Shown: positions 1 through 64,000 of the stretch, in pieces | How positions within the stretch are numbered: position 1 is the first letter of the stretch | Layout: every line of letters begins with the position of its first letter | Origin: a virus | Reading direction: 5' to 3' (one strand) | IMG/VR virus record: IMGVR_UViG_3300025324_000011 | Coordinates: 32,985 to 96,984 of that record | DNA length: 64,000 nt | The notes under the pieces: generated by a model | Databases searched by the model: none | The model's input: only the letters and a program-made list of their open reading frames with translations | Told to the model about the DNA's origin: nothing | Translations under genes and position numbers: made by a program

Positions 1-47
1 AATATTCCGCGAGAATTGCGCGTCCCGACGCATTAGCCGTCACGCAC

Positions 48-266
48 ATGGATCGCCGCCCATCCAATAAAGTTGCGATTGAATACAATGGCGGATTACC
101 GAGGTATAAGGATGAACCGCATTTGATCCGGGCAATGAATCAATCGCTCGGCGTTGAAATCGAATATCAATTCTTCGGCCCTACCGCCTCATACGGCAGG
201 GCATTGCGAGACGAGAGAAGGCGCCGCCTTGATTACGCTGGACAAGCGATCCATTCAAACGCTTGA
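48..266 (+). CDS. hypothetical protein, probably 5'-truncated by window edge
   Basis: Frame is open back to position 3; ends at the first composite promoter. Confidence 0.4.
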   Translation: MDRRPSNKVAIEYNGGLPRYKDEPHLIRAMNQSLGVEIEYQFFGPTASYGRALRDERRRRLDYAGQAIHSNA

Positions 267-379
267 ATTCAATCCCGTGGATTTTGTCCAACTAATTGAA
301 CCGAGAAGCTCTAGACATAGCGCTTGGCGCGACGTAGGCCACTATATCTAGTGTTGGCGCTGTTGGCACGGTGTCTGCA
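254..379 (+). promoter_or_regulatory. composite promoter copy 1: palindrome pair + tandem NrdR-like boxes + sigma54 -24/-12
   Basis: TTCAAACGCTTGAA 254-267; TCCAACTAATTGAA 287-300; GCTCTAGACATAGCGC 308-323; CCACTATATCTAGTGT 339-354; TGGCACGGTGTCTGCA with GG at 365-366 and GC at 377-378. Confidence 0.8.
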
Positions 380-484
380 AGAGATATGGAGTGCGAGGCC
401 ACACCATGAACACGCTTCTCCAAGGCACAGAGAGCGCGCGAGAGCGGCGATCAGCTCGCAGTTGCGTTCGGCTGGAAGTATGCC

Positions 485-529
485 TGAGCCCTGCGGGTAG
501 GGGACCCGGTCCCCTGCCCGGAGCACTCA
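485..529 (+). other. 45-nt interrupted hairpin (TGAGCCC...GAGCACTCA), member of a repeated family
   Basis: Inner stem CGGGTAGGGGA/TCCCCTGCCCG; same ends and length as 23677-23721. Confidence 0.55.
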
Positions 530-566
530 AGCGCAAGAGCAGGACGCACGAAGAGGAGACCGGACA

Positions 567-776
567 ATGACATATCAAATCACGCGGCACAGCGGGACAA
601 GAAAATTCACCTGGGCGTGGTGCAACACACTGGAGGAAGCTGTCAGAATTGCAAATTCTGTCAGCATAAAAATTGTAGGAGAGCTGACCATCGTCGACTG
701 CAACACGGGCAAAAGATTCACGATTGCTCAAGCGATTGCTCAAGCGCAGGCCCGGAAAGAGCAGCTCGGAGCCTAG
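567..776 (+). CDS. small hypothetical early protein
   Basis: GAGGAG RBS upstream, 69 aa. Confidence 0.7.
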   Translation: MTYQITRHSGTRKFTWAWCNTLEEAVRIANSVSIKIVGELTIVDCNTGKRFTIAQAIAQAQARKEQLGA

Positions 777-1050
777 AACGACAAACCACAAGGATACTCA
801 ACTACTTTGCCAGTAATCCTACAGGGCACACCACCGCTCTAGGACCAGTAGTGCAAAGACTGTTGCTCAACACCGACGGACAAGTGTTACTCATGGGTAC
901 ACTGTACGAGATCAAAACCGAGCATATTGGGGCAGGTGTTTACAAGTTATCACTTAGACCTTGGAAATAATAGGTCCAATGTCACTGCTGATCGTGGCGA
1001 TAACCTACATCTCGGTCTGTCGAACGACAAACCACAAGGAGGAAGGTACC

Positions 1051-1248
1051 ATGAAAATCCATCCGTTGAAATCTGCAGACAAGGCATACAACTGTGGGAT
1101 TATCGACGAGCGCGAGGGTGAAGGCTTCTATCTCTACAAAATCTCTGCCGCGCACGAAGCAGAGTACGAAGCAGGACGTGAAGAAGAGCGAGAGAGGCGG
1201 GAGTACGAACGTAGGGGCAGAGTTATAGGCAGAATGTACAGACACTAG
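1051..1248 (+). CDS. small hypothetical early protein
   Basis: AAGGAGG RBS before ATG 1051. Confidence 0.7.
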   Translation: MKIHPLKSADKAYNCGIIDEREGEGFYLYKISAAHEAEYEAGREEERERREYERRGRVIGRMYRH

Positions 1249-1283
1249 GTTGACAAAGCAAACTGAGAAAAGGAGAACGACAA

Positions 1284-1460
1284 ATGATTGTCCGCTCGAA
1301 CCCAAGAAAGCACAAAGAAGGCTATGCAGTAGATCTATATAACGGCCAGTCGAAAGAGATCCGTCTAGCAACAGTGTACGGAGCCACAGTCGCAGAAGCT
1401 GTGAACCGTTCTAGGTGGATCATGAGATCGCTTGAGATACTTCTAGAGAGAGGATTTTGA
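1284..1460 (+). CDS. small hypothetical protein (58 aa, below ORF-track cutoff)
   Basis: AAGGAG RBS; MIVRSNPRKHKEGYAVDLY... Confidence 0.6.
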   Translation: MIVRSNPRKHKEGYAVDLYNGQSKEIRLATVYGATVAEAVNRSRWIMRSLEILLERGF

Positions 1461-1524
1461 CAACGGTTAGTAAAGTAGCCCAGCAAGATATCACACTGAA
1501 TCAGACGCAAAAAGGAGAAACGAA

Positions 1525-1770
1525 ATGTTGACCAGATACGATATCGTCGAAGAGGTCGAAGACAGCTCTCCACGCGAATGGAGAGTGCTAAGCAGAGACG
1601 AGACCGCACTACAGGCAGTGAAAACTCTAAGAGCTTTACGAAACATGAGTCCGTTAGCAAGGTTAGCTCGACGTGAGGCGTATGAGGCAGAGAAAGAGCA
1701 GGGCGTGTGCGATCGATTTGGTTACAGGTACTTTACGTCACTCGATCTCAATCGAGGTCTACGGCAGTGA
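1525..1770 (+). CDS. small hypothetical protein
   Basis: AAGGAG RBS; stop overlaps next start. Confidence 0.7.
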   Translation: MLTRYDIVEEVEDSSPREWRVLSRDETALQAVKTLRALRNMSPLARLARREAYEAEKEQGVCDRFGYRYFTSLDLNRGLRQ

Positions 1771-2240
1771 TGGACACCAGTGACCGTCGCCGAATGATCC
1801 ACTCCGGAGTCTGTCCTGCCTGTGGTGGCGACCTATCCGTCCGGGTACCTCGTAAGGTCAAGGTCTGTGCTCGGCATGGCGCCTGCGGCCGGCTATGGGG
1901 CCTCGACGGAGACGAGATCATACAGGACGAGCATCCAATCGAAGCGCCCGCAGGATTCGAGGCAGCACGCTGGTACTGCGCCGCGCAGGAACAGGCCCTG
2001 CTCGCCGATCCGGCCGGTCGGGAAGCTCGGAACGAATCCCGGCGGCGGCCGGACGCGCCGGCCTGGACGGCCTGCCCGGTCTGCTCTTACCCTCACCCGG
2101 GAGACCGCTGTGATAACCCCGGTTGCGTCGCCTCCGGCAACGTCCCGCCCGAGATCCAGGCCCGCCGGGAACGCGAAGCCGCGGAAGCGGCAGAGCGGGA
2201 GCGTTTTGCTCGCATTCGCTACGGGAAGGTGCTTTCATGA
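1770..2240 (+). CDS. Zn-finger hypothetical protein
   Basis: CPACGG, CPVC and CDNPGC motifs; TGATG coupling. Confidence 0.6.
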   Translation: MDTSDRRRMIHSGVCPACGGDLSVRVPRKVKVCARHGACGRLWGLDGDEIIQDEHPIEAPAGFEAARWYCAAQEQALLADPAGREARNESRRRPDAPAWTACPVCSYPHPGDRCDNPGCVASGNVPPEIQARREREAAEAAERERFARIRYGKVLS

Positions 2241-2358
2241 GACATCCCGTCTACGGACACCTCCACACTATCGCTGCCCGGCGTCCAGAGCGATTGTCCA
2301 GAAGTTTGAGAAAATCAACAAACGGCCGGCGTGCGGGCCGACAAGGGAGGAACTCAAA

Positions 2359-2586
2359 ATGGTCACTTTGAAAGCATTGAGACAGAGAGCAGAAGGACTA
2401 GCCCGCCACCGCGGGCACTCCTTGGCATGGGAGACACCATGGCAGGATGGTGAGCGCCAGTGTCAGAACGCCATCTGCTGGCACGGCAAATGCTTTGCCG
2501 AGGTGCAAATCATCACACGACCTTTGCCGAACGAGGCCGATGTTGGCGGATCCGGCGTCGCTGGGCCTTGTCCCTGTCGAGAGTGA
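2359..2586 (+). CDS. small Cys/His-rich hypothetical protein
   Basis: GGAGG RBS before ATG 2359. Confidence 0.6.
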   Translation: MVTLKALRQRAEGLARHRGHSLAWETPWQDGERQCQNAICWHGKCFAEVQIITRPLPNEADVGGSGVAGPCPCRE

Positions 2587-2643
2587 GACGCAATACGGGC
2601 CAGGATGTTCCCCTAGCGGGGAGAGTACGGCGGGATTGGCGAC

Positions 2644-2672
2644 TTGACGGCATGCCCGTCATGCTGTAAGGT
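2644..2672 (+). promoter_or_regulatory. sigma70-like promoter for the replication module
   Basis: TTGACG-17-TAAGGT, overlapping the imperfect palindrome TGACGGCATGCCCGTCA. Confidence 0.5.
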
Positions 2673-2711
2673 AGCGGGAAATGGGATTCACCGCAAAAAA
2701 GGAGGAGAACG

Positions 2712-4079
2712 ATGGCGACCGAATACGATGGTGCCAAACGGGTAGATGCGCAGCGCTATCCTTGGGAGGAATTTTCGCGCGTCAAGATTGACGCTGCGCG
2801 CTCCTGTCGATGGACAGGGGCGCAGGAAGACCCGGCGGTTTGGCGAAAATTCCTCGAGAGTCTCGTTGTCTCGGGGCAGATCCAGCCATGCGTTATGGCG
2901 AAGGTCCCCCCGAACAAGGAAATCCATCTTCTTGTCGGATCTCGCCGCTTCCTGGGGATCAAGGAAATCAATGAAAATCTGCCTGAGTGGCAGGCTTGGA
3001 TTGAGTCCAAGATCGAGGAAATTGCGAATCGCCTAGTCGCCGACACCACGCTCTCAGAGGCGCTCGCCGACGAATTGCATTCCTTGAAGCGTGTCTACGA
3101 GGACGCACGCAAGCGCATAGAAGTCCCGATGTCGCTCATCTTCATGTCGCGGCAGGTTAGGTCTCGGGAGGAGGCTGACCGTATTGCCTTGGAGGAAAAT
3201 GACAACAGGCTGGATATGTCGCCGATGGACCGTGCGAACTTCGCCTACACGAAAAAGCAGAGAGGGGAAACCAATCGCGAGATCGCCGTGGCGATGAAGC
3301 TCAAATCGGCAACCGCTGTCAAGAATCTTCTAGAATATATCAGTCTCATACCCGAGGCTCAGGAACTGCTTCATCAAGGGCATCTCACTGAGGCCCTAGC
3401 GGGAAGAATGAGGCGATTGCCAGCGGAGAGGCAACTAGAATTCTGTCTCGCCGCCAAGGAAGGCAAAAAGCCTTCGGAGCTTCTCAGACAAGCCAATTCT
3501 GAATCCCGCCTAGGTGGCGAACAGGTACTCCGTTCCGCCGCAGAGTTGCGTCAGAAACTCGCTGAAATCCGCAGTAAGGACGGAGACTTGATCGTAAAAA
3601 CCATTGCGGCTTGGCTACTGGAGTGGGTAAACGGGAATCCAGATGCCCCGGATCTGGAGACGATCTTCGCTGCCGACACTCTACCCGAGCCGCCGAAGCC
3701 TCCCGAGCCGAAACCGCCAAAGAGCCCAGGGGTTCCGAAGCCACCGAAGGTTCAAAAACCGAAGAAGGAAAAGAAAGCGAAAAAAGCTACTAGCGGTAAG
3801 CGGGGGCGCCCTCCCGGATCGAAGAACAAGAAACCGGCGCAGGCGGCATTACCGCTCCCCATGGATCCCGACGCCGACGCGCAGGAAGAATACGCTGACG
3901 ATGTCCCGGCAATTGAGCGCGCGGAAGACATCGAGGTTCTGGAAGCCGAAGACGATACGCGCATGATCAGCGCCAGGGGGCTCCTCGACCCCGACGCAGG
4001 GTATGCCGATCCCTTCGAGGATCGGTCAATCATGGAAGCATTCGGGGATTCTGCCGTAGCCCGCGAGTGGCAGTGCTGA
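2712..4079 (+). CDS. ParB/Spo0J-like protein with Pro/Lys-rich, AT-hook-like and acidic C-terminal tail
   Basis: GQIQP, LLVGSRR (GxRR motif), ALEENDNRLDMSPMDRA then an HTH; KRGRPPGSKNKK near the C-terminus. Confidence 0.85.
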   Translation: MATEYDGAKRVDAQRYPWEEFSRVKIDAARSCRWTGAQEDPAVWRKFLESLVVSGQIQPCVMAKVPPNKEIHLLVGSRRFLGIKEINENLPEWQAWIESKIEEIANRLVADTTLSEALADELHSLKRVYEDARKRIEVPMSLIFMSRQVRSREEADRIALEENDNRLDMSPMDRANFAYTKKQRGETNREIAVAMKLKSATAVKNLLEYISLIPEAQELLHQGHLTEALAGRMRRLPAERQLEFCLAAKEGKKPSELLRQANSESRLGGEQVLRSAAELRQKLAEIRSKDGDLIVKTIAAWLLEWVNGNPDAPDLETIFAADTLPEPPKPPEPKPPKSPGVPKPPKVQKPKKEKKAKKATSGKRGRPPGSKNKKPAQAALPLPMDPDADAQEEYADDVPAIERAEDIEVLEAEDDTRMISARGLLDPDAGYADPFEDRSIMEAFGDSAVAREWQC

Positions 4080-4258
4080 AAAGCGCGACCGCGGGTCAGG
4101 GGAAAGGGGGTGGTCAAGCAGCCGCCGTCAGCGACTTGGGCAAAGATCAGCGAGGCTGCAAAGGTGGAAAACGTGACGGGATCGCCGCATCGCAAAGAGA
4201 TGAATGACGGCTGCGACGATCAACTATGCTGGACATCCAGTGAGCGAAGAGGTGAGCA

Positions 4259-4612
4259 TTGACTATTCGCGAATTTATCTTGCATAAGGTGGTACGCATC
4301 TATAGTGCGGAGAAGGGTTGGTGGGGAGGCGTGCTACTGGCTGGAAATCAAGAGGAGCAAGCGGCGAAGCTCGCCGCAGCAGGAATCAAGCCTCTCGGGA
4401 GGTGCTCCGAATGTCATACCACCTACGTGCGAGACGGAGGCGATGCATGCGATCGATGCAATCCGCCAGCTGGCCGCCATGTCATTGGCGGGAAAATCGT
4501 AGTTTGTGCTGACGGTTGCAAGGTTTGCGCCGCCGAATCCAGCACTAAGGGTAAGAGCGCACACGTTCTTCCGCTGCGGCGCGAAGGGAAAACGAAAAAT
4601 GAGAGAGGTTGA
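4259..4612 (+). CDS. Cys-rich hypothetical protein
   Basis: CxxC pairs; GAGGTG RBS before TTG. Confidence 0.55.
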   Translation: MTIREFILHKVVRIYSAEKGWWGGVLLAGNQEEQAAKLAAAGIKPLGRCSECHTTYVRDGGDACDRCNPPAGRHVIGGKIVVCADGCKVCAAESSTKGKSAHVLPLRREGKTKNERG

Positions 4613-5048
4613 AGCCATCAGTTCTCGCCGCTCTGGCCGGGATTGCCAAGAGTCCCATCCAAGTCCCGCAAGCGGTCCATCGTGGTGGTGTTGCTCTGGC
4701 GACTATCCGGAGCATGATGCGACGTGCCAGAACCGCAAGCCTGAGTCTCCAGCGAGGCGGATTGATCCAATGCGCCGCAAGAGATTAGCAACTGATTTGC
4801 CGAACGGCGTGCCGCCTTGGGCACCGCTGCGCAGGGTTATTCGGCTTTCAGGTGGCCGCACGCCAGAGGCGGAGGCGGAGGCGCGGGATATCCTTATAGC
4901 CTGGGGACGGTCTCGCAATCTCAAAATGGGATCGCTCGAATCATTCGTCTTCCCGACTAAGCACGGGGGGCGTCGGATGCGAATCAATGGCGGGCGCGTC
5001 TATCTTGGGCCGGTGAATTGCACGGACTGGTACGCCGATTTCTCGTGA
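4599..5048 (+). CDS. hypothetical protein
   Basis: Overlap-coupled to both neighbours. Confidence 0.5.
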   Translation: MREVEAISSRRSGRDCQESHPSPASGPSWWCCSGDYPEHDATCQNRKPESPARRIDPMRRKRLATDLPNGVPPWAPLRRVIRLSGGRTPEAEAEARDILIAWGRSRNLKMGSLESFVFPTKHGGRRMRINGGRVYLGPVNCTDWYADFS

Positions 5049-5416
5049 TATATCTAGCGATTCCGATCAAACACAACAACCCCGAGATTGAAGGCGCGCG
5101 CATCGAATGTGCCAACCGAATCGCTGCGTTGTTTCATGATCGTGGAATTCCAGTGTTCTCGCCAGCCTCACATGGTGGCGCCTTCGCGCGTCACGGATCA
5201 AATGGACGCGGGTGGGATTATTGGAAAAAAATAGATCTTCCGATCCTTACTCTATGCTGCTCTAAAATGCTGATCGTCAAGATCCCGGGATGGCAAGAAT
5301 CGAGAGGAATCCAGGTCGAGAGAGCTGCTGCTATGGAAGTTGGAATTCCGATCGTTGAGATCATGCCGCATTATAAATTTATGCCTGAATTGATACGACA
5401 GCAGCTTGCATCCTGA
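5045..5416 (+). CDS. DUF1937 / nucleoside 2-deoxyribosyltransferase-like protein
   Basis: IYLAIP...VFSPASHG...YWKKIDLPIL...PGWQESRGIQVE motif set. Confidence 0.75.
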   Translation: MIYLAIPIKHNNPEIEGARIECANRIAALFHDRGIPVFSPASHGGAFARHGSNGRGWDYWKKIDLPILTLCCSKMLIVKIPGWQESRGIQVERAAAMEVGIPIVEIMPHYKFMPELIRQQLAS

Positions 5417-5441
5417 CGGCTAATGTGATAGGTTGTCAAGC

Positions 5442-6548
5442 ATGCGGATAAGAGTCCACAGGCAATCGCTCCTCTCCTCCTTGCAAAAACTTTCCCATCT
5501 CACGAAGGGAAAAACGCTCCCGTTGTTGAAAGACGTTCTACTGTACGCAGAGGGCGGCGATCTAATCGTCGCCGCAACTGACCTGGAGTCAACGGCGCTT
5601 CATCGCCATGATGAGGCAGTAGAATCCCCGGGACAGCCGTTTGCAATCGACCGCGAACGACTCGCGCGTGCAGTCGATGCCATGGGTGGCGAGGAAGTCA
5701 TCGCCGAGGTCGGAGATGGTTTCCTTAACCTCGGAGAGGGAATGACGATCAGGTTCATTCCAGCCGACGCGCCCAACTTTCCGACGCTTCCGTCTTGGGA
5801 GCCCGGTAGTCCCATAGCACTTCCATTTTCTCCCGTGGTTGCCGCCCTATCGCGGGCCTACCTATTTGCCTCAAAAGAGGAATCTCGTTCCGAGATTGCC
5901 TCTATCCAATTGACGACAGAGAAGAAAAAGGTTTCAGTCAGCAGCACGAACGGCAGGCGCCTATGGTATGAGTCGCTGCCGATTGACGATGCTGAATCGA
6001 CAGAATTTCTGATTCCCTCCTTCGCCGCAAAGCTGATCGATTCTCTCCCGTCATCGAAGGAGCTACGCTTGGCGAGAAGCGATGCCAGCCCAGGGCACAT
6101 TTATGTCTGGAGCGACGATTCCGAAAGGCTCATGATCAGGGCGTGGGAAGGAACATTTCCAAACGTAGAAACAATACTGAAACAGCAACCGGAGGCATCC
6201 TCATCATTCATTGCAGAGTCGGGGAGTGATCTTGTCTCTGCGCTACGAAGAGCGGCGGTTGTATCGCAAAACGCAAACCTGATCTGCGACAAAGATGGCC
6301 TCATGGTCGCCGCGTTCGGTGATGACACGGGCTCCGTCAGCGTAGCCGTTAGCGGAGAGAGCGAGACTGAGTTTGATCTCTCTCTTCCGATCGCTCAGCT
6401 CATAGAGACCTGCTCAGCGCTAGACGCAGGGAACGGAAATATCATCCTCCAGCATGCTTCTCTCGTGGGCGGGGGCGGAGGACCGCTATTCTTGACTTGC
6501 TCGGCGCATCCCGAGCGGATCTCCCTGGTTATGCCGATGCGGCGATAG
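5442..6548 (+). CDS. dnaN: DNA polymerase III beta sliding clamp homolog
   Basis: ATDLE, NFPTLP, STNGRRL, GTFPNVE and C-terminal LVMPMR; about 370 aa. Confidence 0.9.
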   Translation: MRIRVHRQSLLSSLQKLSHLTKGKTLPLLKDVLLYAEGGDLIVAATDLESTALHRHDEAVESPGQPFAIDRERLARAVDAMGGEEVIAEVGDGFLNLGEGMTIRFIPADAPNFPTLPSWEPGSPIALPFSPVVAALSRAYLFASKEESRSEIASIQLTTEKKKVSVSSTNGRRLWYESLPIDDAESTEFLIPSFAAKLIDSLPSSKELRLARSDASPGHIYVWSDDSERLMIRAWEGTFPNVETILKQQPEASSSFIAESGSDLVSALRRAAVVSQNANLICDKDGLMVAAFGDDTGSVSVAVSGESETEFDLSLPIAQLIETCSALDAGNGNIILQHASLVGGGGGPLFLTCSAHPERISLVMPMRR

Positions 6549-6555
6549 AGCGCGC

Positions 6556-7956
6556 ATGGACTACGAAGACTTTATTGCCTCGAAGGCAGCATCGCGTCGC
6601 TTCGAGGGGATCGAATCTACAGATCTTCCGAGCGTAATGTTCCCATTTCAAAGAGACTTGACTAAATGGGCGTTGCGAAGAGGAAGAGCTGCCATATTCG
6701 CCGGTACCGGTCTCGGTAAATCACTCATGGAGCTCGCGTGGGCAAGGGAAATCTCCAAGCTTGGCCGCGTGATCCTGGTTGCTCCGCTGGCCGTCGCTGA
6801 GCAAATGATCGGAGAGTCCAATAAATTCGATATTCCAGCGACATATACGCGGCGTGGCGAAAGATGCAGATCCCCAATAACAATCACCAATTATGAGCTT
6901 CTGCGGCATTTTAATGCAGATGATTTCGTCGGCGTAATTCTAGACGAATCAGGGATCATGAAGGACTTCACCGGCGCGATGCGCAACCTTTTAATCGAGA
7001 TGTTCGCCGAGACTCCGTATCGTCTCGCTTGTACCGCAACGCCGGCGCCTAACGATTACACAGAGCTAGGGAATCACTCGGAATTCCTTGGAATTAAAAC
7101 TAGAACAGAAATGCTGGCTGAGTATTTCGTTCACGACGGAGAGACGACGCAAGAATGGCGACTCAAGCGTCACGCCGAAAATGATTTCTGGCGATGGGTT
7201 TGCTCATGGGGAGCAATGATATCGCAGCCCTCTGATCTGGGATACGAGAATGAAGGCTTTGATCTCCCGCCGCTAAGAATGCACGATGTACGGGTTGACG
7301 TCGGAGATTCTGATTTCATGGCCGAGGGTTATCTTTTCCCGCCGGCCGCGCGAACGCTGAGCGATCAGCGAACGACGCGCAGGGCAACAAGAAATCAGAG
7401 GATCGGAGCGGCCGAAAAGATCCTGCTGAATCATCCGTCGAAGCCCGCAGTAGTTTGGTGCGAATTGAATACCGAGCAAGACGAAATGTCCGAGGCTCTT
7501 GGTTCTCGGGCGGTTTCAATCTACGGCTCTATGACCCCGGAGGAAAAGGTATCACTCCATCAAGAGTGGATCCGCGGATCGGTTCCATTCCTTGTCACAA
7601 AGGGATCGATCTTTGGGCATGGGATGAATTGGCAGCATTGTGCGCGCCAAGTGTTCCTGGGCTCCAGTCATTCCTTCGAGATGATCTATCAGTCTATCCG
7701 CAGGTGTTGGCGATTCGGACAGACAAGTCCAGTTGATATTTATATGATCTCGGCGGCCACGGAATCTGCAATCGTCGCAAATTATAGGCGCAAGGAAGCT
7801 GATTTCGCGCGAATGACGGGAGCGATGATCGAACATATGCGGGACACGATGCGCGCCGAGATCTCCTCGGCTCCGCGAGAGTGGAATGATTATACCGCCG
7901 AGGTTGATATGATCATCCCTGAATGGCTCAGGAGGGAAGAGTCGGCATGCGCGTAA
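6556..7956 (+). CDS. SF2 / SNF2-like helicase
   Basis: GTGLGKS (Walker A), ILDES, CTATP, QSIRRCWRFGQ. Confidence 0.9.
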   Translation: MDYEDFIASKAASRRFEGIESTDLPSVMFPFQRDLTKWALRRGRAAIFAGTGLGKSLMELAWAREISKLGRVILVAPLAVAEQMIGESNKFDIPATYTRRGERCRSPITITNYELLRHFNADDFVGVILDESGIMKDFTGAMRNLLIEMFAETPYRLACTATPAPNDYTELGNHSEFLGIKTRTEMLAEYFVHDGETTQEWRLKRHAENDFWRWVCSWGAMISQPSDLGYENEGFDLPPLRMHDVRVDVGDSDFMAEGYLFPPAARTLSDQRTTRRATRNQRIGAAEKILLNHPSKPAVVWCELNTEQDEMSEALGSRAVSIYGSMTPEEKVSLHQEWIRGSVPFLVTKGSIFGHGMNWQHCARQVFLGSSHSFEMIYQSIRRCWRFGQTSPVDIYMISAATESAIVANYRRKEADFARMTGAMIEHMRDTMRAEISSAPREWNDYTAEVDMIIPEWLRREESACA

Positions 7957-8951
7957 TCGATCAGGGGGGAGGCGCATCGTTCACAGCGTATCGCGGAGAT
8001 TGCGTTGAGATTGTGCGCGGAATACCAGATTGCTCAATAGATTATTCTATTTTCTCTCCGCCCTTCGCCTCATTGTACACTTATTCTGCGTCTCCGCGAG
8101 ATCTCGGTAACTGCAAGACGCATGAAGAATTCGCTGCGCACTTCAGGTATCTTATTCCTGAATTATTTCGCGTGACCAAGAACGGTAGACTCCTTTCATT
8201 CCATTGTATGGTATTGCCTACATCGAAGGTCAGAGACGGCGTTATCGGTCTTACCGATTTCCGCGGGAATCTCATAAGGGACTTCACTGAGTGCGGCTGG
8301 ATTCATCATTCAGAGGTAGTGATTTGGAAAGATCCCGTAACGGCCATGCAGCGGACAAAGGCTCTCGGATTGCTCCACAAGCAGATCGTGAAAGACAGCG
8401 CTATGGGTCGCCAGGGAATTCCAGACTATCTCATTACAATGAGAAAGCCCGGCGTCAACGAGGAGCCGATTCCTGAATGCTTCGATCGCTATTTTGGAGA
8501 AGATCCAGCGCCAACCGATCCCTATACCACGGATTTCCATACTCGCAACCCCTACTCAATCGCGGTGTGGCAACGTTACGCCTCTCCTGTGTGGATGGAC
8601 ATCAAGCCAAGCGATACCTTGCAATACAGGTCTGCTCGCGAGCATGCGGATGAACGGCACATAGCGCCCTTGCAGCTTACGGTTATACGGAGAGCCGTTG
8701 AGTTATGGACAAACCCCGGCGACGTAGTCCTTTCGCCGTTCTCTGGCATTGGCTCCGAGGGCGTTGTCTCGCTGGAAATGCAGCGCAGATTTATCGGAAT
8801 TGAATTGAAGAAATCATATTACGAGCAAGGGGTCAGGAATCTGCAAGCGGCAGAATCGCAACAAGGGTCGATGTTTCCAGATTCCGTTAGGGGCTACGCA
8901 GGCGAGATAGCCACTGATCTGGTGGATGACAAAGACGAGGGCGACGATTAA
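7947..8951 (+). CDS. DNA amino-methyltransferase (N4C/N6A, beta class)
   Basis: FSPPF catalytic motif precedes SPFSGIGS SAM-binding motif. Confidence 0.9.
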   Translation: MRVIDQGGGASFTAYRGDCVEIVRGIPDCSIDYSIFSPPFASLYTYSASPRDLGNCKTHEEFAAHFRYLIPELFRVTKNGRLLSFHCMVLPTSKVRDGVIGLTDFRGNLIRDFTECGWIHHSEVVIWKDPVTAMQRTKALGLLHKQIVKDSAMGRQGIPDYLITMRKPGVNEEPIPECFDRYFGEDPAPTDPYTTDFHTRNPYSIAVWQRYASPVWMDIKPSDTLQYRSAREHADERHIAPLQLTVIRRAVELWTNPGDVVLSPFSGIGSEGVVSLEMQRRFIGIELKKSYYEQGVRNLQAAESQQGSMFPDSVRGYAGEIATDLVDDKDEGDD

Positions 8952-9274
8952 GGCTGACCGTCCATACCGAACGCTTCGGCTATCAAGTGGCGAACGCAGG
9001 TTCCGATTGGGACGCCTCGTTGCGCTGCGGCCCTTGACAACTTATCGCTCAGGCTTTCCGAGATCTCGACTTGGATGCGCTTGGTTCCACGTGTCGGATC
9101 TGCCGGCAATCTCCTGTATGCCATCGGATCGTAAGATGGCCGGTGCTTCTTGACGATCGCGTGCGCAGTCTGACGCGAGCATTGAATGCCGCGTTTTTGC
9201 AGGCGCTTGGCAATACGCGATGCCACGACTTCGCCAGCATCAAACTCCTGCAATATATAGACCCGAAGGTTCAT
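8948..9274 (-). CDS. putative DNA-binding regulator (C-terminal ribbon-helix-helix-like)
   Basis: KRIQVEISESLSDKLSRAAAQRGVPIGTCVRHLI; divergent from a TTGACA-18-TAAGAT promoter at about 9323-9352. Confidence 0.6.
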   Translation of the reverse strand: MNLRVYILQEFDAGEVVASRIAKRLQKRGIQCSRQTAHAIVKKHRPSYDPMAYRRLPADPTRGTKRIQVEISESLSDKLSRAAAQRGVPIGTCVRHLIAEAFGMDGQP

Positions 9275-9374
9275 CGCATGGTAATCTTACAATAATGAGG
9301 ACAATAACGTCAACCCGAGAACTTGACAAGGTATACGGCAACGCGGTAAGATTCGAGACACGGGAGGAAACCAA

Positions 9375-9713
9375 ATGAAGAGGCATATCGTAATCGTTCT
9401 TAGCGCCATCTTGGCAATTGCCATCCTCATGATCTGCTATGGGACAGACAAGAGTCTACATCAACGAGCCCATGAAGCGAACGACGGAGAGGCGCTCTGC
9501 GGATTTTTCTGGCCGCAAGGCGGCACAGCGCCGCATCCTCATCCTGTCAAATTTAGCATTACCACTTCCTTGCGTGAGGTGTCGCTCCGGCTTCCGGATG
9601 ACATCGTCACGCTCCGAAAGTGTCGAGCCGATACTTCGCTAAGAGAACTTCGAGAACGAGATTACGAGGATCTGCTACAGACAGCACGCGGCGGTGGCAA
9701 GGAGGAAAAATGA
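9375..9713 (+). CDS. membrane-anchored hypothetical protein
   Basis: GGAGG RBS; N-terminal hydrophobic helix. Confidence 0.65.
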   Translation: MKRHIVIVLSAILAIAILMICYGTDKSLHQRAHEANDGEALCGFFWPQGGTAPHPHPVKFSITTSLREVSLRLPDDIVTLRKCRADTSLRELRERDYEDLLQTARGGGKEEK

Positions 9714-10015
9714 AGGGAATCTACAGATTTAATTTCGATTGTGGCCGAGACGGCAATCTGCTCGGCATCTTCGTCTCGACACCCGATGATTTAGAGAAGC
9801 GGTACGGCAGGGAATTAGACTTTGGCTACGCTCTCGGGAAGTATAGTGAGATATATGGAGAGCTAGAACCGCGCCATGTCACCCTCGTGACCGACGATCC
9901 GAAAGCTGTAGCCATCTTCGAGAAGTACAAACTGGAGACCGGGAGAACGCCGTTCAATGACTACTCCGTAGACGAAGACCAAGACATAGACGACGAAGAT
10001 ATTTCAGAGGAGTAA
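9710..10015 (+). CDS. hypothetical phage protein with acidic tail
   Basis: AGGAGG RBS; ATGA overlap. Confidence 0.7.
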   Translation: MKGIYRFNFDCGRDGNLLGIFVSTPDDLEKRYGRELDFGYALGKYSEIYGELEPRHVTLVTDDPKAVAIFEKYKLETGRTPFNDYSVDEDQDIDDEDISEE

Positions 10016-10123
10016 TCGCCTGCGCCTACTAATCGTTGACGGTATAGTAAGGGAAATGCGGGGATGGTTAACTGCCGGTCTCTTTGCATAGACAATGTTC
10101 CAGACCTGCCTAATGGAGGTTGC

Positions 10124-11035
10124 ATGAGTGATGGAGCGAGCTTCGGGGACAGACTGCGAGCTGCGTCTGATTTCGCTTTTCTGGATGGCGTTGCCATCGC
10201 TATTGACCATGACGCAGAGAAATTGCGTGCGGAACGTGATGCATGGAAAGAAGCGGCCAGAGCTTGCGCCGATAACAGGGAAGTCCACCTCAGGGACAAT
10301 TGCCTGCTCATTCGGCGAAAGTTACTTGCGGATGTTTTGACAAGCGGGTGGTGTGATCGCTGCGAGGCAAGACTACGCAGGATGATCGATCGCATCCTGC
10401 CAGACGAGACATCCGATCCAGGTATCCAGTACCCAGTAGAAGAGACTTCTGCTTGCGACACGCACCTAGCAATCGATACAGGGAGACCACCGAGTGCGCC
10501 AGTTATCGCATTTTTTACTGGTCAGCACCGGTTTCTGTCAAACTTTTGGCCGTGCGAGGTCACCGGCCCTGGTGGCCTCATATATCCCAGCGTTGAGCAT
10601 GCCTACCAAGCCTATAAGTCAACATCTCCAGACGACTGGGCAGCGATTCATATGGCAATCTCACCAGGATTTGCCAGAAGCATGGGACGCTCGATACCAC
10701 GGGCTAGGTTTGATCCAGATTGGGATGACAAATGTCTGTCCATCATGGAGGAGCTACTACGACAGAAGTTCAGCCAGCCACCACTGAGAGATTATCTCTG
10801 TGCCACAGAGCCAGCGACGCTTATCGAAGGCAACACCTGGCGAGACCGGTTCTGGGGAGTGTATAACGGGAAGGGTGAGAACCATTTAGGCAGACTGCTC
10901 ATGCGCATCAGGGCCGATGCATCACGCAGCATCAATCCAACGGACTGGCCTGGGGGCGTGCCGTCAGATCCGCGTCCCTACCTGGAAGGGCATCCGCTGT
11001 CAGAGGATGAGGTAGCGCGCGGCCAGGCGCTTTAA
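10124..11035 (+). CDS. NADAR (YbiA-like) domain protein with N-terminal extension
   Basis: FLSNFW, YPSVEHAYQAYK, LRQKFSQ, LIEGNTWRDRFWG, GENHLGRLLMRIR. Confidence 0.9.
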   Translation: MSDGASFGDRLRAASDFAFLDGVAIAIDHDAEKLRAERDAWKEAARACADNREVHLRDNCLLIRRKLLADVLTSGWCDRCEARLRRMIDRILPDETSDPGIQYPVEETSACDTHLAIDTGRPPSAPVIAFFTGQHRFLSNFWPCEVTGPGGLIYPSVEHAYQAYKSTSPDDWAAIHMAISPGFARSMGRSIPRARFDPDWDDKCLSIMEELLRQKFSQPPLRDYLCATEPATLIEGNTWRDRFWGVYNGKGENHLGRLLMRIRADASRSINPTDWPGGVPSDPRPYLEGHPLSEDEVARGQAL

Positions 11036-11259
11036 GGGAGCATCCCGGACTCGGATGGCGGCCAGCCCAACTGCCCGCTAAGAACCGTCTTGCGTCCCTG
11101 TATGTGTGACCTGCCGCGGTGTCCAAGGTGCAACTACACGAAGCACGACGCGGCCTTCGAACTTGACCATGACATGTGCCCTGGAACAATTCCCCTAGAC
11201 ACGCTCGATGGCGCCGGGCGCGATGGCGCCGGGCCAAGGGACGGAACGGAGTGGGATGC

Positions 11260-11505
11260 ATGAACGCTATTGAAGAATGGCTATCAGGCTGGGTGGCTGG
11301 AGAGGCTGCGGGATGCGCTGCATGCGCCAATCTTGTACGGTCGGCTGGATGCATTTGTAGATCGCTTCGGAAAGCCAACGACTTCCGCGGCACCATGAAG
11401 CCGATCGGCGCACGGGCCACCATGGGAAGGGATGGGGAGTGGACCATCGGTGAGCATGATCCTCGCTGCCCGGAGGCCCTTGCTGCGGATATAGAAGCAC
11501 AATAG
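11260..11505 (+). CDS. small Cys-containing hypothetical protein
   Basis: ORF in operon orientation. Confidence 0.45.
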   Translation: MNAIEEWLSGWVAGEAAGCAACANLVRSAGCICRSLRKANDFRGTMKPIGARATMGRDGEWTIGEHDPRCPEALAADIEAQ

Positions 11506-11535
11506 TGAATTGCTGAATGGGTAGGGCTGAAGCCG

Positions 11536-12030
11536 ATGATGCAGTGGGTGATTAGCAACCGCGCCGACCAGAAAACAAGAGAGATAGCTGATCGTCATTA
11601 TAACAGACAAAAAATCGGTTCGCCGCAGTTCGTTCCGCCTGGAAGGTGTGTCGTGCTAGTTACATTAGCGAAAGATGCGTTCTGGGTTACTTCGTGGCCG
11701 TTCGCACAATACGTGAAACATTCATGGGCTGGCGCTTGGGTGTGCTCGGCATTTAGGAACGAAAGCAAGACACTTTCAAGCCTATTGATTATTGAGGCGC
11801 TCGCGGCTACGCGGTTCATCTTTGGAGATCCGCCGACGAATGGCTGCGTCACGTTCGTTGATCCATCGAAAGTGCGGAAGAAGCGCGATCCCGGAAGGTG
11901 CTTCCTGCGCGCCGGATTCGTGCATGCTATTCCGCCGCAGACCAAGGGCGGCCTACTGGCATTCCAAATGTTGCCAGAGAATATTCCGAATGCAGTGCCG
12001 CCAGTTGGCCTTCAACTCTATTTATTCTGA
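11536..12030 (+). CDS. conserved phage protein, possibly Mom-like/GNAT-fold DNA modifier
   Basis: ADRHYNRQKIGSPQFVPPGR, WVCSAFRNES, TFVDPSKV, PGRCFLRAGF resemble the Mom/GNAT pattern. Confidence 0.6.
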   Translation: MMQWVISNRADQKTREIADRHYNRQKIGSPQFVPPGRCVVLVTLAKDAFWVTSWPFAQYVKHSWAGAWVCSAFRNESKTLSSLLIIEALAATRFIFGDPPTNGCVTFVDPSKVRKKRDPGRCFLRAGFVHAIPPQTKGGLLAFQMLPENIPNAVPPVGLQLYLF

Positions 12031-12041
12031 AAGATCAAATC

Positions 12042-12806
12042 ATGCGCCTGCTGCTCGTTGATGGCACCAACGCCGTTCTCCGTTACGCCGCCGCTATGAT
12101 CGGAGATCTTCGCGCCGAGTCAGTGCCAGACGCTGATTCCCTACGCGTCCTATCAGCGGTAGAGCGCGCGATCCGTCAATGCGCCGCGATTGCTCATTGC
12201 GACCATGCGATCATCGCCTTCGACGCCGCGGAGGGGACATGGCGCCGCGAGCTATTCTCTGAATACAAGAAGGGGCGGAAAAAGATCCCCTTCCCATGGT
12301 CTGCTGGTCTTTCTCGATTTCTCGCGGACGGTGGATGGTTTTGCTCGGTCGCCCCGGGATTCGAGGCAGACGATATTATTGCGACTATGGCGCGACGAAG
12401 CATCGACGCAGGCCATAGAGTTGCCGTGCTTTCCTCGGATTCAGACCTTCTCCAGTTGGCCTCCGAGTGGTGTTCGATTTACCAATACAGCAGCGGAGAG
12501 GTGCGCTTCGTTCTGCGAAATCCGCAATGGATCGCGGAGCACTACGGTATCCGCGACGTTTGGCAACTCGCCTATTACAAGGCGCTGGTAGGCGAGCTAG
12601 GAGATGGCCTTCCAGGAGTCCCCGGGATCGGTCCGAAGCGAGCGCTGCATCTCATGGCGCAATATCCCTCGGCCAAGGACCTATCGTCCTCCAGGGCGCT
12701 TCCTGCGAAGGATTTGGCCCGCTTTAGACGGATGCTTGAGCTTGTGACGCTGCGAGAGGATGTTCCGCTGGCGCCGCTGATTCCGATGGTCTGCAGGGTA
12801 CCCTGA
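12042..12806 (+). CDS. 5'-3' exonuclease / flap endonuclease (PolA N-terminal-like)
   Basis: LLVDGTN, AFD, YKKGR, FEADDII, SSDSDLLQL, PGVPGIGPKRA (HhH). Confidence 0.92.
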   Translation: MRLLLVDGTNAVLRYAAAMIGDLRAESVPDADSLRVLSAVERAIRQCAAIAHCDHAIIAFDAAEGTWRRELFSEYKKGRKKIPFPWSAGLSRFLADGGWFCSVAPGFEADDIIATMARRSIDAGHRVAVLSSDSDLLQLASEWCSIYQYSSGEVRFVLRNPQWIAEHYGIRDVWQLAYYKALVGELGDGLPGVPGIGPKRALHLMAQYPSAKDLSSSRALPAKDLARFRRMLELVTLREDVPLAPLIPMVCRVP

Positions 12807-12874
12807 TCCGGAGGAGAAGCGCTGCGGGAAGGTGGCCCCACCTCCCCGCAAAATACAGAGGCGCGGCTGGACCT

Positions 12875-13183
12875 CTACGTAAGATCGAGATTGAGAACGG
12901 ACATCAGCTCGTTCACGATCTCGACGAGGGCATCCTCATTCGCCGTATACGGTCGCGCCTGAGCATCCCGCCGCGTCGTCACCAGCCCGCCGGCCTTGAG
13001 CTTCGCTAGGTGTTGTGAGACCGCCGAGAGCGAGATCTTGGCATGCTCCGCCAGATTCCCGACCCCGGTCTCTCCATCCGCGCGCAGCTTGGCGAGCATG
13101 CTGAGGCGGCTGGAATTCCCGAGCAGATTCACCGCCTCTGCCAGTTCATAGATGTCCATCGTTTCCTTGGTCTTCTTTGCCAT
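12875..13183 (-). CDS. ArsR/SmtB family transcriptional regulator
   Basis: LGNSSRLSML...SLSAVSQHLAKLKAGGLVTTRRDAQ. Confidence 0.88.
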   Translation of the reverse strand: MAKKTKETMDIYELAEAVNLLGNSSRLSMLAKLRADGETGVGNLAEHAKISLSAVSQHLAKLKAGGLVTTRRDAQARPYTANEDALVEIVNELMSVLNLDLT

Positions 13184-13306
13184 TTCGTTGTTTCCTCCTT
13201 TGGAACAACCTTATCAAAATGCGCTCAGCATGTCAAGGGGAACGCGATTAGCAAAACATCGGTGGGGGGCTTGACAAGCTCCGCCGCTATGTGCAAGACT
13301 AGGTCC

Positions 13307-13495
13307 ATGAGCGAGTCTGGCACACTCCAATTGCCCCCGCCGCGGACGATCCGCACGCGCCGCGTGCTGGTTGCTCTCACGATTGAGGAGCATGCGGCGC
13401 TGTCGGACTTGGCGGCACAACGAAGCGAGCCCCCTGCGACCGTCGCGCGGGCATTGATCGTGGCCGCCCTGCATGCGCTAAGGACAGAACGATGA
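13307..13495 (+). CDS. small ribbon-helix-helix-like protein, divergent from ArsR
   Basis: RVLVALTIEEHAALSDLAAQRSEPPATVARALI; TTGACA promoter at about 13271. Confidence 0.55.
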   Translation: MSESGTLQLPPPRTIRTRRVLVALTIEEHAALSDLAAQRSEPPATVARALIVAALHALRTER

Positions 13496-14139
13496 TCCTG
13501 GACGTGGCGAAGGTGTCGGTTACTTCTCGGGGAAGCGGAAGCGGGTCGGCTTCGTCCGTCACCACAATGACCCGGTGCGCGGCCGGCGCCGCAGCGCGAC
13601 GCGGCCGGCTGCCTTGCGGTAATCCTTCGAGCCGCTCCCAGGTTTCCTTCTTGTCGGCTCCGCCCGATAGGGCAACCTCCCATGTATCCGGCGTTTCCAG
13701 CTCGCCGGCGACGAGCCGCTTCCAGGCGCTGCTTGAAGGGCGCGGGCGGGAGCGAATGTTCCCGTATCGATTCCTCGCCGAGCTCTGCCTGCTCTTCATT
13801 CTTCGGCTTCGCTCCTATCATGGCCTGCCACTTGTGACGCACCGCAATGAATCTGAGATCGCACCGCAGAACAGCGTTTGCGCTGGATACGCGCTTATCC
13901 GAGGAAGGAAGAGGAAATCTAAATCTGCGCATGCTGGCGATTCGCGGCGAGGTTGATCTGCGATCTATTCAATGCGACGAACCGCTGCATCCAAGCTTCG
14001 AGGCGATGATTGCGGCCAATCCGCCGCATCGAAAGGGGAGGCGCAGAAACGCCTCGTGTCCTGTAAATCAGCCTATCGATGTTCCACGCTAAACTTACTC
14101 CGCTTGCTTTCTCTTGTGCTTTCTGCTAGGATGTGCAGC

Positions 14140-14376
14140 ATGAACAACGGATGCCCGCATTGTAAGTATAGAGGGATTCGCTTTTTCCTGAATTCCGGGA
14201 TGTGGAGAGACATTCTTCAGGAAAGGGGGCGAGCTGTTTTTTATTGCCCGAACTGCAAGGAATTGCTGCCGAAGGACGGAGGCGTCGCTAGCACGGAGCA
14301 TATCGGAGTAGTTCTCACGATCATTGCCGCCCTTGCCATTTTCCTTGTCATCGCTTTCATCATAGCGAGTCTCTAA
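14140..14376 (+). CDS. Zn-ribbon membrane protein
   Basis: CPHC and CPNC plus C-terminal TM helix. Confidence 0.6.
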   Translation: MNNGCPHCKYRGIRFFLNSGMWRDILQERGRAVFYCPNCKELLPKDGGVASTEHIGVVLTIIAALAIFLVIAFIIASL

Positions 14377-14714
14377 TGGCGCATCCACACCCAAAATCAC
14401 GCAGGGTAGAGCTTCCCGGCGAATGGCCCGGGACAATCACCATGACCCCGGATGGACGGCTGCGGATCTACCTTGGTCGTGGTCATGGAGCGGCAAATAG
14501 CGCTGGCTGGACATGGCTCGGTAGATTTCTCGCCTGGGCTTCGACGGGCGTAAGGTTGCCGACCGAGATCCATGTCCATCACATGGACAATGATCACTTG
14601 AATATCCGAGAAGAAAACAGGATGCACCTCCATCGTTCCGAGCATTCGCGGCTGCATGCGGCAACTAGGACTCGCAACGAGAAAGGGCAATTCGCCGTCG
14701 AGGAGGCAGAATGA
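14376..14714 (+). CDS. HNH endonuclease-like protein
   Basis: HVHHMDNDHLNIREEN...HSRLH. Confidence 0.75.
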   Translation: MAHPHPKSRRVELPGEWPGTITMTPDGRLRIYLGRGHGAANSAGWTWLGRFLAWASTGVRLPTEIHVHHMDNDHLNIREENRMHLHRSEHSRLHAATRTRNEKGQFAVEEAE

Positions 14715-15190
14715 AACTCCTTTTCGTAATCGTATACATACTATGGATAGTATGCGGTGCGGTTGCGACTATCTCCGGGTTTCTCGGCATCGCTCTCATG
14801 ATCGGCGCCAACGATCAACCGTTGACAATGGGAAGCGATTCATTCGTTATTCTGATCTTTCTCGGATTGGTCTTCGGCGTTGCATTTATCGTCCTTGCGT
14901 CAGGCATCGAGCGGCTCGGAAGGGAGATCAGTTCAGGCTATAGAAATGTCGGTCGCCTGCTGGCGATCATGGTCCTATCTCTTGTCTTCGCCGCAGCAAC
15001 CGGCTCAAGACGAGAAGAGAAGAAATGCTATTTCAGCGTTGTCGCCAAGATATGCTACAAGCTTGGGCAACTGCGTAGATTCGGCGACACCATCGGCTGT
15101 TGCGTTTACAGTGCATGGGCAAGCCGCCCCATCTATTATGAATTTTGTCATTTTGATACGAAGACTAGGCGATGGATCTATACTCGCTGA
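14711..15190 (+). CDS. multi-TM membrane protein
   Basis: GAGGAGG RBS; three hydrophobic segments. Confidence 0.6.
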   Translation: MKLLFVIVYILWIVCGAVATISGFLGIALMIGANDQPLTMGSDSFVILIFLGLVFGVAFIVLASGIERLGREISSGYRNVGRLLAIMVLSLVFAAATGSRREEKKCYFSVVAKICYKLGQLRRFGDTIGCCVYSAWASRPIYYEFCHFDTKTRRWIYTR

Positions 15191-15597
15191 TCAGCGCACC
15201 ACCAAGTAAGCGCGTCGGCCGCGGCAAGCGCATGATGCTCACGGTACCGCAAGATGTCATTCCGCGCTTTGTGGCGCAGGCAGCCAAGTGGGGATGCAGG
15301 CCGGCAACGGCCGTTCTAAACCTCGCGCTCGGAGCATTGCGAGCGATCGAAGATCAAGAGATGCGCTTGTCACACAATCACCCGCTCAGGGCGGATGGTT
15401 ATGACCTCGGTTCGAATGTGCCGTTTGAAGTGGCCTTGGCGGCGTCCTACAATCCTCGTTGTGAGGCGTTCTGCGGTTGGGAGATAGGACCGTACCCCTG
15501 CACCAGGGAGCGTGGCCACGGTGGCGCTCACGTGGCGCGTGCGGCTGGCGGTGTTATCGTGGCAGCATGGGATGAAGAAGGAGGGCAGGGAGCATGA
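15172..15597 (+). CDS. hypothetical protein (RHH-like N-terminus, CTRERGHGGAH C-terminal motif)
   Basis: Coupled ORF in operon. Confidence 0.55.
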   Translation: MDLYSLISAPPSKRVGRGKRMMLTVPQDVIPRFVAQAAKWGCRPATAVLNLALGALRAIEDQEMRLSHNHPLRADGYDLGSNVPFEVALAASYNPRCEAFCGWEIGPYPCTRERGHGGAHVARAAGGVIVAAWDEEGGQGA

Positions 15598-15934
15598 AGG
15601 CGCTCAGGCGTTGTTTTCTGTTTTTTGGCTTAACTGTTGCGATAATCTCTCCACCGAAAGATCCGTGGCGAAACCTAGCAGTGGCCGCCATTTTTGTGTA
15701 CGCTGCTTGTCACTGGCGCGAGGAGTAACGGTCATGGGCGGAACTGCGCTAGATCCACGGAAAGAGGAAGCATCGCAGGGCAGCAAATCCGCCAGCAATA
15801 TCGGATGCGCGGCGAAAATCGCAATCTTCCTAATCTTGCTTTCCATGGCTCGCATGAATTGCTATGACCATTTGTCGATCTATCCAGCTTGGATGCGAGC
15901 GGTCTGTAGTTGCCTATTTGCGGGCTAGGATGAG

Positions 15935-17057
15935 ATGAGGTTCGCATCGGTTTGCTCGGGGTGCGGAGGGTTTGACCTTGGCCTTGAGCAAGCGGGCCTG
16001 CGATGCGTCGTACAAATCGAGATCAATAAGCAATGTTTCTCAGTTCTGGAAAAGCATTGGCCTTATGTTAAGCGGTTGAAAGATCTCTATGAGACGAAAG
16101 CGGAAGATCTTCCAGCCGTTGATGTTTTCGCAGGAGGAACACCCTGCCAGGATCTCTCGATTTCTGGACGCCGTGCGGGATTGGATGGAAGCGAATCCAG
16201 ACTCTTCTACGAATTCGTTCGCCTCGCTGATTCGCAGCCTGCCGCTGCGGTTCTCTGGGAAAACGTCCCTGGCGCTTTCACCTCCTCGGAGGGAGAGGAT
16301 TTTGCGATCATCCTCCGAGAACTCAGCGGATACTATCCTTCCGTCCCGATCGGAGGATGGAGAAATTCAGGCTTCTGCGTTGGACATTAAACGATACGTG
16401 CTCTGGCGCGTGCTGGACGCTCAATACTTCGGAATTCCACAGCGACGCCGTCGCGTCTTCGTTGTTGGATTGCCTCGAAACGGGGAGCGGGGAAGAATTC
16501 GAGGCGTACATCCAGAGATACTTTTTGACGAAACGAGCCTGCGCAGGCATCCTCCGTCGAGCCTTGAAAAGGAACAGACCGTTGCCCCATTACTTGGAGG
16601 AAGCCTTGGCGGCCACAGAATAGGAGCAGAAGAGGCGGCAGGCGGGCATCTAATTAGTCACACCGTCACCACCCGCAGCGGTATGCATCATGATCCAACA
16701 AGCGACACATTCATTGTCCATACCCTGACAAGTGAGGGGGCGGACGCGAGCGAAGACGGCACAGGACGCGGCCTTCCGCTTGTTCTCGGAACTCTCGCTG
16801 CCTCATACGGAAAACAAGCAGGGAGGGACTTCGAGGTGTCGGATAATTTGATCGTTGCTCGCCGTCGCGTCCGGAGGATAACACCGATTGAGGCTGAGCG
16901 CTTGCAGGGCTTCCCAGATCATTGGACTAAGCATGACTCGAACGGTCGGAAGTTATCGGATGCGTCACGCTATCGAATGATAGGTAACGCGGTAGCCGTG
17001 CCAGTCGCAAAATGGATAGGATCTCGTTTAATTCAAGCAGTGGAGGATTCGCAATGA
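15935..17057 (+). pseudogene. DNA cytosine-5 methyltransferase split by a +1 frameshift near 16388
   Basis: Motifs I, IV, VI (CSGCGG, GGTPCQ, WENV) in 15935-16390; WRVLDAQYFG, QRRRRVF, ERLQGFP and IGNAV in the +1 frame to 17057; removing one T from GGACATTAAACGA restores GHKRYVLWRVLDA. Confidence 0.85.
16357..16623 (+). CDS. nested alternative-frame polypeptide of the C5-MTase (M.EcoHK31I beta-like)
   Basis: TLNTSEFHSDAVASSLLDCLE...RYFLTKRACAGILRRA, a recognisable alternative-frame peptide of this MTase type. Confidence 0.65.
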   Translation: MEKFRLLRWTLNDTCSGACWTLNTSEFHSDAVASSLLDCLETGSGEEFEAYIQRYFLTKRACAGILRRALKRNRPLPHYLEEALAATE

Positions 17058-17383
17058 GACACGCTAGGCCAGTAGATCAAGAGCGATGGAATAGCCGCCT
17101 CGCGCGCCTACGCAAGATCCTAGAGATCAACGTCCCCGATGTTGTGATTGCGACCGAGGCTGGCCTAATCTTGGAGGCGTGGCACGGCAACAAATGGCGC
17201 CGAGCTTTCTGGTGCCTGCGCGATGCTACGCGGTGGGCTTTGTTGTGGCGGGTTATACTGCCGCTCGAAATCGGATCTTGCCGATTTTTCGGAATCCACA
17301 GTTGGGATACGATCGAAGAGGAACAATGTGACGGGAGTTTCGCCGCGATAGAGCGATGCTGTTTCTGCATGAAGGCTAGGTAG
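17054..17383 (+). CDS. hypothetical protein
   Basis: GGAGG RBS; ATGA overlap. Confidence 0.6.
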   Translation: MRHARPVDQERWNSRLARLRKILEINVPDVVIATEAGLILEAWHGNKWRRAFWCLRDATRWALLWRVILPLEIGSCRFFGIHSWDTIEEEQCDGSFAAIERCCFCMKAR

Positions 17384-17828
17384 ATTTCTTCCTCATCGAT
17401 TCAATCCTTTCCCGTAGCTCTTCGATCGTCGTTGCGCTATCCTCAAGGGATGCCTCAGCGAGATCAGCCCTAGTCCTAAGTTCCTTGACCTCTTCCTCGA
17501 GCAGAACGGCGTATTTGGCGCGCGGGCGAAGCTCTGCGACCTCTTCTCGCAGCGCCGCTAGTTGCGTTTCCGCCGCATCGAGTCTCGCCTCTAAGGTGGC
17601 TTGTCTCTTTTCGTACCTATCAAGTAATTGGCTGACTCGACCGAATTCCGATGTATCTTTAGCCGTAAGAACCTGCGTTTCCAACACAGCAGCATCTGCA
17701 ATCATCTTGCGAGCTTCTGGGCGACGAAACATAAAGGTACGAAGCAGGGCTAGCAGCGTGGCTAATCCACCTCCAGCGACTACGGACACGAGGACTGTAA
17801 CCCAGCCCGGGGTTGACGGTTCCGCCAC
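17376..17828 (-). CDS. single-TM + coiled-coil membrane protein (lysis-cassette type)
   Basis: N-terminal TM followed by heptad-rich helix; GTG start directly after the upstream TGA. Confidence 0.75.
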   Translation of the reverse strand: MAEPSTPGWVTVLVSVVAGGGLATLLALLRTFMFRRPEARKMIADAAVLETQVLTAKDTSEFGRVSQLLDRYEKRQATLEARLDAAETQLAALREEVAELRPRAKYAVLLEEEVKELRTRADLAEASLEDSATTIEELRERIESMRKKST

Positions 17829-18245
17829 TCAGGAATGCCTTGCTTTCTCGCGGTCTAGATCGATCATTAGGGTGCGGACTTTTTCAACCATCTCATCATA
17901 ATCACTCATCGCTTGGCGGATTGGCCGCACTGCGCGATGAAGCACAATGCCAGCAATAAGCGAGACAACCGCAGTCAAGATTAGCATTCCCGATTCGAGT
18001 CCGTAGTAGGGCTGGAAGATGACAACGACGCCAATCAAATGGGAGATCCCGCAGAAGGCGATGAATACCGATGCTAGCATCCATAGCGCAGGCTGCGGTA
18101 TTTTTGACTGCGATGAAAGAACTCTTACAATCGAAACGGGGATCCAGGTATAGGCAATAAAAATCAGGACGTTGCCTATGATGATAGCCCACAGAAGAAC
18201 TGGATCAGAAATACAAGATTCCCGAGCGATCGATAAAACTTCCAT
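17829..18245 (-). CDS. stand-alone ethylene-receptor-like (ETR1-type) three-TM ligand-binding domain
   Basis: GNVLIFIAYTWIP / FIAFCGISHL / LTAVVS match ETR1 SDFFIAIAYFSIP / FIVLCGATHL / LTAVVS; no kinase or GAF domain. Confidence 0.8.
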   Translation of the reverse strand: MEVLSIARESCISDPVLLWAIIIGNVLIFIAYTWIPVSIVRVLSSQSKIPQPALWMLASVFIAFCGISHLIGVVVIFQPYYGLESGMLILTAVVSLIAGIVLHRAVRPIRQAMSDYDEMVEKVRTLMIDLDREKARHS

Positions 18246-18263
18246 CTCCTTCCCTTTCCACTC

Positions 18264-18530
18264 TTACGCTGGAGATCGGGGACGATTTCGCGTTACTGCG
18301 GCGCGGATGCCCCAGAGGCCCAGGGCAGTCGCTACCGCCTCACCGACCTTGTAAAGATCGAGGTCGCCTCGGAAGTAGCCGGCGAAGGCCAACGCCACCA
18401 GCGTGGCGACGGCGAGCAGGGTTTTCAAGCCCGGCAACGGATCGCTTGGAGTACCGAGCTTGATCCTGCGGCCTCGGCGAGGCTTGCCGAGGCCCTTGGG
18501 GAGATATGGCGCTGTTGGGTGGTGTGGCAT
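18264..18530 (-). CDS. putative holin (2 TM)
   Basis: GLKTLLAVA...LGLWGIRAAV; basic termini. Confidence 0.6.
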   Translation of the reverse strand: MPHHPTAPYLPKGLGKPRRGRRIKLGTPSDPLPGLKTLLAVATLVALAFAGYFRGDLDLYKVGEAVATALGLWGIRAAVTRNRPRSPA

Positions 18531-18533
18531 GGC

Positions 18534-18827
18534 TTAGAGCTCCTCGGGCGGCTCAAGATAGCCAAGATCGAAGATGATCTGCCGCAGCTCGCGTCGCACG
18601 GTGCGGTTCAACTCTACCAGGCGTTCCGAGGCAGCCTGAGCCTGCGCGGTGCCCTTTCGCGCTGCGGTCGGTTCGAGATCGAGCGGCAGGGGGCGGAGGC
18701 GGTCTAGCACCTTGGTGGCGGCCTCGAAGGAGATGCCGATTTCTGAGGCGAGGGCTCTTGCCGCTGCCGGCGGGGGGCAGCAGAGATACAGCCAGCAGCA
18801 CGGACTACCGAGCGACGATTGAGGCAC
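18534..18827 (-). CDS. hypothetical protein
   Basis: Fills the gap between membrane genes; likely GTG start at 18827. Confidence 0.45.
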   Translation of the reverse strand: MPQSSLGSPCCWLYLCCPPPAAARALASEIGISFEAATKVLDRLRPLPLDLEPTAARKGTAQAQAASERLVELNRTVRRELRQIIFDLGYLEPPEEL

Positions 18828-18832
18828 CCTTT

Positions 18833-19180
18833 CTATCCTCCCAGCTTCGCAAGTCCAGAGAAGACTCGGACATTGATCTGCTCTTGATTGGCCATCTTTT
18901 CCTCCATAACGGAGATGCGCCCACCGAGAGAGGAGACGCGCTCTTGGTATCGCACCAACTCCACGGTCGCCGTCTGATTGGCCGTTGTGGACTTCTCGAT
19001 CGCGGCCTGAAGCTCGCCAACCTTTGTCTCGAGACCGTTGAGCCGCATCGAGGCGACGCCGAGCAAAAAGATCCAGCCGACGACGCCCAAGATGACCCCC
19101 GGGCTGATCCACTGTTTGAGATATTCCATCGCTCGATCACCCATGGCGGTAGCCTCCTGCATGGACGGAGTGTCGCTCAC
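18833..19180 (-). CDS. single-TM + coiled-coil protein (lysis-cassette type)
   Basis: TM VILGVVGWIFLLGVA followed by coiled coil. Confidence 0.7.
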   Translation of the reverse strand: MSDTPSMQEATAMGDRAMEYLKQWISPGVILGVVGWIFLLGVASMRLNGLETKVGELQAAIEKSTTANQTATVELVRYQERVSSLGGRISVMEEKMANQEQINVRVFSGLAKLGG

Positions 19181-19553
19181 GGCCCTGCTGCCGCCCTGCG
19201 GCTACCCCTGGCCTGATAGAGGTGAACCGAGAAGGCCAAACCGAGGGCCAAGATCTCGGCGCCCCAAACGGTTGCCAGGAGAATGAGAAGATTTGCGGTC
19301 ACGTGGCGATGGCCCTCCGCAGCTTCAGGCCCTTCTCTTTGTCTCTAGTGAATCGAAAATACAGAAACACAGAGACGCAGAGCGCCACGGCAAGGGGTGC
19401 AACCACCCTGAGCATGGCGAAGTAGTGCACTGCCTCAGTAACATTCGGATGGATCATCGGATGAAATCCTCATTGCGGTTAAAAAAAGAGCCAAGGCGAC
19501 AACCGGAGGAGGAACGAAACCTTCGCCTTGGCTCTGTCGAAACCACCACTCTT

Positions 19554-19964
19554 TCACCGCCGCCCCCTCGCTTCCGCCCGTGATAGATGCGCCCTCTTAG
19601 ATTCGCGGATGGCAGCCTGAGGAAACCCTTCGACTTCCGACCATTCTCCGTCATCTGCCAAGGCTGCCCATTTTCCGTCTCGACGCTGCAACCGATCTGT
19701 CATTAGATAGGATACAACTTCAGCATCGTCCGCCACAACCCGAGATGCGAGCATCTCGGTCAACCGTTCCTCGGTCGCCAAGATCGCCTCTTCGGGAGTA
19801 GAAAACCCGGTGCCGGCCGCATGGAGAGAGGTGAACGATCCACCGCCTTCTGCGATTTTGCACAGCCACAAGGAGGAATCATGGCCGATGGGCTCGGGCC
19901 GCATACGGATGCCTTGAGCAAGACGCGCGACCATTACGGCGAACGGATTGGGTGCTACGGCCAT
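19554..19964 (-). CDS. hypothetical protein
   Basis: 136-aa ORF. Confidence 0.5.
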   Translation of the reverse strand: MAVAPNPFAVMVARLAQGIRMRPEPIGHDSSLWLCKIAEGGGSFTSLHAAGTGFSTPEEAILATEERLTEMLASRVVADDAEVVSYLMTDRLQRRDGKWAALADDGEWSEVEGFPQAAIRESKRAHLSRAEARGRR

Positions 19965-20388
19965 CGGTCTCTATTCTAGAACCACTGCGGCGTTTGATGC
20001 AACCCGAAGGATGATGGGCAGTGATCGGACCCGCACTTAAAGCTCACTGCGTATTGAGCGATGTCTATCCACTTTTCCGAACCGCATCCGATATTCCTGC
20101 TCCATGTGCCAGCAGTTTCTCGCTCAGCTCCCTTACCTTATCCATCAACCACAGCATGGCCTCCCGTTCGCGAAGGTAGTGGCCGCAAGGGAGTCCGTTA
20201 TCTCTATTCCATGCAATCTTCCCGTTTAGCCATTGGACGCGAGTCAAGGTAATCTTGAATACCCCATCTTCATTGATTTGTAGGTAGGACCTCCGCCTCC
20301 CTCTTCTATCCGCTGAAGGCGCTCAGCTTGGCGCATCTTGTTTCGTTGGCGAGATGCAATGGACATGATGCAACCTCCGAAGTTGAAG

Positions 20389-20460
20389 TGGGGCCAGCAG
20401 GGATCGAACCTGCGACCATCCGCTTAAGAGGCGGCAGCTCTACCGCTGAGCTATGGCCCC
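20389..20460 (-). tRNA. tRNA-Lys (anticodon CTT), CCA not encoded
   Basis: GGGGCCA acceptor stem, GCTC/GAGC D-arm, CTCTTAA anticodon loop, GCAGG-TTCGATC-CCTGC T-arm. Confidence 0.95.
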
Positions 20461-20484
20461 ATGGTTTTTAATACATCGTCCCAT

Positions 20485-20721
20485 TTACCACCCCTCCGCG
20501 CGCCGACGATTGACGCGGTGCCCGCAATCGATGCAGGTGACGCCCCGCGTGTAAATACCACCCCCGCTCGACTCCGAGTCGTCCCTTCCCCATGTTCCCG
20601 CCATCCTCACCTTCGCGTAAAACTCAAATCCGGAGGTACCTCCGCAGTGCGGGCAGCACATTATCTGGGCGCTCTTTTTCATTTCTCTCCGTCCCTTCAT
20701 TTCGTCACCCATGCACCCCAA
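20485..20721 (-). CDS. Zn-ribbon hypothetical protein
   Basis: CPHCGG and CIDCG. Confidence 0.55.
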   Translation of the reverse strand: MGCMGDEMKGRREMKKSAQIMCCPHCGGTSGFEFYAKVRMAGTWGRDDSESSGGGIYTRGVTCIDCGHRVNRRRAEGW

Positions 20722-20826
20722 CGATCAAACTTGATGGGCGAGCAGAAAATCTCGCAATCCAATCCATTCCTTGTTTCGCCAGCAGCTCGCAACGTAGATT
20801 CTCGGATCTTTCAGGTTGTGGCCTAA

Positions 20827-21120
20827 TTAGCACGGGTCAAGACGCGCCCATACAATGGACTCGCCGTCCGTGCCGCGCTCGATTGATGTACTGACACGAT
20901 AGTGTCGCCGTACATATCGCTTGTCGTTGTAATAATGGACGATCGACCTCTGGAGCCGCCTGACCTCGGTGGTCGGCACCGGGATGGGCCAATAGAGGAG
21001 TGGATTCCTCCGCGCCTCCGGGCTCGCCATCACCTCCTCGAGTCTCCTGTACACCTCCCGCCATCGGTCTCGGTCGTTGAGATGACGGGGAGGGATTGCT
21101 AAGCGCTGCTCTACGTCCAT
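20827..21120 (-). CDS. hypothetical protein
   Basis: GGAGG RBS. Confidence 0.6.
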   Translation of the reverse strand: MDVEQRLAIPPRHLNDRDRWREVYRRLEEVMASPEARRNPLLYWPIPVPTTEVRRLQRSIVHYYNDKRYVRRHYRVSTSIERGTDGESIVWARLDPC

Positions 21121-21182
21121 GGTTGACGCCTCCCGCGTAACATGCTAACATAGGACCGCCATGAGATGCAAGCGCCAACAGA

Positions 21183-21307
21183 TCCAACGCCTTGAATCCA
21201 AGTTTCCGTAGAGATCCAAGGAAATGGACTGACCGGCGCTAGATCTAGTGCATGAGGCCATAGACACCACTATATGTTGTGTTGGCGCTGTTGGCACAGG
21301 TGCTGCA
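21183..21307 (+). promoter_or_regulatory. composite promoter copy 2
   Basis: TCCAACGCCTTGAA 21183; TCCAAGGAAATGGA 21215; GCGCTAGATCTAGTGC 21236; CCACTATATGTTGTGT 21267; GG at 21293, N10, GC at 21305. Confidence 0.85.
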
Positions 21308-21379
21308 TTAGTATGGACTCAGGACGGACAAAGGACAGACCAGAAGCGAGACAGGATAAACAACGGAAGAGAGGACAAA

Positions 21380-21562
21380 ATGAGACTGACCAAGGCAGAC
21401 CACGAGAAGATTAACAAGCTGGCTGACAAGTACTACGATTGCCGCGACCGAGAGGGCAGGACGCACGAAGAGGCAGTCTCTGAGGTCTTCGAGCTGTCAT
21501 CTGAGATTAGTGCATCTATGCACCTTGTCCGGATCACTCTTTCTACTATTGCAGTGGTCTAA
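21380..21562 (+). CDS. small early protein
   Basis: GAGGA RBS; first ORF after promoter copy 2. Confidence 0.6.
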   Translation: MRLTKADHEKINKLADKYYDCRDREGRTHEEAVSEVFELSSEISASMHLVRITLSTIAVV

Positions 21563-21597
21563 ACCGACCAACCAGCGCGGATTAAGGAGATGATGTC

Positions 21598-22017
21598 ATG
21601 AGCATTCTCGCATACCGCGACTTCGTCCCTGGTGTAACCGTCAAGCTTACGGGTAACTTCCTCATCTCAACAGGACAACGCAAAGGCGGCGAAGGCTCAA
21701 AGCGTTGGACAGTCTTAGCCTGCACTTGCGGTCTATGCCGTAGCAACAAACATGTTGCAGTCAATGAGCCTTCAATGTCAATCTTCACTCCAGAGGAGAT
21801 AGCTAAAGAGCCCAGGATTGTCCATCGTCACATTGCAAAAGAGAACCTCGCGATTGTCGGACAATTGGACCATCGTAACTGTGGAGATGTCTATGCAGGG
21901 CAGACGATGGAGGGGCTCATAGCAGGGAGAAAGCCTCTAGGATCAAGGCCGATAGATACAGAGCCCGAGCCTGAGACTAAGCCTGCAAAGCCATGCCCCG
22001 ATGAACAGGAGGCTTGA
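21598..22017 (+). CDS. hypothetical protein
   Basis: TAAGGAG RBS; CTCGLC. Confidence 0.7.
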   Translation: MSILAYRDFVPGVTVKLTGNFLISTGQRKGGEGSKRWTVLACTCGLCRSNKHVAVNEPSMSIFTPEEIAKEPRIVHRHIAKENLAIVGQLDHRNCGDVYAGQTMEGLIAGRKPLGSRPIDTEPEPETKPAKPCPDEQEA

Positions 22018-22022
22018 AGTAG

Positions 22023-22253
22023 ATGTCAACCACAATTAACACTATCCGAGAATTCAAAGCAAGATCTGTCTCGCTTTTTGAGAATAACAACTACCTCCAA
22101 CGCGGAACCACTATTACGTGGCGTGGAGCCAGGAAGACAACTTGGCGCGGCGGATCATCTGGATTCAGTGGGGAGTTCGAAGTCTCACATCCGTCACACA
22201 AAACTGTCCTTATTGTAGCATCTTACGACGATGAAGGACTAACAATAAGATGA
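22023..22253 (+). CDS. hypothetical protein
   Basis: AGGAGG upstream. Confidence 0.55.
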   Translation: MSTTINTIREFKARSVSLFENNNYLQRGTTITWRGARKTTWRGGSSGFSGEFEVSHPSHKTVLIVASYDDEGLTIR

Positions 22254-22398
22254 GCCAAAATGCTCTGCCGTGTTATATCCTCTGCCGAACCCCCACCTTG
22301 CGCGCCCATGCCGCCGCCGATGTCGTTGCTCCCGCAAGCCTAGAAGAGGTCGCTGAGGGGGTGCTTGAAATTCTTCGCGCGAGCATGGAGGGTGCGCC

Positions 22399-22665
22399 AT
22401 GAGCGCAGGAGTCTCGGAGAGGGGAGTTGGGATGTCTTCCCCGACCTTCCGCCCAGGCGATCGAATCGAATGGCGCCAAGGACCGCGAGGACTGCGCCGC
22501 AGCGGCGTTGTCGTCTCGGCGCGCAATCAGATTGCCAGACTGCAAGTGCGCCGCGATTCGACGGGCGAGCTTTGCTATGTTACTCCAAGCGCCAACCCGG
22601 TGGTCTTGACAGAAGAAAGACAACAGGACCTCGGACTCGTCAACACCCCTTACGGGTGGGAGTGA
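22399..22665 (+). CDS. small SH3-like hypothetical protein
   Basis: GGAGG RBS; FRPGDRIEW. Confidence 0.55.
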   Translation: MSAGVSERGVGMSSPTFRPGDRIEWRQGPRGLRRSGVVVSARNQIARLQVRRDSTGELCYVTPSANPVVLTEERQQDLGLVNTPYGWE

Positions 22666-22671
22666 GATCGC

Positions 22672-23040
22672 ATGAACACTGCCGCTTGTCACGCCCGCGC
22701 CGTCAGCAACGGCATCAGGCTCGCCATGTCCAGCCGCACGGGCCGCGAGTCCCTAGATCGCTTCTGGCGACTCCTGCGGCGGTTACAGCGCCTGCCGATG
22801 GGCGACCTACGCCTCTTGGCGGGCAACCTGCGGCTCGCTTGGAGTCCACTCAGGGGCCGTACGGAGCTGGCCTCCAAGCTGGCCTTAGAGGGCGAGATCC
22901 GCTACGCCAGTCGATCAATGGCCGGTCCTGACGGATCAATCAGATACGCCCTGACGAGTCCATCTCGACGGCATCATGATGCCGCCTTTCTTCGCGCTCC
23001 TAGTGGACGCATGTGTTTCCTGTTGGGGGCGCGCCGATGA
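22672..23040 (+). CDS. hypothetical protein
   Basis: ORF in operon. Confidence 0.5.
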   Translation: MNTAACHARAVSNGIRLAMSSRTGRESLDRFWRLLRRLQRLPMGDLRLLAGNLRLAWSPLRGRTELASKLALEGEIRYASRSMAGPDGSIRYALTSPSRRHHDAAFLRAPSGRMCFLLGARR

Positions 23041-23309
23041 ACCTCTTTTCGAACCGTCTTTTTGTTACAGGCGTATTCGCAGGCATCGCTTATGGCTCCG
23101 CGATGTTTGGGCTAGGGTACGCGACGGGCAGAGACGCGTACAGGCCGCGGAACTTGATCTGTATCACGCCATTGGATGACAACGCGGTGCGAATCACGCA
23201 CTATCGTCTAGATGGCAGCATGGCAACCGAGGACACCCTGACAGATAACGACGCGAAGACAGGGTGGGCAATTCCGGGCTGGGCGGCCGAAACCCTGGGG
23301 CAGAGATGA
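23037..23309 (+). CDS. membrane-anchored hypothetical protein
   Basis: ATGA overlap; N-terminal TM. Confidence 0.55.
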   Translation: MNLFSNRLFVTGVFAGIAYGSAMFGLGYATGRDAYRPRNLICITPLDDNAVRITHYRLDGSMATEDTLTDNDAKTGWAIPGWAAETLGQR

Positions 23310-23331
23310 CCCGCACCGGTAAAAAGGAGAC

Positions 23332-23679
23332 GTGAAAATGGATATGCAAGGGCCAGCCGTCACGCAAGTCGGCTCCAAGCCTAGCTACTCGGATAGCCAC
23401 AAGGAGACTTTAATGGACGCGGCCGCTCTGCTCTGGCTGGACAACCAGATCCTCAGGACCAAGATCAGCCGGCTCGAAGCGGCTCTCCGCTGGGCTGAAT
23501 GCGAGCGCGATGCCGCAAAGGCTGCGGTCGCTGATAATTTGGGCATCGGTACCCTCTACGCTGTACTGGATGATGCCGTCCAGCGCCTCGGCACCCGGGA
23601 AGTTGCTGGCCTTTGCGGGGCGGTGAGCTTCCCGGAGATGGCGAGCGCTTCAAGACTGACGGGTGGCGCCCAGCCCTGA
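23332..23679 (+). CDS. hypothetical protein starting MKMDMQGPAV
   Basis: AAGGAG RBS. Confidence 0.65.
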   Translation: MKMDMQGPAVTQVGSKPSYSDSHKETLMDAAALLWLDNQILRTKISRLEAALRWAECERDAAKAAVADNLGIGTLYAVLDDAVQRLGTREVAGLCGAVSFPEMASASRLTGGAQP

Positions 23680-23790
23680 GCCCCCGCCCCTCTCCTCTCA
23701 GAGGGGAGCGGCGAGCGCTCAACGGAGAGCGCCAATCGCTGCTGGACGAAACCCAAGGGAACCCACCCGTGGGCCAGCGAGGAGAACGCC

Positions 23791-24129
23791 ATGAACCCAA
23801 CGGAGATGAAGCCGGCGTCAAAGGCAATGCAGGACTTCTTGGAAGGAAAGACCGATCGAGAAGAAGTAGACGATCCCTACTACAGTGAGATGGAAACGGC
23901 TCTCAGGTCGGCAGATGAACAGTGGTTCGAGGTCACGGGCTCTTCACCGAAGGTTGGGGGAGGATGGGATGACCTAATGGCATCTCTGTCGAGGCGGTTT
24001 ACGCAGCCACGCGGTACGGACCGTTTCGAAGTCAGGACGGTCCCGGCTGGCCGGGATCTCAAGGGAGATCCAACGGAGCGGGAGTTCATTCGGTACACCT
24101 GCGGGGTGACAGGCGAGAAGATCGACTGA
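23791..24129 (+). CDS. hypothetical protein
   Basis: GAGGAG RBS. Confidence 0.7.
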   Translation: MNPTEMKPASKAMQDFLEGKTDREEVDDPYYSEMETALRSADEQWFEVTGSSPKVGGGWDDLMASLSRRFTQPRGTDRFEVRTVPAGRDLKGDPTEREFIRYTCGVTGEKID

Positions 24130-24160
24130 GGTATCCTGAGCTACCACTGGTCTTTAGGAG

Positions 24161-24560
24161 ATGAGCATGGCGACGCAAGAACAGATTACGGAGGACCTGC
24201 TTGAGAATCGCCTTTTGCTCGACCATTACCCGCGGACGCGTGTCTGCTGGTACAACACCGCGCCGTTGCATCCAGAGACAAACGAAGGGAGATTGGAAGC
24301 TGTCACGCTCGACGCTGTGCCACGGGTAAGTGATCTTGTGATGTTCGGAAAGTCCAACCTTACCCGTGAAGCATGTTTGTTGGTATCCGGATACCTGCAA
24401 GGTCTGGGTGACTTGCCAAGCGACAGGAGCCACGAACGATGTCACGGCCGACCGAGAAGACCACCCACTACTTGCCCGGCCCAAGTCTGGCAGCGAGGCG
24501 GAGCGTGCGCTGCAACGGATCGAGCAGAGACTCATGGATCACGGATTTAACCTGACTTGA
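24161..24560 (+). pseudogene. hypothetical gene apparently frameshifted near 24350
   Basis: VPRVSDLVMF in one frame continues as VKHVCWYPDTCKVWV in another. Confidence 0.45.
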
Positions 24561-24586
24561 ACTTTGCCGGCGAAGGAGAGACCGAC

Positions 24587-25108
24587 GTGAGCGATATGCA
24601 AGGACCCGCCGTCAACAAGCCTCAGAAGGCCGCGCTGTGGTTGTACGAGACCGAGACCTGGTTTCTCCTAGAGCTTCTCAAAGACACGAGAAATCGTTTT
24701 TGGACAACTACGACTGCGAGAGGTGTACAGCTTGAAGAAGTGGAGCAGAAACTCGAGAAGGTTCTCGAAGGCTATAGGCGGCAGAACACAGAATCGGCTC
24801 CAAGAGAAGATTCGCGAGACCTGGCCGTCCGGATGGAAAAGGCAGAAACCAGACTCAATGAACAGGCTCGCATGATCAACTTTATGAGGAACTACCTGAT
24901 CGACCTTGAGAACAAGCAGACCGCGAGCCCGATGTTTGACCGCGATGAGCTTTCCCGTCTACGCAGCGCTTTGGAATGCGAGCTACGCACGTGGACCAAA
25001 GAATCACAGGAGGCAGGAGAGGGAAAGGAGATCAGAGAGTTGTATGTCAAGGTGTGCAGGCTTGCCGGGTGTGGTCTTCGTGATGATGAGCTGGAGCTAG
25101 GCTATTAA
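24587..25108 (+). CDS. coiled-coil hypothetical protein starting MSDMQGPAV
   Basis: AAGGAG RBS before GTG 24587. Confidence 0.7.
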   Translation: MSDMQGPAVNKPQKAALWLYETETWFLLELLKDTRNRFWTTTTARGVQLEEVEQKLEKVLEGYRRQNTESAPREDSRDLAVRMEKAETRLNEQARMINFMRNYLIDLENKQTASPMFDRDELSRLRSALECELRTWTKESQEAGEGKEIRELYVKVCRLAGCGLRDDELELGY

Positions 25109-25208
25109 AAAGACCGAAGCCCTGCCGGTACCTCCTGCCAGTCTGGGGGAGGTGCCGAGAGGGCTCCGGAATAGGGAACTCCACTTTTGGGCCAGCAAGG
25201 AGAAAGTC

Positions 25209-25385
25209 ATGACCGATAATGAGATTGGCAAAAGGGTTACCTGGGAAGGCGGTCACTGGATCGTCCGAGCGCGCTTACAAAGAGATTGGTTTGAGCTTGA
25301 GCACGACGATGGACGCATTAGGCAGGCACATCGTCGGGACATCTGCGGGCTGGCATATCTCCGCGCCGGAAAGGAAAGCTCATGA
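25209..25385 (+). CDS. small hypothetical protein
   Basis: AAGGAG RBS. Confidence 0.6.
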   Translation: MTDNEIGKRVTWEGGHWIVRARLQRDWFELEHDDGRIRQAHRRDICGLAYLRAGKESS

Positions 25386-25657
25386 AGATCATCGATCAAT
25401 GGCGGGCCGATGACGAAGTTTTCCGCCTGACGACCGAAGATGACGGCACGCATCGCTTGGAATGCCGTCCTGTTACCTCGGGCGGTGGCGCTTGGCGTGA
25501 TGTAACCGGGGACAGCGAGGCATTGCTCGTCAGGATTGAGGAGTTGGCCTCCGCTATCGAGATCCTCGTAAAGACGGCGCGGTACGGCCTGCTCCCGCTT
25601 CCCTCAAGGCTTGATTATCCAGATCTACTAGAGCCCGGAATCGAGGGGGCACCATGA
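25382..25657 (+). CDS. hypothetical protein
   Basis: ATGA overlaps on both sides. Confidence 0.65.
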   Translation: MKIIDQWRADDEVFRLTTEDDGTHRLECRPVTSGGGAWRDVTGDSEALLVRIEELASAIEILVKTARYGLLPLPSRLDYPDLLEPGIEGAP

Positions 25658-26349
25658 TTTCGGCGCTACATAAGCAGGGACGGCGAGCGCCGAAGCTGAA
25701 ATCACGGCAGCCGCGCATCGTTGACGGAATCGTTACTCACGAGCTGAGCGATGTCTCTAAGACTCAGGCCGTCTCTGTCGCAACATTTTTCGGCACCTTT
25801 GATATCGCTGGGGCAGAGATTTACGATCCTGCGCCGTCTTCGCGATTGCCAGAGGTTGGCTCTTGGGCGATGATTACTCGCAGACTTCCAGCCATCGAGG
25901 GCGGCGTTGACAAGCACTTCAGGGTAGGGCGATGCTTCTATTTGGAGCGCTCGGGTAACACCGACTCAAAGGGCTTCGGCCCCCGCGGCATTTATAAAGT
26001 AAAATGCCATTCTCCGTGGGGTGACGTCTCTTTATTCCCCTACGAATACAGCACCATCTCGATTCCCATGCTAATCGAGCTATGGGGCTCTGGGGAATTG
26101 ATCTTCCACCCTACCGCAGTTGATCCATTGCGATTGAATCAGGTTGTATTCTATGCACGCTCGCGCGGCCTCTCGCTTGCGGATGCGGCGGTGTTGGCAC
26201 TCGGAACTATCACTGCGCCGGTTGGCTGGTTTGAGCCGCGCGCAGATCTCGCGGAAGAATGCGAAGAGATGGAACGCCGCATTCATGCGCGGAAGCCGCC
26301 GCGGCGCTTCGGAATTCACGACATCGCAATCAAAGGGATATCGCCATGA
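25654..26349 (+). CDS. hypothetical protein with a SufB/SufD-like FYxRSRG helix motif
   Basis: NQVVFYARSRGLSLADAAVLALG. Confidence 0.6.
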   Translation: MISALHKQGRRAPKLKSRQPRIVDGIVTHELSDVSKTQAVSVATFFGTFDIAGAEIYDPAPSSRLPEVGSWAMITRRLPAIEGGVDKHFRVGRCFYLERSGNTDSKGFGPRGIYKVKCHSPWGDVSLFPYEYSTISIPMLIELWGSGELIFHPTAVDPLRLNQVVFYARSRGLSLADAAVLALGTITAPVGWFEPRADLAEECEEMERRIHARKPPRRFGIHDIAIKGISP

Positions 26350-26582
26350 ACAATTGGCCTGATCGAACAGATGAAGTCTGGAGGAAATGGCGGGCGTTGC
26401 CAGACAATCAAGAGCGATGCGTAGCCGTTGCTCGATTCTTCGGAGCCTTGGCGGCCGGATCGCCTACGGAACGGGCTACGACCATCCTGCGCCTTTTGGA
26501 ATTGGCAATTGACAAGCAGGCGGGAGCGGATATCCGCTGGCCTGCCGTGACGGATGCGCTTACAGGAGGAAACAATCCATGA
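26346..26582 (+). CDS. hypothetical protein
   Basis: ATGA overlaps. Confidence 0.55.
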   Translation: MNNWPDRTDEVWRKWRALPDNQERCVAVARFFGALAAGSPTERATTILRLLELAIDKQAGADIRWPAVTDALTGGNNP

Positions 26583-27457
26583 GCGAAGCGCTTGCTGTAA
26601 CCTATACGGTGACCGCCGAAGACATCGCGGCGAAGCGATTGGCCTACGATGTCCTTGCGGCAGATACGCCGCAGGGATACGAATCCGTGCGAGTCGCTAT
26701 CGCAGATTGTAGGGCGACCCGCACCTCCATCGAAAAACGGAGAGTCGAACTGAAGGCGGACGCATTGGCTTTTGGGCGGCGCGTCGATTCGATCGCAAGG
26801 GAATTGACATCCCTGATCGAATCGATCGAAGAGCCGCTGAGGCTCAAAAAGGCGGCCGTGGATGACGCAAGGGAACGCGCCAAGGCGGAGAAGGAAGCCG
26901 AGGCACGGCGCATCGTTGAAGAGGAATTGCGAATCGAAAGGGAGGCGAGGGAGACTCAGGAGCACGCTGCGCGGGAAGCCGAGGAGAAGCGGCTGGCAGA
27001 GGAGCGCGAAAGACTGGCCGCAGAACGCGCCGAGATCGAACGGCAGCGCGCGGAATCGGAGGCAAGGGAAAGGGCCGCATCCGAAGCACTGAGAGCAGAG
27101 AAGGAAGCCCTGGAGACGGAGCGACAGCGCCTCGAAGCCGAGAAGCGGGCCGCTGAGCATGCAGAGTTTGAGCGGCTCGCAAAGATCCGCGCCGAAGCAG
27201 AGGCGAAGGAGCTGGCGCGCTTGGCGGTAATCGCCGCCGAGGAAGAGCGGATCGCTGAGGCGGAGCGTGCCGAGGGGCACCGCAAGCGCTTGGAGGCCCT
27301 GAAGCCCGACAAGGACAAGCTCGCCGCCTTCGCCGCCCGCCTACGCGAAGCGGAGGCCCCTATCGTCAAGACGCGAGATGGTAAGCGAGCACTGGCGGTG
27401 GCGGTCGCTGCGCTCGAAGAGATCGCCACTGCCTTGGAGGCGTTCGGCTCGCCATGA
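26579..27457 (+). CDS. long coiled-coil phage protein (DUF1351-like)
   Basis: RTSIEKRRVELKADALAFGRRVD followed by an E/A/R-rich helix; AGGAGG RBS. Confidence 0.8.
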   Translation: MSEALAVTYTVTAEDIAAKRLAYDVLAADTPQGYESVRVAIADCRATRTSIEKRRVELKADALAFGRRVDSIARELTSLIESIEEPLRLKKAAVDDARERAKAEKEAEARRIVEEELRIEREARETQEHAAREAEEKRLAEERERLAAERAEIERQRAESEARERAASEALRAEKEALETERQRLEAEKRAAEHAEFERLAKIRAEAEAKELARLAVIAAEEERIAEAERAEGHRKRLEALKPDKDKLAAFAARLREAEAPIVKTRDGKRALAVAVAALEEIATALEAFGSP

Positions 27458-27468
27458 ACCCGATTCGA

Positions 27469-27594
27469 TCCAATTCCTTGGATTCAAGACGCTGGATTTT
27501 ATCCAGGGAATTGGATGCCGATATCCTAGATGCGGTAGCGTTGACTGCCTGCACCACCATATGTGGTGTTGGCGCAGTTGGCATGATGGCTGCA
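27469..27594 (+). promoter_or_regulatory. composite promoter copy 3
   Basis: TCCAATTCCTTGGA 27469; TCCAGGGAATTGGA 27502; ATCCTAGATGCGGTAG 27523; CCACCATATGTGGTGT 27554; GG at 27580, N10, GC at 27592. Confidence 0.8.
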
Positions 27595-27648
27595 ATAGAT
27601 AGGGACCGAGACGACAAAACGGAGCCAAAACCAAAGGAGATGGCCGCC

Positions 27649-27888
27649 ATGAAAATCGGGACTCAAATCTACTACACGGGCGACTGTGCCAATGAACCCG
27701 GGGTCTTTTACGTGAGTGAGGTCTTCCCGGCTGGTTACTTCACCCTGAGTGAGCGCGGATGGGATGGGGCGGGTCGTATCATTCGCGGTGTTCGACCGTC
27801 ACAGGTCGGTAGCCAGTACGAGGGGCACTGCGACCCCCGCTTTGTCCTACTGGACGCCGTAGAGGCTTGGCGGGCGCAGCGCGCGTAG
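27649..27888 (+). CDS. small early protein (MKIGTQIYYTGD...)
   Basis: AAGGAG RBS; first ORF after promoter copy 3. Confidence 0.7.
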   Translation: MKIGTQIYYTGDCANEPGVFYVSEVFPAGYFTLSERGWDGAGRIIRGVRPSQVGSQYEGHCDPRFVLLDAVEAWRAQRA

Positions 27889-27970
27889 AGACGCTAGATC
27901 CTCCACGGTAGGGTGTACCGCACCCCGCCGCGGGCGATCCAGCCCAGGGCCGAAACCAAAGGAGACGGCA

Positions 27971-28330
27971 ATGCGCTACAGCATCTACAGCAGCTCGACA
28001 GGACAGCACGTCGGAATCTACGCCGCAACGAGCGAGGATGGAGCGCTGGTCGCTCTGCTCGCGGACAAAGCAGACAACGCACAATACTGCCGCGAATTTC
28101 GGGCCGATCAGTGGCGCATCCGGCCGCTGCTCTCCCGCACTGGCGCCAAGCAGACCGCGCACCGGGAATCTCACATGTATCGTCAAGGTCGCGGGTGGAT
28201 CGTCTCAACCTGGGATGAGTGCGTGCAATGCCATCGCCTCTCGCATGAGCTGCCGTTCTTCGAGGCTCGCCAGCAGCTCGCGGAGTGGCGGCAGCAGAGA
28301 GCGGCCTACCTCTGCGGTGAGGACAACTGA
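27971..28330 (+). CDS. hypothetical early protein
   Basis: AAACCAAAGGAGA leader. Confidence 0.65.
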   Translation: MRYSIYSSSTGQHVGIYAATSEDGALVALLADKADNAQYCREFRADQWRIRPLLSRTGAKQTAHRESHMYRQGRGWIVSTWDECVQCHRLSHELPFFEARQQLAEWRQQRAAYLCGEDN

Positions 28331-28413
28331 TCGTCCAACTAGCCGCGTTGAAAGCAAAAGGATTGGAACTGAAACCATCGGCCCGCGGGCCACAAACCAA
28401 AGAGGAGTATGAC

Positions 28414-28854
28414 ATGAGACTCAAGATCGCCTTTGTCCTGTTCATCGCCGCCCTGCTGCTGGGGTTTGCGGGGAACGCCTTCGCGCAGGCCACAACGCCT
28501 CAGCAGATCCGCGCAGCGCTGCTTAATGACGGCACGGTGAGCCTTGTGTTTCGCGGGCGGATCGTTCGCACTCCAGCGGGCGTCGCGTCCAGTGAAGCCT
28601 TGCCTCCGGCGCTCGGCAAGGTCGGCTATGTCATGGCCGCGTTGCCGCCCGGTGTCCACCCGAACAAACGATCCATCTATGAACTGCTCTGCCTCTATCC
28701 CGACCTGATCGAGTTCGCCGCATCCGAAGGCTGCGAATATCTGAGCGAAGCTGGCCTGCCGGTGGAGGTGACGGTCTACCTCATCGGTTACGCAGAGGGT
28801 GAACACTTTGAGACCCACCTAGTAGCAACGAAAATCAAGCCGCTTCGCCATTGA
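28414..28854 (+). CDS. secreted protein (signal peptide)
   Basis: MRLKIAFVLFIAALLLGFAGNAFA-Q. Confidence 0.7.
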   Translation: MRLKIAFVLFIAALLLGFAGNAFAQATTPQQIRAALLNDGTVSLVFRGRIVRTPAGVASSEALPPALGKVGYVMAALPPGVHPNKRSIYELLCLYPDLIEFAASEGCEYLSEAGLPVEVTVYLIGYAEGEHFETHLVATKIKPLRH

Positions 28855-28925
28855 GGCAACGCAGCCTAGATGGGGGGAATTGTCCCCAATAACTGGAAGG
28901 CCGTATCTTCTGAAGGAGTAGATTT

Positions 28926-29255
28926 ATGTTGCGTAGCGCGATCGTTGCCGCAGTCGTCATCGCTCTTTGCCTTTGCTCTCCAGCGAGCGCCGCAAGCTTC
29001 GGGACGCTCAACGGCGTTGTCATTGGCAAGGAAATCAGTTACGGACCGAGCGGTCTAATCAACCAGATCCTTTTGATTCTCGACACCCAGGATGGCATGT
29101 ATTGGTCCGTCACTTGCCGCCGCGCTGAAGCGAACCTAGGAAGGTGCATCAACGTCGAGCAGCTAGATATCGTCTCCGTCGATGGTGTCTTCAGGGCGGG
29201 ACCCACTGGGCCAGCCTCGCACCTCCTGTCCCCTCTATCGCTGTTCATCCTCTAG
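28926..29255 (+). CDS. secreted protein (signal peptide)
   Basis: AAGGAG RBS; ...SPASA-A. Confidence 0.7.
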   Translation: MLRSAIVAAVVIALCLCSPASAASFGTLNGVVIGKEISYGPSGLINQILLILDTQDGMYWSVTCRRAEANLGRCINVEQLDIVSVDGVFRAGPTGPASHLLSPLSLFIL

Positions 29256-29609
29256 CTTCTCGTCCCCAAGCAACTGCCGCAGCGAGGCAGGCTGCGGCAG
29301 TTGCTCCTGCCGCATTCCGAATAATGGACCGAGAGCAGATACGAATACTTCGCGAAATTCCGCGTTCTCAGTTCTTCCTCTTTGTGATGTTTCAGCCCCA
29401 CGATTCGCCGCCTGAATTACATGTCGTGAAATTCTCACACTTTCCGGAAAGTAGCATCCAGTCAATAGCCTCTCTTCTCCAGTGGCTGGATTCGATTCAA
29501 CGATCCCGCTTTCTGGGCCGATCCAAGCGGGGCACTTTGAATCATTGCCAATCAGAGAATCGAGAATCGCGCGGACTCCGCATGACTGACAGATAACTGG
29601 ATGCTGCAT
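29235..29609 (-). CDS. Cys-containing protein downstream of tail fibre
   Basis: CPAW...NPATGEE...GC pattern; TAATG coupling to the fibre gene. Confidence 0.65.
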   Translation of the reverse strand: MQHPVICQSCGVRAILDSLIGNDSKCPAWIGPESGIVESNPATGEERLLTGCYFPESVRISRHVIQAANRGAETSQRGRTENAEFREVFVSALGPLFGMRQEQLPQPASLRQLLGDEKLEDEQR

Positions 29610-30709
29610 TAGGTCATCTTTCCGACAACTGCGTCGAGATAAGATGGCCGCCACGCGCCAGTTGAGGCGATCGAAGCAGCAGAAAGTCCATGGCTATGGC
29701 CTCCACTGCTACCAGTGGAGTTAGTTTGAAATGTGCTAACGATGCTAGCCGCATCATGAGTTCCGTATTCAAGAGCCTGGATGGCTCCAGAGGTTCCACT
29801 GTTCAGCGCTGAGATTGTATGAGTATGGGCCGGGATATCAGTCGTGGTAAGCGTATACGAATCAGTGCTCCCGCTAACACTCAGGCCCGAGACTGTCCAG
29901 CTCCCGCCAGTGCCGCCACCGGTTGTATTAACGATTCTCAAAACTTTATCATGGGCAGCTGTGTCCAATGTGAACATTGCGGGGACTGCGGATTGCGGGA
30001 AGATAAGCTTGTCTCCGGAACCGCCGGCCGCCAGCGCCACATACTTCAGCCCCGCCGCAGTTTCAAGCGCAGAAGTCGCCTGATTCCAGCGGAACCGCGG
30101 TTGATTCTGTGTGTAGAAATCCATTCGATGCGGAGTCGTCGCATGCGAACCGCAGTAGTAAACGATCCGCCCGCCGGCTGATTCTCCGGTGGTTGGATCA
30201 GAAAGCATTATTTGCACGTTCGCATTGGCCGCCCCGATCAGGGAGAGCCAACACTCGGTAGCCGAGTTGCTATTCTGCGCCAATAACGCCGTGTAGGCGC
30301 TCGGAGTGATGAGCGCGCCAGAGAGGTGCGCGGTCTGGCGGGCAGTGAAAACGTTTGCCGCTGCAAGCAGGGCTAAAGCTTCAATCGGTGTGAAAACGAT
30401 GATATCCCGCGTCCCGGCCCCCCAAGAAACGGCGCCGCCGGCATTCGAGGACTGATAGATCTCTACGCGAGTAATCGTCAGCGTCGCAGTATCAAGAATT
30501 CCGCGTCCTACCTCCAGGAGGTTTGCCGAACCTGCGGCGGTCCTGTCCTCCGCTGCGTAGAAGATCGTATCGCCGCTAGCAATCGATCCATCGGATACTG
30601 CGTCGGAGATCGTGCGGTATCCAGTCGTCGGGGTCTCGACATACGTATATGTCGAAGTACCGGTCGTGCTGGACGTGACCTTCGTCAAGGCTGGTGCTCG
30701 GAATGCCAT
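29609..30709 (-). CDS. tail fibre protein
   Basis: EVGRG...TLTITR N-terminus; TLTTTDIPAHTH and GGHSHG collar motifs. Confidence 0.85.
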   Translation of the reverse strand: MAFRAPALTKVTSSTTGTSTYTYVETPTTGYRTISDAVSDGSIASGDTIFYAAEDRTAAGSANLLEVGRGILDTATLTITRVEIYQSSNAGGAVSWGAGTRDIIVFTPIEALALLAAANVFTARQTAHLSGALITPSAYTALLAQNSNSATECWLSLIGAANANVQIMLSDPTTGESAGGRIVYYCGSHATTPHRMDFYTQNQPRFRWNQATSALETAAGLKYVALAAGGSGDKLIFPQSAVPAMFTLDTAAHDKVLRIVNTTGGGTGGSWTVSGLSVSGSTDSYTLTTTDIPAHTHTISALNSGTSGAIQALEYGTHDAASIVSTFQTNSTGSSGGHSHGLSAASIASTGAWRPSYLDAVVGKMT

Positions 30710-30720
30710 CTATTCCTCCG

Positions 30721-31527
30721 CTAAGATGCCGTCACCTTCAAGTCCACTTCCCAATGGTTGTAGAACGGGTTCATGAACGGCGCGGATTCCTTGATCCGGC
30801 CGCAGAACAGGTAGTCTAGGGGATAGACGGTTTCTTCGGGCTTGAAGTCTATTACCACGTCTTTCGAGGAACCACGCGCCCGACAGAACGGCTTGACGCT
30901 GCCCAAGGCTTCCGTATCGCTCAACCCCCATATCTTGATTGTACCACTCACCTCCAACCTTCGTGGCCGCGGGCTTGCCTCTCCGCCCATGTCCACGGTC
31001 TCCACGACAGGTTCCTGCGAAAGCAATTGCAATGGAAATACCGGGACTCCGCTGGTAGTCCCAGCCAACAGAACGATGCCCGTGCCCACCGCGAGTCTGC
31101 CAGCCTCGAAATATGAATCGCCACTCGCCGAATGATCGATGTCAATCTGAAACCATGTAGCGGTTTTCCCGGTTTCGTCGTACCAGCGAGCATGCTTGTC
31201 CGTCCACGTTCCAACGCTCGCCGCACCAGAGGGCCAGAATGGAATCACGGTGGAATCGTAGGACGCTGAACCATTCGTCAGATTTGCTTCGGTGGTAGCG
31301 AACCTCACGCGCCACGTGCTGCCGCTCTTTGCGTTCGCATACCCGAGGAAGACGTAGCGAATCGTCGTAGCGGCACCCAGGTTCCCCTTGATATATCCAG
31401 TCAACGCCGATGGCCGCCATTTGAGGGATGGCCGCTGCGATTGCAAACGAGACACCTCGAATCCCGCAACCTCAGTAGAGGCTACCAGGGTTATGGCATC
31501 GCTCAGCTCTGGAGATACGAGGATCAA
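30721..31527 (-). CDS. minor tail (distal tail-like) protein
   Basis: Position in tail module; YFEAGRLAVG motif. Confidence 0.7.
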   Translation of the reverse strand: MILVSPELSDAITLVASTEVAGFEVSRLQSQRPSLKWRPSALTGYIKGNLGAATTIRYVFLGYANAKSGSTWRVRFATTEANLTNGSASYDSTVIPFWPSGAASVGTWTDKHARWYDETGKTATWFQIDIDHSASGDSYFEAGRLAVGTGIVLLAGTTSGVPVFPLQLLSQEPVVETVDMGGEASPRPRRLEVSGTIKIWGLSDTEALGSVKPFCRARGSSKDVVIDFKPEETVYPLDYLFCGRIKESAPFMNPFYNHWEVDLKVTAS

Positions 31528-31575
31528 GAGGAGTTCCCCTGCGACTCGATGAAGGCGACCAGAGAGACCCTCATT

Positions 31576-33387
31576 CTAGCAGTCCAGGATCGGCTCATAG
31601 AGGACGTGGTGAACCTTGATATCGCCGAGCGTCGCAACTGCGTTCTGTCCGGTGATCTTGAGCGTAAAACTGGAGGCCCAGGAATCCGTGAGGCCCGCAT
31701 TCCCTCCGGTCCCCTGAAAGACGCCGCCGACCATCGCTGTTCTTATCCGCTTTCCAGCGGAGGCTCCCGTTCGAACGATCAGAACTTCCAATTTCCACTG
31801 CACGCCGTTTGGGGCCGTCGTGGCGTCGTTGACGGTAAAACTGTCCGTGCCAGCGTAAAACCGCAGGGTCTTGATGTTGGTGTTGGCTGCGAATCCGCCC
31901 CACGCTGTGACTCGAATGGCCTGATTGTCGCGAGACAGCGCGTCGGCCGGAACGACTTCCGTCCACAGATCGGTTTCCACGGTGTCGGCTGCGGTCTGCG
32001 TCGTGGAACCGTCCGAACGGGTGGTAGTGGAAACGGAGCCGCGATTTCCAGAGGACGCCTGCGGAGTCGCGCCGTAGGTCCAGCCCGAAGGCCAGACATT
32101 GTTGCGGGCGGTTATCTTGACGGAGTTGGCGGTGGTGCGCAGCCCGACACCGTTGGCTGAGATCACATAGGAATCCTTGTTGCCGATGATGGTCGGCCCC
32201 ACCTGTCCGCTGCCGACATCTACCACGATATTGTGGTTGTCGCTGGCGGTGGCGCCGCCGCCGTTCTCCGAGAAGTCGTTGTTCTCGATCAGCGCCTCGT
32301 TGGCGTTGGGGGTGGTGATGTAGATGCCCGTCGCCTTGTTGGCCCGGATGCGACTGTTCTGAATCTTCAGATGGTCGCAATCCTCCGCCTCGATCGACAT
32401 GCCGCGACAGGTGGCAGCACCGCCCGTTAAGAACCCTCCGGCGCTGATCCAACAATCGTTGAACGTCACCCATTGGACTGGCGTTGTTCCCGTCATTCTG
32501 ATGACGTGGCCATTGCGGGTAACATCAAACACGGAGCCACGGAACTGGTGAGCGTGCAGCCCATAGCCGCCGGCCACCATCGTGAGGACGTTTTCTAGGA
32601 CACCGAGCCCCGTGCAGTTGTTCATGTACACGGCGTCGCAATCCTCGATGTGCCAAGCGTAGCTCAGCAGCGTAGCCCCAGCACCAGAACTGGTGTAAGC
32701 GTTCTGGCCCATGATCGCGACGTTAGTAAAGTGGAGATCGGCGCCCTGGTTTATTGAGGTCGCCGCAGTCTGGCCGGCCTTGATTCCGATCCCTCCGGCT
32801 CCGCCCACGAAGTCGTGTAAGAAGCAATTGGTGACCCAGACGTTGATGTAGCCAGGGAACCAGAAGCAGCTCTCCTGCTTCTCCACCGCGATATTCGCGA
32901 AGCGGGAGTTGTAGAGCACTCGGCCGCCATCGTTGTAAGCAGCGGTGCCGCGGAAGACCCAGCCGGATGTCCGTGCTACGGAACTGGTCACCTTGAAGTT
33001 GCGCAGCGTGATGTCCTTGGTGCCGCCCGAGAACGTCGAGTACAGGAACAGGTCGTTGGTGGCGTGGGCAATGTCAATGACGGTCCCCTCGCCTTCGCCC
33101 GAAATCGTGAGACCATGCATGCCTCCGATATCGTAGAGCCCGTCCGTCTCCCAAGTTCCTCGCGGGATATAGACGCATCCACGAGGCGTGGCGGCGGCGG
33201 CGTCAGCGATGGCCGAGGCGATAGGGTCGGCTCCGGTATATGAGCCAACATCAAAAACCCGCTGCCGCGAGATGAGGTTTGGTGTCAGCGTCTTCGAGGC
33301 GCCGCCCACAGAGCACGGAATGCGCTCGTCTCCAGTTAGGCTGCTCAATAGTAGTGACGGATTAGATGGCAGTTGATTAGTCGGCAT
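31576..33387 (-). CDS. tailspike with right-handed beta-helix (pectate-lyase-like depolymerase)
   Basis: VFDVGSYTGA...AIADA...VYIPRGTW...LTISGEG and repeated I/V-x-N/D-x-x-F/I coils. Confidence 0.85.
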   Translation of the reverse strand: MPTNQLPSNPSLLLSSLTGDERIPCSVGGASKTLTPNLISRQRVFDVGSYTGADPIASAIADAAAATPRGCVYIPRGTWETDGLYDIGGMHGLTISGEGEGTVIDIAHATNDLFLYSTFSGGTKDITLRNFKVTSSVARTSGWVFRGTAAYNDGGRVLYNSRFANIAVEKQESCFWFPGYINVWVTNCFLHDFVGGAGGIGIKAGQTAATSINQGADLHFTNVAIMGQNAYTSSGAGATLLSYAWHIEDCDAVYMNNCTGLGVLENVLTMVAGGYGLHAHQFRGSVFDVTRNGHVIRMTGTTPVQWVTFNDCWISAGGFLTGGAATCRGMSIEAEDCDHLKIQNSRIRANKATGIYITTPNANEALIENNDFSENGGGATASDNHNIVVDVGSGQVGPTIIGNKDSYVISANGVGLRTTANSVKITARNNVWPSGWTYGATPQASSGNRGSVSTTTRSDGSTTQTAADTVETDLWTEVVPADALSRDNQAIRVTAWGGFAANTNIKTLRFYAGTDSFTVNDATTAPNGVQWKLEVLIVRTGASAGKRIRTAMVGGVFQGTGGNAGLTDSWASSFTLKITGQNAVATLGDIKVHHVLYEPILDC

Positions 33388-33391
33388 CGTT

Positions 33392-35749
33392 TCACTCCGT
33401 GAGCCAGAACCCACCCTCTTCGGTCAGCCAGAATCCACCTTCCTCAGTCATCCAGACTGATAGTTTTGCCATTAGCAGCGTTAAGACTACGTCGTCAACC
33501 GTTGAATGGTCTCCGAAATTCTCGACAAAGCCAACGATCGCCCCATTTTTGCCACCAGCTAGATCATAGCAACCTGCCGCCAAAATGCCAATGCTACCGA
33601 TGAAATGGGAGAGAACGCCGATCTTTGGACTCACGAAATAGAGATCTCGTTCGATCTCCCATAGCGCGAGCAGGGAATCGGCCAAAATCTTCGCGTCGGC
33701 ATAAGTATCAAGCTCCGTTAGAAGCGTGAGAACATCGCCGTCCGCAGGAGCGACAAGCGAAGAGACGTTGACGTATCTGTACTCTTGGCCGAAATCATAT
33801 CTATTAGTCAGCGAGACTGCTCCGGCTACCTCGGAATCATCCATTTGCCGGTTATACCGACGGTAGCCGATGATAACCTCCTTGACCGGAAGATTCGCTG
33901 GTTCGCGACGAAATACACCTCCCGCCGTAGGCTCGCGCAGGCCATCGCTTAAATCGAATGTTGCGGTCTGAGTCCATGGATCGGAGATTATTCCGACCAC
34001 GAACTGACCGACGCGGTTCAGCGCCCCCCATGCGGCAATCGAGATGAGCATCGCGTTGATCGATGCTCCGATCGTAATGCTGTCAGTGCCAGAGTAATAG
34101 CCACAGACCGCAGAATTGATTGTGTTCAAGGCGGCGAACGATGTTACGTCAAAGTCAGATGGATCGGAGAGGACGAGCCCCGCCATTTTGCGAGAGATGT
34201 TTGCAGCGCTCGTTACATAGCCCAGCGATCCGCCGTTGTCTCCTTGTGGATCGCAAGTGACAGTCCCAACCGGAGAGGAGCCGAGGCGGATCAGGCCCTT
34301 CGCTAAACACGTATTGTAGGTCCCTGCGGCTGGCGCTGCGCTATAGATATCCGATAGATCTGAGCCGAATGTAATTGGATCTCCGGAGTCACGGACTGCT
34401 GTCACTCCCTGAATAGAGCCATCGTTGATCTGGTAGACAAGCCTCTGCGGATCTACGAGCACGGGCTCAATCTGCCGCTTGACCCCATAACAGCGAGGTT
34501 TCGGCTTGCTTGCAATGGAGGTGTCGCCTTCGAGCGACCCTACCCAGGTTGCATTGGTAATCGTGCCGTCGCGATTGTTGGCAGTTTCATCGTTGGCCGT
34601 TGAACCGCTTCCCTCATTGTATTTCGTATAGATCGCCAGGTTCGATTCCGTCCCAAGCAGTTCCTTATGCATGTCCGCTTTGATATCATTCTGGATACGC
34701 GCATGCGTCCAGAACCTGAAGTCATCCTGATCTCCGGCCATGCCCGAAGAGCCGTCGCCGAAACTACCTACACGAATTGCCGCCGTATTATCAATGCTCG
34801 CAACGGTAGAGCATGAAACGTTACTGCCGAATTGAACGCCGTTGATGTAGAGACTGATCTGTTGCGCGGAACGATCTACGACAAAGGAAAATCGACGTAA
34901 TGATCCATCTAGGTATGTTGATCCCGCACCGGAAATAATAGCTGCGTGCGTAGCACCAGCATCCTGTATTTGGGCGAATAGATTATCTGATCCATTGAAG
35001 TAAAGAAACCATCCAGCGGCTCCAGTATTCCCCTTGGATGCAAGAACCTTCGCCGCTCCCGTAGCGGTTGAGCGGCTCAGTATCTCAATGGTGAAACTGC
35101 CGGCTGAGCCTTGATCAAGGATATCTCCGTAATCGACATAATCGCCGGTCCCGTCGAATCTCAGGCAGGCCCCGAATCCCCAGAACTTCCTTTCGTTTAG
35201 CTCCCGCTGGAGAAGAAGTCCTCGATCTCTTTGGAGGACTACAATCTGATCCAGGTCCCATTGCAAACCAGCGGAAGTTGCATGCGCAATTCGCGTGAAT
35301 TTGGTCAGCGATGTACCCGGCTCACCCGGTCCCAGGTAGGTATCAACCTGTTCGCCGAGCCATGAACGCTGAGCAATTTCATCGTACAATCGATCGCCGT
35401 TGCTGATCGCGATAGCTCCGCCAGATGCTCCATCAACGACCATGCCCATGTAATATGGCGTCGGTAGATTGAGCGACGAATTGTAGGGAGAGATCAGCCC
35501 TGGAAGGAACTGCGTCTGCTCTGCATCGCTGGGTAGCGTCCTGTATCCGCGATCGGTTACCGAGCCAGTTGTAATATCAACGGCGACCGTCGCCCCCGCA
35601 TCATTGACCGGTGTAGCACGGAGTAGGAATCTCCTATCAAGCAGCGGATCGCTCAGTAATCCCGGGAGAGGATCAGCTACAGAAAGGCTATCCGCGATCT
35701 CAAAATCGCCCTCAGTATAGCCGCCGGAAAGTAGTCCAGATAGGGACAT
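33392..35749 (-). CDS. tail hub/tip protein with inserted LamG (ConA-like) domain
   Basis: CLRFDGTGDYV...LYINGV...DDFRFW...YNEGSG...NRDGTI LamG signature; KPKPRCYG; C-terminal W(M/L)TEEGGF repeats. Confidence 0.8.
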   Translation of the reverse strand: MSLSGLLSGGYTEGDFEIADSLSVADPLPGLLSDPLLDRRFLLRATPVNDAGATVAVDITTGSVTDRGYRTLPSDAEQTQFLPGLISPYNSSLNLPTPYYMGMVVDGASGGAIAISNGDRLYDEIAQRSWLGEQVDTYLGPGEPGTSLTKFTRIAHATSAGLQWDLDQIVVLQRDRGLLLQRELNERKFWGFGACLRFDGTGDYVDYGDILDQGSAGSFTIEILSRSTATGAAKVLASKGNTGAAGWFLYFNGSDNLFAQIQDAGATHAAIISGAGSTYLDGSLRRFSFVVDRSAQQISLYINGVQFGSNVSCSTVASIDNTAAIRVGSFGDGSSGMAGDQDDFRFWTHARIQNDIKADMHKELLGTESNLAIYTKYNEGSGSTANDETANNRDGTITNATWVGSLEGDTSIASKPKPRCYGVKRQIEPVLVDPQRLVYQINDGSIQGVTAVRDSGDPITFGSDLSDIYSAAPAAGTYNTCLAKGLIRLGSSPVGTVTCDPQGDNGGSLGYVTSAANISRKMAGLVLSDPSDFDVTSFAALNTINSAVCGYYSGTDSITIGASINAMLISIAAWGALNRVGQFVVGIISDPWTQTATFDLSDGLREPTAGGVFRREPANLPVKEVIIGYRRYNRQMDDSEVAGAVSLTNRYDFGQEYRYVNVSSLVAPADGDVLTLLTELDTYADAKILADSLLALWEIERDLYFVSPKIGVLSHFIGSIGILAAGCYDLAGGKNGAIVGFVENFGDHSTVDDVVLTLLMAKLSVWMTEEGGFWLTEEGGFWLTE

Positions 35750-35755
35750 CGTTGA

Positions 35756-38700
35756 TCAAGCCGAAATTACGGTGCCAACGTTCTTACCGCCGGATCGCTG
35801 AGTTTCTATCCGCATAAGCCTACCGTTAGTCATCCGCTGTTCCGTAACGAGAGCCTCAAGCTGTTCAGACATCCTGTCCTGCGTGCGCGCTTGGCGGTCG
35901 GCGTAACTCACGAGATTACCGAAGCCATTATTCAATGTCCCAACCGTCTCGTTGTGACGCTGCTGTTGCGCGAACTTATCGGACACCACAAGGTTGCCTT
36001 GACGGATCGTATCTACGTTCAGGAGTCCGCGCAACGCTTCTTGAATGCGCGGCAACTCAACCGCGAATAACGCAGGTGAATACTTTTTGAGCGATTCGAT
36101 CAAGTCGCGTGCTGCTGGCGCAGCCTGTTGGAACGCCTCAAGGCTTCCTCCGCGCGCCCTGGCAATCAAATCACCAAATTGACCCTGCGCCGCGGCGATC
36201 GCTTGATCAGGCGCCACTCCTCCGACCTCTCCGCGCGCTATGCCCTCAAGGAATGACCGGATATCATCCTTTGCCTTTATGAACTCTTCGCGCAGTCTTT
36301 CGAGATCGGAGACCGTTGAATCTACGGCCTGACTGAATCCAGCCGCCGATTGAGGCGGATTAGCAATCGCATCGAGATCCGGCTTATTCCCCCTGATCCA
36401 ATCGATCGCTCCTCCGATAAATGCGATTTGCTCCTCAGTGAATATGCCCATCTTCTTGAGCATCTCAAACTGAAGTTGCATATTGGCAAACTCAAGCTCG
36501 AAGCGCACCTGTTCCAGCTTGAGACGGAAATCCTCGAAACCCGCAGCGCCCTTGTAATACTTGTCAAGGAAGCCCATGAGGCTATCGCCGAGGCTCAGGA
36601 ACTGCTCATCTCCAATCGCGCGCAAAGCATCGGCATTCTCAACCGCCCGAAGGCGTAGATAATTGATCGTCTTGCCGAGGTTCTCAAGCTCAAGCTGAGT
36701 TTGCGCGAGCCGCGAGCCGGCCGAGGCTGCGGCCTCAAGCTGAAGCAGGCGAATCCTTTCGCGCTCCGCCTGATTCACTTGCCAGAGTGGGATTCCCAGG
36801 TCCTTCGCAATCTTTCGCAGGTCGGCATACTGTTTGACGATATCCGATTCCTGCTGAGCGAAAGGCGAACGCTTTGCGGACATCGGATCGCCGAGGTACG
36901 GCGTAATGAGATCACGCTTGACCTGCTGAGCGAGGAGCGCTATTTCCCGCGCCCGCAACTCATTCAGTTGCTTTATGAGATCAGCATTCCCCTTGACCTT
37001 CTTTAGCTGTCCATCATAGGTCTCGTTCAAATCGGCGAGCTGTTGTTGTAGATCAGGCAGGAGGGCACGCCGACGATCGGCGATGAAATCCTTGACCTCG
37101 CCTTTCGCGCCGCGTCCTCCACCGCCGCGCGGAATCGTTATTTCACCGAGATCGATCGGCTTGATGGCCGCTAGGGCATCAAGGACCTTTTGAATTGCTT
37201 CGATCTGGAGATCAAGCGCGGCCAACGAGGCGATAATAGTCGCTCCCATGTTCTGGGCAAATTGATTGAATATCTCGCTCTCGCCCTGCAAAATAGTGCC
37301 CTTGACCTTCAGTTGTATCAGTCGCCCCTCGTTCTCTGCTCGCCATAGATCAATCTCGGAACGCGTCATGTCCCGCTGTGCGATAAGATTTGCTTTCTCG
37401 GCAGTGAGTCGCGCTGTCATCAATTGCAATTCAGCGTTGAACAGGGTGGCGCGCTGTTTTTGGCGCTCAAGCTCTTCCTGCGGAGAAAGCTGCTTCCCTG
37501 TGATCGCATCCCTCTGAGAGATGAGCGAGTTGAGAAAACTGCCGATGATATTGCTGATCGCTTGATCCAATTCCGGGCTCTTTCCGAGCATGGAGATCGC
37601 ATCGGCGATCCGGAGGTTGAGCTGCTGGAAAGCGCTGCGCAAATCGATCTGTACTTGATCTAATCCGAGCAAGGCTAGCTCTTGCGCTTTGGCGATTTCA
37701 TTCTGAAAATCATCCATCGTTTCGGCGGTTGATTGTTGAATCGCGCGAAGAACGATCGGATCAAGGCCGATAGTGGGCGTTGCCTTGATCGCCTGAATAG
37801 TGGCGAATTCAAATGCCGCCTCCATGTCGCGGCCGAAATTCTTTATCATGCCGTCTGCGTATCTGACGATCCATTGCGTTCGTTTTCCCTGCCCCTCACG
37901 GCTGATTTGTAGGCTAGCCGTCTTTTCGCTGAATCGATCAATCTGAGCGCCGAGTCCCTCCAGGAAGGCAACGACGCTATCAATGATTCCCTGCGTTGCC
38001 TTGAGCTGAGCCGTGAACCTACCGGGACCACCCTGGCGATTGAATCGCGAGAGATCGTAATCCATGTCGATCCCGCCGACTCCTCCGAAAGAAATACCAG
38101 TGTCAACCTCAGCGCGGCCAGATGTTTTTTGCTGGTTAAGCAGGACGGCGACAGCGGCGGCGAATACTCCCATCCAAGCAAGCCCAGCACCAGTAGCGCC
38201 GTAGGCCCCTGTGCCGCCGAATAAGCCGCTCATTCCACCACCGCTCACTGTTCCGCTCAGGGAGCCGCTTCCAGCGCCACCCGCTAAGGCTCCGAATGCC
38301 CCACCTCCGCCTCCACTCGCTGCCGAGACGGCACCGGTCTGCGCGCTTGCCACCTGAGCCGCCCGCTGCGTTGCAATCCAGCGTATGAGCCACTCGGCCA
38401 TAGCGCGAAACCACTTCGCGAGCCATTCCTGAAGAATGTCAGATAGTGTATCGGCGAAGACCGACTTGATTGATTCTCCAAACTTTTCGAAATCGATCTC
38501 CCCGGTCATGATAATTTCGTGGAAGGCATCGGCGAATACACTCGCGAACCCATCGGCCATCTCGGCAAATCGCGGATGCATCTCCAGGATACGATTCTGG
38601 AAAAGTACAGCTGCTTCCGCGGCGGTCAAGAATCCGCGCGCCAGTAACTCGTTTATCCTTTCGGTCTCTGCCTTGATCCTTGCATAATCAGGAATCCCTA

Positions 38701-41700
38701 GCGTTTCGCGCACCTCTTGCTTGAAACCAGCGGCGAATTCTGCGTCAGATAGGTCGCGGAGCGCATCTTTCATTTTGAGTAGCGCACGCGTCCGCGCCTC
38801 CATTGCTGCGGCGCCATCGCCCACGATGGTCTTGAAAACGCTATCCATAGCCTGCTTATGGATTTGCTCTTCGGTGGTCAAATCGGATAGCGCTGCGCCG
38901 CTTTCTCGCGTAGCCGCAGTCCTCTTATTAATTGCGTCTATTTCGGCTTCGAATGCTGACTCACCAGCCTTTATCTTGACCGCATTGGCAGTCATAACCG
39001 TACCGAGGTGAGCGAGCGAGCGGGTATACAGGTCGTTAACTGTCACAAGACTATTGCGCAATTGCGCCATTTCCCGCATTTTCTCTGGATCGAGGCCAGC
39101 AGCAGACTGCGCTTCATCGAGTAGCGCAAGCGTCAACTCCAGGCGAGCAAGGCTAGATCCGAGATCTGCTACCGAGGCGGCGTATTCCTTGAGATCTCGC
39201 GTCTCACCTACATTCAATTGGAGTCCGACGCCGGCCGAGATGCTGGACTTCATGAGATCGACGAGCGCTTGATAGGATTCCTTCTCTCTATCGATCGCTT
39301 GCGCAGCTTCATCGCGCCGCGCAATATTCCTGGCGATTGATGATATTTCCTGTTCGCTAAGGTCTAGACCGACGGCCTGAAGCTTCAAGCGAATATCCCT
39401 GATCTTTCCCTCGGCTTCCCCGGCCGTCCTCATTTCCCTGAGAGCATCAGCACCGAGCACTGCTGCCCTTGCCTCACGCTCTCTCAGGTCTGCTTCAAGG
39501 GCAATTTCAGCCATCGCATCATGGGCAGCCTTGAGCGCTTTCTCCTGATCCTCTGAAAGCTTTCCTAATGTTAGGCCAAGGTTTTTTCCTAGCTCTTTAT
39601 TTTCTTCATCTACCAAGAATGCTCCATGCAGATAGGCTTTCCAGGTGTTCAGCAACCCTTCGTACTGCTGTCCAAGCGAGCGAACCAGGACTCTCTGTTC
39701 GTCCAACTCATCCTTGGTAACTCCCTTATCAGTCCAATCTACCAGGGTGTTAACGATTCCAGGAACTACTTTCTTTGCCTCCATCTCCCTCAGCTTGGCT
39801 TCTGCGTCAAGCTTAAGAGCCGCAGTAGATTGCATGTGAGCAAGTATATTTCTGTGCTGCTCTTCGGTTAGTCTCTTTGTTGCTCCGGCCAAGAGGTCAG
39901 TCGCAATCCTTGTTCTGTCTAATTGCTCAATTTCAAGCAACATTGCAGCGTGGGCTTCGTTCGTCCTCTTCGTGTAGAGATAAATGCCGCCCGCCAATAT
40001 AGCCAATGCCGCTATGACAATAGCTAATGGAGAGGCGAGCATGGCCGCATTGATCCCGAGAATCGAGGTCTGCAACAACTTTCCAGCCTTAGCTGCTTCC
40101 GCTAAGTTCCTCGCCAACCCGACCATGTTCAACGGGATGCGCAGTGCCAGATAGGCTACAAAAACAGACCTAACTTCATCTACGTTATCGGCCAGAAACT
40201 TCGCTGCCTTTGCGGCGGCTCCGAGAGCTTCTCCGAGCGTCTTGCCGATCTCGCGTGCGGCAGTCTTTAACTCATCCTCATTCAGCGATCTCTGCAAGCC
40301 CCTGAATTCTTCTATGAATCCAACCGCCATACCCTCGCCGAATGCCCGCTGTACGCTGGCCCAAGCATTCGCAATAAGCTGCAATTGTGATTCTACGGAC
40401 TTGGCTCCGCGTGCAAATTCATCCTGGAGAGCGGTATTGCGCTCCCATTCATCGGCCGCGCTCTTGAGGTTTGTCCGCAGGTTGTCAACGCGTTGAGCGA
40501 GCACCGGGAGCACGAGGGCGTTGCGATCCCCGGAAAGCTTAAATCTATCAAGCACTCCAGGCAAGTCTTCCGCCTTGACTTTTGCGATACCCTCCAAGAA
40601 CATCGTAAGAGCTTCAACGGCATCGCGTTCGAAGGTCTGTTTCAATTGCGCGCCGCTTTGTCCTGTCAATTTTTCGAGCAGTTTTAGCGATTGCCCGCCG
40701 CCATATATGGCGGATTGGATACCGCGGAAGGCGTCTGCGATAGCAGTCCTACCGATCTCTGCTTGGATGCCAAACGATTCAAGGGTTGCACCGAACGCAG
40801 CCGCCTCAGCACTGCTCACCCCAAAGATGGCCGATGCGCGAGCAACCTCTCCGGCGGTCCTGGCGATCGCTGCTTCAGTTGCGTTTGTGTCATTACCGAG
40901 CCTGGTGATGACGCTAGCCAATCGATCAACCGTATCCGCGCTTTCCCCTGTAACGGTCTGGAGACGCGCAAGCGTAGCTGCCGCATCACCGCCCGATAAG
41001 TCGCTGGTCCTTCCAAGCTTCGCGATTGTAGTAGTATACTTTTCTAGGTTCTGAACACCAGTGATACCAAGAGATCCAGCGGCTTGCCCGATATCAAGAA
41101 GTTCTTTCGTCGCTACCGGTAACTCTGTCGTTGAAAGGATATCAATTCGCTTGCCAAGCTTGGCCATCTCCGCGTCTGATAGGTTGGCCGTCTTCGCAAC
41201 GCCGATAAGTCCGGTCTCGAATTCGGTGAACGCTGCCAGGGAGCCGCGCGCGAACTGGATCGCTCCGAAGGCGCTCAATCCGGGAAGCAGTAGGCCGAGC
41301 GCGCCCCTCAGCTTCGATACAGATTGTTCGAACTGCTGAATTGATCTATTGTGCTTTTCGGTAGCGGCCGTCGCGGCGTGTTCGCGCTCCACCAGTTTAC
41401 TGAGCGCTGCGGCCTGAGAATTGGTGAGCTGCGCATTCTTTCCGCGAAGCTGAGCGCTGACCTCGGCGATCTTGTTTTCCTGAGCTACCGCCAGCCGTTC
41501 GCGATCGTAGGCAGCCGTCCCTTTCTGGAGTGCGGCAACAAGTCTTTCTTGCTGCGAGACATGACGGCCGTAATCAGCGGTAGACTTCGCGATCGTCGCG
41601 GCGTTGCGTTTTAATGTGTCGTCGTTCTTCTTTACTGCGTCGTCAAGGCTTTTTACCTTGTAGCCGAGTTTCGTAATGGCTGCTTCTAGGGCCTTGGCCG

Positions 41701-41746
41701 CGGCCTCGCCCTGCCGACCCTCAACCTCAAGAATCAGTTGAGCCAT
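35756..41746 (-). CDS. tail tape measure protein (TP901 family)
   Basis: 1996 aa, Ala/Leu-rich and helical; FETGLIGVAKTA...ITRLGNDTNATE core. Confidence 0.95.
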   Translation of the reverse strand: MAQLILEVEGRQGEAAAKALEAAITKLGYKVKSLDDAVKKNDDTLKRNAATIAKSTADYGRHVSQQERLVAALQKGTAAYDRERLAVAQENKIAEVSAQLRGKNAQLTNSQAAALSKLVEREHAATAATEKHNRSIQQFEQSVSKLRGALGLLLPGLSAFGAIQFARGSLAAFTEFETGLIGVAKTANLSDAEMAKLGKRIDILSTTELPVATKELLDIGQAAGSLGITGVQNLEKYTTTIAKLGRTSDLSGGDAAATLARLQTVTGESADTVDRLASVITRLGNDTNATEAAIARTAGEVARASAIFGVSSAEAAAFGATLESFGIQAEIGRTAIADAFRGIQSAIYGGGQSLKLLEKLTGQSGAQLKQTFERDAVEALTMFLEGIAKVKAEDLPGVLDRFKLSGDRNALVLPVLAQRVDNLRTNLKSAADEWERNTALQDEFARGAKSVESQLQLIANAWASVQRAFGEGMAVGFIEEFRGLQRSLNEDELKTAAREIGKTLGEALGAAAKAAKFLADNVDEVRSVFVAYLALRIPLNMVGLARNLAEAAKAGKLLQTSILGINAAMLASPLAIVIAALAILAGGIYLYTKRTNEAHAAMLLEIEQLDRTRIATDLLAGATKRLTEEQHRNILAHMQSTAALKLDAEAKLREMEAKKVVPGIVNTLVDWTDKGVTKDELDEQRVLVRSLGQQYEGLLNTWKAYLHGAFLVDEENKELGKNLGLTLGKLSEDQEKALKAAHDAMAEIALEADLREREARAAVLGADALREMRTAGEAEGKIRDIRLKLQAVGLDLSEQEISSIARNIARRDEAAQAIDREKESYQALVDLMKSSISAGVGLQLNVGETRDLKEYAASVADLGSSLARLELTLALLDEAQSAAGLDPEKMREMAQLRNSLVTVNDLYTRSLAHLGTVMTANAVKIKAGESAFEAEIDAINKRTAATRESGAALSDLTTEEQIHKQAMDSVFKTIVGDGAAAMEARTRALLKMKDALRDLSDAEFAAGFKQEVRETLGIPDYARIKAETERINELLARGFLTAAEAAVLFQNRILEMHPRFAEMADGFASVFADAFHEIIMTGEIDFEKFGESIKSVFADTLSDILQEWLAKWFRAMAEWLIRWIATQRAAQVASAQTGAVSAASGGGGGAFGALAGGAGSGSLSGTVSGGGMSGLFGGTGAYGATGAGLAWMGVFAAAVAVLLNQQKTSGRAEVDTGISFGGVGGIDMDYDLSRFNRQGGPGRFTAQLKATQGIIDSVVAFLEGLGAQIDRFSEKTASLQISREGQGKRTQWIVRYADGMIKNFGRDMEAAFEFATIQAIKATPTIGLDPIVLRAIQQSTAETMDDFQNEIAKAQELALLGLDQVQIDLRSAFQQLNLRIADAISMLGKSPELDQAISNIIGSFLNSLISQRDAITGKQLSPQEELERQKQRATLFNAELQLMTARLTAEKANLIAQRDMTRSEIDLWRAENEGRLIQLKVKGTILQGESEIFNQFAQNMGATIIASLAALDLQIEAIQKVLDALAAIKPIDLGEITIPRGGGGRGAKGEVKDFIADRRRALLPDLQQQLADLNETYDGQLKKVKGNADLIKQLNELRAREIALLAQQVKRDLITPYLGDPMSAKRSPFAQQESDIVKQYADLRKIAKDLGIPLWQVNQAERERIRLLQLEAAASAGSRLAQTQLELENLGKTINYLRLRAVENADALRAIGDEQFLSLGDSLMGFLDKYYKGAAGFEDFRLKLEQVRFELEFANMQLQFEMLKKMGIFTEEQIAFIGGAIDWIRGNKPDLDAIANPPQSAAGFSQAVDSTVSDLERLREEFIKAKDDIRSFLEGIARGEVGGVAPDQAIAAAQGQFGDLIARARGGSLEAFQQAAPAARDLIESLKKYSPALFAVELPRIQEALRGLLNVDTIRQGNLVVSDKFAQQQRHNETVGTLNNGFGNLVSYADRQARTQDRMSEQLEALVTEQRMTNGRLMRIETQRSGGKNVGTVISA

Positions 41747-42668
41747 TACACGCTTTCAGGTGGACGAAGAACACTCGGTTTCAAACCCGAGCGTAGAACG
41801 TGTGCCGCCTCTTGCCACACCTGCCGCCAAAATAGACGCTCCTCGTAACCGAGGATGCCATTGTCGCGGAGTATGCAATCCATGCTCTCGCGGTCAAGTT
41901 GGCCAGAAAAACCATCCCGCTTGATCTCAAAAAACTCTCGCCATGCCCACTCGCTCAAATCGGAAAGCGCAGGTAGATCATCGTGCAGGCATGGCACGTC
42001 AAGGCGCTCTTGTTTGAGATGCGCGCGATAGATTGCGAGGTCGCTTTCTGTCGCCGCTTCTCTTTGCTCGGGCGTTGCGTCTTTCGTAGCGAGAGCTTCC
42101 AGCCGAGCCTGCCACTCAGCCCTCGCTATTATTCCCCCCGTGCTTGCTCCCGGAGGCGTTTTGCGATTCCAGAAAGCCGGTTGTAATGTTCCGAAACGAA
42201 CTCCCTGAAGCGCTTCGATCCCCTGTATATCCTCTGGAAATCCTTTTCACTGTAGGGCCATTCAGAACCGTCCTTGTGCTTCGCGCCTCGCCACTCCTTG
42301 ACGCCGCGGCCTGCGATCAAGGCGTCTGCCGTGAGCATGTCGGCAGCGCCAAACGGGAGATCATCTTTCTCCCCGATCTTGTTCTTCCTGCGGTATGCCT
42401 TTTCTAGCCGCTGATACTCGTTCGTCACAGCCAGGTTTCCGGTGATCCACACCTCCCATCCGGGAACGTTCGGCCACTCGAAAAAACGTCCGCTGAGATC
42501 CTCTTCCTCCCGTGCGAGAAGATCTTCAATGCTCTCGAAACGCTCAGCCTTGACAACAAAAGCTTCCCCGTCGCTTGCGAGAAGAGCCTCCAGGCTGCTA
42601 AGCATTTCCGGAGTAGATTCTCCGCCATCTCCACTATCAACCAACAGACGCAGGGATGTATCACTCAT
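41746..42668 (-). CDS. tail assembly chaperone G (42129-42668) and G-T fusion via -1 frameshift
   Basis: GGGGGAA at 42132-42138 immediately before TAA; the -1 frame is open to 41746, abutting the tape measure start. Confidence 0.8.
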
Positions 42669-42702
42669 CGTTATCCGCCTTTCGGAAAGTCACTGAAACT
42701 AA

Positions 42703-43920
42703 TCACGCCGGCACGTCAAAAACGGCCCACTGGAAACCGAATCCGGACGACTTGTACGCTGAGCTATTGTCCTTCGCCGGATCATGGACACTCAGCGTCA
42801 CGGGGAGGCTGATAACCTCGTTCGGACCACCGAAAGTCTCATCCCCAGAATCTGGCCTCAGCGCTGGCAGGAAGAATAGCTTGCGATTGCCTTGGAGGTC
42901 AACACAATCCCAGGCCGCTGCCATCGTGGTGTGGCTTTGGATGAGATCGGAAAGCGCCGTCCGCGCGGTGTCATCGAATCGCGCAGTAACTTGAAGCTGC
43001 GTCCCATCATAGTTGCCGAGATCCTGTTGCGCTGGACCGTCAGATCCGAGTCCGTAGACACCCTGGACAGCCTGCTGAATCGTCAACGAGAGATCCGAGA
43101 TAATGAGGGTTGACGGATCGCCAATACCCTGACCAGTGCTCGCGTTTGCCAGCCAGATCGAGTTGATGTCGTCTACCGCGGTGAAGAAATCGGAGGTTGG
43201 CGCCGCGAGATCAGCGCCAGTCCCGATCGTGGCGCTTATCGGCGTGGGGTGCTTGCCTACGCCAGTCCAAGATTCAGTGACATATGAACCCTGCTTCCAG
43301 TTGATCACGTTCTGAGACCACATGATCCCGGTTTCGCTCTTGAATTGACTGGTCAGATCTGTAATATGCGTCTGAGCGGAATAGAACTTTTCCGTGGTGC
43401 CGTCCTTCTGCCGGCGAGTCCTTATCCTGACAGAGGCACCAGCAGAAAAGTTTTGCAGCTGAGTCGCAGGAACGGTGATCGCGCCCGCCGCCGCCGAGGT
43501 GACAGGGCCGTACCAGTCAGCGGTATTCGGAGAGATGCCGACTCCGTCGATGTAAACCCAGTCTCCATCATCGATCGCTCCGAGGCCGTTCGCGGAGTCG
43601 GCTATGACGCCGCTCGCCGCAGAGATCGTGATAGCGGTGATAGAAACAGCGGCAGATCGGCTTGCGCCTGCCAATCCTTCCCACGGGAGAAGCGTGTTCT
43701 CGTACTGGAGATAGGTTGTGAATGCGAAAGTCCCATCCTTCTGCAAAATACGCGACGGGTGCGTGCGGCGGTCTCCGGTGTACACTGCGGGCTTTCCGAT
43801 ATTGCGCTGCCGGCCAAAGGTCAGACCGGTTACATTGATCAGTTGGAGCGCGGCGGCGGGAGTAACCCCGTAGGAGGATTCCTCAACAATACCGATCTTC
43901 GTGAATGTCGCGGTGCTCAT
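42703..43920 (-). CDS. major tail tube protein
   Basis: IVEESSYGVTP N-terminus; position before the chaperones. Confidence 0.85.
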   Translation of the reverse strand: MSTATFTKIGIVEESSYGVTPAAALQLINVTGLTFGRQRNIGKPAVYTGDRRTHPSRILQKDGTFAFTTYLQYENTLLPWEGLAGASRSAAVSITAITISAASGVIADSANGLGAIDDGDWVYIDGVGISPNTADWYGPVTSAAAGAITVPATQLQNFSAGASVRIRTRRQKDGTTEKFYSAQTHITDLTSQFKSETGIMWSQNVINWKQGSYVTESWTGVGKHPTPISATIGTGADLAAPTSDFFTAVDDINSIWLANASTGQGIGDPSTLIISDLSLTIQQAVQGVYGLGSDGPAQQDLGNYDGTQLQVTARFDDTARTALSDLIQSHTTMAAAWDCVDLQGNRKLFFLPALRPDSGDETFGGPNEVISLPVTLSVHDPAKDNSSAYKSSGFGFQWAVFDVPA

Positions 43921-44147
43921 TTCGCGTCCCCTTCTGGCGCTTCAACCTGCGCCTGAGCTGCATCCTCGGCCAGCAGCTCATTGGAATGATCCCTTTCCTC
44001 TTTTCTCGACTTGCGCAGAGCCTTCTTGACTTCTTTCAGCGCCTCGATTTCTCGCGACGTCTCATTTTCAAGCGCGCGAGCGTCCCACCGCTTGAGATCT
44101 TCTTCATTGCAGTCGTGATACTGACCTTCGATGTAAACACGAGACAT
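43917..44147 (-). CDS. small hypothetical protein
   Basis: AGGAG RBS; ATGA overlap. Confidence 0.65.
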   Translation of the reverse strand: MSRVYIEGQYHDCNEEDLKRWDARALENETSREIEALKEVKKALRKSRKEERDHSNELLAEDAAQAQVEAPEGDAK

Positions 44148-44158
44148 CGCAGTTTCTC

Positions 44159-44956
44159 CTATACCGTTGCTCCCGGTTCTATGCTCACCAGGAGGAGATT
44201 CGCGTTCTTTATCGTCCCTAAGCGCTGCCTGAAGCCGCTCACTGGCTCGGTCGTGGTGATCGCACCGTTCGTGCCCAACCAGATATCTCCGCTCGCCCCG
44301 AGCCCATGCGTAAAGCCCTGAAGCCCGTGCGTTGCAACCTGAAAGCTATCCCCTTGCACGGCGATCAAAATGGACTGCGCGCGAACCGAGGTTGCTGCGC
44401 TAGCCTTGATCCATGATCCGCTGGATAACGCGAGGGCCAAGGTTCCACTGAAGCCGTGCGACGCCTGCGAGAAGTTCATGCGCCCGTTGATCTCGGACAT
44501 TGCCAGTCCCTCGGTCCGCAAATTACATAGGAATGGAACTGAAAGGCTTATTTGATGCCAGTTTCCTTCGGCATCTAGCGCATAGTCCGGGGTCACCGAT
44601 TGACAATGAATACCGTCGAATCTCTGATAGCGGAAAACATTCGCAACCTGCCCTGCGGTCTGTTCCACCAATTCGTCGGCGACAGCCGAAAGTCCGTAGG
44701 GTCCGAACACCTGCACACTGATAATTCCCCTGCCAACCGCCCAATGCGATCCGCCGCCCCATGCCGCAGGATCGGCCTTGTACATATGGCTTGGGCGAAT
44801 CCACAGGGAATTGGCGGGTGTCGTCGTATTGACCGTAGGCGGAGTATAGGTCGCAGCTCCGTAGTAATCCCACGCAATGTTAGGAGTAGGAGAGTTGAGC
44901 AAGATTCGACTCCGAATTGCCTGAGAAATCGCCAGCTCTGCCCCCGTCCCTTCCAT
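44159..44956 (-). CDS. tail terminator-like protein with extra C-terminal domain
   Basis: GIISVQVFGPYG...WHQISLSVPF followed by a 113-aa extension. Confidence 0.7.
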   Translation of the reverse strand: MEGTGAELAISQAIRSRILLNSPTPNIAWDYYGAATYTPPTVNTTTPANSLWIRPSHMYKADPAAWGGGSHWAVGRGIISVQVFGPYGLSAVADELVEQTAGQVANVFRYQRFDGIHCQSVTPDYALDAEGNWHQISLSVPFLCNLRTEGLAMSEINGRMNFSQASHGFSGTLALALSSGSWIKASAATSVRAQSILIAVQGDSFQVATHGLQGFTHGLGASGDIWLGTNGAITTTEPVSGFRQRLGTIKNANLLLVSIEPGATV

Positions 44957-44962
44957 GCAACA

Positions 44963-45400
44963 TCAACCCCCGGGCACCAGCTCGCTCTGCCGAATGACAA
45001 GCGAGTCCGCCTTCTCGAGCGCTGCCTGCCAAAACGGACGGGCCGCCATCTTGACCGTGCCGCGATTGACAAAATCAGAGTATGGAGCTGCGGAGGTGAT
45101 TCCATAGAGATCGCTTGGACCGCGAGCGTTGAGCCGTGCGATGCTCTGCATAACTTGCGCGCCGGACAGAGAGGTTCCGCGAGCCTGATCCGTAACCTTC
45201 GGATTGAAACTCAGGTCTGGCGTGCCTACCCATGCGCGAATATGGGCTTTCATTGCGCCAGTCCTGACGGCCGCGAATCCGCTTGCTGTTTGCAGGGCTT
45301 CAATGCAGACTTTCGTTCCGAACAGCCTTAAATCGAATGGAAGATCCTGCGTTTTCCACCTTTCGATCTGCGAAATGAACTCTCCGGCATTCGTCGGCAT
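44963..45400 (-). CDS. neck protein, HK97 gp10-like
   Basis: AVRTGAMK, APYSDFVNRGTVKMAARPF. Confidence 0.85.
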   Translation of the reverse strand: MPTNAGEFISQIERWKTQDLPFDLRLFGTKVCIEALQTASGFAAVRTGAMKAHIRAWVGTPDLSFNPKVTDQARGTSLSGAQVMQSIARLNARGPSDLYGITSAAPYSDFVNRGTVKMAARPFWQAALEKADSLVIRQSELVPGG

Positions 45401-45738
45401 TACGCACTCCTCAGCCAGAGCTTATAAAAGAGATTCCCTGCATCCGTGACAAGATTTCTTGTCTTCCCTGGAACAATTCGCCATTGACGCGATCCGAGGA
45501 TCAGGAAGTCCCCCGCCTTCGGCTCGCTGGTCAATGCCGCATCGGTTGCCGCGATCATCGTTGTCATAAGGCGTTCGATCACTCTTCCGTCTTCGATCAC
45601 TTCCTCTTCTCGAATCGGCGTTGCCTTGACCCCGCTGTCTTGAGTCGTGCTCGGCATATGCTTAATTGTCACGGCAAACCCGTATTCATCGATCAATTCG
45701 AGGATAGTCTGCTGTGTCTCTTCGTAGTCGAAGGCCAT
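45400..45738 (-). CDS. head closure-like protein
   Basis: LIDEYG...EPKAGD...YKLWLR; position in neck module. Confidence 0.7.
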   Translation of the reverse strand: MAFDYEETQQTILELIDEYGFAVTIKHMPSTTQDSGVKATPIREEEVIEDGRVIERLMTTMIAATDAALTSEPKAGDFLILGSRQWRIVPGKTRNLVTDAGNLFYKLWLRSA

Positions 45739-45742
45739 TGGC

Positions 45743-46285
45743 TTACCTGTACTGCCTATAACCAATCAAGTCCGGGGGAGACGGTTTGGAAAATTTCATC
45801 CTCGGTCTCAGCGGAAGAACGAGCATGGCGAGATGCTTTTCAACATCCTCGAACAGCGGCGTGGCCGGCGCGTCATCAAAAAACTCTTCTTCGATAGCCC
45901 CCTCCACCGCAACCCGCTTGATGCGTCCACCGCGCTTGTAAACTTTCGATAGCGTCCCCAGCTTCGCGAGCAATGAAGCTTCACAGTGCGCGAATTTCCA
46001 TTCCTTGACAACTGTACTAATCGCGATGGTTCGGCCATCGAGATATTCGGCGTCGATCCGAGGAAAGGACAGTGCTTGCCCAGCGACCTGGCGATCTCCA
46101 GATAGGCGTAATCCGTACACGCCTTCCAGCCAATCTGAGCCCTGACGCGCGTAGGCTTCTTTTTCTGCCGCAGTACCAGCCCACTGAACATTGCCCCTAT
46201 TCGCGAAGTAGGTATCAATCTCCGCCACGGAATTCGGAGATTCGGCGGCGGCCTCACCTGCGCCAGTTCCAACAACAAGACTCAT
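45743..46285 (-). CDS. head-tail adaptor (DnaT-like family)
   Basis: SVAEIDTYFANRG...QALSFPR...IKRVAVEG. Confidence 0.75.
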   Translation of the reverse strand: MSLVVGTGAGEAAAESPNSVAEIDTYFANRGNVQWAGTAAEKEAYARQGSDWLEGVYGLRLSGDRQVAGQALSFPRIDAEYLDGRTIAISTVVKEWKFAHCEASLLAKLGTLSKVYKRGGRIKRVAVEGAIEEEFFDDAPATPLFEDVEKHLAMLVLPLRPRMKFSKPSPPDLIGYRQYR

Positions 46286-46995
46286 ATTGCGATTCCGTCA
46301 GCGTGATAGTACAGCACCAATTTGAGGACATCCTGCTGCAATGATTCCGGCAATAGCTCGCAGGCGCGACCCGTCCAGACCACCGAGCTATCAGCGACGA
46401 CTGCATCCTGCGCCGGCAACGTCGGCTGCGTGAGGCCAGAGGTGCCAGCCGCGCTGCATTCCAAGTAGAGATCGCTGTATTCCCAATCCGTACGCATGAC
46501 AATATCGCCAGCCGCGTAGGCCGTGCTGGCGGTCCATGTCGTAGCTTGCCCAGGCATGATCCATCCGGAATAATAGACGGCTTGATAGAACATTGCGCGC
46601 TCACCAAATGCCTGATCAGTGAATCCAGCGCTAAATGCCCTATCGTCTTCCCACCCGTTTTCCAAGTAGATTTGATCGCGAAACTGACCAATGATTTTTG
46701 CGCCGGAGACCTCCGATCCATCACGGGTCAGACTTGCAATCGTTTCGAGCGGATGCCGCGTTGGTCGCCACACCAATCCGCCGGCGCCGCTGAAATCCTC
46801 CTGAATTTTCTCCCGCCACGGCGGATATCCGAGATATGGATGAGAGGCAAGCAACTCAGAAGCTTGACGGATGTACCGATCAAGATCGGTGGTCAGAATG
46901 CTCAACCCCTTGAGCCGCAATTCCCTTCTAACTACTTCTCGCGAGATCATGGCGCGGCTCTTCGCCGATTGCAAAACGGTTATTTGCCGCGCCAT
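46282..46995 (-). CDS. head-tail connector (gp6-like) with inserted carbohydrate-binding-like module
   Basis: VVRRELRL...YIRQASE; WTASTAYAAGDIV...CSAAGTSG...VVW insert; LPESLQQDVL. Confidence 0.7.
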   Translation of the reverse strand: MARQITVLQSAKSRAMISREVVRRELRLKGLSILTTDLDRYIRQASELLASHPYLGYPPWREKIQEDFSGAGGLVWRPTRHPLETIASLTRDGSEVSGAKIIGQFRDQIYLENGWEDDRAFSAGFTDQAFGERAMFYQAVYYSGWIMPGQATTWTASTAYAAGDIVMRTDWEYSDLYLECSAAGTSGLTQPTLPAQDAVVADSSVVWTGRACELLPESLQQDVLKLVLYYHADGIAI

Positions 46996-46999
46996 CCCA

Positions 47000-47485
47000 T
47001 CACGCTTCCTTGTCTCCGCCCTTGATCATCTTGTCGATCGGTGGACGGCGGATCATGCGACGCACGGGCTGATTCTCTTCCTTTTCATCGTCCGTCAAGC
47101 TCAATAGCGGCTGCTCTGGCTTCTCTTCCTTGTAATACACGGCAACAGGCGGGCGCCGCCGTCCATCTGCCTCGCTCCCCAATACATAGGTTTCTGCCAC
47201 GTCCCGAGGGAAGCCAGCAATCTCGCCAGCCCGATAGCGTCCGCAGTTTTGAGTAAACTGCACGGAGACCAGCGAATCAGAGGGAACCACGGTCGGCACC
47301 GGCGACGAAGGCAACGCGTGCTTTCCAGCGATGAAAAGCTCGGCGATCGGTCCCTTTGATCCATCTGCCTTAGGGCGCCGCATCTTGAGGATGGCATCCG
47401 CTTCGCTCGGATTAAAACCAGCCACCTCCCCGGCGCCGTAGTTCTGCCATGGCCGATTGAAGTAAAGCGACACAAGATCAGGCAT
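47000..47485 (-). CDS. head-associated protein with duplicated Y-x-AGE-x-AGF motif
   Basis: YGAGEVAGF and YRAGEIAGF. Confidence 0.7.
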   Translation of the reverse strand: MPDLVSLYFNRPWQNYGAGEVAGFNPSEADAILKMRRPKADGSKGPIAELFIAGKHALPSSPVPTVVPSDSLVSVQFTQNCGRYRAGEIAGFPRDVAETYVLGSEADGRRRPPVAVYYKEEKPEQPLLSLTDDEKEENQPVRRMIRRPPIDKMIKGGDKEA

Positions 47486-47943
47486 CAGAAGCCCTCCGAT
47501 TTCGGCATGATGATCGCAGCAGACCACGTGAGGGTGTCTGTCGCGGTGTTACTGAGATCTGGAGTAATCTGCGCGCGGATAAATGCGCGCGCGCCAGCGA
47601 GATTGGTAAGCAAGCATTCGTAGGTTCCCTCGACGGTGGCTCCGCCGCTCGGACCAGTGGCTACGACCGTCGCGGTAAACGCCGTCCCGAAGTCCGCAGC
47701 CCCGGTACCCGCCGCAGCAGTCGCATCCTGAAGATTGCCGGCGAAGCTCAGCGTTTTATCCTCAGCGAGGACGGCTTTGTACGTAATCACCACGACACAA
47801 GACTGCGATCCATAGGTCGTACGATCGCCCCATGGGCCGTTGACCTCCGTTGCGTCGCCAGTGCCAGCAGCGGTAGCAGTGCCAGCCCCACCACTAAGCG
47901 ACGTGAGGTGGCGGCCTACGCTATGTTCATTTGCAAAGCTCAT
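47485..47943 (-). CDS. putative capsid decoration protein
   Basis: Directly after the major capsid gene; A/T/G-rich; ARAFIRAQITP. Confidence 0.7.
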   Translation of the reverse strand: MSFANEHSVGRHLTSLSGGAGTATAAGTGDATEVNGPWGDRTTYGSQSCVVVITYKAVLAEDKTLSFAGNLQDATAAAGTGAADFGTAFTATVVATGPSGGATVEGTYECLLTNLAGARAFIRAQITPDLSNTATDTLTWSAAIIMPKSEGF

Positions 47944-47973
47944 AGCCTTTTCTCCCCTTAAGCCGATTCCTTT

Positions 47974-49245
47974 TTACGCGCCCCAAGTCAGCCCGGTGGT
48001 AATGTGATGAGCGTTGGTGTAGGTGGTGTTGAGATCGGTGCCAAGCACTAGTCGCACAGCCTGAGTGTTCCGGTTCATCAGCGAACGGGTAGCGCCACCC
48101 GATACGTAGCTGCCCTCACGGAAGTATTCGACCTGTACCTTACCGCCGTTCTCGCCGCCCACCTGACCAATCAGCACGTGCTCCATATCCAAGAGGTATA
48201 GCTCGCTTTCGTTGGAACCGCCGCCGAGGTTAGCTGGCACGTTGTTGCTGCTGGCGAACGGAATTCCGAAAAGCGTCCCCTTGGACAGCTCCTCGTTGAA
48301 GTACGGGTGATTAAAACCGTCCAAGGCCCCCCACTTGAGCCAATACTCTGTACGCGGATTCCAGATCCATCCCATGCGCTCCATGGGCGCGTTCTGGCCC
48401 GCCAACTTCGTGAACGCCGTCCGGAAGTCTGTCAGTGACGTGAGGAAAGTAGGCGTCGCGGTCATCGCGGTTGTCTGCGTGGCAAACCACCGGATGCCCT
48501 TCGGCGTATGATCGGAGCCTGCCCCGCGGATGAAAGCAATGTCCAGGCCGATACCGACCTCGCGGCGCGCCATGTTCTCAACGTATGCCGAGACGCGCGG
48601 ACCGACCTTCGTCTGAAGCATCTTGTTTGAAATCTCGATGATGCTCGCGATGAACTTCTCGGTCAGCTTCCGCATGCCAGTTGATGGCGTCGAATCGATT
48701 TCGTCGGTGATCACTTCGCCAACCCAGAAGACGGAGGGGCGGCCCGTGAAACCGGGGACCTCCATAGCCCCGTTGTCCAGTGGAAGCTGGACGGGACCGA
48801 GCTTGAGGAGCGCAGTCTTCGGGGCGAGCGCGTCAAACCAGCGATCAAGGACATCGCTTTGAATCAGTGCGCCGCCCTCCGTCGCCTCGGAAAGGTTGAT
48901 CGTTTTCGCCACGGTGGGTCCGAGGTATTTGGTGACATCCTCCATGGCCCGCGCGCGTCCATCATCGGCCTTGCCATACTTCGCCATCGCAAAGCAAAGG
49001 GCTCCGATCGGATTCTTTCCCTCGGTTGCCTGTTTCCAGTCGGCGGAAGCGAGCTTCGTCGCAGCCTGTGATTCGAAGATCCCCTCCATCGATCGATCGC
49101 GTTGGCCGTAGGACTTCTCTAGGGCGGCAGCGAACATGCCTTCGAGCTTGTCGCCGAGAACGCCCTCGAAAGCCTTGACGGCAGTATCGTGGTACTTCTC
49201 CGTTTCACTTCCAGGAACGATGTTCTCAGGCATTTCTTTCCTCAA
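47974..49245 (-). CDS. major capsid protein (HK97 fold)
   Basis: EGGALI, VFWVGE, IEISNKML, FIRGAGSDHTPKGI, TLFGIP. Confidence 0.92.
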   Translation of the reverse strand: MRKEMPENIVPGSETEKYHDTAVKAFEGVLGDKLEGMFAAALEKSYGQRDRSMEGIFESQAATKLASADWKQATEGKNPIGALCFAMAKYGKADDGRARAMEDVTKYLGPTVAKTINLSEATEGGALIQSDVLDRWFDALAPKTALLKLGPVQLPLDNGAMEVPGFTGRPSVFWVGEVITDEIDSTPSTGMRKLTEKFIASIIEISNKMLQTKVGPRVSAYVENMARREVGIGLDIAFIRGAGSDHTPKGIRWFATQTTAMTATPTFLTSLTDFRTAFTKLAGQNAPMERMGWIWNPRTEYWLKWGALDGFNHPYFNEELSKGTLFGIPFASSNNVPANLGGGSNESELYLLDMEHVLIGQVGGENGGKVQVEYFREGSYVSGGATRSLMNRNTQAVRLVLGTDLNTTYTNAHHITTGLTWGA

Positions 49246-50534
49246 ATGGGCAGTCGCCCCGTTGTCCTGTAATCGAAGTCCTTCGCGGTCTTTTCGATCA
49301 TTCTTGCCGTGATTGCTTCCATCTCCTGCACGGACAAGATTTCCAGCGGATTCGGCGAGTCGAAAGACGCCTCTTTCTTTTCCTCGGACTCCGGTGGTTT
49401 CTCTTCCATGGGCGCCGCCCTGTTGATCAACGGCCCCAGGGTTTCAGCAGCGAATTTCCGGAGAGCAGAGTTGAGCAGCTCCTCGACATCCGTCCGCGTA
49501 ATCGGCGGCGCCTCTTTTGCCGTCTCGCCGTGAATCAATTCGATGGATGCTCCCTTGCCGAGGACGCCTTCCAGAAATTCAATCGAAATCCCTTCGGGTA
49601 GCGCCACCTTGGCGGTACCGGCCCGCTGGAAGACGTGGCCGCCGACGTGCCCCTTGTCCGCTTTGCAAATGGATTCGCCGCGCAGCTCGCCGCACTCTTC
49701 CGGCGTCTTCGCAATTTCCTCTACCGCCTTCGTCTCAACCGGTTCATTCATTTTCGGTTCCTCCTGTGCCGGGAGACGTTTCTTGGAAATATCGTCCGCA
49801 GAAAGCTGAATCAACTCGAATCCATTGCCGTATCCGATGAGCTTCGCAAGCGCATCCGCCTTGTCTGGCGCCATTAGCAGCGGCATGCCATTGGTGAGGA
49901 CACCGCCCACGCTCTTGGCCTCTTCGTAGAGGCGGAAGCTCCAATCAAGGAGTGGAATCAAATCAATTCCAGCAGCAGCAGCGCCCTTTGCGAGGGCGAG
50001 TGGTTGATCAGGCACGGCGACCTTGGACACCTCGTAGAGCTCAAGCTCTTCGATGTCCATGCCCCGGCGCTGCTCGTTGAACGCGTATTTCATCATCTTG
50101 CCGCCGATTGAACACGCGCGCATGAGGCGCTCGGCGGTCAATCTGAAAATCGTCTCGCAGAGCATGCCGTGCTCTAGATCATCGGCAGACCAGAATTCGC
50201 AGACGGAAAAAGCCTTGCCGCCCTTGACTCCATGCTCGACGGATTGACCTATGGGGAGGCCCCAGTAGCTATGACAGGCAAGCCACACAGGATTAGAGTC
50301 GTACTGTTTGAAGGAGATGCCATCCTGCTTGATTGAGTCACGCGAGCGATCAGGGGCGGCTGCCGAGATGGTATGGAAGATCCGCCGTTTCGCGCGGTCC
50401 ACCTTCTCCGGGTCCATCATCCCGCCCTGCGCCGCGCACACAATCACATCGTCAAAGGAAACGCCCTTGTCCAACTCCGCCTTGACATCAGGGAGCCAAA
50501 CGCGCCGCCCGTTGGGTATCGATAAAGTGTCCAC
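49242..50534 (-). CDS. HK97-type prohead protease with scaffold-like C-terminus
   Basis: PDRSRD, NPVWLACH, ACSIG, ELYEVSKVAVP. Confidence 0.88.
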   Translation of the reverse strand: MDTLSIPNGRRVWLPDVKAELDKGVSFDDVIVCAAQGGMMDPEKVDRAKRRIFHTISAAAPDRSRDSIKQDGISFKQYDSNPVWLACHSYWGLPIGQSVEHGVKGGKAFSVCEFWSADDLEHGMLCETIFRLTAERLMRACSIGGKMMKYAFNEQRRGMDIEELELYEVSKVAVPDQPLALAKGAAAAGIDLIPLLDWSFRLYEEAKSVGGVLTNGMPLLMAPDKADALAKLIGYGNGFELIQLSADDISKKRLPAQEEPKMNEPVETKAVEEIAKTPEECGELRGESICKADKGHVGGHVFQRAGTAKVALPEGISIEFLEGVLGKGASIELIHGETAKEAPPITRTDVEELLNSALRKFAAETLGPLINRAAPMEEKPPESEEKKEASFDSPNPLEILSVQEMEAITARMIEKTAKDFDYRTTGRLPI

Positions 50535-50612
50535 CGCTAGCTATTGTGGCCAGGGTTGACGGACGCGCTACTGATTTGGCATAATGCGCAATATGGTCAC
50601 GAGGGAAAAGGA

Positions 50613-50906
50613 ATGAGCAGTCACCCGCAATTATCGTGCTGGCAATGTCGTCATCTCATCTACAGTCTGGCATGGTGCGGGACTGATATCACGCCAGGTG
50701 ACGCCTTCGAGCTGTCATGCGCGAAAAAACACTGGAAATTTGATCCGCAGGAGTCCACCGTCGGAGATTTTCGGCGCTCAATGTCCGCGGCAGAAACGTG
50801 CGCCGACTTTCTTGACTTCAAGATGGATCGCGCACCATGGATGATAGCGCGCGTTGAATTTGATCGCCTCAGCCCGAAGGAGCGCTGGTTCCGTCGTGGC
50901 GCTTAA
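50613..50906 (+). CDS. Cys-rich hypothetical protein (moron)
   Basis: TTGACG...CATAAT promoter at about 50557-50585; CWQCRH. Confidence 0.55.
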   Translation: MSSHPQLSCWQCRHLIYSLAWCGTDITPGDAFELSCAKKHWKFDPQESTVGDFRRSMSAAETCADFLDFKMDRAPWMIARVEFDRLSPKERWFRRGA

Positions 50907-51147
50907 CTCAGAAGCATATTGGGCCGCCAAGCGCGGCGCCTTTGGTGACTACCTCCGCGAGCTAAGGGGAGAGCGCTCGCGCCGCGTAATCGTCGCTGGA
51001 CTCGAAGGACGGAATCAGGACTGGTACCGCCATATCGAAGACGGCAACCGCAGCTTCCTGCGGACAAGCGAAATCGGCGAGCTGGCGCAAGCTCTCGGCG
51101 TACCAGCCAACGACATATTCCGGAGGGCCCAGAAAGCTGGGTATTGA
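50896..51147 (+). CDS. XRE-like HTH protein
   Basis: FGDYLRELRG...IEDGNR...LAQALGV. Confidence 0.7.
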   Translation: MALNSEAYWAAKRGAFGDYLRELRGERSRRVIVAGLEGRNQDWYRHIEDGNRSFLRTSEIGELAQALGVPANDIFRRAQKAGY

Positions 51148-51385
51148 AATGAACGATGCTGCGGCGGCGTGGTTATGTGGCCTCGCAATATTGATGGTAA
51201 TCACGATGCTGATATACAAACTGCTGAAACGGCCGCGCAAGCCTACTGCGTCCTTCCAGCCGTCCTGTCCTTGTCTCCTTCTTCCTACGCTAGAGTTAGT
51301 GTAGTCCCATTGGGAACCGATGTCAAGGGGTTTCTGGAAACTTTCTCATCTTGACTTTGTAGCCCCATTGGGCTAGAGTCTGAGC

Positions 51386-51589
51386 ATGGCTAGACCGAAG
51401 ATGGAAGAGTTACGCCGGCATAGCGCCTCCATGCGAGTCCGTCTCCTGCCTGAGCATGACTCCCTGATCCGCGAAGCTGCCGAGCATGCCGTCAGGCGCA
51501 AAGGCTCCGGCGACCTGAGCGACTGGCTTCGGGAGGCCCTGGTCTCGGCGGCTCGCCGCGAGTTGAAGAGGGACGGCGGGGAGGCATAG
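51386..51589 (+). CDS. ribbon-helix-helix (DUF1778-like) regulator
   Basis: MRVRL...IREAA...LSDWLREALVSAARREL; repeated GTAG(T/C)CCCATTGGG operators upstream. Confidence 0.7.
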   Translation: MARPKMEELRRHSASMRVRLLPEHDSLIREAAEHAVRRKGSGDLSDWLREALVSAARRELKRDGGEA

Positions 51590-51934
51590 GACCTCCCGCA
51601 CCGTCCCTGCGGCGGTATGCGGGAGCGGGGAAGGCTAGGCCGAAGCAACTCGGCTAGCTGGCCGCTCCCGCGTGTGGTGCCTGGAGAATCGGCCCACATG
51701 GCGGCACCCCCTTTCCGGGGTTGCGACGCGGGCCGCCTGAGTGCTATACTGCGCGGTCTGTTGAGATCTCAGACGGCCTTTGTCTGGTTCTCTGAATCGC
51801 CAGCGGTTAGTCCCCGCTGGCGATTCCATTTTTAAGGGGCAATCTCGGGAAATTGGCTCGACCTGGGAGAGAAATCGAGAAATTTTCTCCCAGACTCGGC
51901 AAGCCTGGGAGAAAATTATGGCTCCGCTTGGAGT

Positions 51935-52930
51935 TTAAACCCATGGTTTTCTAAGCAACCTCAAAAGATACTTGCGGAACTGAGCTTCCGGCGAGTTTTC
52001 TAGATACCATTGTAACTGCGCCGAAGGTAGGTTGTCTAGGTACTTCCGGATCAGCGCATCCGGTTTATTGGCGAGGTACTTCTGCAATGTTGATACGGGA
52101 TCTGGATCGTCCAGAGACTCGCCGGAATGCCACTGCGCAACCCGTTCTGCTCGGCTGGCGAGATGAGCCGTGGCCGGAGCAATCTGTTTATGCCGCGCAA
52201 AGGCGACCGCAAGTCCTACCAGAACGCCGAGGGCTATGCCCGGAACACCCGGCAGGAGTGTTCCAAAAATGAGTGTGGCGCCGAAAATCGAGCCGACCGA
52301 TTCGGCGATTATGCCCGGTGAAGTTTCCTTGCCGCGATCAAGGCCGAGGTTTTTTTGCAGCTCGTCTTGCATTTTCTTGAACTTTGGCAGGACATCATCA
52401 ATTGCTCGCACGGTGGCGTAATCCTCTGCGGACAGGCGTTTGGGCGCAACGCTGCTTAAAGCCTCAAGAGACACAGCGTAAGCATCGCGCACCAAGAGGG
52501 TAGCCTCTCGTATCGTTTCTAGGTCATCGATTATGAATTCCTGATCTCGAATTAGGTCTTGCCACTTCACGCGCGTATGGCGCGGCGCTTGCGCTTGCGT
52601 TTTTCGAAGCTCTTGCAACCTTATTTGACTGCCGCGCAGTTCCGCTTCCGCCCAATCAATGCTGGACTGTTGCCGAAAAATTTCCTCGGTCAGAGTCTTC
52701 CGTAAGGCCGTAAGGTTTTCTTCTAGGATGCCATGCTGCTGGATATCAGCTACCATCTTAGGTAGACCGCTGATCAATTCTTGAGCTGAACGCAAAAAAT
52801 CCGATCTTCGTTCAGCCGCTCTCGTCCGATCTATGGTGCGCCACTCATCCATTGTGCTCACGAGCGCAGCCGGATTCCACGCTTGACTAACATAGTCATG
52901 CAGGAAAAAGGTGGGGGGCATAGCCGGCAT
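51935..52930 (-). CDS. coiled-coil + TM hairpin protein with 12-aa C-terminal repeats
   Basis: 331-aa ORF; LQKYLANKPDAL/IRKYLDNLPSAQ/LQWYLENSPEAQ. Confidence 0.65.
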   Translation of the reverse strand: MPAMPPTFFLHDYVSQAWNPAALVSTMDEWRTIDRTRAAERRSDFLRSAQELISGLPKMVADIQQHGILEENLTALRKTLTEEIFRQQSSIDWAEAELRGSQIRLQELRKTQAQAPRHTRVKWQDLIRDQEFIIDDLETIREATLLVRDAYAVSLEALSSVAPKRLSAEDYATVRAIDDVLPKFKKMQDELQKNLGLDRGKETSPGIIAESVGSIFGATLIFGTLLPGVPGIALGVLVGLAVAFARHKQIAPATAHLASRAERVAQWHSGESLDDPDPVSTLQKYLANKPDALIRKYLDNLPSAQLQWYLENSPEAQFRKYLLRLLRKPWV

Positions 52931-53583
52931 GCCGCCGATTCTATAGGAGATTCCCGGCTGTCAACCACCAGCAAAGTGTACCATACTGCTAGTACAGCGG
53001 TGCAGCCCCCGCCTTCGGGAGAAGAGGGCTGCACTAGCGCCCGCTCGTATAGCCGTGCCCCCATCCGCCCTAACCATCAACGTCTAAGAGACGCCAAGGA
53101 GCGGCAGGCAAGGTGAGGCCATACGGTCGCTCGGGCCGCTACGGTGGATGTGGTGGGAAGATGCGCTCTCCCCTCCTGGAGGGGAGGTTAGACCGGTCCG
53201 GCAGGTTTGCGGACCGGTCTGGGCGTAACTTTGCAAGGGACAGCGCTACCCAAATTTCCCATTAAAATTGTCCCTGACGCAGCCAGGTAATCGATGAGAA
53301 GCTCGGAACTTTGCGGATATTTCTTTGACAATGGGTGGACTTGCACTCGCCGCAGAGGACACGATGGGCTGCATGAGGCTCATGGATTCAGAGGACGAAC
53401 GATGCACGTACAGGGCTCCGACGCATGCCGCGAAGGCGCCATCGACTTCTCCGATGCGACAGTACAGCTCGCTACAGCTAACTCCGCCTTAGATTCATTG
53501 CTGAGCATCCTTGCGTGGCTGATTGAACGCCTTAAGATCAGACCATAGCGAGCGGATGGCCCCCCCCCCCCTTTTTTTTATAG

Positions 53584-53625
53584 ACCACGCAGGCAAGGCC
53601 CCGATGAGGGCCTTGCCTGCGTGGT
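53584..53625. terminator. perfect long hairpin, probable bidirectional terminator
   Basis: ACCACGCAGGCAAGGCCC-loop-GGGCCTTGCCTGCGTGGT between convergent ORFs. Confidence 0.6.
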
Positions 53626-53646
53626 TCTTTGTTGGGGAATCCGGCG

Positions 53647-54180
53647 TCAGCGAACGGTCGTGGTACCACAGCCCCACTCGCTGAGGTGCGTGTTATCGCC
53701 AGCAATACATTGACACTGCTGTCCGTGTCCTTCCGTGGGGCTATCAACCGTGATGCACATCCACAAAGTGGTGGTCGTTTGGCTACCATCGGCGCGTGCG
53801 TGCGGCATTGACTCGGTTCCAACTCGCGGTGGGGCGCCGTTGTAGGAGTTCATACAACTGAGGTTTCCGACTTTCCAGCCACCGCAAAACGTCACTACGT
53901 CGAGCGTACACCCAGCGGAGAAGCACTTCATATCCTCGCCGCGAAGGGTTCCTCCCTCATCGAATTTACACCACCCCTGCGACGCATTGCCTGAGAAATC
54001 AAATGGGCCGGTGGCGCTGTTTGCGCAACTTCCCGTCGTCACGTGCCGCTGGTGGATTCCCGGAGCCCAGGGGCTGAAAAAGCCCCCGCAGTCGTCGGCT
54101 TGACTAAAAAGTTGCCGCGGAAGCAAAAACACGAAAACCAGGCAGACCACTGCGAGAAAACACACCGCTTTCGTTCGCAT
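53647..54180 (-). CDS. secreted Cys-rich protein
   Basis: AGGAG RBS; signal peptide; many Cys in the mature part. Confidence 0.7.
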   Translation of the reverse strand: MRTKAVCFLAVVCLVFVFLLPRQLFSQADDCGGFFSPWAPGIHQRHVTTGSCANSATGPFDFSGNASQGWCKFDEGGTLRGEDMKCFSAGCTLDVVTFCGGWKVGNLSCMNSYNGAPPRVGTESMPHARADGSQTTTTLWMCITVDSPTEGHGQQCQCIAGDNTHLSEWGCGTTTVR

Positions 54181-54278
54181 AGATACCTTCTCCTTTCCTT
54201 TTTCTGGAGCCGTTGTTTTTGATTGCTCCGGGCATCCCTCGGCGAGGGACACCCGCGGCCGTCAAGCGCACCGTAAAC

Positions 54279-56420
54279 TCAGTCGGCCAAGGCAATCAAC
54301 CGCCTAACAATTGTCTTCGCGTCCAATCCTACGCCCGTTCGCAGTAGTCCATTCTCAGTTCCAAGATCGGAGACCAGCTTATTCAGGCGATCGATCTCGG
54401 TCCGCAGCCTTATCACTTCGCTGCTGTCTGGCGTCGGCGAAGGATCAGGCTTCGGCGGCCCTGGTTCAGGCTTCGGATCGGGTTTCGGCAGCGGCTGCTT
54501 CGGCATGACCAGTGCGTAGTACGCCACGATTGGCATGCCGCCTTGGTCACGCGCGCCGTTCCAGGCCATGGCGAGGTCGGTAAAAATCTCTTTCCATAGA
54601 GGATCCCCGTCCGAAACAGGAAGATCAATGATTATACCGAACACCCCGGCCGCGTTGGCTCTCCGTACTAGTTCAATGGAGAAGGTCTCTCCCACCAAGA
54701 GCCCCTTCCCATCCTTAATCCCTCTTGTCTGACCATAGGCCGCGACCCAGAGGCCGTCCGTAGCAGGCTCCGGGAATGGCGCTTCCGGAAACAGAGTCCC
54801 CGTTGGATACTTCTGCGCCGACCCGCCTCCGACGCGCATAGCGGTCATCGTGAATCCAAGGGATTTTAGCGCCGATGCCATAATCCGCACGTGCTTATCC
54901 TCCTGCGGCTTAGGCCGCGGTCCATTTCCTTCATCAAGGCCAGAAACGATTTCTATGACGTGTCCGAAAGGAGGGATGTACGCTCTCGGCTGCTCGCTAT
55001 CAAGCTGTTCATCTCGAAGAACCCATGTTTTTGGCAGTGCTAAGCCAATAACGATCGCTCCGGGACCAAGCGCTGTTTTCGTCGGTAATTTGACGAGTAA
55101 CCCACCTGCTTCGCTTAACAGGGTTGCTTTCATTCCATCCCAAAGAAGTCGATAAATAGCGGTAGCCCCCCAGGGAACTTGGATTCCGCCCTTCTGTTCA
55201 CCGCTTGCCTCCAATCGGTGATGACCCCTACCCTGACGTCCAATCGTCCAAGCGAATCCCTGCTTCCACTTCTTCTGATTATCAATCGGCCCAACGCTGA
55301 CGCCGATCAACGGGATAATGCCACCCGCGGGGCGATTATTCGGAAACGACACGCGCACCTTGAGATCTAAGGGAAGTCCATCATATGGAATGACAAGCGA
55401 GGTTGACGAGGATGGAGCGCTGCGCCCTGGATCTCGAGGAAGTACAATCCGCGTACCACTATTGATTACTGGCCGCGGCTGAGGTTCTGATGGTTTTTTA
55501 TCTGATGCCGGCGCATCCGCTTCGTCGAACCATGGCACTAGATGCAAACCGACAGTGATATCGCTTACGAGAAGCCCCGGAGGCAGCGGTAGGACATTGT
55601 CGCCGTAAACATCAGAACCATACCGAATGAACGCGCTGTCAATACCATCGATTTCTGCCCAAGAATAATCTCCGCGACGCGCGCGAAATCCTCCATCTGG
55701 CGGCAGGAACCTGCGCTCCTTGGTAACGTTATCCCAAGTCCCCGCAAGAATCGGAGTTGTATTGCTGTTAATCGTTCTGGCGTGAACGACCGCCTTGCCA
55801 CCCTCTGTTTCTACGATCCTGATTGGATACGCCACCGGTAGATCTTGGATGTCTAGGTCAAGGGAGGCCATGTAGAGATCGTGGAGTCTCTGCTTGAGCA
55901 GCAGGCCGGCATGATACGTCCACTTCATTCGAAGCCCATATTTGGCGGCCTGCGCCCACGATTCCGCCTGCTTGAGTCCGGCTTGATCGTCGCGCGCCAA
56001 GGCGAGCAGCCACTCATACCTGCCTGCGTGCGGATAGTGGCCACCGCTACGTTGCCCGAACCATAGGCACGTTCCATCTCCGCACTCTGTGGCCTCCAGA
56101 AATGCAAGAAACCAAGAACACCAGCTGGCGGCCGATGGGATCTCGGTTGAGACCGACGCTTCGGCCAAAAAACTCCAATCGCTATAAATCCACGAACAGA
56201 CCTCGGTACCACCCCAAGAGAGGCGCTCACGTTGGTGCCGCTCGTGCCAAGAGGCGACAGCGCGATCCTTGTTTTCGCCCAAGAGAATTCGTACAGCGTC
56301 ACGGAGGCGCGGGCGATTTTCTCCTGGTTGGTTATCGTTCTTGTAGCCGAAAGTGTTTGGGGCCTTACCCTCGATGGCTGCAAGAAGTTCCTGGCCGAGG
56401 GTCTGTTCGTCGCCAGCCAC
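54279..56420 (-). CDS. large multidomain hypothetical protein (713 aa)
   Basis: Long ORF with Pro-rich linkers and C-terminal coiled coil. Confidence 0.75.
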   Translation of the reverse strand: MAGDEQTLGQELLAAIEGKAPNTFGYKNDNQPGENRPRLRDAVRILLGENKDRAVASWHERHQRERLSWGGTEVCSWIYSDWSFLAEASVSTEIPSAASWCSWFLAFLEATECGDGTCLWFGQRSGGHYPHAGRYEWLLALARDDQAGLKQAESWAQAAKYGLRMKWTYHAGLLLKQRLHDLYMASLDLDIQDLPVAYPIRIVETEGGKAVVHARTINSNTTPILAGTWDNVTKERRFLPPDGGFRARRGDYSWAEIDGIDSAFIRYGSDVYGDNVLPLPPGLLVSDITVGLHLVPWFDEADAPASDKKPSEPQPRPVINSGTRIVLPRDPGRSAPSSSTSLVIPYDGLPLDLKVRVSFPNNRPAGGIIPLIGVSVGPIDNQKKWKQGFAWTIGRQGRGHHRLEASGEQKGGIQVPWGATAIYRLLWDGMKATLLSEAGGLLVKLPTKTALGPGAIVIGLALPKTWVLRDEQLDSEQPRAYIPPFGHVIEIVSGLDEGNGPRPKPQEDKHVRIMASALKSLGFTMTAMRVGGGSAQKYPTGTLFPEAPFPEPATDGLWVAAYGQTRGIKDGKGLLVGETFSIELVRRANAAGVFGIIIDLPVSDGDPLWKEIFTDLAMAWNGARDQGGMPIVAYYALVMPKQPLPKPDPKPEPGPPKPDPSPTPDSSEVIRLRTEIDRLNKLVSDLGTENGLLRTGVGLDAKTIVRRLIALAD

Positions 56421-56641
56421 TAGATTTCCTTCGTGCGTACGGAACGCATTTCAGTCTTGGCGGTCAGCGCTGGTAATGCGCGATTGACGGATAAACACTC
56501 CTTCATGCGCGCGAAGCTATCCTGTTCATATAACCTCGCGAATGAGTCCTCGTTGACCTGCGACCAAACAACGTTTTCATTGTACCAGTGGATGCGATAA
56601 GTTGCCATGGTAACCACCACCTCAATCTGGACAATCGGCAC
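56420..56641 (-). CDS. small hypothetical protein
   Basis: GAGGTGG RBS before internal ATG; coupled to the next gene. Confidence 0.5.
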   Translation of the reverse strand: MPIVQIEVVVTMATYRIHWYNENVVWSQVNEDSFARLYEQDSFARMKECLSVNRALPALTAKTEMRSVRTKEI

Positions 56642-57050
56642 AGGTGATGCGTGATGGCCTCACGAACATCCCGGACTGCTGCCCCCACACTCTCACCTCT
56701 GCATTCTGTTCGATCTTTGCGGCGATAACCGCGAACCGACCCGTGCAGATCACAAACTTCGGCGCATACTCGCCGATGACGTTCACTGGTAGGAGGACGC
56801 CAAGCGGCTCTCCGCGAGTGAGCAGCTGAGAAAGCGCCGCAGAGACAAGCGGATCTTGGATTGCGACCTCGGCCGCCGTTGCGTTGAGCGGAACCTGCTC
56901 TCCCGCAAAGCCCCTCAACTCCATGTCGGCAAACTTAGCCGACGTGAACGTGGCGGCTCCGATCGAACGCATCGCCGAGCATCCGCTGCAAAGGACGACC
57001 GCTACGGCGATGATAATTGAAATGTAAGCCGCTGAATGTTTGTTTCGCAA
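56622..57050 (-). CDS. putative lipoprotein
   Basis: AAGGAG RBS; hydrophobic leader and CSGC lipobox-like site. Confidence 0.65.
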   Translation of the reverse strand: MRNKHSAAYISIIIAVAVVLCSGCSAMRSIGAATFTSAKFADMELRGFAGEQVPLNATAAEVAIQDPLVSAALSQLLTRGEPLGVLLPVNVIGEYAPKFVICTGRFAVIAAKIEQNAEVRVWGQQSGMFVRPSRITCADCPD

Positions 57051-57344
57051 GGTTGAAACTCCTTTCTATGGCTTAGGGCAAGCCAGTTGAAATCATTCAC
57101 CTCTTCGTTTCAGATAATTCAATGACATGATCGCCACAACGAAGACTAGCACGCAGAGAGCAACGTCGAACCAAAAGTCATAATCTTCTAGCACGCCTCG
57201 CCCTCCGCCGTTTGTAGTCGGTGATCTCAGCGGCGCGTACGAGACCGCGTATCATATCACTTACCTCCACGTCGCCTCCCTCTTCTACGCAATCCATCAC
57301 ATTTCCCATTATACAGGTTGTGGTTATCTGGCGTCAAGTCGTGG

Positions 57345-58337
57345 CTATCCAGCCGCTTCAGCGGGAGTCATGGGCCGTAAGCTTCCGCCGCGTTTCGGGG
57401 CGATGAATGGCGGAACCGTTGGTGACTCTTCATCCTTTCTGACTAGTCTTTCACCGCACCGGCAATTAGTATCATGACCCTCTGCATCCGCTTCACCGTT
57501 CGGATAATTGCCATTGATCGGTGCTCGGCTACCGTGCGCAGCATAACATATTTGACAAAGTACGGCGTCAAGAATGGCGATCCATTCGCGTTCGTAAATC
57601 TCCTCGCTGATCAGCCCGCGTAACGCCGATTCACGCACGAGACCGACTTCCGCAGCTCTGCCGGCGCGCGCCATCTCTGTTTGCGCCACGTTCAACGCGC
57701 GCCGCGTCTTCAGGCGTTCCGCGTATACCTTCGCGAGGCGCGATGACTTATCTGGGCTGACCCCGGCTTCCAACAACTTACGTTCGTAGCCGCCCACCGC
57801 CTTGCTCCATGCTTCAGTAAGCGGCAGTCGTTCACGCAATTGATCAGCAATGCGCACAGCGCTAAAATCGCTGCCGAGGGAATCCGCCATGACTTGGCGG
57901 AGCGTTGCCCTCGCCTTATCTGTTATCTCTTGAACGAATTGCGCGCCGCGCTGACGCAGCCACATTTCGCCGCGAGTCTGCATGAAAGCGGATTCGATTG
58001 GAAGACTCAGGCGAGCCTTCAGATTCTTTGCCGAGATATCGGCGACCGAGAACAAGGCGCGGCGAGATGCTCCCTCGAAAGCCAGGGGCCGCCCGAGCGC
58101 CGCAGGATTCGTCAATAATTCGGCGATGTACTCTACGCGAAAGACGCGCTCAATCTCAACGACGCTATGCGATTCGATAGCTGCCAGGAGTGTCACTTGC
58201 CCAGGATCGCGGCGCAACTTCTCGAACGCAACGATCCATGAGCGTTGAGCAGATACAGTCAAGCGACGGAGCTGCGCTAATAGCCTTGCTCGGTAGGCTG
58301 CTTCCGTGAGGATTCGCGCTGCCTTGAACGTAAGCAC
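57345..58337 (-). CDS. head morphogenesis / minor head protein (SPP1 gp7, Mu gpF-like)
   Basis: RALNVAQTE, REWIAILD, CQIC, HDTNCRC. Confidence 0.88.
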   Translation of the reverse strand: MLTFKAARILTEAAYRARLLAQLRRLTVSAQRSWIVAFEKLRRDPGQVTLLAAIESHSVVEIERVFRVEYIAELLTNPAALGRPLAFEGASRRALFSVADISAKNLKARLSLPIESAFMQTRGEMWLRQRGAQFVQEITDKARATLRQVMADSLGSDFSAVRIADQLRERLPLTEAWSKAVGGYERKLLEAGVSPDKSSRLAKVYAERLKTRRALNVAQTEMARAGRAAEVGLVRESALRGLISEEIYEREWIAILDAVLCQICYAAHGSRAPINGNYPNGEADAEGHDTNCRCGERLVRKDEESPTVPPFIAPKRGGSLRPMTPAEAAG

Positions 58338-58347
58338 GAAGGCCCTG

Positions 58348-58587
58348 CTAGATATACTCTAATTGTAGTCTATTTCTGCCGATCGTAACGCGGACAAACG
58401 AGGTACCGAAGAGGCGCTTTCTCCATGAATGCTTCGCGCTTTCTTCTGCCGCGGCATTGAATCTTGCGCGCTCCGCCTGGAAAATGCGGAACCTAGAATA
58501 CGCTTCTTTCAGAGCATCGCGACGAGCCGACGCCACCTCAATCGCCCCTGCGGCGACCATCGATATCCCCGGGGATATTCGTTTCAT
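58348..58587 (-). CDS. small hypothetical protein
   Basis: Between portal and gp7-like genes. Confidence 0.5.
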   Translation of the reverse strand: MKRISPGISMVAAGAIEVASARRDALKEAYSRFRIFQAERARFNAAAEESAKHSWRKRLFGTSFVRVTIGRNRLQLEYI

Positions 58588-58613
58588 AACAATCGCGCAT
58601 TCCTTCCCTTTGC

Positions 58614-60119
58614 TTACGGCAATAGCGCCGCCACCTTAGACCGCTCGGCGGGCTTTAGCGCCCAACGCTTAGACGCAACATCGAGGCCCATATCCATGGC
58701 GTCCCGCCAAGCCCCGGCAACTCGCTTCGCTTCTACTTCGGCAGGCTCTTCATCTTTGGGCTCTGCGGCAACGACATCCGCAATATGCTCAATCGTCTTT
58801 CCAATCGGAACCGAGAACAGGCCGTCTAGCCGCTCGTCTGCTGGAAATCCAGCGGCTGCCCGGAGTTCATTCAGCTCGAATGCTTCGCCGTAGCCATCAA
58901 TGATCCTGTCGCGACGCTCCTCATCTACAAGCTGCTCAAGCTCATAGGAAAGGATTATGCGATCCTCGCCCGCGAATTCCGGGGGACGCCCCAGGTGGGG
59001 CTCTAAGTATCTCTGCTGAAGATGGCGGATGCTTGCTTCCAGAGATGGAATCGTACTGTTCTCCCGCAGGAATACCTTGGCGGCGTAAGCGGTGGCGCGG
59101 TTCGCCGTCACTTCCCCGATAACCGCCGGTGGGACTCCGAAGACTTTCAGGATGACATCTGCCGCCGATTTCGTGAGCTCAACGGCCTGAAGATCCGCGG
59201 CGGATCTATCGAGATCGTGAACCTCAAACTTCGAATGCGGCTCCGATGGGATACTCAGGAAGATGGACGTTCCCGCTGCGTATGCTCCGCGTAACTTCTC
59301 CTCGAACCTCGCCTCTACCTCCTCTTTCTCTCGCGGTCCAAATGATCCAGCAATGAGTACGTCGGGGCGACCCTTATTAAGAAAGCGCGCCAGCATCATA
59401 ATCATCGCTTGCTCATAGATCGCGATATCATGGTCTAGCGATGAAGCTACGCCAGTTCCGCGACCATATGGGTTGAACGGGCTTGGCTCTTTCGTCGTTT
59501 CGATGTCTTCTGGCGGAACCGGTTGACTCAGGAACCGAATGCGATAGAAGTTGTCGCCAGTCCCCAAGCTCGGGGGGGTCACCCAATGGGCAGGGATTGG
59601 CAAGCGTAGAACTGGGATATGTGTTACTTTGTCGCGTAAGATCAAATAGAAGACTTCGCCAACAATATCCATGAGGATTTGATCTAGGGCAATCGACGCG
59701 AAGCCGTCGAAGTATCCCGGGACTCCCCTGCGAATCATGGCGAGGAATGGATGCGGTCCATATGCTTCCTCAACATCTACCAGCTCGCCCTGTTCCCGCA
59801 TCTCCTTGATGAGATCCATGCGGAAGCGCATCGGGGTGACCATTACGCGGCCCTTGAGCGCCATGGCGCGGCCACGCTTGGGAGAGGTGGGGGCTAGCAG
59901 GGTCAAGCGCGCCGAGGCCCGATTTCGAGCCCTGACGCCGCAGGCGAGGCGCACCCATCCGTTCGTCGCATACAGCGACGTAAGCTCCTCTTGGCTGCGG
60001 GCGGAACGCTGCTTTTGTTGTCCAATGCGAAGAATGGACGCGCCTGAGTTGATAGCCGCAGCAGTGTCAATCCGCGGCCCCTGGAATGTCGCCTTGGCAA
60101 TGTAAGAAAGGAGGGACAT
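58614..60119 (-). CDS. portal protein (HK97 family)
   Basis: HPFLAMI, GEVFY, NPYGRGTG, FLNKGRP, VFGVPP, ANRATA, LNELRA. Confidence 0.9.
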   Translation of the reverse strand: MSLLSYIAKATFQGPRIDTAAAINSGASILRIGQQKQRSARSQEELTSLYATNGWVRLACGVRARNRASARLTLLAPTSPKRGRAMALKGRVMVTPMRFRMDLIKEMREQGELVDVEEAYGPHPFLAMIRRGVPGYFDGFASIALDQILMDIVGEVFYLILRDKVTHIPVLRLPIPAHWVTPPSLGTGDNFYRIRFLSQPVPPEDIETTKEPSPFNPYGRGTGVASSLDHDIAIYEQAMIMMLARFLNKGRPDVLIAGSFGPREKEEVEARFEEKLRGAYAAGTSIFLSIPSEPHSKFEVHDLDRSAADLQAVELTKSAADVILKVFGVPPAVIGEVTANRATAYAAKVFLRENSTIPSLEASIRHLQQRYLEPHLGRPPEFAGEDRIILSYELEQLVDEERRDRIIDGYGEAFELNELRAAAGFPADERLDGLFSVPIGKTIEHIADVVAAEPKDEEPAEVEAKRVAGAWRDAMDMGLDVASKRWALKPAERSKVAALLP

Positions 60120-60153
60120 GGTGGCCTAGTGTCGCGCGAATCAACAGGTGCCG

Positions 60154-60660
60154 TCAAGTCGAAGCCGGGAGACCGGCTTGATAGAAGAAGCGGCGTATGT
60201 TGGAATCGTCGATATCTACGCCCCTGACCTTGCCGTGTTCCTGAGCACGCTTCCACGCCTCTTCCCAAGGGGAACCTGGTGCATGACTAATGTTAGATAG
60301 TTGCACGCCCGAATAGTGACCGTACTCCATCCACACCTTCTCTAGGACCGATAGCGCCGAGGGATCGGTTATCCGCGGGATTACCCACTCTTTGCCATCA
60401 AAGATTGTGGCCGGGCCGGCAATCGTGGAGTTTCCGTCTTTCTTGAATTCGTGATAAACAGTTGGAACAACTGGCCCGTAAGGCCATGCCTCAACATTCT
60501 CGTCGAGAAGAGGCTCGCCGGTCACGGCAAGGTGCCAGCCATGCGCGAAGTAGATCAGCTTTTGGAGCTTAAGCGGGTCCACTGGCACGCCTGACGCCTT
60601 GCTCTTCTCGATGAAGAAATTGGCGACGGCTAGCGTTGGTTGAGGTGAAGAGCTGTACAT
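60154..60660 (-). CDS. Panacea-domain (DUF4065 / SocA-like) antitoxin-family protein
   Basis: VANFFI, LKLQKLIYFAHG, EAWPYGPVVP, LSNISH..PW. Confidence 0.9.
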   Translation of the reverse strand: MYSSSPQPTLAVANFFIEKSKASGVPVDPLKLQKLIYFAHGWHLAVTGEPLLDENVEAWPYGPVVPTVYHEFKKDGNSTIAGPATIFDGKEWVIPRITDPSALSVLEKVWMEYGHYSGVQLSNISHAPGSPWEEAWKRAQEHGKVRGVDIDDSNIRRFFYQAGLPAST

Positions 60661-61090
60661 GATGGTACACCTCCACCCAAGAGAGTGGACGGCTCCGAAG
60701 TATGGTCGCACACTTAGCTGACGAGAGTCAAAGCCGCCGGTAGGTGGCTCGCTGTGGTTCCTTTTGACCTGCCGTGAAATATCCTGCAAGATCAATGGTT
60801 TACAGCCGGTTCGGAGTGATCCCGCGCGGCTCGACGCACACCTACTCCCTTGTCTATCTGCCGGAGCGGCGCCTGCTGGCGACGTTCCGGTACGCCCGCC
60901 ACTGCCGAAGCTTGGCCGCGGAACTCGCCCCGCTCTTACTGCGTGATGAGCAAGCGGCGGTAGCGGTGACGGCGCGGCATTTGCGCGAAGCGACCTAGAC
61001 AACTTACCCCCAGGGGCGGCGCTTGGACGGGCCGCCCCTTCCCTCTCCGCCCGAGTCCGCCGAAGATCCCGCGCCGGTCGTTGATCGGCA

Positions 61091-61564
61091 CTATCGGGAG
61101 TCGGTGTAGGCTTCGAGTGTCGGCCCCGTTGCGGGTCGGCCCTCTTCGTTCTCCGCGATTGGCGCCAGAGGAAGCCTTAACTGAGGCTTGGCTGCCGACA
61201 TCACGTCGATTTCCCGCGACCCTTGCTCGCGGTCACCCACGACAAGGGCGAGCTTGAGCACCCCAGGGTGCGGCAGTACTATGCCGGCCAGTGTAAGTAT
61301 CTGACGAAACCTTGATTTTCCGTTGAAGTTGATAGTTATGGGCGCCTTGAATATCTCCTCACCTGACAGCGTGAGCACTGCCATGCCATCGATCTCCCGC
61401 TTGTCGCCCTCTTCTCGCTGAAGAATAAAAAGGCAAGCAAGCTCCGGCATTACAATTGGAAACATCGGCACGAGCGTAGATTCGGCAAGATCAATAAGCG
61501 ACACAGTATCGGTGTCAACATCGCGCACAATTCGATTCGCGCATGCGGCAAACTGACATCTCAT
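61091..61564 (-). CDS. DUF6941-like beta-rich protein
   Basis: ACANRIVRD...VSLID...LPHPG pattern. Confidence 0.65.
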   Translation of the reverse strand: MRCQFAACANRIVRDVDTDTVSLIDLAESTLVPMFPIVMPELACLFILQREEGDKREIDGMAVLTLSGEEIFKAPITINFNGKSRFRQILTLAGIVLPHPGVLKLALVVGDREQGSREIDVMSAAKPQLRLPLAPIAENEEGRPATGPTLEAYTDSR

Positions 61565-61962
61565 GATTCAGGCATCCCAGAAATGTGAACTGCGGCCGTA
61601 GAAGGCATCTGGATCTTAATCGTGCTCACGGACATGCGATCTAGAACGTTCTGCAAAATCTGATCAAGCCATCGAAAGCTCCGCACTCCACCGAGTCGAG
61701 GAATTACGCGTTTGACTTCGTCCGCGTTGTGGAAACCAAGGGCGGTCAACGCCGCATAGGCCGTGGCTAGGTCTTCCACCGTTTTGTGCGACAATTGATC
61801 AAGCTCAACTACCAGAGATACCAAGTCTTCAGCCGAGTAGGTATTGGCAAGATCCCGGACAGTGACGTCTCGGCGGAAGTGCCGAAACAGATAGCCCGGC
61901 ATATTAGCGACGAGATAACGTTCAACTAGGCCGCGAACGCCTAACTTTGAGCGATCGATCAT
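61561..61962 (-). CDS. hypothetical protein
   Basis: ATGA overlaps on both sides. Confidence 0.65.
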   Translation of the reverse strand: MIDRSKLGVRGLVERYLVANMPGYLFRHFRRDVTVRDLANTYSAEDLVSLVVELDQLSHKTVEDLATAYAALTALGFHNADEVKRVIPRLGGVRSFRWLDQILQNVLDRMSVSTIKIQMPSTAAVHISGMPES

Positions 61963-62441
61963 TGTTGATGCATCCGAAAATACCGAGCACCCAAGAATCT
62001 ATAGGGACAGTCGCTGGCGCGGTGGATCAATTCCTTGTAGTTTCCCCATTTGCTAATGACCAACGGTACCTTCATGTTTTTATTGATCTCTGGGGATTCG
62101 AGAATGATGGCGGAGTGTTCAATTTCGCCATGTTCGCCAAAGTAGAGCAACACATCGCCGGGCAAGGCGGACTCGTCTTTTACTTCGCGGTATCTATCTT
62201 CTGCTAGAATCTGAAGGACAACATTGACATCTTCAACGGCTGTACGGCGACAGGCAAATGCGAGGCCGTGACAATTGTAGCGGGTGTCGGGGCCTGCCCG
62301 CTCGATCAGGCTAAAACCGGTGCCATATTTTCGCTCCATTTGCGCGTAGCGTGCCAGTTCGCCGGGGAAAACTTGCGCCTCCAACCGAACATTGGGGACA
62401 TGATTCCCCTGAGCAGTGTCCAGTCGAAGCTCGTGTCCCAT
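61959..62441 (-). CDS. papain/NlpC-like Cys-His protein
   Basis: YNCHGLAF, PGDVLLY, EHSA, SKWG. Confidence 0.65.
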   Translation of the reverse strand: MGHELRLDTAQGNHVPNVRLEAQVFPGELARYAQMERKYGTGFSLIERAGPDTRYNCHGLAFACRRTAVEDVNVVLQILAEDRYREVKDESALPGDVLLYFGEHGEIEHSAIILESPEINKNMKVPLVISKWGNYKELIHRASDCPYRFLGARYFRMHQQ

Positions 62442-62603
62442 AGCTCCATTCTACCTGAATGGCGACCCGGGGGCTAGGCCGCCCGGCGGAGTCAAGACCC
62501 GGAGGACGCCATGGCGCACTTCTACAGAGGACCTGTACCCCCTCATCCTCACCGCTTCCTGAGGGGTCTGCTGCTCTTGGCCCTGCCGCGGGCCTTGATA
62601 CCG

Positions 62604-62795
62604 CTACCGCCCCTTCTTCTTCGCGGGGACCCTATCCCCTAGCTCGGTTCTCGCGGCCTTCAGGAGACGGTCTCTGATCCAGTTGGACATGGGCCGTCCA
62701 TCCTGATCCGCGGCTCGCTGGTAGAGCCCCTTCTCCTCTTCGGAGATGCGGATCTCCAGGCGGGAGTCCTTGGAGGTGGAGGCGATCTTAGGCAT
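62604..62795 (-). CDS. ribbon-helix-helix (DUF1778-like) regulator
   Basis: RLEIRISEEEK...MSNWIRDRLLKAARTEL; inverted operators CATTGTACGGAC/GTCCGTACAATG upstream. Confidence 0.75.
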   Translation of the reverse strand: MPKIASTSKDSRLEIRISEEEKGLYQRAADQDGRPMSNWIRDRLLKAARTELGDRVPAKKKGR

Positions 62796-63014
62796 ACGGG
62801 CATTGTACGGACGATTCCCGGAAAAATCAAGAGCCTACCCCCTTGACATGCCCGGACAATGTCCGTACAATGGTCCTGTGAGCTTGGAGAGGAGACAAGG
62901 ACACTAGACAAAAACGGCCCGGCAGTCGCTACCAACGACCACCGGGCCTAGAACCGCCAGCCGTAGCCAACGGTCCCGCAACCCCAATTATGGCACGGCT
63001 GGCACCCCGAAAGG

Positions 63015-63983
63015 ATGCCGACCATGCAAGCCTGCCCAACCTGCCAGACCGACACCTGCAAGCGCTTCGGCCACACCCGCGAGGGACACCAGCGGTTCCG
63101 CTGCCGCACCTGCCGCAAGACGTTCTCCGAGCGGCCTGACCGTCCCCTTGGGGACATGCGGCTCCCCTTGGACCGCGCGCTCCTCTGCTTGCACCTTCTG
63201 TGCGAGGGGAACTCGGTTCGCGCCGTCGAGCGCATTACAGGAACTGAGAAAAAGACAATTCTCCGCCTGCTTGTCCAGGTCGGGCAGGGGTGCGAGAGGA
63301 TACTTGAGGAGACGGTCAAGGCGGTCCCGGTCAACGACGTCCAGGCGGATGAGGTGTGGACCTACATCACCTGCAAGCAGAAGACTCGCGAACGCAAGGG
63401 AATCACGGACCCGGACGCAGGGGATGCTTATTGCTTCATCGGCATTGAACGTACCTCTAAGCTGGTGCTCGCGTGGCACCTCGGCCGGCGTAACAAGTGG
63501 GACGCCCACGATTTCATGGAGAAACTGAGCAACGCGACCACGGGCGAATTCCAGCTTTCGACCGATGGTTTCGCCGGTTTCGTGGACGGCGCGGAATGGA
63601 ACCTTGGCTCGCGGGTTGACTACGCGCAAGTTATCAAGGAATTCGGCACTGCGGGCGGCGAAGAAGCGCGGCGGTACGCTCCGCCGCGCCTGATAGGACA
63701 GGAGAAAGTCACCATCTTCGGCACCCCGGATGAGGACCGGGCTTGCACGTCACACGTCGAGCGCGGCAACTGGACGCTGCGCGGCCATCTTCGCCGATTC
63801 ACCCGCCTGAGCAACGGCTTCTCTCGCAAGAAGGAAAACCTGCGGGCCGCGCTGGCGCTCTACTTCAGTTATTACAACTTCGTCCGGATGCACAAGGCAA
63901 TCCGCATGACGCCGGCTATGGCGGCGGGGATCGCTAAGAAGCCTTGGGAGATGGCGGATCTGGTGAAGGCGGCAATGGGTTAA
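63015..63983 (+). CDS. IS1-family transposase (single ORF: Zn ribbon, HTH, DDE)
   Basis: CPTC...QRFRCRTC, EGNSVRAVERITG, QADEVWTY, STDGF, TSHVERGN, RRFTRLSNGFSRK. Confidence 0.93.
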   Translation: MPTMQACPTCQTDTCKRFGHTREGHQRFRCRTCRKTFSERPDRPLGDMRLPLDRALLCLHLLCEGNSVRAVERITGTEKKTILRLLVQVGQGCERILEETVKAVPVNDVQADEVWTYITCKQKTRERKGITDPDAGDAYCFIGIERTSKLVLAWHLGRRNKWDAHDFMEKLSNATTGEFQLSTDGFAGFVDGAEWNLGSRVDYAQVIKEFGTAGGEEARRYAPPRLIGQEKVTIFGTPDEDRACTSHVERGNWTLRGHLRRFTRLSNGFSRKKENLRAALALYFSYYNFVRMHKAIRMTPAMAAGIAKKPWEMADLVKAAMG

Positions 63984-64000
63984 AGGCTACCCCCCCCCCC

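What the first reader, a model, noticed from the sequence alone, without database searches (positions are those of the whole stretch)
254..379. Phage early promoters combining tandem NrdR boxes with a sigma54 promoter, in three copies
Seen in sequence: three loci (254-379, 21183-21307, 27469-27594) share one architecture. Palindrome pair 32-33 bp apart; box 1 starts 21 bp after the start of the second palindrome; box 2 is exactly 31 bp after box 1; the GG is 26 bp after the start of box 2, within GTGTTGGCGCWGTTGGCA; then GG-N10-GC. Box 2 (CCACTATATCTAGTGT, CCACTATATGTTGTGT, CCACCATATGTGGTGT) matches the NrdR consensus acaCwAtATaTwGtgt at 12-14 of 16 positions. Established: NrdR is the ATP/dATP-sensing repressor of ribonucleotide reductase genes and binds box pairs about 31-32 bp apart; TGGCAC-N5-TTGC is the sigma54 promoter. 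No RNR gene lies downstream here; each copy heads a block of small early genes. Inference: the phage gates early transcription on host dNTP status, and/or titrates NrdR to derepress host RNR. I know of no described phage promoter of this type, but I could not search the literature.
Basis: partly seen in the sequence, partly recalled or inferred. Interest (0 to 1): 0.92.

Follow-up and report, generated by a model that had tools for sequence, protein, structure and literature searches.

The report
NrdR-gated sigma54 phage promoters
An uncultured 97-kb tailed phage starts three gene blocks from near-identical control regions that join a sigma-54-type promoter and enhancer-like palindromes to a textbook binding site for NrdR, the bacterial sensor of DNA-precursor levels, so it probably ties these genes to the host's dNTP state.

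Summary
Three non-coding modules (254-379, 21183-21307, 27469-27594, all + strand) share one layout, with constant spacing and diverged spacers.

- **Core promoter:** TTGGCAY-N5-CTGCA, a near-consensus sigma54 -24/-12 element. GG-N10-GC is invariant and the N5 between is random.
- **Boxes:** against published experimental NrdR criteria (PMC13584703), box 2 has 6/6 conserved positions in all three copies. Box 1 has 5/6, 6/6 and 5/6, and the linker is 15 bp. P1 and P2 meet every sequence criterion; P3 box 1 is weak.
- **Palindromes:** two TCCAA-N4-TTGGA sites, 32-33 bp apart at about -136 and -103, sit where enhancer sites lie.
- **Phage genome:** no sigma54, activator ATPase, NrdR or ribonucleotide reductase gene was found.
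- **Recurrence:** IMG/VR scans found textbook NrdR pairs next to sigma54 cores in at least two other lineages, plus one weaker case. A scrambled-core control found none.

Sigma54 use by a phage has a precedent (Pseudomonas phage YuA). I found no paper on NrdR sites at phage non-RNR promoters. Earlier AI notes of this scan report NrdR boxes and sigma54 cassettes, separately, in other phages.

The host, the activator and the direction of NrdR's effect are unknown, and nothing is shown experimentally. Verdict: real, a new variant of known parts, interesting.

The parts
254..267 (+). P1 palindrome 1 (TTCAA-N4-TTGAA), candidate enhancer/UAS site, about -136 from the predicted TSS; overlaps the stop of the PurA-like gene (ends 266)
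287..300 (+). P1 palindrome 2 (TCCAA-N4-TTGAA), candidate UAS site, about -103
308..323 (+). P1 NrdR-type box 1 GCTCTAGACATAGCGC; 5/6 conserved positions (T9 is C), C4/A6/T11/G13 present, AT 6/8
   Evidence: criteria
339..354 (+). P1 NrdR-type box 2 CCACTATATCTAGTGT; 6/6 conserved positions, 14/16 to consensus, differs at 2 positions from E. coli nrdAB box 1
352..360 (+). P1 conserved 9-mer TGTTGGCGC between box 2 and the -24 element; not explained by NrdR or sigma54 consensus
363..379 (+). P1 sigma54-type core TTGGCACGGTGTCTGCA (GG 365-366, GC 377-378); predicted TSS near 390
21172..21180 (-). Fourth, inverted copy of TGTTGGCGC just left of the P2 enhancer, facing the divergent minus-strand gene 20827-21120
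21183..21196 (+). P2 palindrome 1 (TCCAA-N4-TTGAA)
21215..21228 (+). P2 palindrome 2 (TCCAA-N4-ATGGA)
21236..21251 (+). P2 NrdR-type box 1 GCGCTAGATCTAGTGC; 6/6 conserved positions, AT 6/8
21267..21282 (+). P2 NrdR-type box 2 CCACTATATGTTGTGT; 6/6, 14/16 to consensus
21291..21307 (+). P2 sigma54-type core TTGGCACAGGTGCTGCA; predicted TSS near 21318; first gene 21380-21562
27469..27482 (+). P3 palindrome 1 (TCCAA-N4-TTGGA, perfect; 16-bp ATCCAATTCCTTGGAT)
27502..27515 (+). P3 palindrome 2 (TCCAG-N4-TTGGA)
27523..27538 (+). P3 NrdR-type box 1 ATCCTAGATGCGGTAG; 5/6, lacks T11, AT 4/8: weak box
27554..27569 (+). P3 NrdR-type box 2 CCACCATATGTGGTGT; 6/6, AT 5/8 (borderline)
27578..27594 (+). P3 sigma54-type core TTGGCATGATGGCTGCA; predicted TSS near 27605; first gene 27649-27888
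406..12806 (+). Genes downstream of P1: small ORFs, then ParB-HTH-like (2712-4079), sliding clamp (5442-6548), helicase (6556-7956), DNA methylase (7947-8951), NADAR (10064-11035), exonuclease (11898-12806)
21380..27457 (+). About 16 genes of unknown function downstream of P2
27649..29596 (+). Small genes of unknown function downstream of P3

Best explanation
The three modules are paralogous, enhancer-dependent sigma54 promoters read by the host's RNA polymerase.

Proposed mechanism (inferred):
- A host enhancer-binding ATPase, not encoded by the phage and not identified, binds the two TCCAA-N4-TTGGA palindromes. These lie three helical turns apart at about -136 and -103.
- That activator loops to the closed complex at TTGGCAY-N5-CTGCA.
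- Between enhancer and core, at -82 to -36, lies a complete NrdR operator: two 16-bp boxes with a 15-bp linker.
- When dATP and ATP are both bound, the host NrdR tetramer would occupy and sharply bend this DNA. That would block activator contact or closed-complex formation.
- When dATP falls, or phage genome copies outnumber NrdR, the promoters open.
- The many phage-borne operators would also draw NrdR off the host nrd operons. This phage needs those operons because it has no RNR.

Shown: the sequence architecture, its conservation pattern, its fit to published criteria, its recurrence in other phages, and the absence of the relevant genes from the phage.

Inferred: every binding event, the TSS, the sign of NrdR's effect and the timing.
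For: Sigma54 core:
- GG and GC are invariant at exactly N10. TTGGCAY is 90% and CTGCA 100% conserved, while the N5 between them is at chance (33% pairwise, no invariant column).
- There are 3 exact matches to TGGCAY-N5-YTGCW in the genome, all in non-coding gaps upstream of same-strand genes.
- No conserved sigma70-type -35/-10 pair is present (plus inspection).
- No phage RNA polymerase turned up among the roughly 70 ORFs scanned with Pfam or PHROGs. The 1996-aa protein is a tape measure.

NrdR operator:
- The criteria of PMC13584703 are met by P1 and P2. Box 2 is 6/6 in all three copies and the linker is 15 bp.
- The linker sequence is at chance (29% identity), as in natural sites.
- The variable positions in box 2 are 5, 10 and 12, which are non-critical for NrdR.
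- Genome-wide rarity is shown.
- P1 box 2 differs at 2 of 16 positions from E. coli nrdAB box 1, which is experimentally bound.

Enhancer: the palindrome pairs are confined to the modules and sit at classical UAS distance.

Host factors needed: no PF00158, sigma54 DNA-binding domain, ATP-cone, TIGR00244, or RNR large or small subunit in the phage.

Recurrence:
- Independent phage contigs carry 6/6 + 6/6 NrdR pairs 7-20 bp upstream of TGGCATG-N4-TTGCA. These are G004, a complete 37-kb genome with direct terminal repeats and the promoter at nt 461, and G003, a complete 45-kb genome.
- L114 carries a 5/6 + 6/6 pair at the same 26-bp offset as here.
- A scrambled-core control scan gave no textbook pair.

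Precedent: YuA depends on host sigma54 (PMC5053324; PMC10914365).
Against:
- The host is unknown, so the presence of rpoN, nrdR and a matching activator cannot be checked.
- No activator that binds TCCAA-N4-TTGGA is known to me or was found in the literature search.
- The three copies are paralogues, so their statistics are not independent.
- No relative of this phage carries the module. There were 78 helicase-related loci with sigma54 matches at chance level (3 observed, about 4 expected), and one locus related to the gene beside P3.
- P3 box 1 fails two NrdR criteria.
- Known NrdR sites lie at RNR promoters and usually overlap sigma70 elements. None is described at a sigma54 promoter.
- The conserved TGTTGGCGC next to the -24 element is unexplained and may mean that a further factor, or a different reader of this DNA, is involved.
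- The recurrence counts are small.
Confidence: 0.5

Rival explanations
1. The sigma54 promoters and enhancer are real, but the boxes are operators for another protein, either a phage-encoded repressor or another host factor. Their likeness to NrdR boxes would then be convergent, as with any AT-centred CAC...GTG palindrome.
For: P3 box 1 is a poor NrdR box. The P2 and P3 blocks are full of small proteins of unknown function that could include a repressor. No RNR gene is nearby. Box 1 matches the full 16-mer consensus at only 8-11 of 16.
Against: Both boxes carry the NrdR-critical bases at the NrdR-specific 15-bp linker in all three copies. The same box type and linker occur next to sigma54 cores in phages with very different sequence and base composition. 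That fits a universal host protein better than a lineage-specific phage repressor. No Pfam DNA-binding domain was found in the neighbouring genes.
Confidence: 0.2
2. The core is not a sigma54 promoter. The conserved 31 bp from box 2 to TTGGCAY, plus CTGCA, would be read by a sigma70-family or phage-modified polymerase, or would bind sigma54 holoenzyme only as a trap or roadblock without transcription.
For: No activator gene is in the phage and none is known for the palindromes. TGTTGGCGC immediately upstream of -24 is 93% conserved yet is not part of the sigma54 consensus. A weak TTGGCA-N15/16-TAKGGA reading exists. Relatives by helicase show no sigma54 sites.
Against: The sigma70 reading has a variable spacer (16, 15, 16), lacks the -7 T, and leaves the invariant CTGCA unexplained. 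The sigma54 spacing is exact and the N5 is free to vary. The sigma70 scan finds nothing on the + strand. Other phages pair the same NrdR site with even better sigma54 cores, TGGCACGGTGCTTGCT and TGGCATGAAAATTGCA.
Confidence: 0.15
3. The main function is as a decoy. The phage-borne NrdR operators, three per genome and multiplied by replication, titrate NrdR and derepress the host nrd operons to feed phage DNA synthesis. Control of the phage promoters would be secondary.
For: The phage has a 97-kb genome and no RNR of its own. There are three full operators per genome. NrdR needs both boxes and binds heterologous sites.
Against: The operators sit at a fixed distance from a promoter core in this phage and in the other lineages. 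A pure decoy would not need that. A decoy would also be expected as arrays rather than one pair per promoter.
Confidence: 0.1
4. The TCCAA-N4-TTGGA palindromes are operators or centromere-like sites for the phage's own ParB-HTH-like protein (2712-4079). That protein would act like KorB of plasmid RK2 or SopB of phage N15 (both recalled from memory) and regulate the three promoters. They would not be sites for a host enhancer-binding ATPase.
For: The first large gene downstream of P1 has weak ParB-type HTH matches (PHROG E = 1.6e-5, Pfam HTH_ParB E = 0.006). It has no homologue among 5.8 billion proteins, as might be expected of a lineage-specific regulator of lineage-specific sites. From memory, scattered palindromic ParB-type sites at promoters are known in N15 and RK2.
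Against: No ParB N-terminal domain and no ParA is present in the genome. A sigma54 promoter still needs an AAA+ activator. The paired sites, three turns apart at -100 to -140, match enhancer geometry.
Confidence: 0.12

Closest known systems
NrdR operators of bacterial ribonucleotide reductase promoters (E. coli nrdAB, nrdHIEF, nrdDG; S. coelicolor nrdAB, nrdRJ; PMC13584703, PMC9110341, PMC12051234)
   Same: Two partly palindromic 16-bp boxes with a 15-bp linker of free sequence. C4, A6, A8, T9, T11 and G13 are conserved, and the centre is AT-rich. P1 box 2 differs from E. coli nrdAB box 1 at 2 of 16 positions.
   Different: The sites are on a phage with no RNR gene, upstream of replication genes and unknown genes. 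They lie between an enhancer and a sigma54 core rather than over sigma70 elements. There are three copies per genome. Binding is untested.
Sigma54-dependent promoters of Pseudomonas aeruginosa phage YuA (Ceyssens et al. 2008, as cited in PMC5053324 and PMC10914365)
   Same: A siphovirus without its own RNA polymerase that carries -24/-12 promoters and relies on host sigma54.
   Different: From my recall of the abstract, the YuA promoters serve the particle-formation and lysis region. No NrdR boxes are described there, and there is no sequence relationship. Here the promoters head replication and small-gene blocks and carry a defined paired enhancer. I could not read the original paper.
Classical enhancer-dependent sigma54 promoters with an architectural site between UAS and core (glnAp2 with two NtrC sites about 32 bp apart; nifH and pspA with IHF)
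   Same: Two dyad-symmetric sites three turns apart at about -100 to -140, a protein-induced bend site at -40 to -80, and a -24/-12 core. The E. coli pspA core was seen.
   Different: The middle site is an NrdR operator, not an IHF site. The UAS sequence matches no activator I know. The E. coli PspF UAS region is unrelated.
Uncultured phage contigs found here: G004/G002/G006 (group A), G003/G005 (group B) and L114 (G007)
   Same: An NrdR-type box pair (linker 15-16) directly upstream of a near-consensus sigma54 core. Small unknown genes lie downstream, not RNR. The two complete genomes have no activator ATPase gene.
   Different: The sequences are unrelated and the base composition is lower. 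The offset from box 2 to GG is 24 or 37 bp (26 in L114). The upstream repeats differ, and there is a single copy per genome where the genome is complete.

Membership tests
NrdR operator | Two 16-bp boxes; a single box is not bound | tested here: met
   Two boxes in each of the three modules; criterion from PMC13584703
NrdR operator | Linker of 15-16 bp (or 26-27 bp), with free sequence | tested here: met
   Linker is 15 bp in all three; linker identity is 29%, at chance
NrdR operator | C4 and G13 present, 8 bp apart, in both boxes | tested here: met
   All six boxes
NrdR operator | A6 and T11 present | tested here: inconclusive
   Five of six boxes meet it; P3 box 1 has C at position 11
NrdR operator | At least 63% A+T between C4 and G13 | tested here: inconclusive
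   Values are 7/8, 7/8 and 5/8 for box 2, and 6/8, 6/8 and 4/8 for box 1. P3 box 1 fails (sequences)
NrdR operator | Located at a ribonucleotide reductase (or nrdR) promoter | tested here: not met
   No RNR large or small subunit and no nrdR anywhere in the phage. Downstream genes are replication and unknown genes
NrdR operator | dATP/ATP-dependent binding by NrdR | not testable with these tools
   Needs EMSA or MST
Sigma54 (-24/-12) promoter | GG and GC dinucleotides separated by exactly 10 nt within TGGCAC-N5-TTGCW | tested here: met
   TTGGCACGGTGTCTGCA, TTGGCACAGGTGCTGCA, TTGGCATGATGGCTGCA
Sigma54 (-24/-12) promoter | Upstream activator sites at about -80 to -150 | tested here: met
   Paired palindromes at about -136 and -103, found almost only in the modules. 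That they bind an activator is inferred
Sigma54 (-24/-12) promoter | A cognate AAA+ enhancer-binding protein and rpoN available in the cell | not testable with these tools
   Neither is encoded by the phage; the host is unknown
Sigma54 (-24/-12) promoter | Transcription start about 12 nt downstream of GC, rpoN-dependent | not testable with these tools
ParB/parS or KorB-type operator system (for the palindromes) | ParB N-terminal (CTP-binding) domain protein, usually with ParA | tested here: not met
   No PF02195 match. PF13614 gave only a sub-threshold hit (11.8 bits, E = 0.01). There is only a weak HTH_ParB match in 2712-4079

The most novel reading that the evidence does not exclude
NrdR may act here as the architectural co-activator of a sigma54 promoter, not as a repressor. 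Its operator sits exactly where IHF sits in classical sigma54 promoters (-82 to -36), and no IHF site is evident. NrdR is reported to bend DNA sharply at each box (PMC13584703). The dATP/ATP-loaded tetramer could therefore deliver the enhancer-bound activator to the polymerase. The phage would then switch on replication and accessory genes only when the dNTP supply is adequate. This would be a positive, nucleotide-sensing role never described for NrdR, and it may be shared by several phage lineages.
Probability: 0.1. Interest if true: 0.9.

Novelty: new variant of a known kind. Interest (0 to 1): 0.7.

Why it matters
NrdR is described as a repressor dedicated to ribonucleotide reductase genes. 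Sigma54 use by phages is regarded as rare.

If these modules work as read, the phage wires its replication and accessory genes to two host signals at once. One is an enhancer-binding activator; the other is the dATP/ATP ratio. The phage could also relieve repression of the host's own dNTP synthesis by soaking up NrdR.

The same pairing turns up in other, unrelated uncultured phages. That suggests a general and so far undescribed way for phages to sense or manipulate precursor supply.

The idea is directly testable, because NrdR proteins from E. coli and S. coelicolor bind heterologous sites.

Tried and rejected
**Scans for homologous modules elsewhere**
- The 18-mer in IMG/VR gave 14 hits, all chance coding matches.
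- The 28-nt core pattern gave 3 hits in genome contigs and 1 in metagenome contigs, again chance coding matches.

**Relatives of the phage**
- megablast and blastn against phages found nothing.
- The PurA-like query gave one distant hit.
- The helicase query gave 78 loci at 35-54% identity, with sigma54 matches at chance level.
- The gene beside P3 gave one locus without a module.
- The major capsid query gave none.
- The ParB-like protein has no homologue in 5.8 billion proteins.

**Host identification**
- Capsid and terminase hits are to phages of Proteobacteria, at only 24-31% identity.
- The clamp in the protein atlas was uninformative.
- The phage carries one tRNA-Lys.
An E. coli record cannot serve as a centre for taxon-wide searches.
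- The host remains unknown.

**Tools unavailable:** So there were no RNA reads and no sample information.

**Alternative readings rejected**
- Sigma70 promoter: only a 9/12 match, on the opposite strand.
- IHF site: no WATCAANNNNTTR by inspection.
- DnaA boxes: the best half-site is 7/9, in one copy only.
- E. coli PspF UAS: no likeness.
- A possible fourth sigma54 site at genome position 17110 lies inside an ORF.
- Replication origin or packaging site: unlikely, given three dispersed, directional copies upstream of gene blocks.

**Other checks**
- Rfam found only the tRNA. The P1 leader fold is not significant (z = -1.8).
- A literature search for a TCCAA/TTGGA-binding activator found nothing.
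- The original YuA paper is not held.

Full report
**Setting.** The window is bases 32985-96984 of a 96,984-bp IMG/VR virus record, estimated 95% complete. It is a siphovirus. It has a 1996-aa tape-measure protein, HK97-type capsid, portal and protease genes on the minus strand. Replication genes lie on the plus strand: a ParB-HTH-like protein, a sliding clamp, a helicase, methylases and an exonuclease. It has no close relative in the cultured-phage collection. Its ParB-like protein has no homologue at all among 5.8 billion proteins.

**The observation.**
- Each module lies in a non-coding gap upstream of plus-strand genes.
- Anchored on the GG of the -24 element, the three copies align without gaps from palindrome 2 to the core.
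- Conservation is a mosaic:

| Segment | Mean pairwise identity |
|---|---|
| Upstream flank | 26% |
| Palindrome 1 | 57% |
| Palindrome 2 | 76% |
| Spacer 2 | 24% |
| Box 1 | 54% (invariant C4 T5 A6 G7 A8 G13) |
| Linker | 29% |
| Box 2 | 85% |
| TGGCGCWGT | 93% |
| TTGGCAY | 90% |
| N5 | 33%, no invariant column |
| CTGCA | 100% |

- Unconstrained positions have therefore randomised, while motifs and distances were kept. This is the signature of selection on protein-binding sites.
- The 18-mer around the -24 element occurs three times in the genome and nowhere else.

**Sigma54.**
- The cores TTGGCACGGTGTCTGCA, TTGGCACAGGTGCTGCA and TTGGCATGATGGCTGCA fit YTGGCACG-N4-TTGCW. The only departures are a C for the first T of the -12 element and, in P3, T for C.
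- GG-N10-GC is exact.
- Only these three sites in 97 kb match TGGCAY-N5-YTGCW exactly.
- A sigma70 reading fails. There is no conserved -35/-10 pair on the plus strand. The best alternative, TTGGCA-N15/16-TAKGGA, has a variable spacer and leaves the invariant CTGCA unexplained.
- No phage RNA polymerase, sigma54 or activator ATPase was found.
- Host sigma54 use by a phage is rare but proven for Pseudomonas phage YuA (PMC5053324; PMC10914365).

**NrdR.** A 2026 mutational study (PMC13584703) sets out what a functional site needs:
- two 16-bp boxes, because one box alone is not bound;
- a linker of 15-16 bp whose sequence is free;
- C4 and G13, which are critical, and A6 and T11, which are important;
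- at least 63% A+T between C4 and G13.

A8 and T9 are conserved but tolerant of change.

The phage boxes score as follows:
- Box 2 has all six conserved bases in all three copies.
- Box 1 has 5, 6 and 5 of the six.
- The linker is 15 bp in all three, and its sequence is at chance identity.
- P1 and P2 meet every sequence criterion.
- P3 box 1 lacks T11 and has 50% A+T, so P3 is probably a weaker site.
- The positions that vary in box 2 (5, 10, 12) are ones the study found non-critical.

Genome-wide, pairs with at least 11 of 12 conserved bases number three, which are the modules, against 0.46 expected. The 12/12 class is one against 0.02. Only box 2 of P1 and P2 match the 16-mer consensus with two or fewer mismatches. 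P1 box 2 differs at two positions from E. coli nrdAB box 1, which I read directly from the K-12 genome. So the NrdR reading, which I first doubted because box 1 fits the full consensus poorly, stands up to the experimental definition. The phage has no NrdR, ATP-cone or RNR gene.

**Enhancer-like palindromes.** TCCAA-N4-TTGGA with at most one mismatch occurs seven times in the genome, five of them in the modules. The pairs are 32-33 bp apart, centred near -129 and -96. This is the geometry of NtrC-type enhancers (from general knowledge). I could not match the sequence to any known activator. The E. coli PspF UAS is unrelated, and a text search gave nothing. The phage's own ParB-HTH-like protein is a possible alternative binder, but the genome has no ParB N-terminal domain or ParA.

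**Recurrence elsewhere.** No relative of this phage shares the module. I therefore scanned IMG/VR for the generic design.
- With this phage's spacing fixed and only one box required, the 14 hits were about the chance number. One of them, L114, has a second box 31 bp upstream (5/6; it shares AGATGCGGTA with P3 box 1). It also has a perfect core, TGGCACGGTGCTTGCT. Its 549-aa ORF is unrelated to our terminase.
- With a strict box 2, a relaxed box 1 and a 5-35 bp gap to the core, about 1.6 hits are expected by chance. I found seven contigs in three groups.
- Two groups are textbook. The first is CTACTACATCTAGTAC-16-CTACTAYATATAGTAC, then 20 bp, then TGGCATGAATGTTGCA. The second is ATACTATATGTTGTGT-16-CCCCTATATATTGGGT, then 7 bp, then TGGCATGAAAATTGCA.
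- Each of these groups includes a complete genome with direct terminal repeats. The promoter lies within 0.5-1.7 kb of a genome end and is followed by small unknown genes, not RNR. Neither complete genome has an activator gene.
- A control scan with a scrambled core of the same composition gave three hits, none with two good boxes.
- The numbers are small, but the composite is evidently not peculiar to this phage.
- Earlier AI notes of this scan list NrdR boxes on non-RNR phage promoters and sigma54 enhancer cassettes in other phages, separately. I treat them as leads only.

**Mechanism.**
[quoted passage not shown] NrdR bends DNA sharply at each box.
- Inferred: bound between enhancer and core (-82 to -36), NrdR most likely hinders looping or closed-complex formation. 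The promoters would then open when dATP falls or when replicating phage DNA outnumbers NrdR.
- The same operators would then draw NrdR off the host nrd operons, which the RNR-less phage depends on.
- The opposite sign cannot be excluded: NrdR as an IHF-like helper, occupying the usual IHF position.
- 'Early' timing is unproven. P1 heads the replication module.

**Unexplained.** TGTTGGCGC abuts each -24 element, forming a 9-bp tandem with TGTTGGCAC. A fourth, inverted copy sits just left of the P2 enhancer, facing the divergent gene (four copies against 0.7 expected). L114 lacks it. It may bind a further factor.

**Limits.**
- The host is unknown.
- All binding is inferred.

**Verdict.** This is a new variant built from two known kinds of element, and it recurs in several uncultured phages.

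Noticed in passing
window 17829-18245 (-): A stand-alone 138-aa membrane protein matches Pfam ETR1_N, the ethylene-receptor N-terminal copper/ethylene-binding domain, at E = 1e-18. It has no output domain and sits among small membrane ORFs.
   Followed up: partly
window 1-266 (gene = L019:15045-16250 +): The gene ending inside P1's first palindrome is an adenylosuccinate synthetase homologue (Pfam E = 3e-56). Its best solved relatives are canonical PurA enzymes (E about 1e-29). I did not test whether it is a PurZ-type enzyme for 2-aminoadenine DNA. If it were, A-T-rich operator recognition on phage DNA would be affected.
   Followed up: partly
L018:17550-19797 (+), outside the window: A CCA-adding/poly(A) polymerase-type nucleotidyltransferase with an HD domain is followed by an RlaP (RNA-repair-pathway pol-beta family) protein.
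   Followed up: no
window 539-556 and 21456-21473: An exact 18-nt repeat, GCAGGACGCACGAAGAGG. One copy is in the P1 leader just before the 567 start codon. The other is inside the first gene downstream of P2.
   Followed up: no
window 21172-21180 (-): A fourth copy of the 9-mer TGTTGGCGC, inverted, abuts the P2 enhancer and is followed by TTGCAT. It looks like a truncated leftward -24/-12 (GG-N5-GC, too short for sigma54) facing the divergent 97-aa gene.
   Followed up: partly
window 494-520: A 12-bp GC-rich hairpin (GGGTAGGGGACC-CGG-GGTCCCCTGCCC) with no T-run lies in the roughly 175-nt P1 leader, after a possible 26-codon ORF (406-486). The whole-leader fold is not significant.
   Followed up: partly
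L130 (G004:1-1976) and L132 (G003:41995-45010, - strand): Two complete phages with direct terminal repeats (37 and 45 kb) have textbook NrdR box pairs, each with a third box of 5/6, directly upstream of a sigma54 core near a genome end. Group B also has a GTGACA-N5-TGTCAC palindrome upstream. Group A has repeated TAGTNAGCA motifs.
   Followed up: partly
L117:10060-10210 (+): A 160-kb phage contig has a sigma54 core, TTGGCACGGTTTTTGCT, preceded by repeated ATGCAAYATATTGCAT palindromes. This is a different enhancer type, not an NrdR pair.
   Followed up: no
window 20388-20460 (-): A single tRNA-Lys (CTT) lies between the lysis-like block and P2.
   Followed up: no

Follow-up and report, generated by a model that had tools for sequence, protein, structure and literature searches.

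An ETR1_N membrane domain protein without an output domain in a small membrane-protein gene cluster of a phage

Results

A cluster of seven small genes

The window, the whole 64,000-nucleotide stretch of DNA analyzed here, comprises bases 32985–96984 of a 96,984-bp IMG/VR virus record whose completeness is rated 95%. Its minus strand carries tape-measure protein, tail tube, capsid, and portal genes. Two soil-metagenome runs contain the stretch in full and may be its source; no RNA run was listed among the sequencing runs that contain it. On the same strand, seven small genes are tightly packed from 19457 down to 17376, where the cluster terminates against a convergent plus-strand gene. Based on hydropathy and reading of the sequences, six of the seven products are membrane proteins. 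A tRNA-Lys(CTT) gene, located with ARAGORN (20388–20460, minus strand), lies upstream of the membrane cluster on the same strand, inside the leftward operon.

The cluster, all on the minus strand, opens with two single-TM peptides recognized from sequence and hydropathy: one of 52 aa with a basic tail (19299–19457), and one of 41 aa (19177–19302) whose start overlaps the previous stop. They are followed by a bitopic protein of 115 aa with a TM segment and a coiled coil (18833–19180; sequence and hydropathy), which has a weak PHROG match to an Rz-like spanin family (E = 0.0067). The fourth is a probable gene of 97 aa (18534–18827), read from the sequence with a GTG start behind a GGAGG site and a stop 3 nt ahead of the next start; its product has no TM segment. 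The fifth encodes a small membrane protein of 88 aa with basic N- and C-termini and one or two TM segments by hydropathy (18264–18530). The first-pass annotation of this DNA had described it as a two-TM, holin-like protein. A membrane protein it is, but the second TM segment is marginal, the resemblance to a holin is by shape only, and neither Pfam nor PHROG gave a match. The sixth gene (17829–18245, ATG start) encodes the 138-aa stand-alone ETR1_N protein that is the subject of this study, assigned from Pfam, AlphaFold2, and hydropathy. Its TGA stop (17831–17829) abuts the GTG (17828–17826) of the seventh (17376–17828; sequence and hydropathy), a bitopic protein of 150 aa with an N-terminal TM segment (residues ~9–29) and a long coiled coil.

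The 97-aa product has an unusual Cys-rich N-terminus, SPCCWLYLCCPPP, containing CCWLYLCC, and an acidic C-terminus, and its gene is wedged among membrane-protein genes. It matched no Pfam family, and a reading of it as an o-spanin was dropped, as it has neither a signal peptide nor a lipobox. Elsewhere, the same record encodes PurA-like, poly(A) polymerase-like, RlaP, NADAR, SocA_Panacea, and DnaT_2 domains. A C-5 cytosine DNA methylase appears to be split between two overlapping plus-strand ORFs, 15935–16390 and 16089–17057. PF00145 was matched by two ORFs of the scanned set (best E = 3.5e-33), and allotting these matches to the two positions is a reading of methylase motifs in the translations. 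The split points to a frameshift or an assembly error, or else to an enzyme made of two parts.

None of the lysozyme, amidase, transglycosylase, or peptidase families of endolysins was recognized among the ~143 ORFs of the 97-kb record (Pfam, E ≤ 1e-4), and phmmer searches with the M15 and amidase enzymes of related loci gave no match in its six-frame translation. An upstream protein of 136 aa, considered as an endolysin candidate, had no Atlas match. The Pfam scan of the same ORFs at the same threshold recognized no large-terminase family either. The phage is divergent and up to 5% of its genome is possibly missing; therefore, an endolysin may escape recognition, and failing to recognize one is not equivalent to showing its absence. 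Because no endolysin family was recognized in the record, the cluster is lysis-like here by shape only. That label, given in the first-pass annotation, gains indirect support from the lysis genes that adjoin the domain in four other lineages, as described below.

The 138-aa protein is an ETR1_N domain and little else

Residues 17–107 of the protein align with positions 2–92 of the 97-position Pfam profile PF25487 (ETR1_N) at E = 1e-18; the score is 67.8 bits, where the curated cut-off lies at 27 bits. A six-frame search of the whole record returned this one ETR1_N match only (68.3 bits). The motifs IAYTWIP, FIAFCGISHL, and LTAVVS are all present, and the hydropathy profile has three peaks, one for each of three TM segments. 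The AlphaFold2 model, built from a 22-row alignment (mean pLDDT 85.9), places a short N-terminal helix ahead of helices at residues 15–43, 52–77, and 81–137, the last of which extends ~35 residues past the membrane with pLDDT above 90. This long helix (residues ~100–137) is conserved, and it is predicted to lie on the cytoplasmic side; an N-out/C-in topology is predicted from the charge distribution only. When the protein's ESM Atlas model is overlaid on ETR1_N domains from histidine kinases, the TM scores are 0.77–0.83. The open reading frame is a real gene, because relatives of 145–157 aa exist at 59–61% identity.

The chain stops 31 residues past the domain, and it contains no second Pfam domain: no GAF, PAS, kinase, or GGDEF. 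The product of 17829–18245 is thus a genuine member of the ETR1_N family that has no output domain. The three-TM architecture, the ethylene-receptor-type identity, and the missing output domain had all been proposed from the letters of the DNA, and the ORF list, hydropathy, structure prediction, and Pfam search bear them out, as they do the direct junction with the coiled-coil gene. The protein matched no PHROG family. By sequence, it matched no solved structure, and the solved chains include no ethylene-receptor membrane domain. Foldseek, run with the AlphaFold2 model against BFVD and PDB, returned nothing significant.

The metal-site residues are retained and those of the polar relay are not

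Seven residues are reportedly required for ethylene binding, a set credited to Wang et al. in 2006: D25, Y32, I35, P36, I62, C65, and H69. The phage protein keeps six of these seven (Y32, I35, P36, I62, C65, and H69), and across helices 1 and 2 its residue numbers are the same as in ETR1. The exception is Asp25, the position of which is occupied by Asn (N25). Seven is also the number of required residues given in the literature (PMC11819568). The position equivalent to Lys91 of ETR1 is L88. This column is fixed by the His-to-Lys spacing of 19, which equals that of H79 and K98 in AzoEtr1 (numbering of PMC11819568), and a second line of support comes from the long fused relatives in the HMM alignment, where Asp stands at column 25 in 66 of 93 sequences and Lys or Arg at column 88 in 69 of 93. 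The retained Cys65, His69, Tyr32, Ile35, and Pro36 and the two substitutions therefore stand as they had been called from the sequence.

Conservation in the family centers on the same site. Across 22 short relatives, C11, Y32, F61, C65, H69, T91, and S95 are invariant, and in a broader set of 155 aligned non-viral relatives (44 short, 18 mid-length, and 93 long), C65, H69, Y32, and F61 never vary.

The effects of changing the two relay positions have been studied in ETR1. Among ethylene-binding domains, 93.55% have Asp at position 25 and 3.67% have Asn (PMC10266040). The D25N variant shows minimal copper binding in vitro and undetectable ethylene binding in yeast, and yet it keeps its signaling in planta (PMC10266040); its loss of affinity is ~100-fold (PMC11971883). 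The K91M and K91A variants bind copper normally but have ~1% of ethylene binding left, and D25N/K91X double mutants are impaired further (PMC10266040). With N25 and a hydrophobic residue at the Lys91 position, the phage protein is naturally in the double-mutant state. Because of N25 and L88, high-affinity ethylene sensing by this protein is unlikely, and ethylene, which the first-pass annotation had named among the possible ligands, loses ground in that form. Cu(I) is probably still held at C65 and H69, judging from the conserved residues. High-affinity sensing of ethylene keeps some probability, given that residues 1–130 of AzoEtr1 suffice for ethylene binding (PMC11819568) and that ETR1 with D25N works in planta (PMC10266040).

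Short stand-alone forms constitute a subfamily

An exhaustive phmmer search returned 3,211 representatives at E ≤ 0.001, and the best 12 were all 123–167 aa long. We aligned the best 150 relatives to an HMM and classed those below 200 aa as short and those of at least 300 aa as long. About a third of this set (44 of the best 150 of the 3,211 representatives) was short, although the selection is biased toward query-like sequences. In a FastTree phylogeny of 172 domains, the phage protein falls within a clade of 21 leaves (support 0.97), every member of which is shorter than 200 aa. The generalization that bacterial versions are normally fused to output domains, from which the first-pass annotation started, does not describe this part of the family.

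The short and long classes differ at both relay positions. Of the 44 short forms, 9 have Asp at column 25 and 29 have Asn, vs. Asp in 66 of 93 long ones (Fisher P = 4e-8 for Asp, kinship ignored), and Lys or Arg occupies column 88 in 4 of 44 (all four Lys) vs. 69 of 93 (Fisher P = 2e-13, kinship ignored). Short forms thus mostly do without the Asp25/Lys91 pair while keeping the copper ligands. We interpret the stand-alone forms as a coherent, old subfamily in which the metal site was kept and the relay to helix 3 was dropped. Membership of an all-short clade makes it less likely that the protein is a recently truncated host kinase.

Searches of IMG/VR, JGI metagenomes, and GTDB genomes with the protein, alignments of its close relatives, and the capsid protein as queries found no related loci save in one genome, a Candidatus Colwellbacteria MAG (CPR). 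There, two tandem proteins of 217 and 199 aa (L005:7854–9099, plus strand) each combine ETR1_N with a coiled coil; they have no output domain, and a tsaD-like gene adjoins them.

ETR1_N genes in other phages

To find viral members, a degenerate DNA motif was scanned over IMG/VR, encoding F-x3-C-G-x-[S/T]-H, then 21 residues, then T-A-x-x-S. It identified 21 loci, 19 of which contain a real ETR1_N ORF according to the short-family HMM (E from 1e-11 to 8e-44). Most of these viral ORFs are 103–231 aa long; complete sensor kinases account for two types, one of 479 aa and one of 371 aa. The former was seen at L012:5211–6650, L025, and L026, and the latter at L014:2860–3975 (L numbers denote our loci); as read from their sequences, one type combines PAS with a kinase, and a kinase of the HWE type is present in the other. 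On the viral contig L008, a stand-alone ETR1_N gene of 128 aa is followed, three genes downstream, by one for a stand-alone PAS protein (PF00989, E = 1.3e-15; 248–784, minus strand).

In the Atlas, the nearest clusters likewise consist of short ETR1_N proteins, with a viral share of 64% in one cluster. With three family members as queries, tblastn matched only the Maribacter phages Molly and Colly among 50,697 phage records. In our reading, the short ETR1_N subfamily is common in tailed phages. The literature that we searched contained no paper on phage-encoded ETR1_N proteins.

Lysis genes near the stand-alone domain

One check suggested for the lysis idea was the synteny of orphan domains in other phages, and it lends indirect support: in four independent lineages, a recognized lysis gene lies no more than two genes from a stand-alone ETR1_N. 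In Molly and Colly, an Amidase_3 endolysin (Molly gp066) is directly downstream of the ETR1_N gene; in Molly, gp064 (TM and coiled coil) overlaps the start of gp065 (ETR1_N, E = 1.5e-16). The closest viral relative, L007 (phmmer 1.3e-24), has the order TM and coiled-coil protein, TM protein, ETR1_N, TM and coiled-coil protein, and Peptidase_M15_4-VanY enzyme (E = 3e-10), an arrangement that mirrors the window with an endolysin-type gene added at its end. In L022, ETR1_N is followed by an overlapping gene for a coiled-coil protein with a C-terminal TM segment, and then by Phage_lysozyme (GH24) in two ORFs. L024 has a GTA_holin_3TM gene (E = 1e-18) 354 bp downstream of ETR1_N.

The lysozyme halves of L022 (3096–3524, minus strand) match profile positions 2–50 and 62–113, and possible causes of the split are a frameshift, a stop codon in frame, and an assembly error.

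Under a crude binomial model, lysis adjacency in 4 of 15 lineages has P of ~0.005–0.03. About 11 of the 15 viral loci have no recognized lysis gene within 3 kb, several of these loci being short fragments, and in L018 the pair of ETR1_N and coiled-coil genes follows a portal gene.

A recurrent coiled-coil neighbor

A coiled-coil partner is a more general regularity than adjacency to a lysis gene. A gene for a bitopic coiled-coil membrane protein touches or overlaps the ETR1_N gene in seven lineages (the window, L007, L011, L018, L019, L022, and Molly), and a coiled coil is fused to the ETR1_N domain itself in L018, L020, L027, and the CPR proteins. Relatives of the 150-aa protein in the window have 53–65% identity to it and share a conserved TSEFGRV..LLDRYE motif. 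One of these, P0158, has a longest contig of the same length (60,701 bp) as that of an ETR1_N relative, P0002, which suggests that the two genes are found together in a related phage. We infer from this coupling that the 150-aa protein (17376–17828) is a candidate partner of the ETR1_N protein. The first-pass annotation had suggested a split receptor made of the two; their pairing recurs, and their interaction is putative.

Pfam matches of the 150-aa protein are sub-threshold and of coiled-coil type (XhlA, 2e-4; DUF2730, ~1e-3 in relatives), and no enzymatic or DNA-binding output is recognizable in it by Pfam. The DUF2730, XhlA, and Rz-like assignments of the coiled-coil neighbors were rejected, since they were sub-threshold and stood among many generic coiled-coil matches.

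Discussion

A proposed accessory role in a late membrane module

Our preferred reading, which we hold tentatively and with slightly less than even confidence, is that the protein serves a late lysis or membrane module as an accessory membrane component and acts with its coiled-coil partner, rather than being a hormone receptor. It would insert into the inner membrane N-out/C-in, most likely as a dimer by analogy with ETR1, with the Cys that is invariant in short relatives (C11) on the periplasmic side. It would work jointly with the co-translated bitopic coiled-coil protein (17376–17828), and the pair may tune when or how the small holin-like proteins encoded upstream in the cluster (18264–18530, 19177–19457) permeabilize the membrane. 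The retained metal site could have a structural function, as a cofactor, or it could sense a cue that is soluble in the membrane. This cue might be redox status, copper status, or a small ligand, unsaturated or gaseous, for which the affinity would be far lower than that of ETR1.

A modulator of lysis timing was one of three roles put forward in the first-pass annotation, and it is the best supported of them, by virtue of the synteny in other phages. Several observations nonetheless count against an accessory lysis role. The 97-kb record contains no recognized endolysin family, most of the viral loci (~11 of 15) have no recognized lysis gene within 3 kb, and the L018 pair sits after a portal gene. 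The protein itself matches no holin family and no PHROG. The full ETR1_N kinases (L012, L014) and the PAS protein on L008 are more in keeping with sensing, and a purely structural part in lysis would leave the invariant copper ligands unexplained.

Those ligands also speak for a working sensor of copper or of a small ligand such as ethylene or another gas. As a split receptor that lacks a kinase, it would have the adjacent or fused coiled coil as its output and would feed a phage decision that need not be lysis. Six of the seven ethylene-binding residues are kept, ~130 residues suffice for ethylene binding in AzoEtr1 (PMC11819568), ETR1 with D25N still signals in planta (PMC10266040), and many short forms have coiled coils fused or adjacent to ETR1_N. 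Viral contigs that encode full ETR1_N kinases, one contig with a stand-alone PAS domain, and soil-metagenome runs that contain this DNA and point to a possible source also fit. Against these stand N25 and the hydrophobic residue at the Lys91 position, which in ETR1 mean ~100-fold lower affinity (D25N), ~1% of binding (K91M/A), and impaired signaling, as well as a partner that has no recognizable enzymatic or DNA-binding output. On balance, we consider such a sensor unlikely. A different membrane role altogether, such as superinfection exclusion, copper handling, or membrane remodeling, is a little less likely again: it would suit the many viral loci that have no recognized lysis gene nearby, the position of the L018 pair in a head-gene region, and the failure to find an endolysin in the phage of the window, but no positive evidence speaks for any of these functions, and lysis adjacency in four lineages exceeds the crude chance model.

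The ETR1_N protein may also be the holin itself, a class-I-like pore former with three TM segments and N-out/C-in topology derived from the ETR1_N fold. Its size, its three TM segments, and its charged C-terminal tail fit the class I shape, and the only membrane proteins adjoining the Molly endolysin are gp064, with its TM segment and coiled coil, and the ETR1_N protein gp065. We nevertheless find this improbable, as no family match was obtained (Phage_holin_3_6, E = 0.28; no PHROG) and holin folds in BFVD matched with E ~1 only. In addition, L024 has a canonical GTA three-TM holin besides its ETR1_N, the window has other small holin-like genes, and the invariant Cys, His, and Tyr within the helices indicate a cofactor site that holins do not need. 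Least probable of all, and in our judgment very improbable, is the decoy suggested in the first-pass annotation, in which the protein would form mixed dimers with an ETR1_N sensor kinase of the host and block or distort host signaling during infection. The N-terminal, dimer-forming Cys and the TM bundle are conserved, and truncated dominant receptor forms exist in plants. However, its closest relatives are not host kinases but further short proteins, grouped with it in an all-short clade, and there is divergence at the positions coupled to the output helix.

A further reading is that the ETR1_N protein and its coiled-coil partner form a copper-based lysis clock gated by a ligand or by redox state. 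By binding to the Cu(I) site or altering it, a membrane-soluble cue would shift the time at which the holin fires; the cue might be ethylene or some other small molecule that is unsaturated or gaseous, but also copper itself, oxygen, or redox state. We regard this as a speculative idea with a distinctly low chance of being correct. If it were true, soil and marine phages would time lysis to an environmental or metabolic signal.

Implications

To our knowledge, the ethylene-binding domain has so far been described only as an input module for signaling, in proteins from plants, cyanobacteria, and a small number of other bacteria. A subfamily in phages that has no output, keeps the copper ligands, and has lost the Asp25–Lys91 relay would represent a different use of the fold. 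Should it control lysis, the holin and antiholin repertoire would gain a component that carries a cofactor, with a possible coupling of lysis to a chemical cue. These natural minimal domains of ~130 residues could also be convenient material for structural work on the ethylene-receptor membrane domain, which has not been solved.

Comparison with known systems

The protein shares several outward features with class I holins and antiholins such as lambda S105/S107: it is small, has three TM segments in the inner membrane and a charged cytoplasmic tail by prediction, and is encoded in a tightly packed cassette like those of late genes. Lysis accessory proteins such as XhlA of PBSX are comparable in that coiled-coil membrane partners occur in the same cassette. 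Unlike holins, the phage protein contains conserved metal-ligand residues, and it has no sequence similarity or significant fold similarity to holins or to XhlA.

Molly gp065 (YP_010357114, hypothetical protein) is also a phage ETR1_N with no signaling domain, coupled to a gene for a TM and coiled-coil protein. It differs in its length of 289 aa, which includes a C-terminal extension of 160 residues, and in its place directly upstream of an Amidase_3 endolysin. The two proteins are 31% identical over 87 residues, with Gly in gp065 at the position of Thr68.

With ETR1 and ERS1 of Arabidopsis, SynEtr1 of Synechocystis, and AzoEtr1 of Azospirillum, the phage protein shares the same three-helix domain and the same residue numbering for Y32, I35, P36, I62, C65, and H69. 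It also resembles these receptors in having a conserved, putatively periplasmic Cys before helix 1 and a helix 3 that continues into a long helix predicted to be cytoplasmic. In contrast to them, it has no output domain, carries Asn25 and a Leu at the Lys91 position, belongs to a clade made up of short proteins, and is encoded among genes for small membrane proteins.
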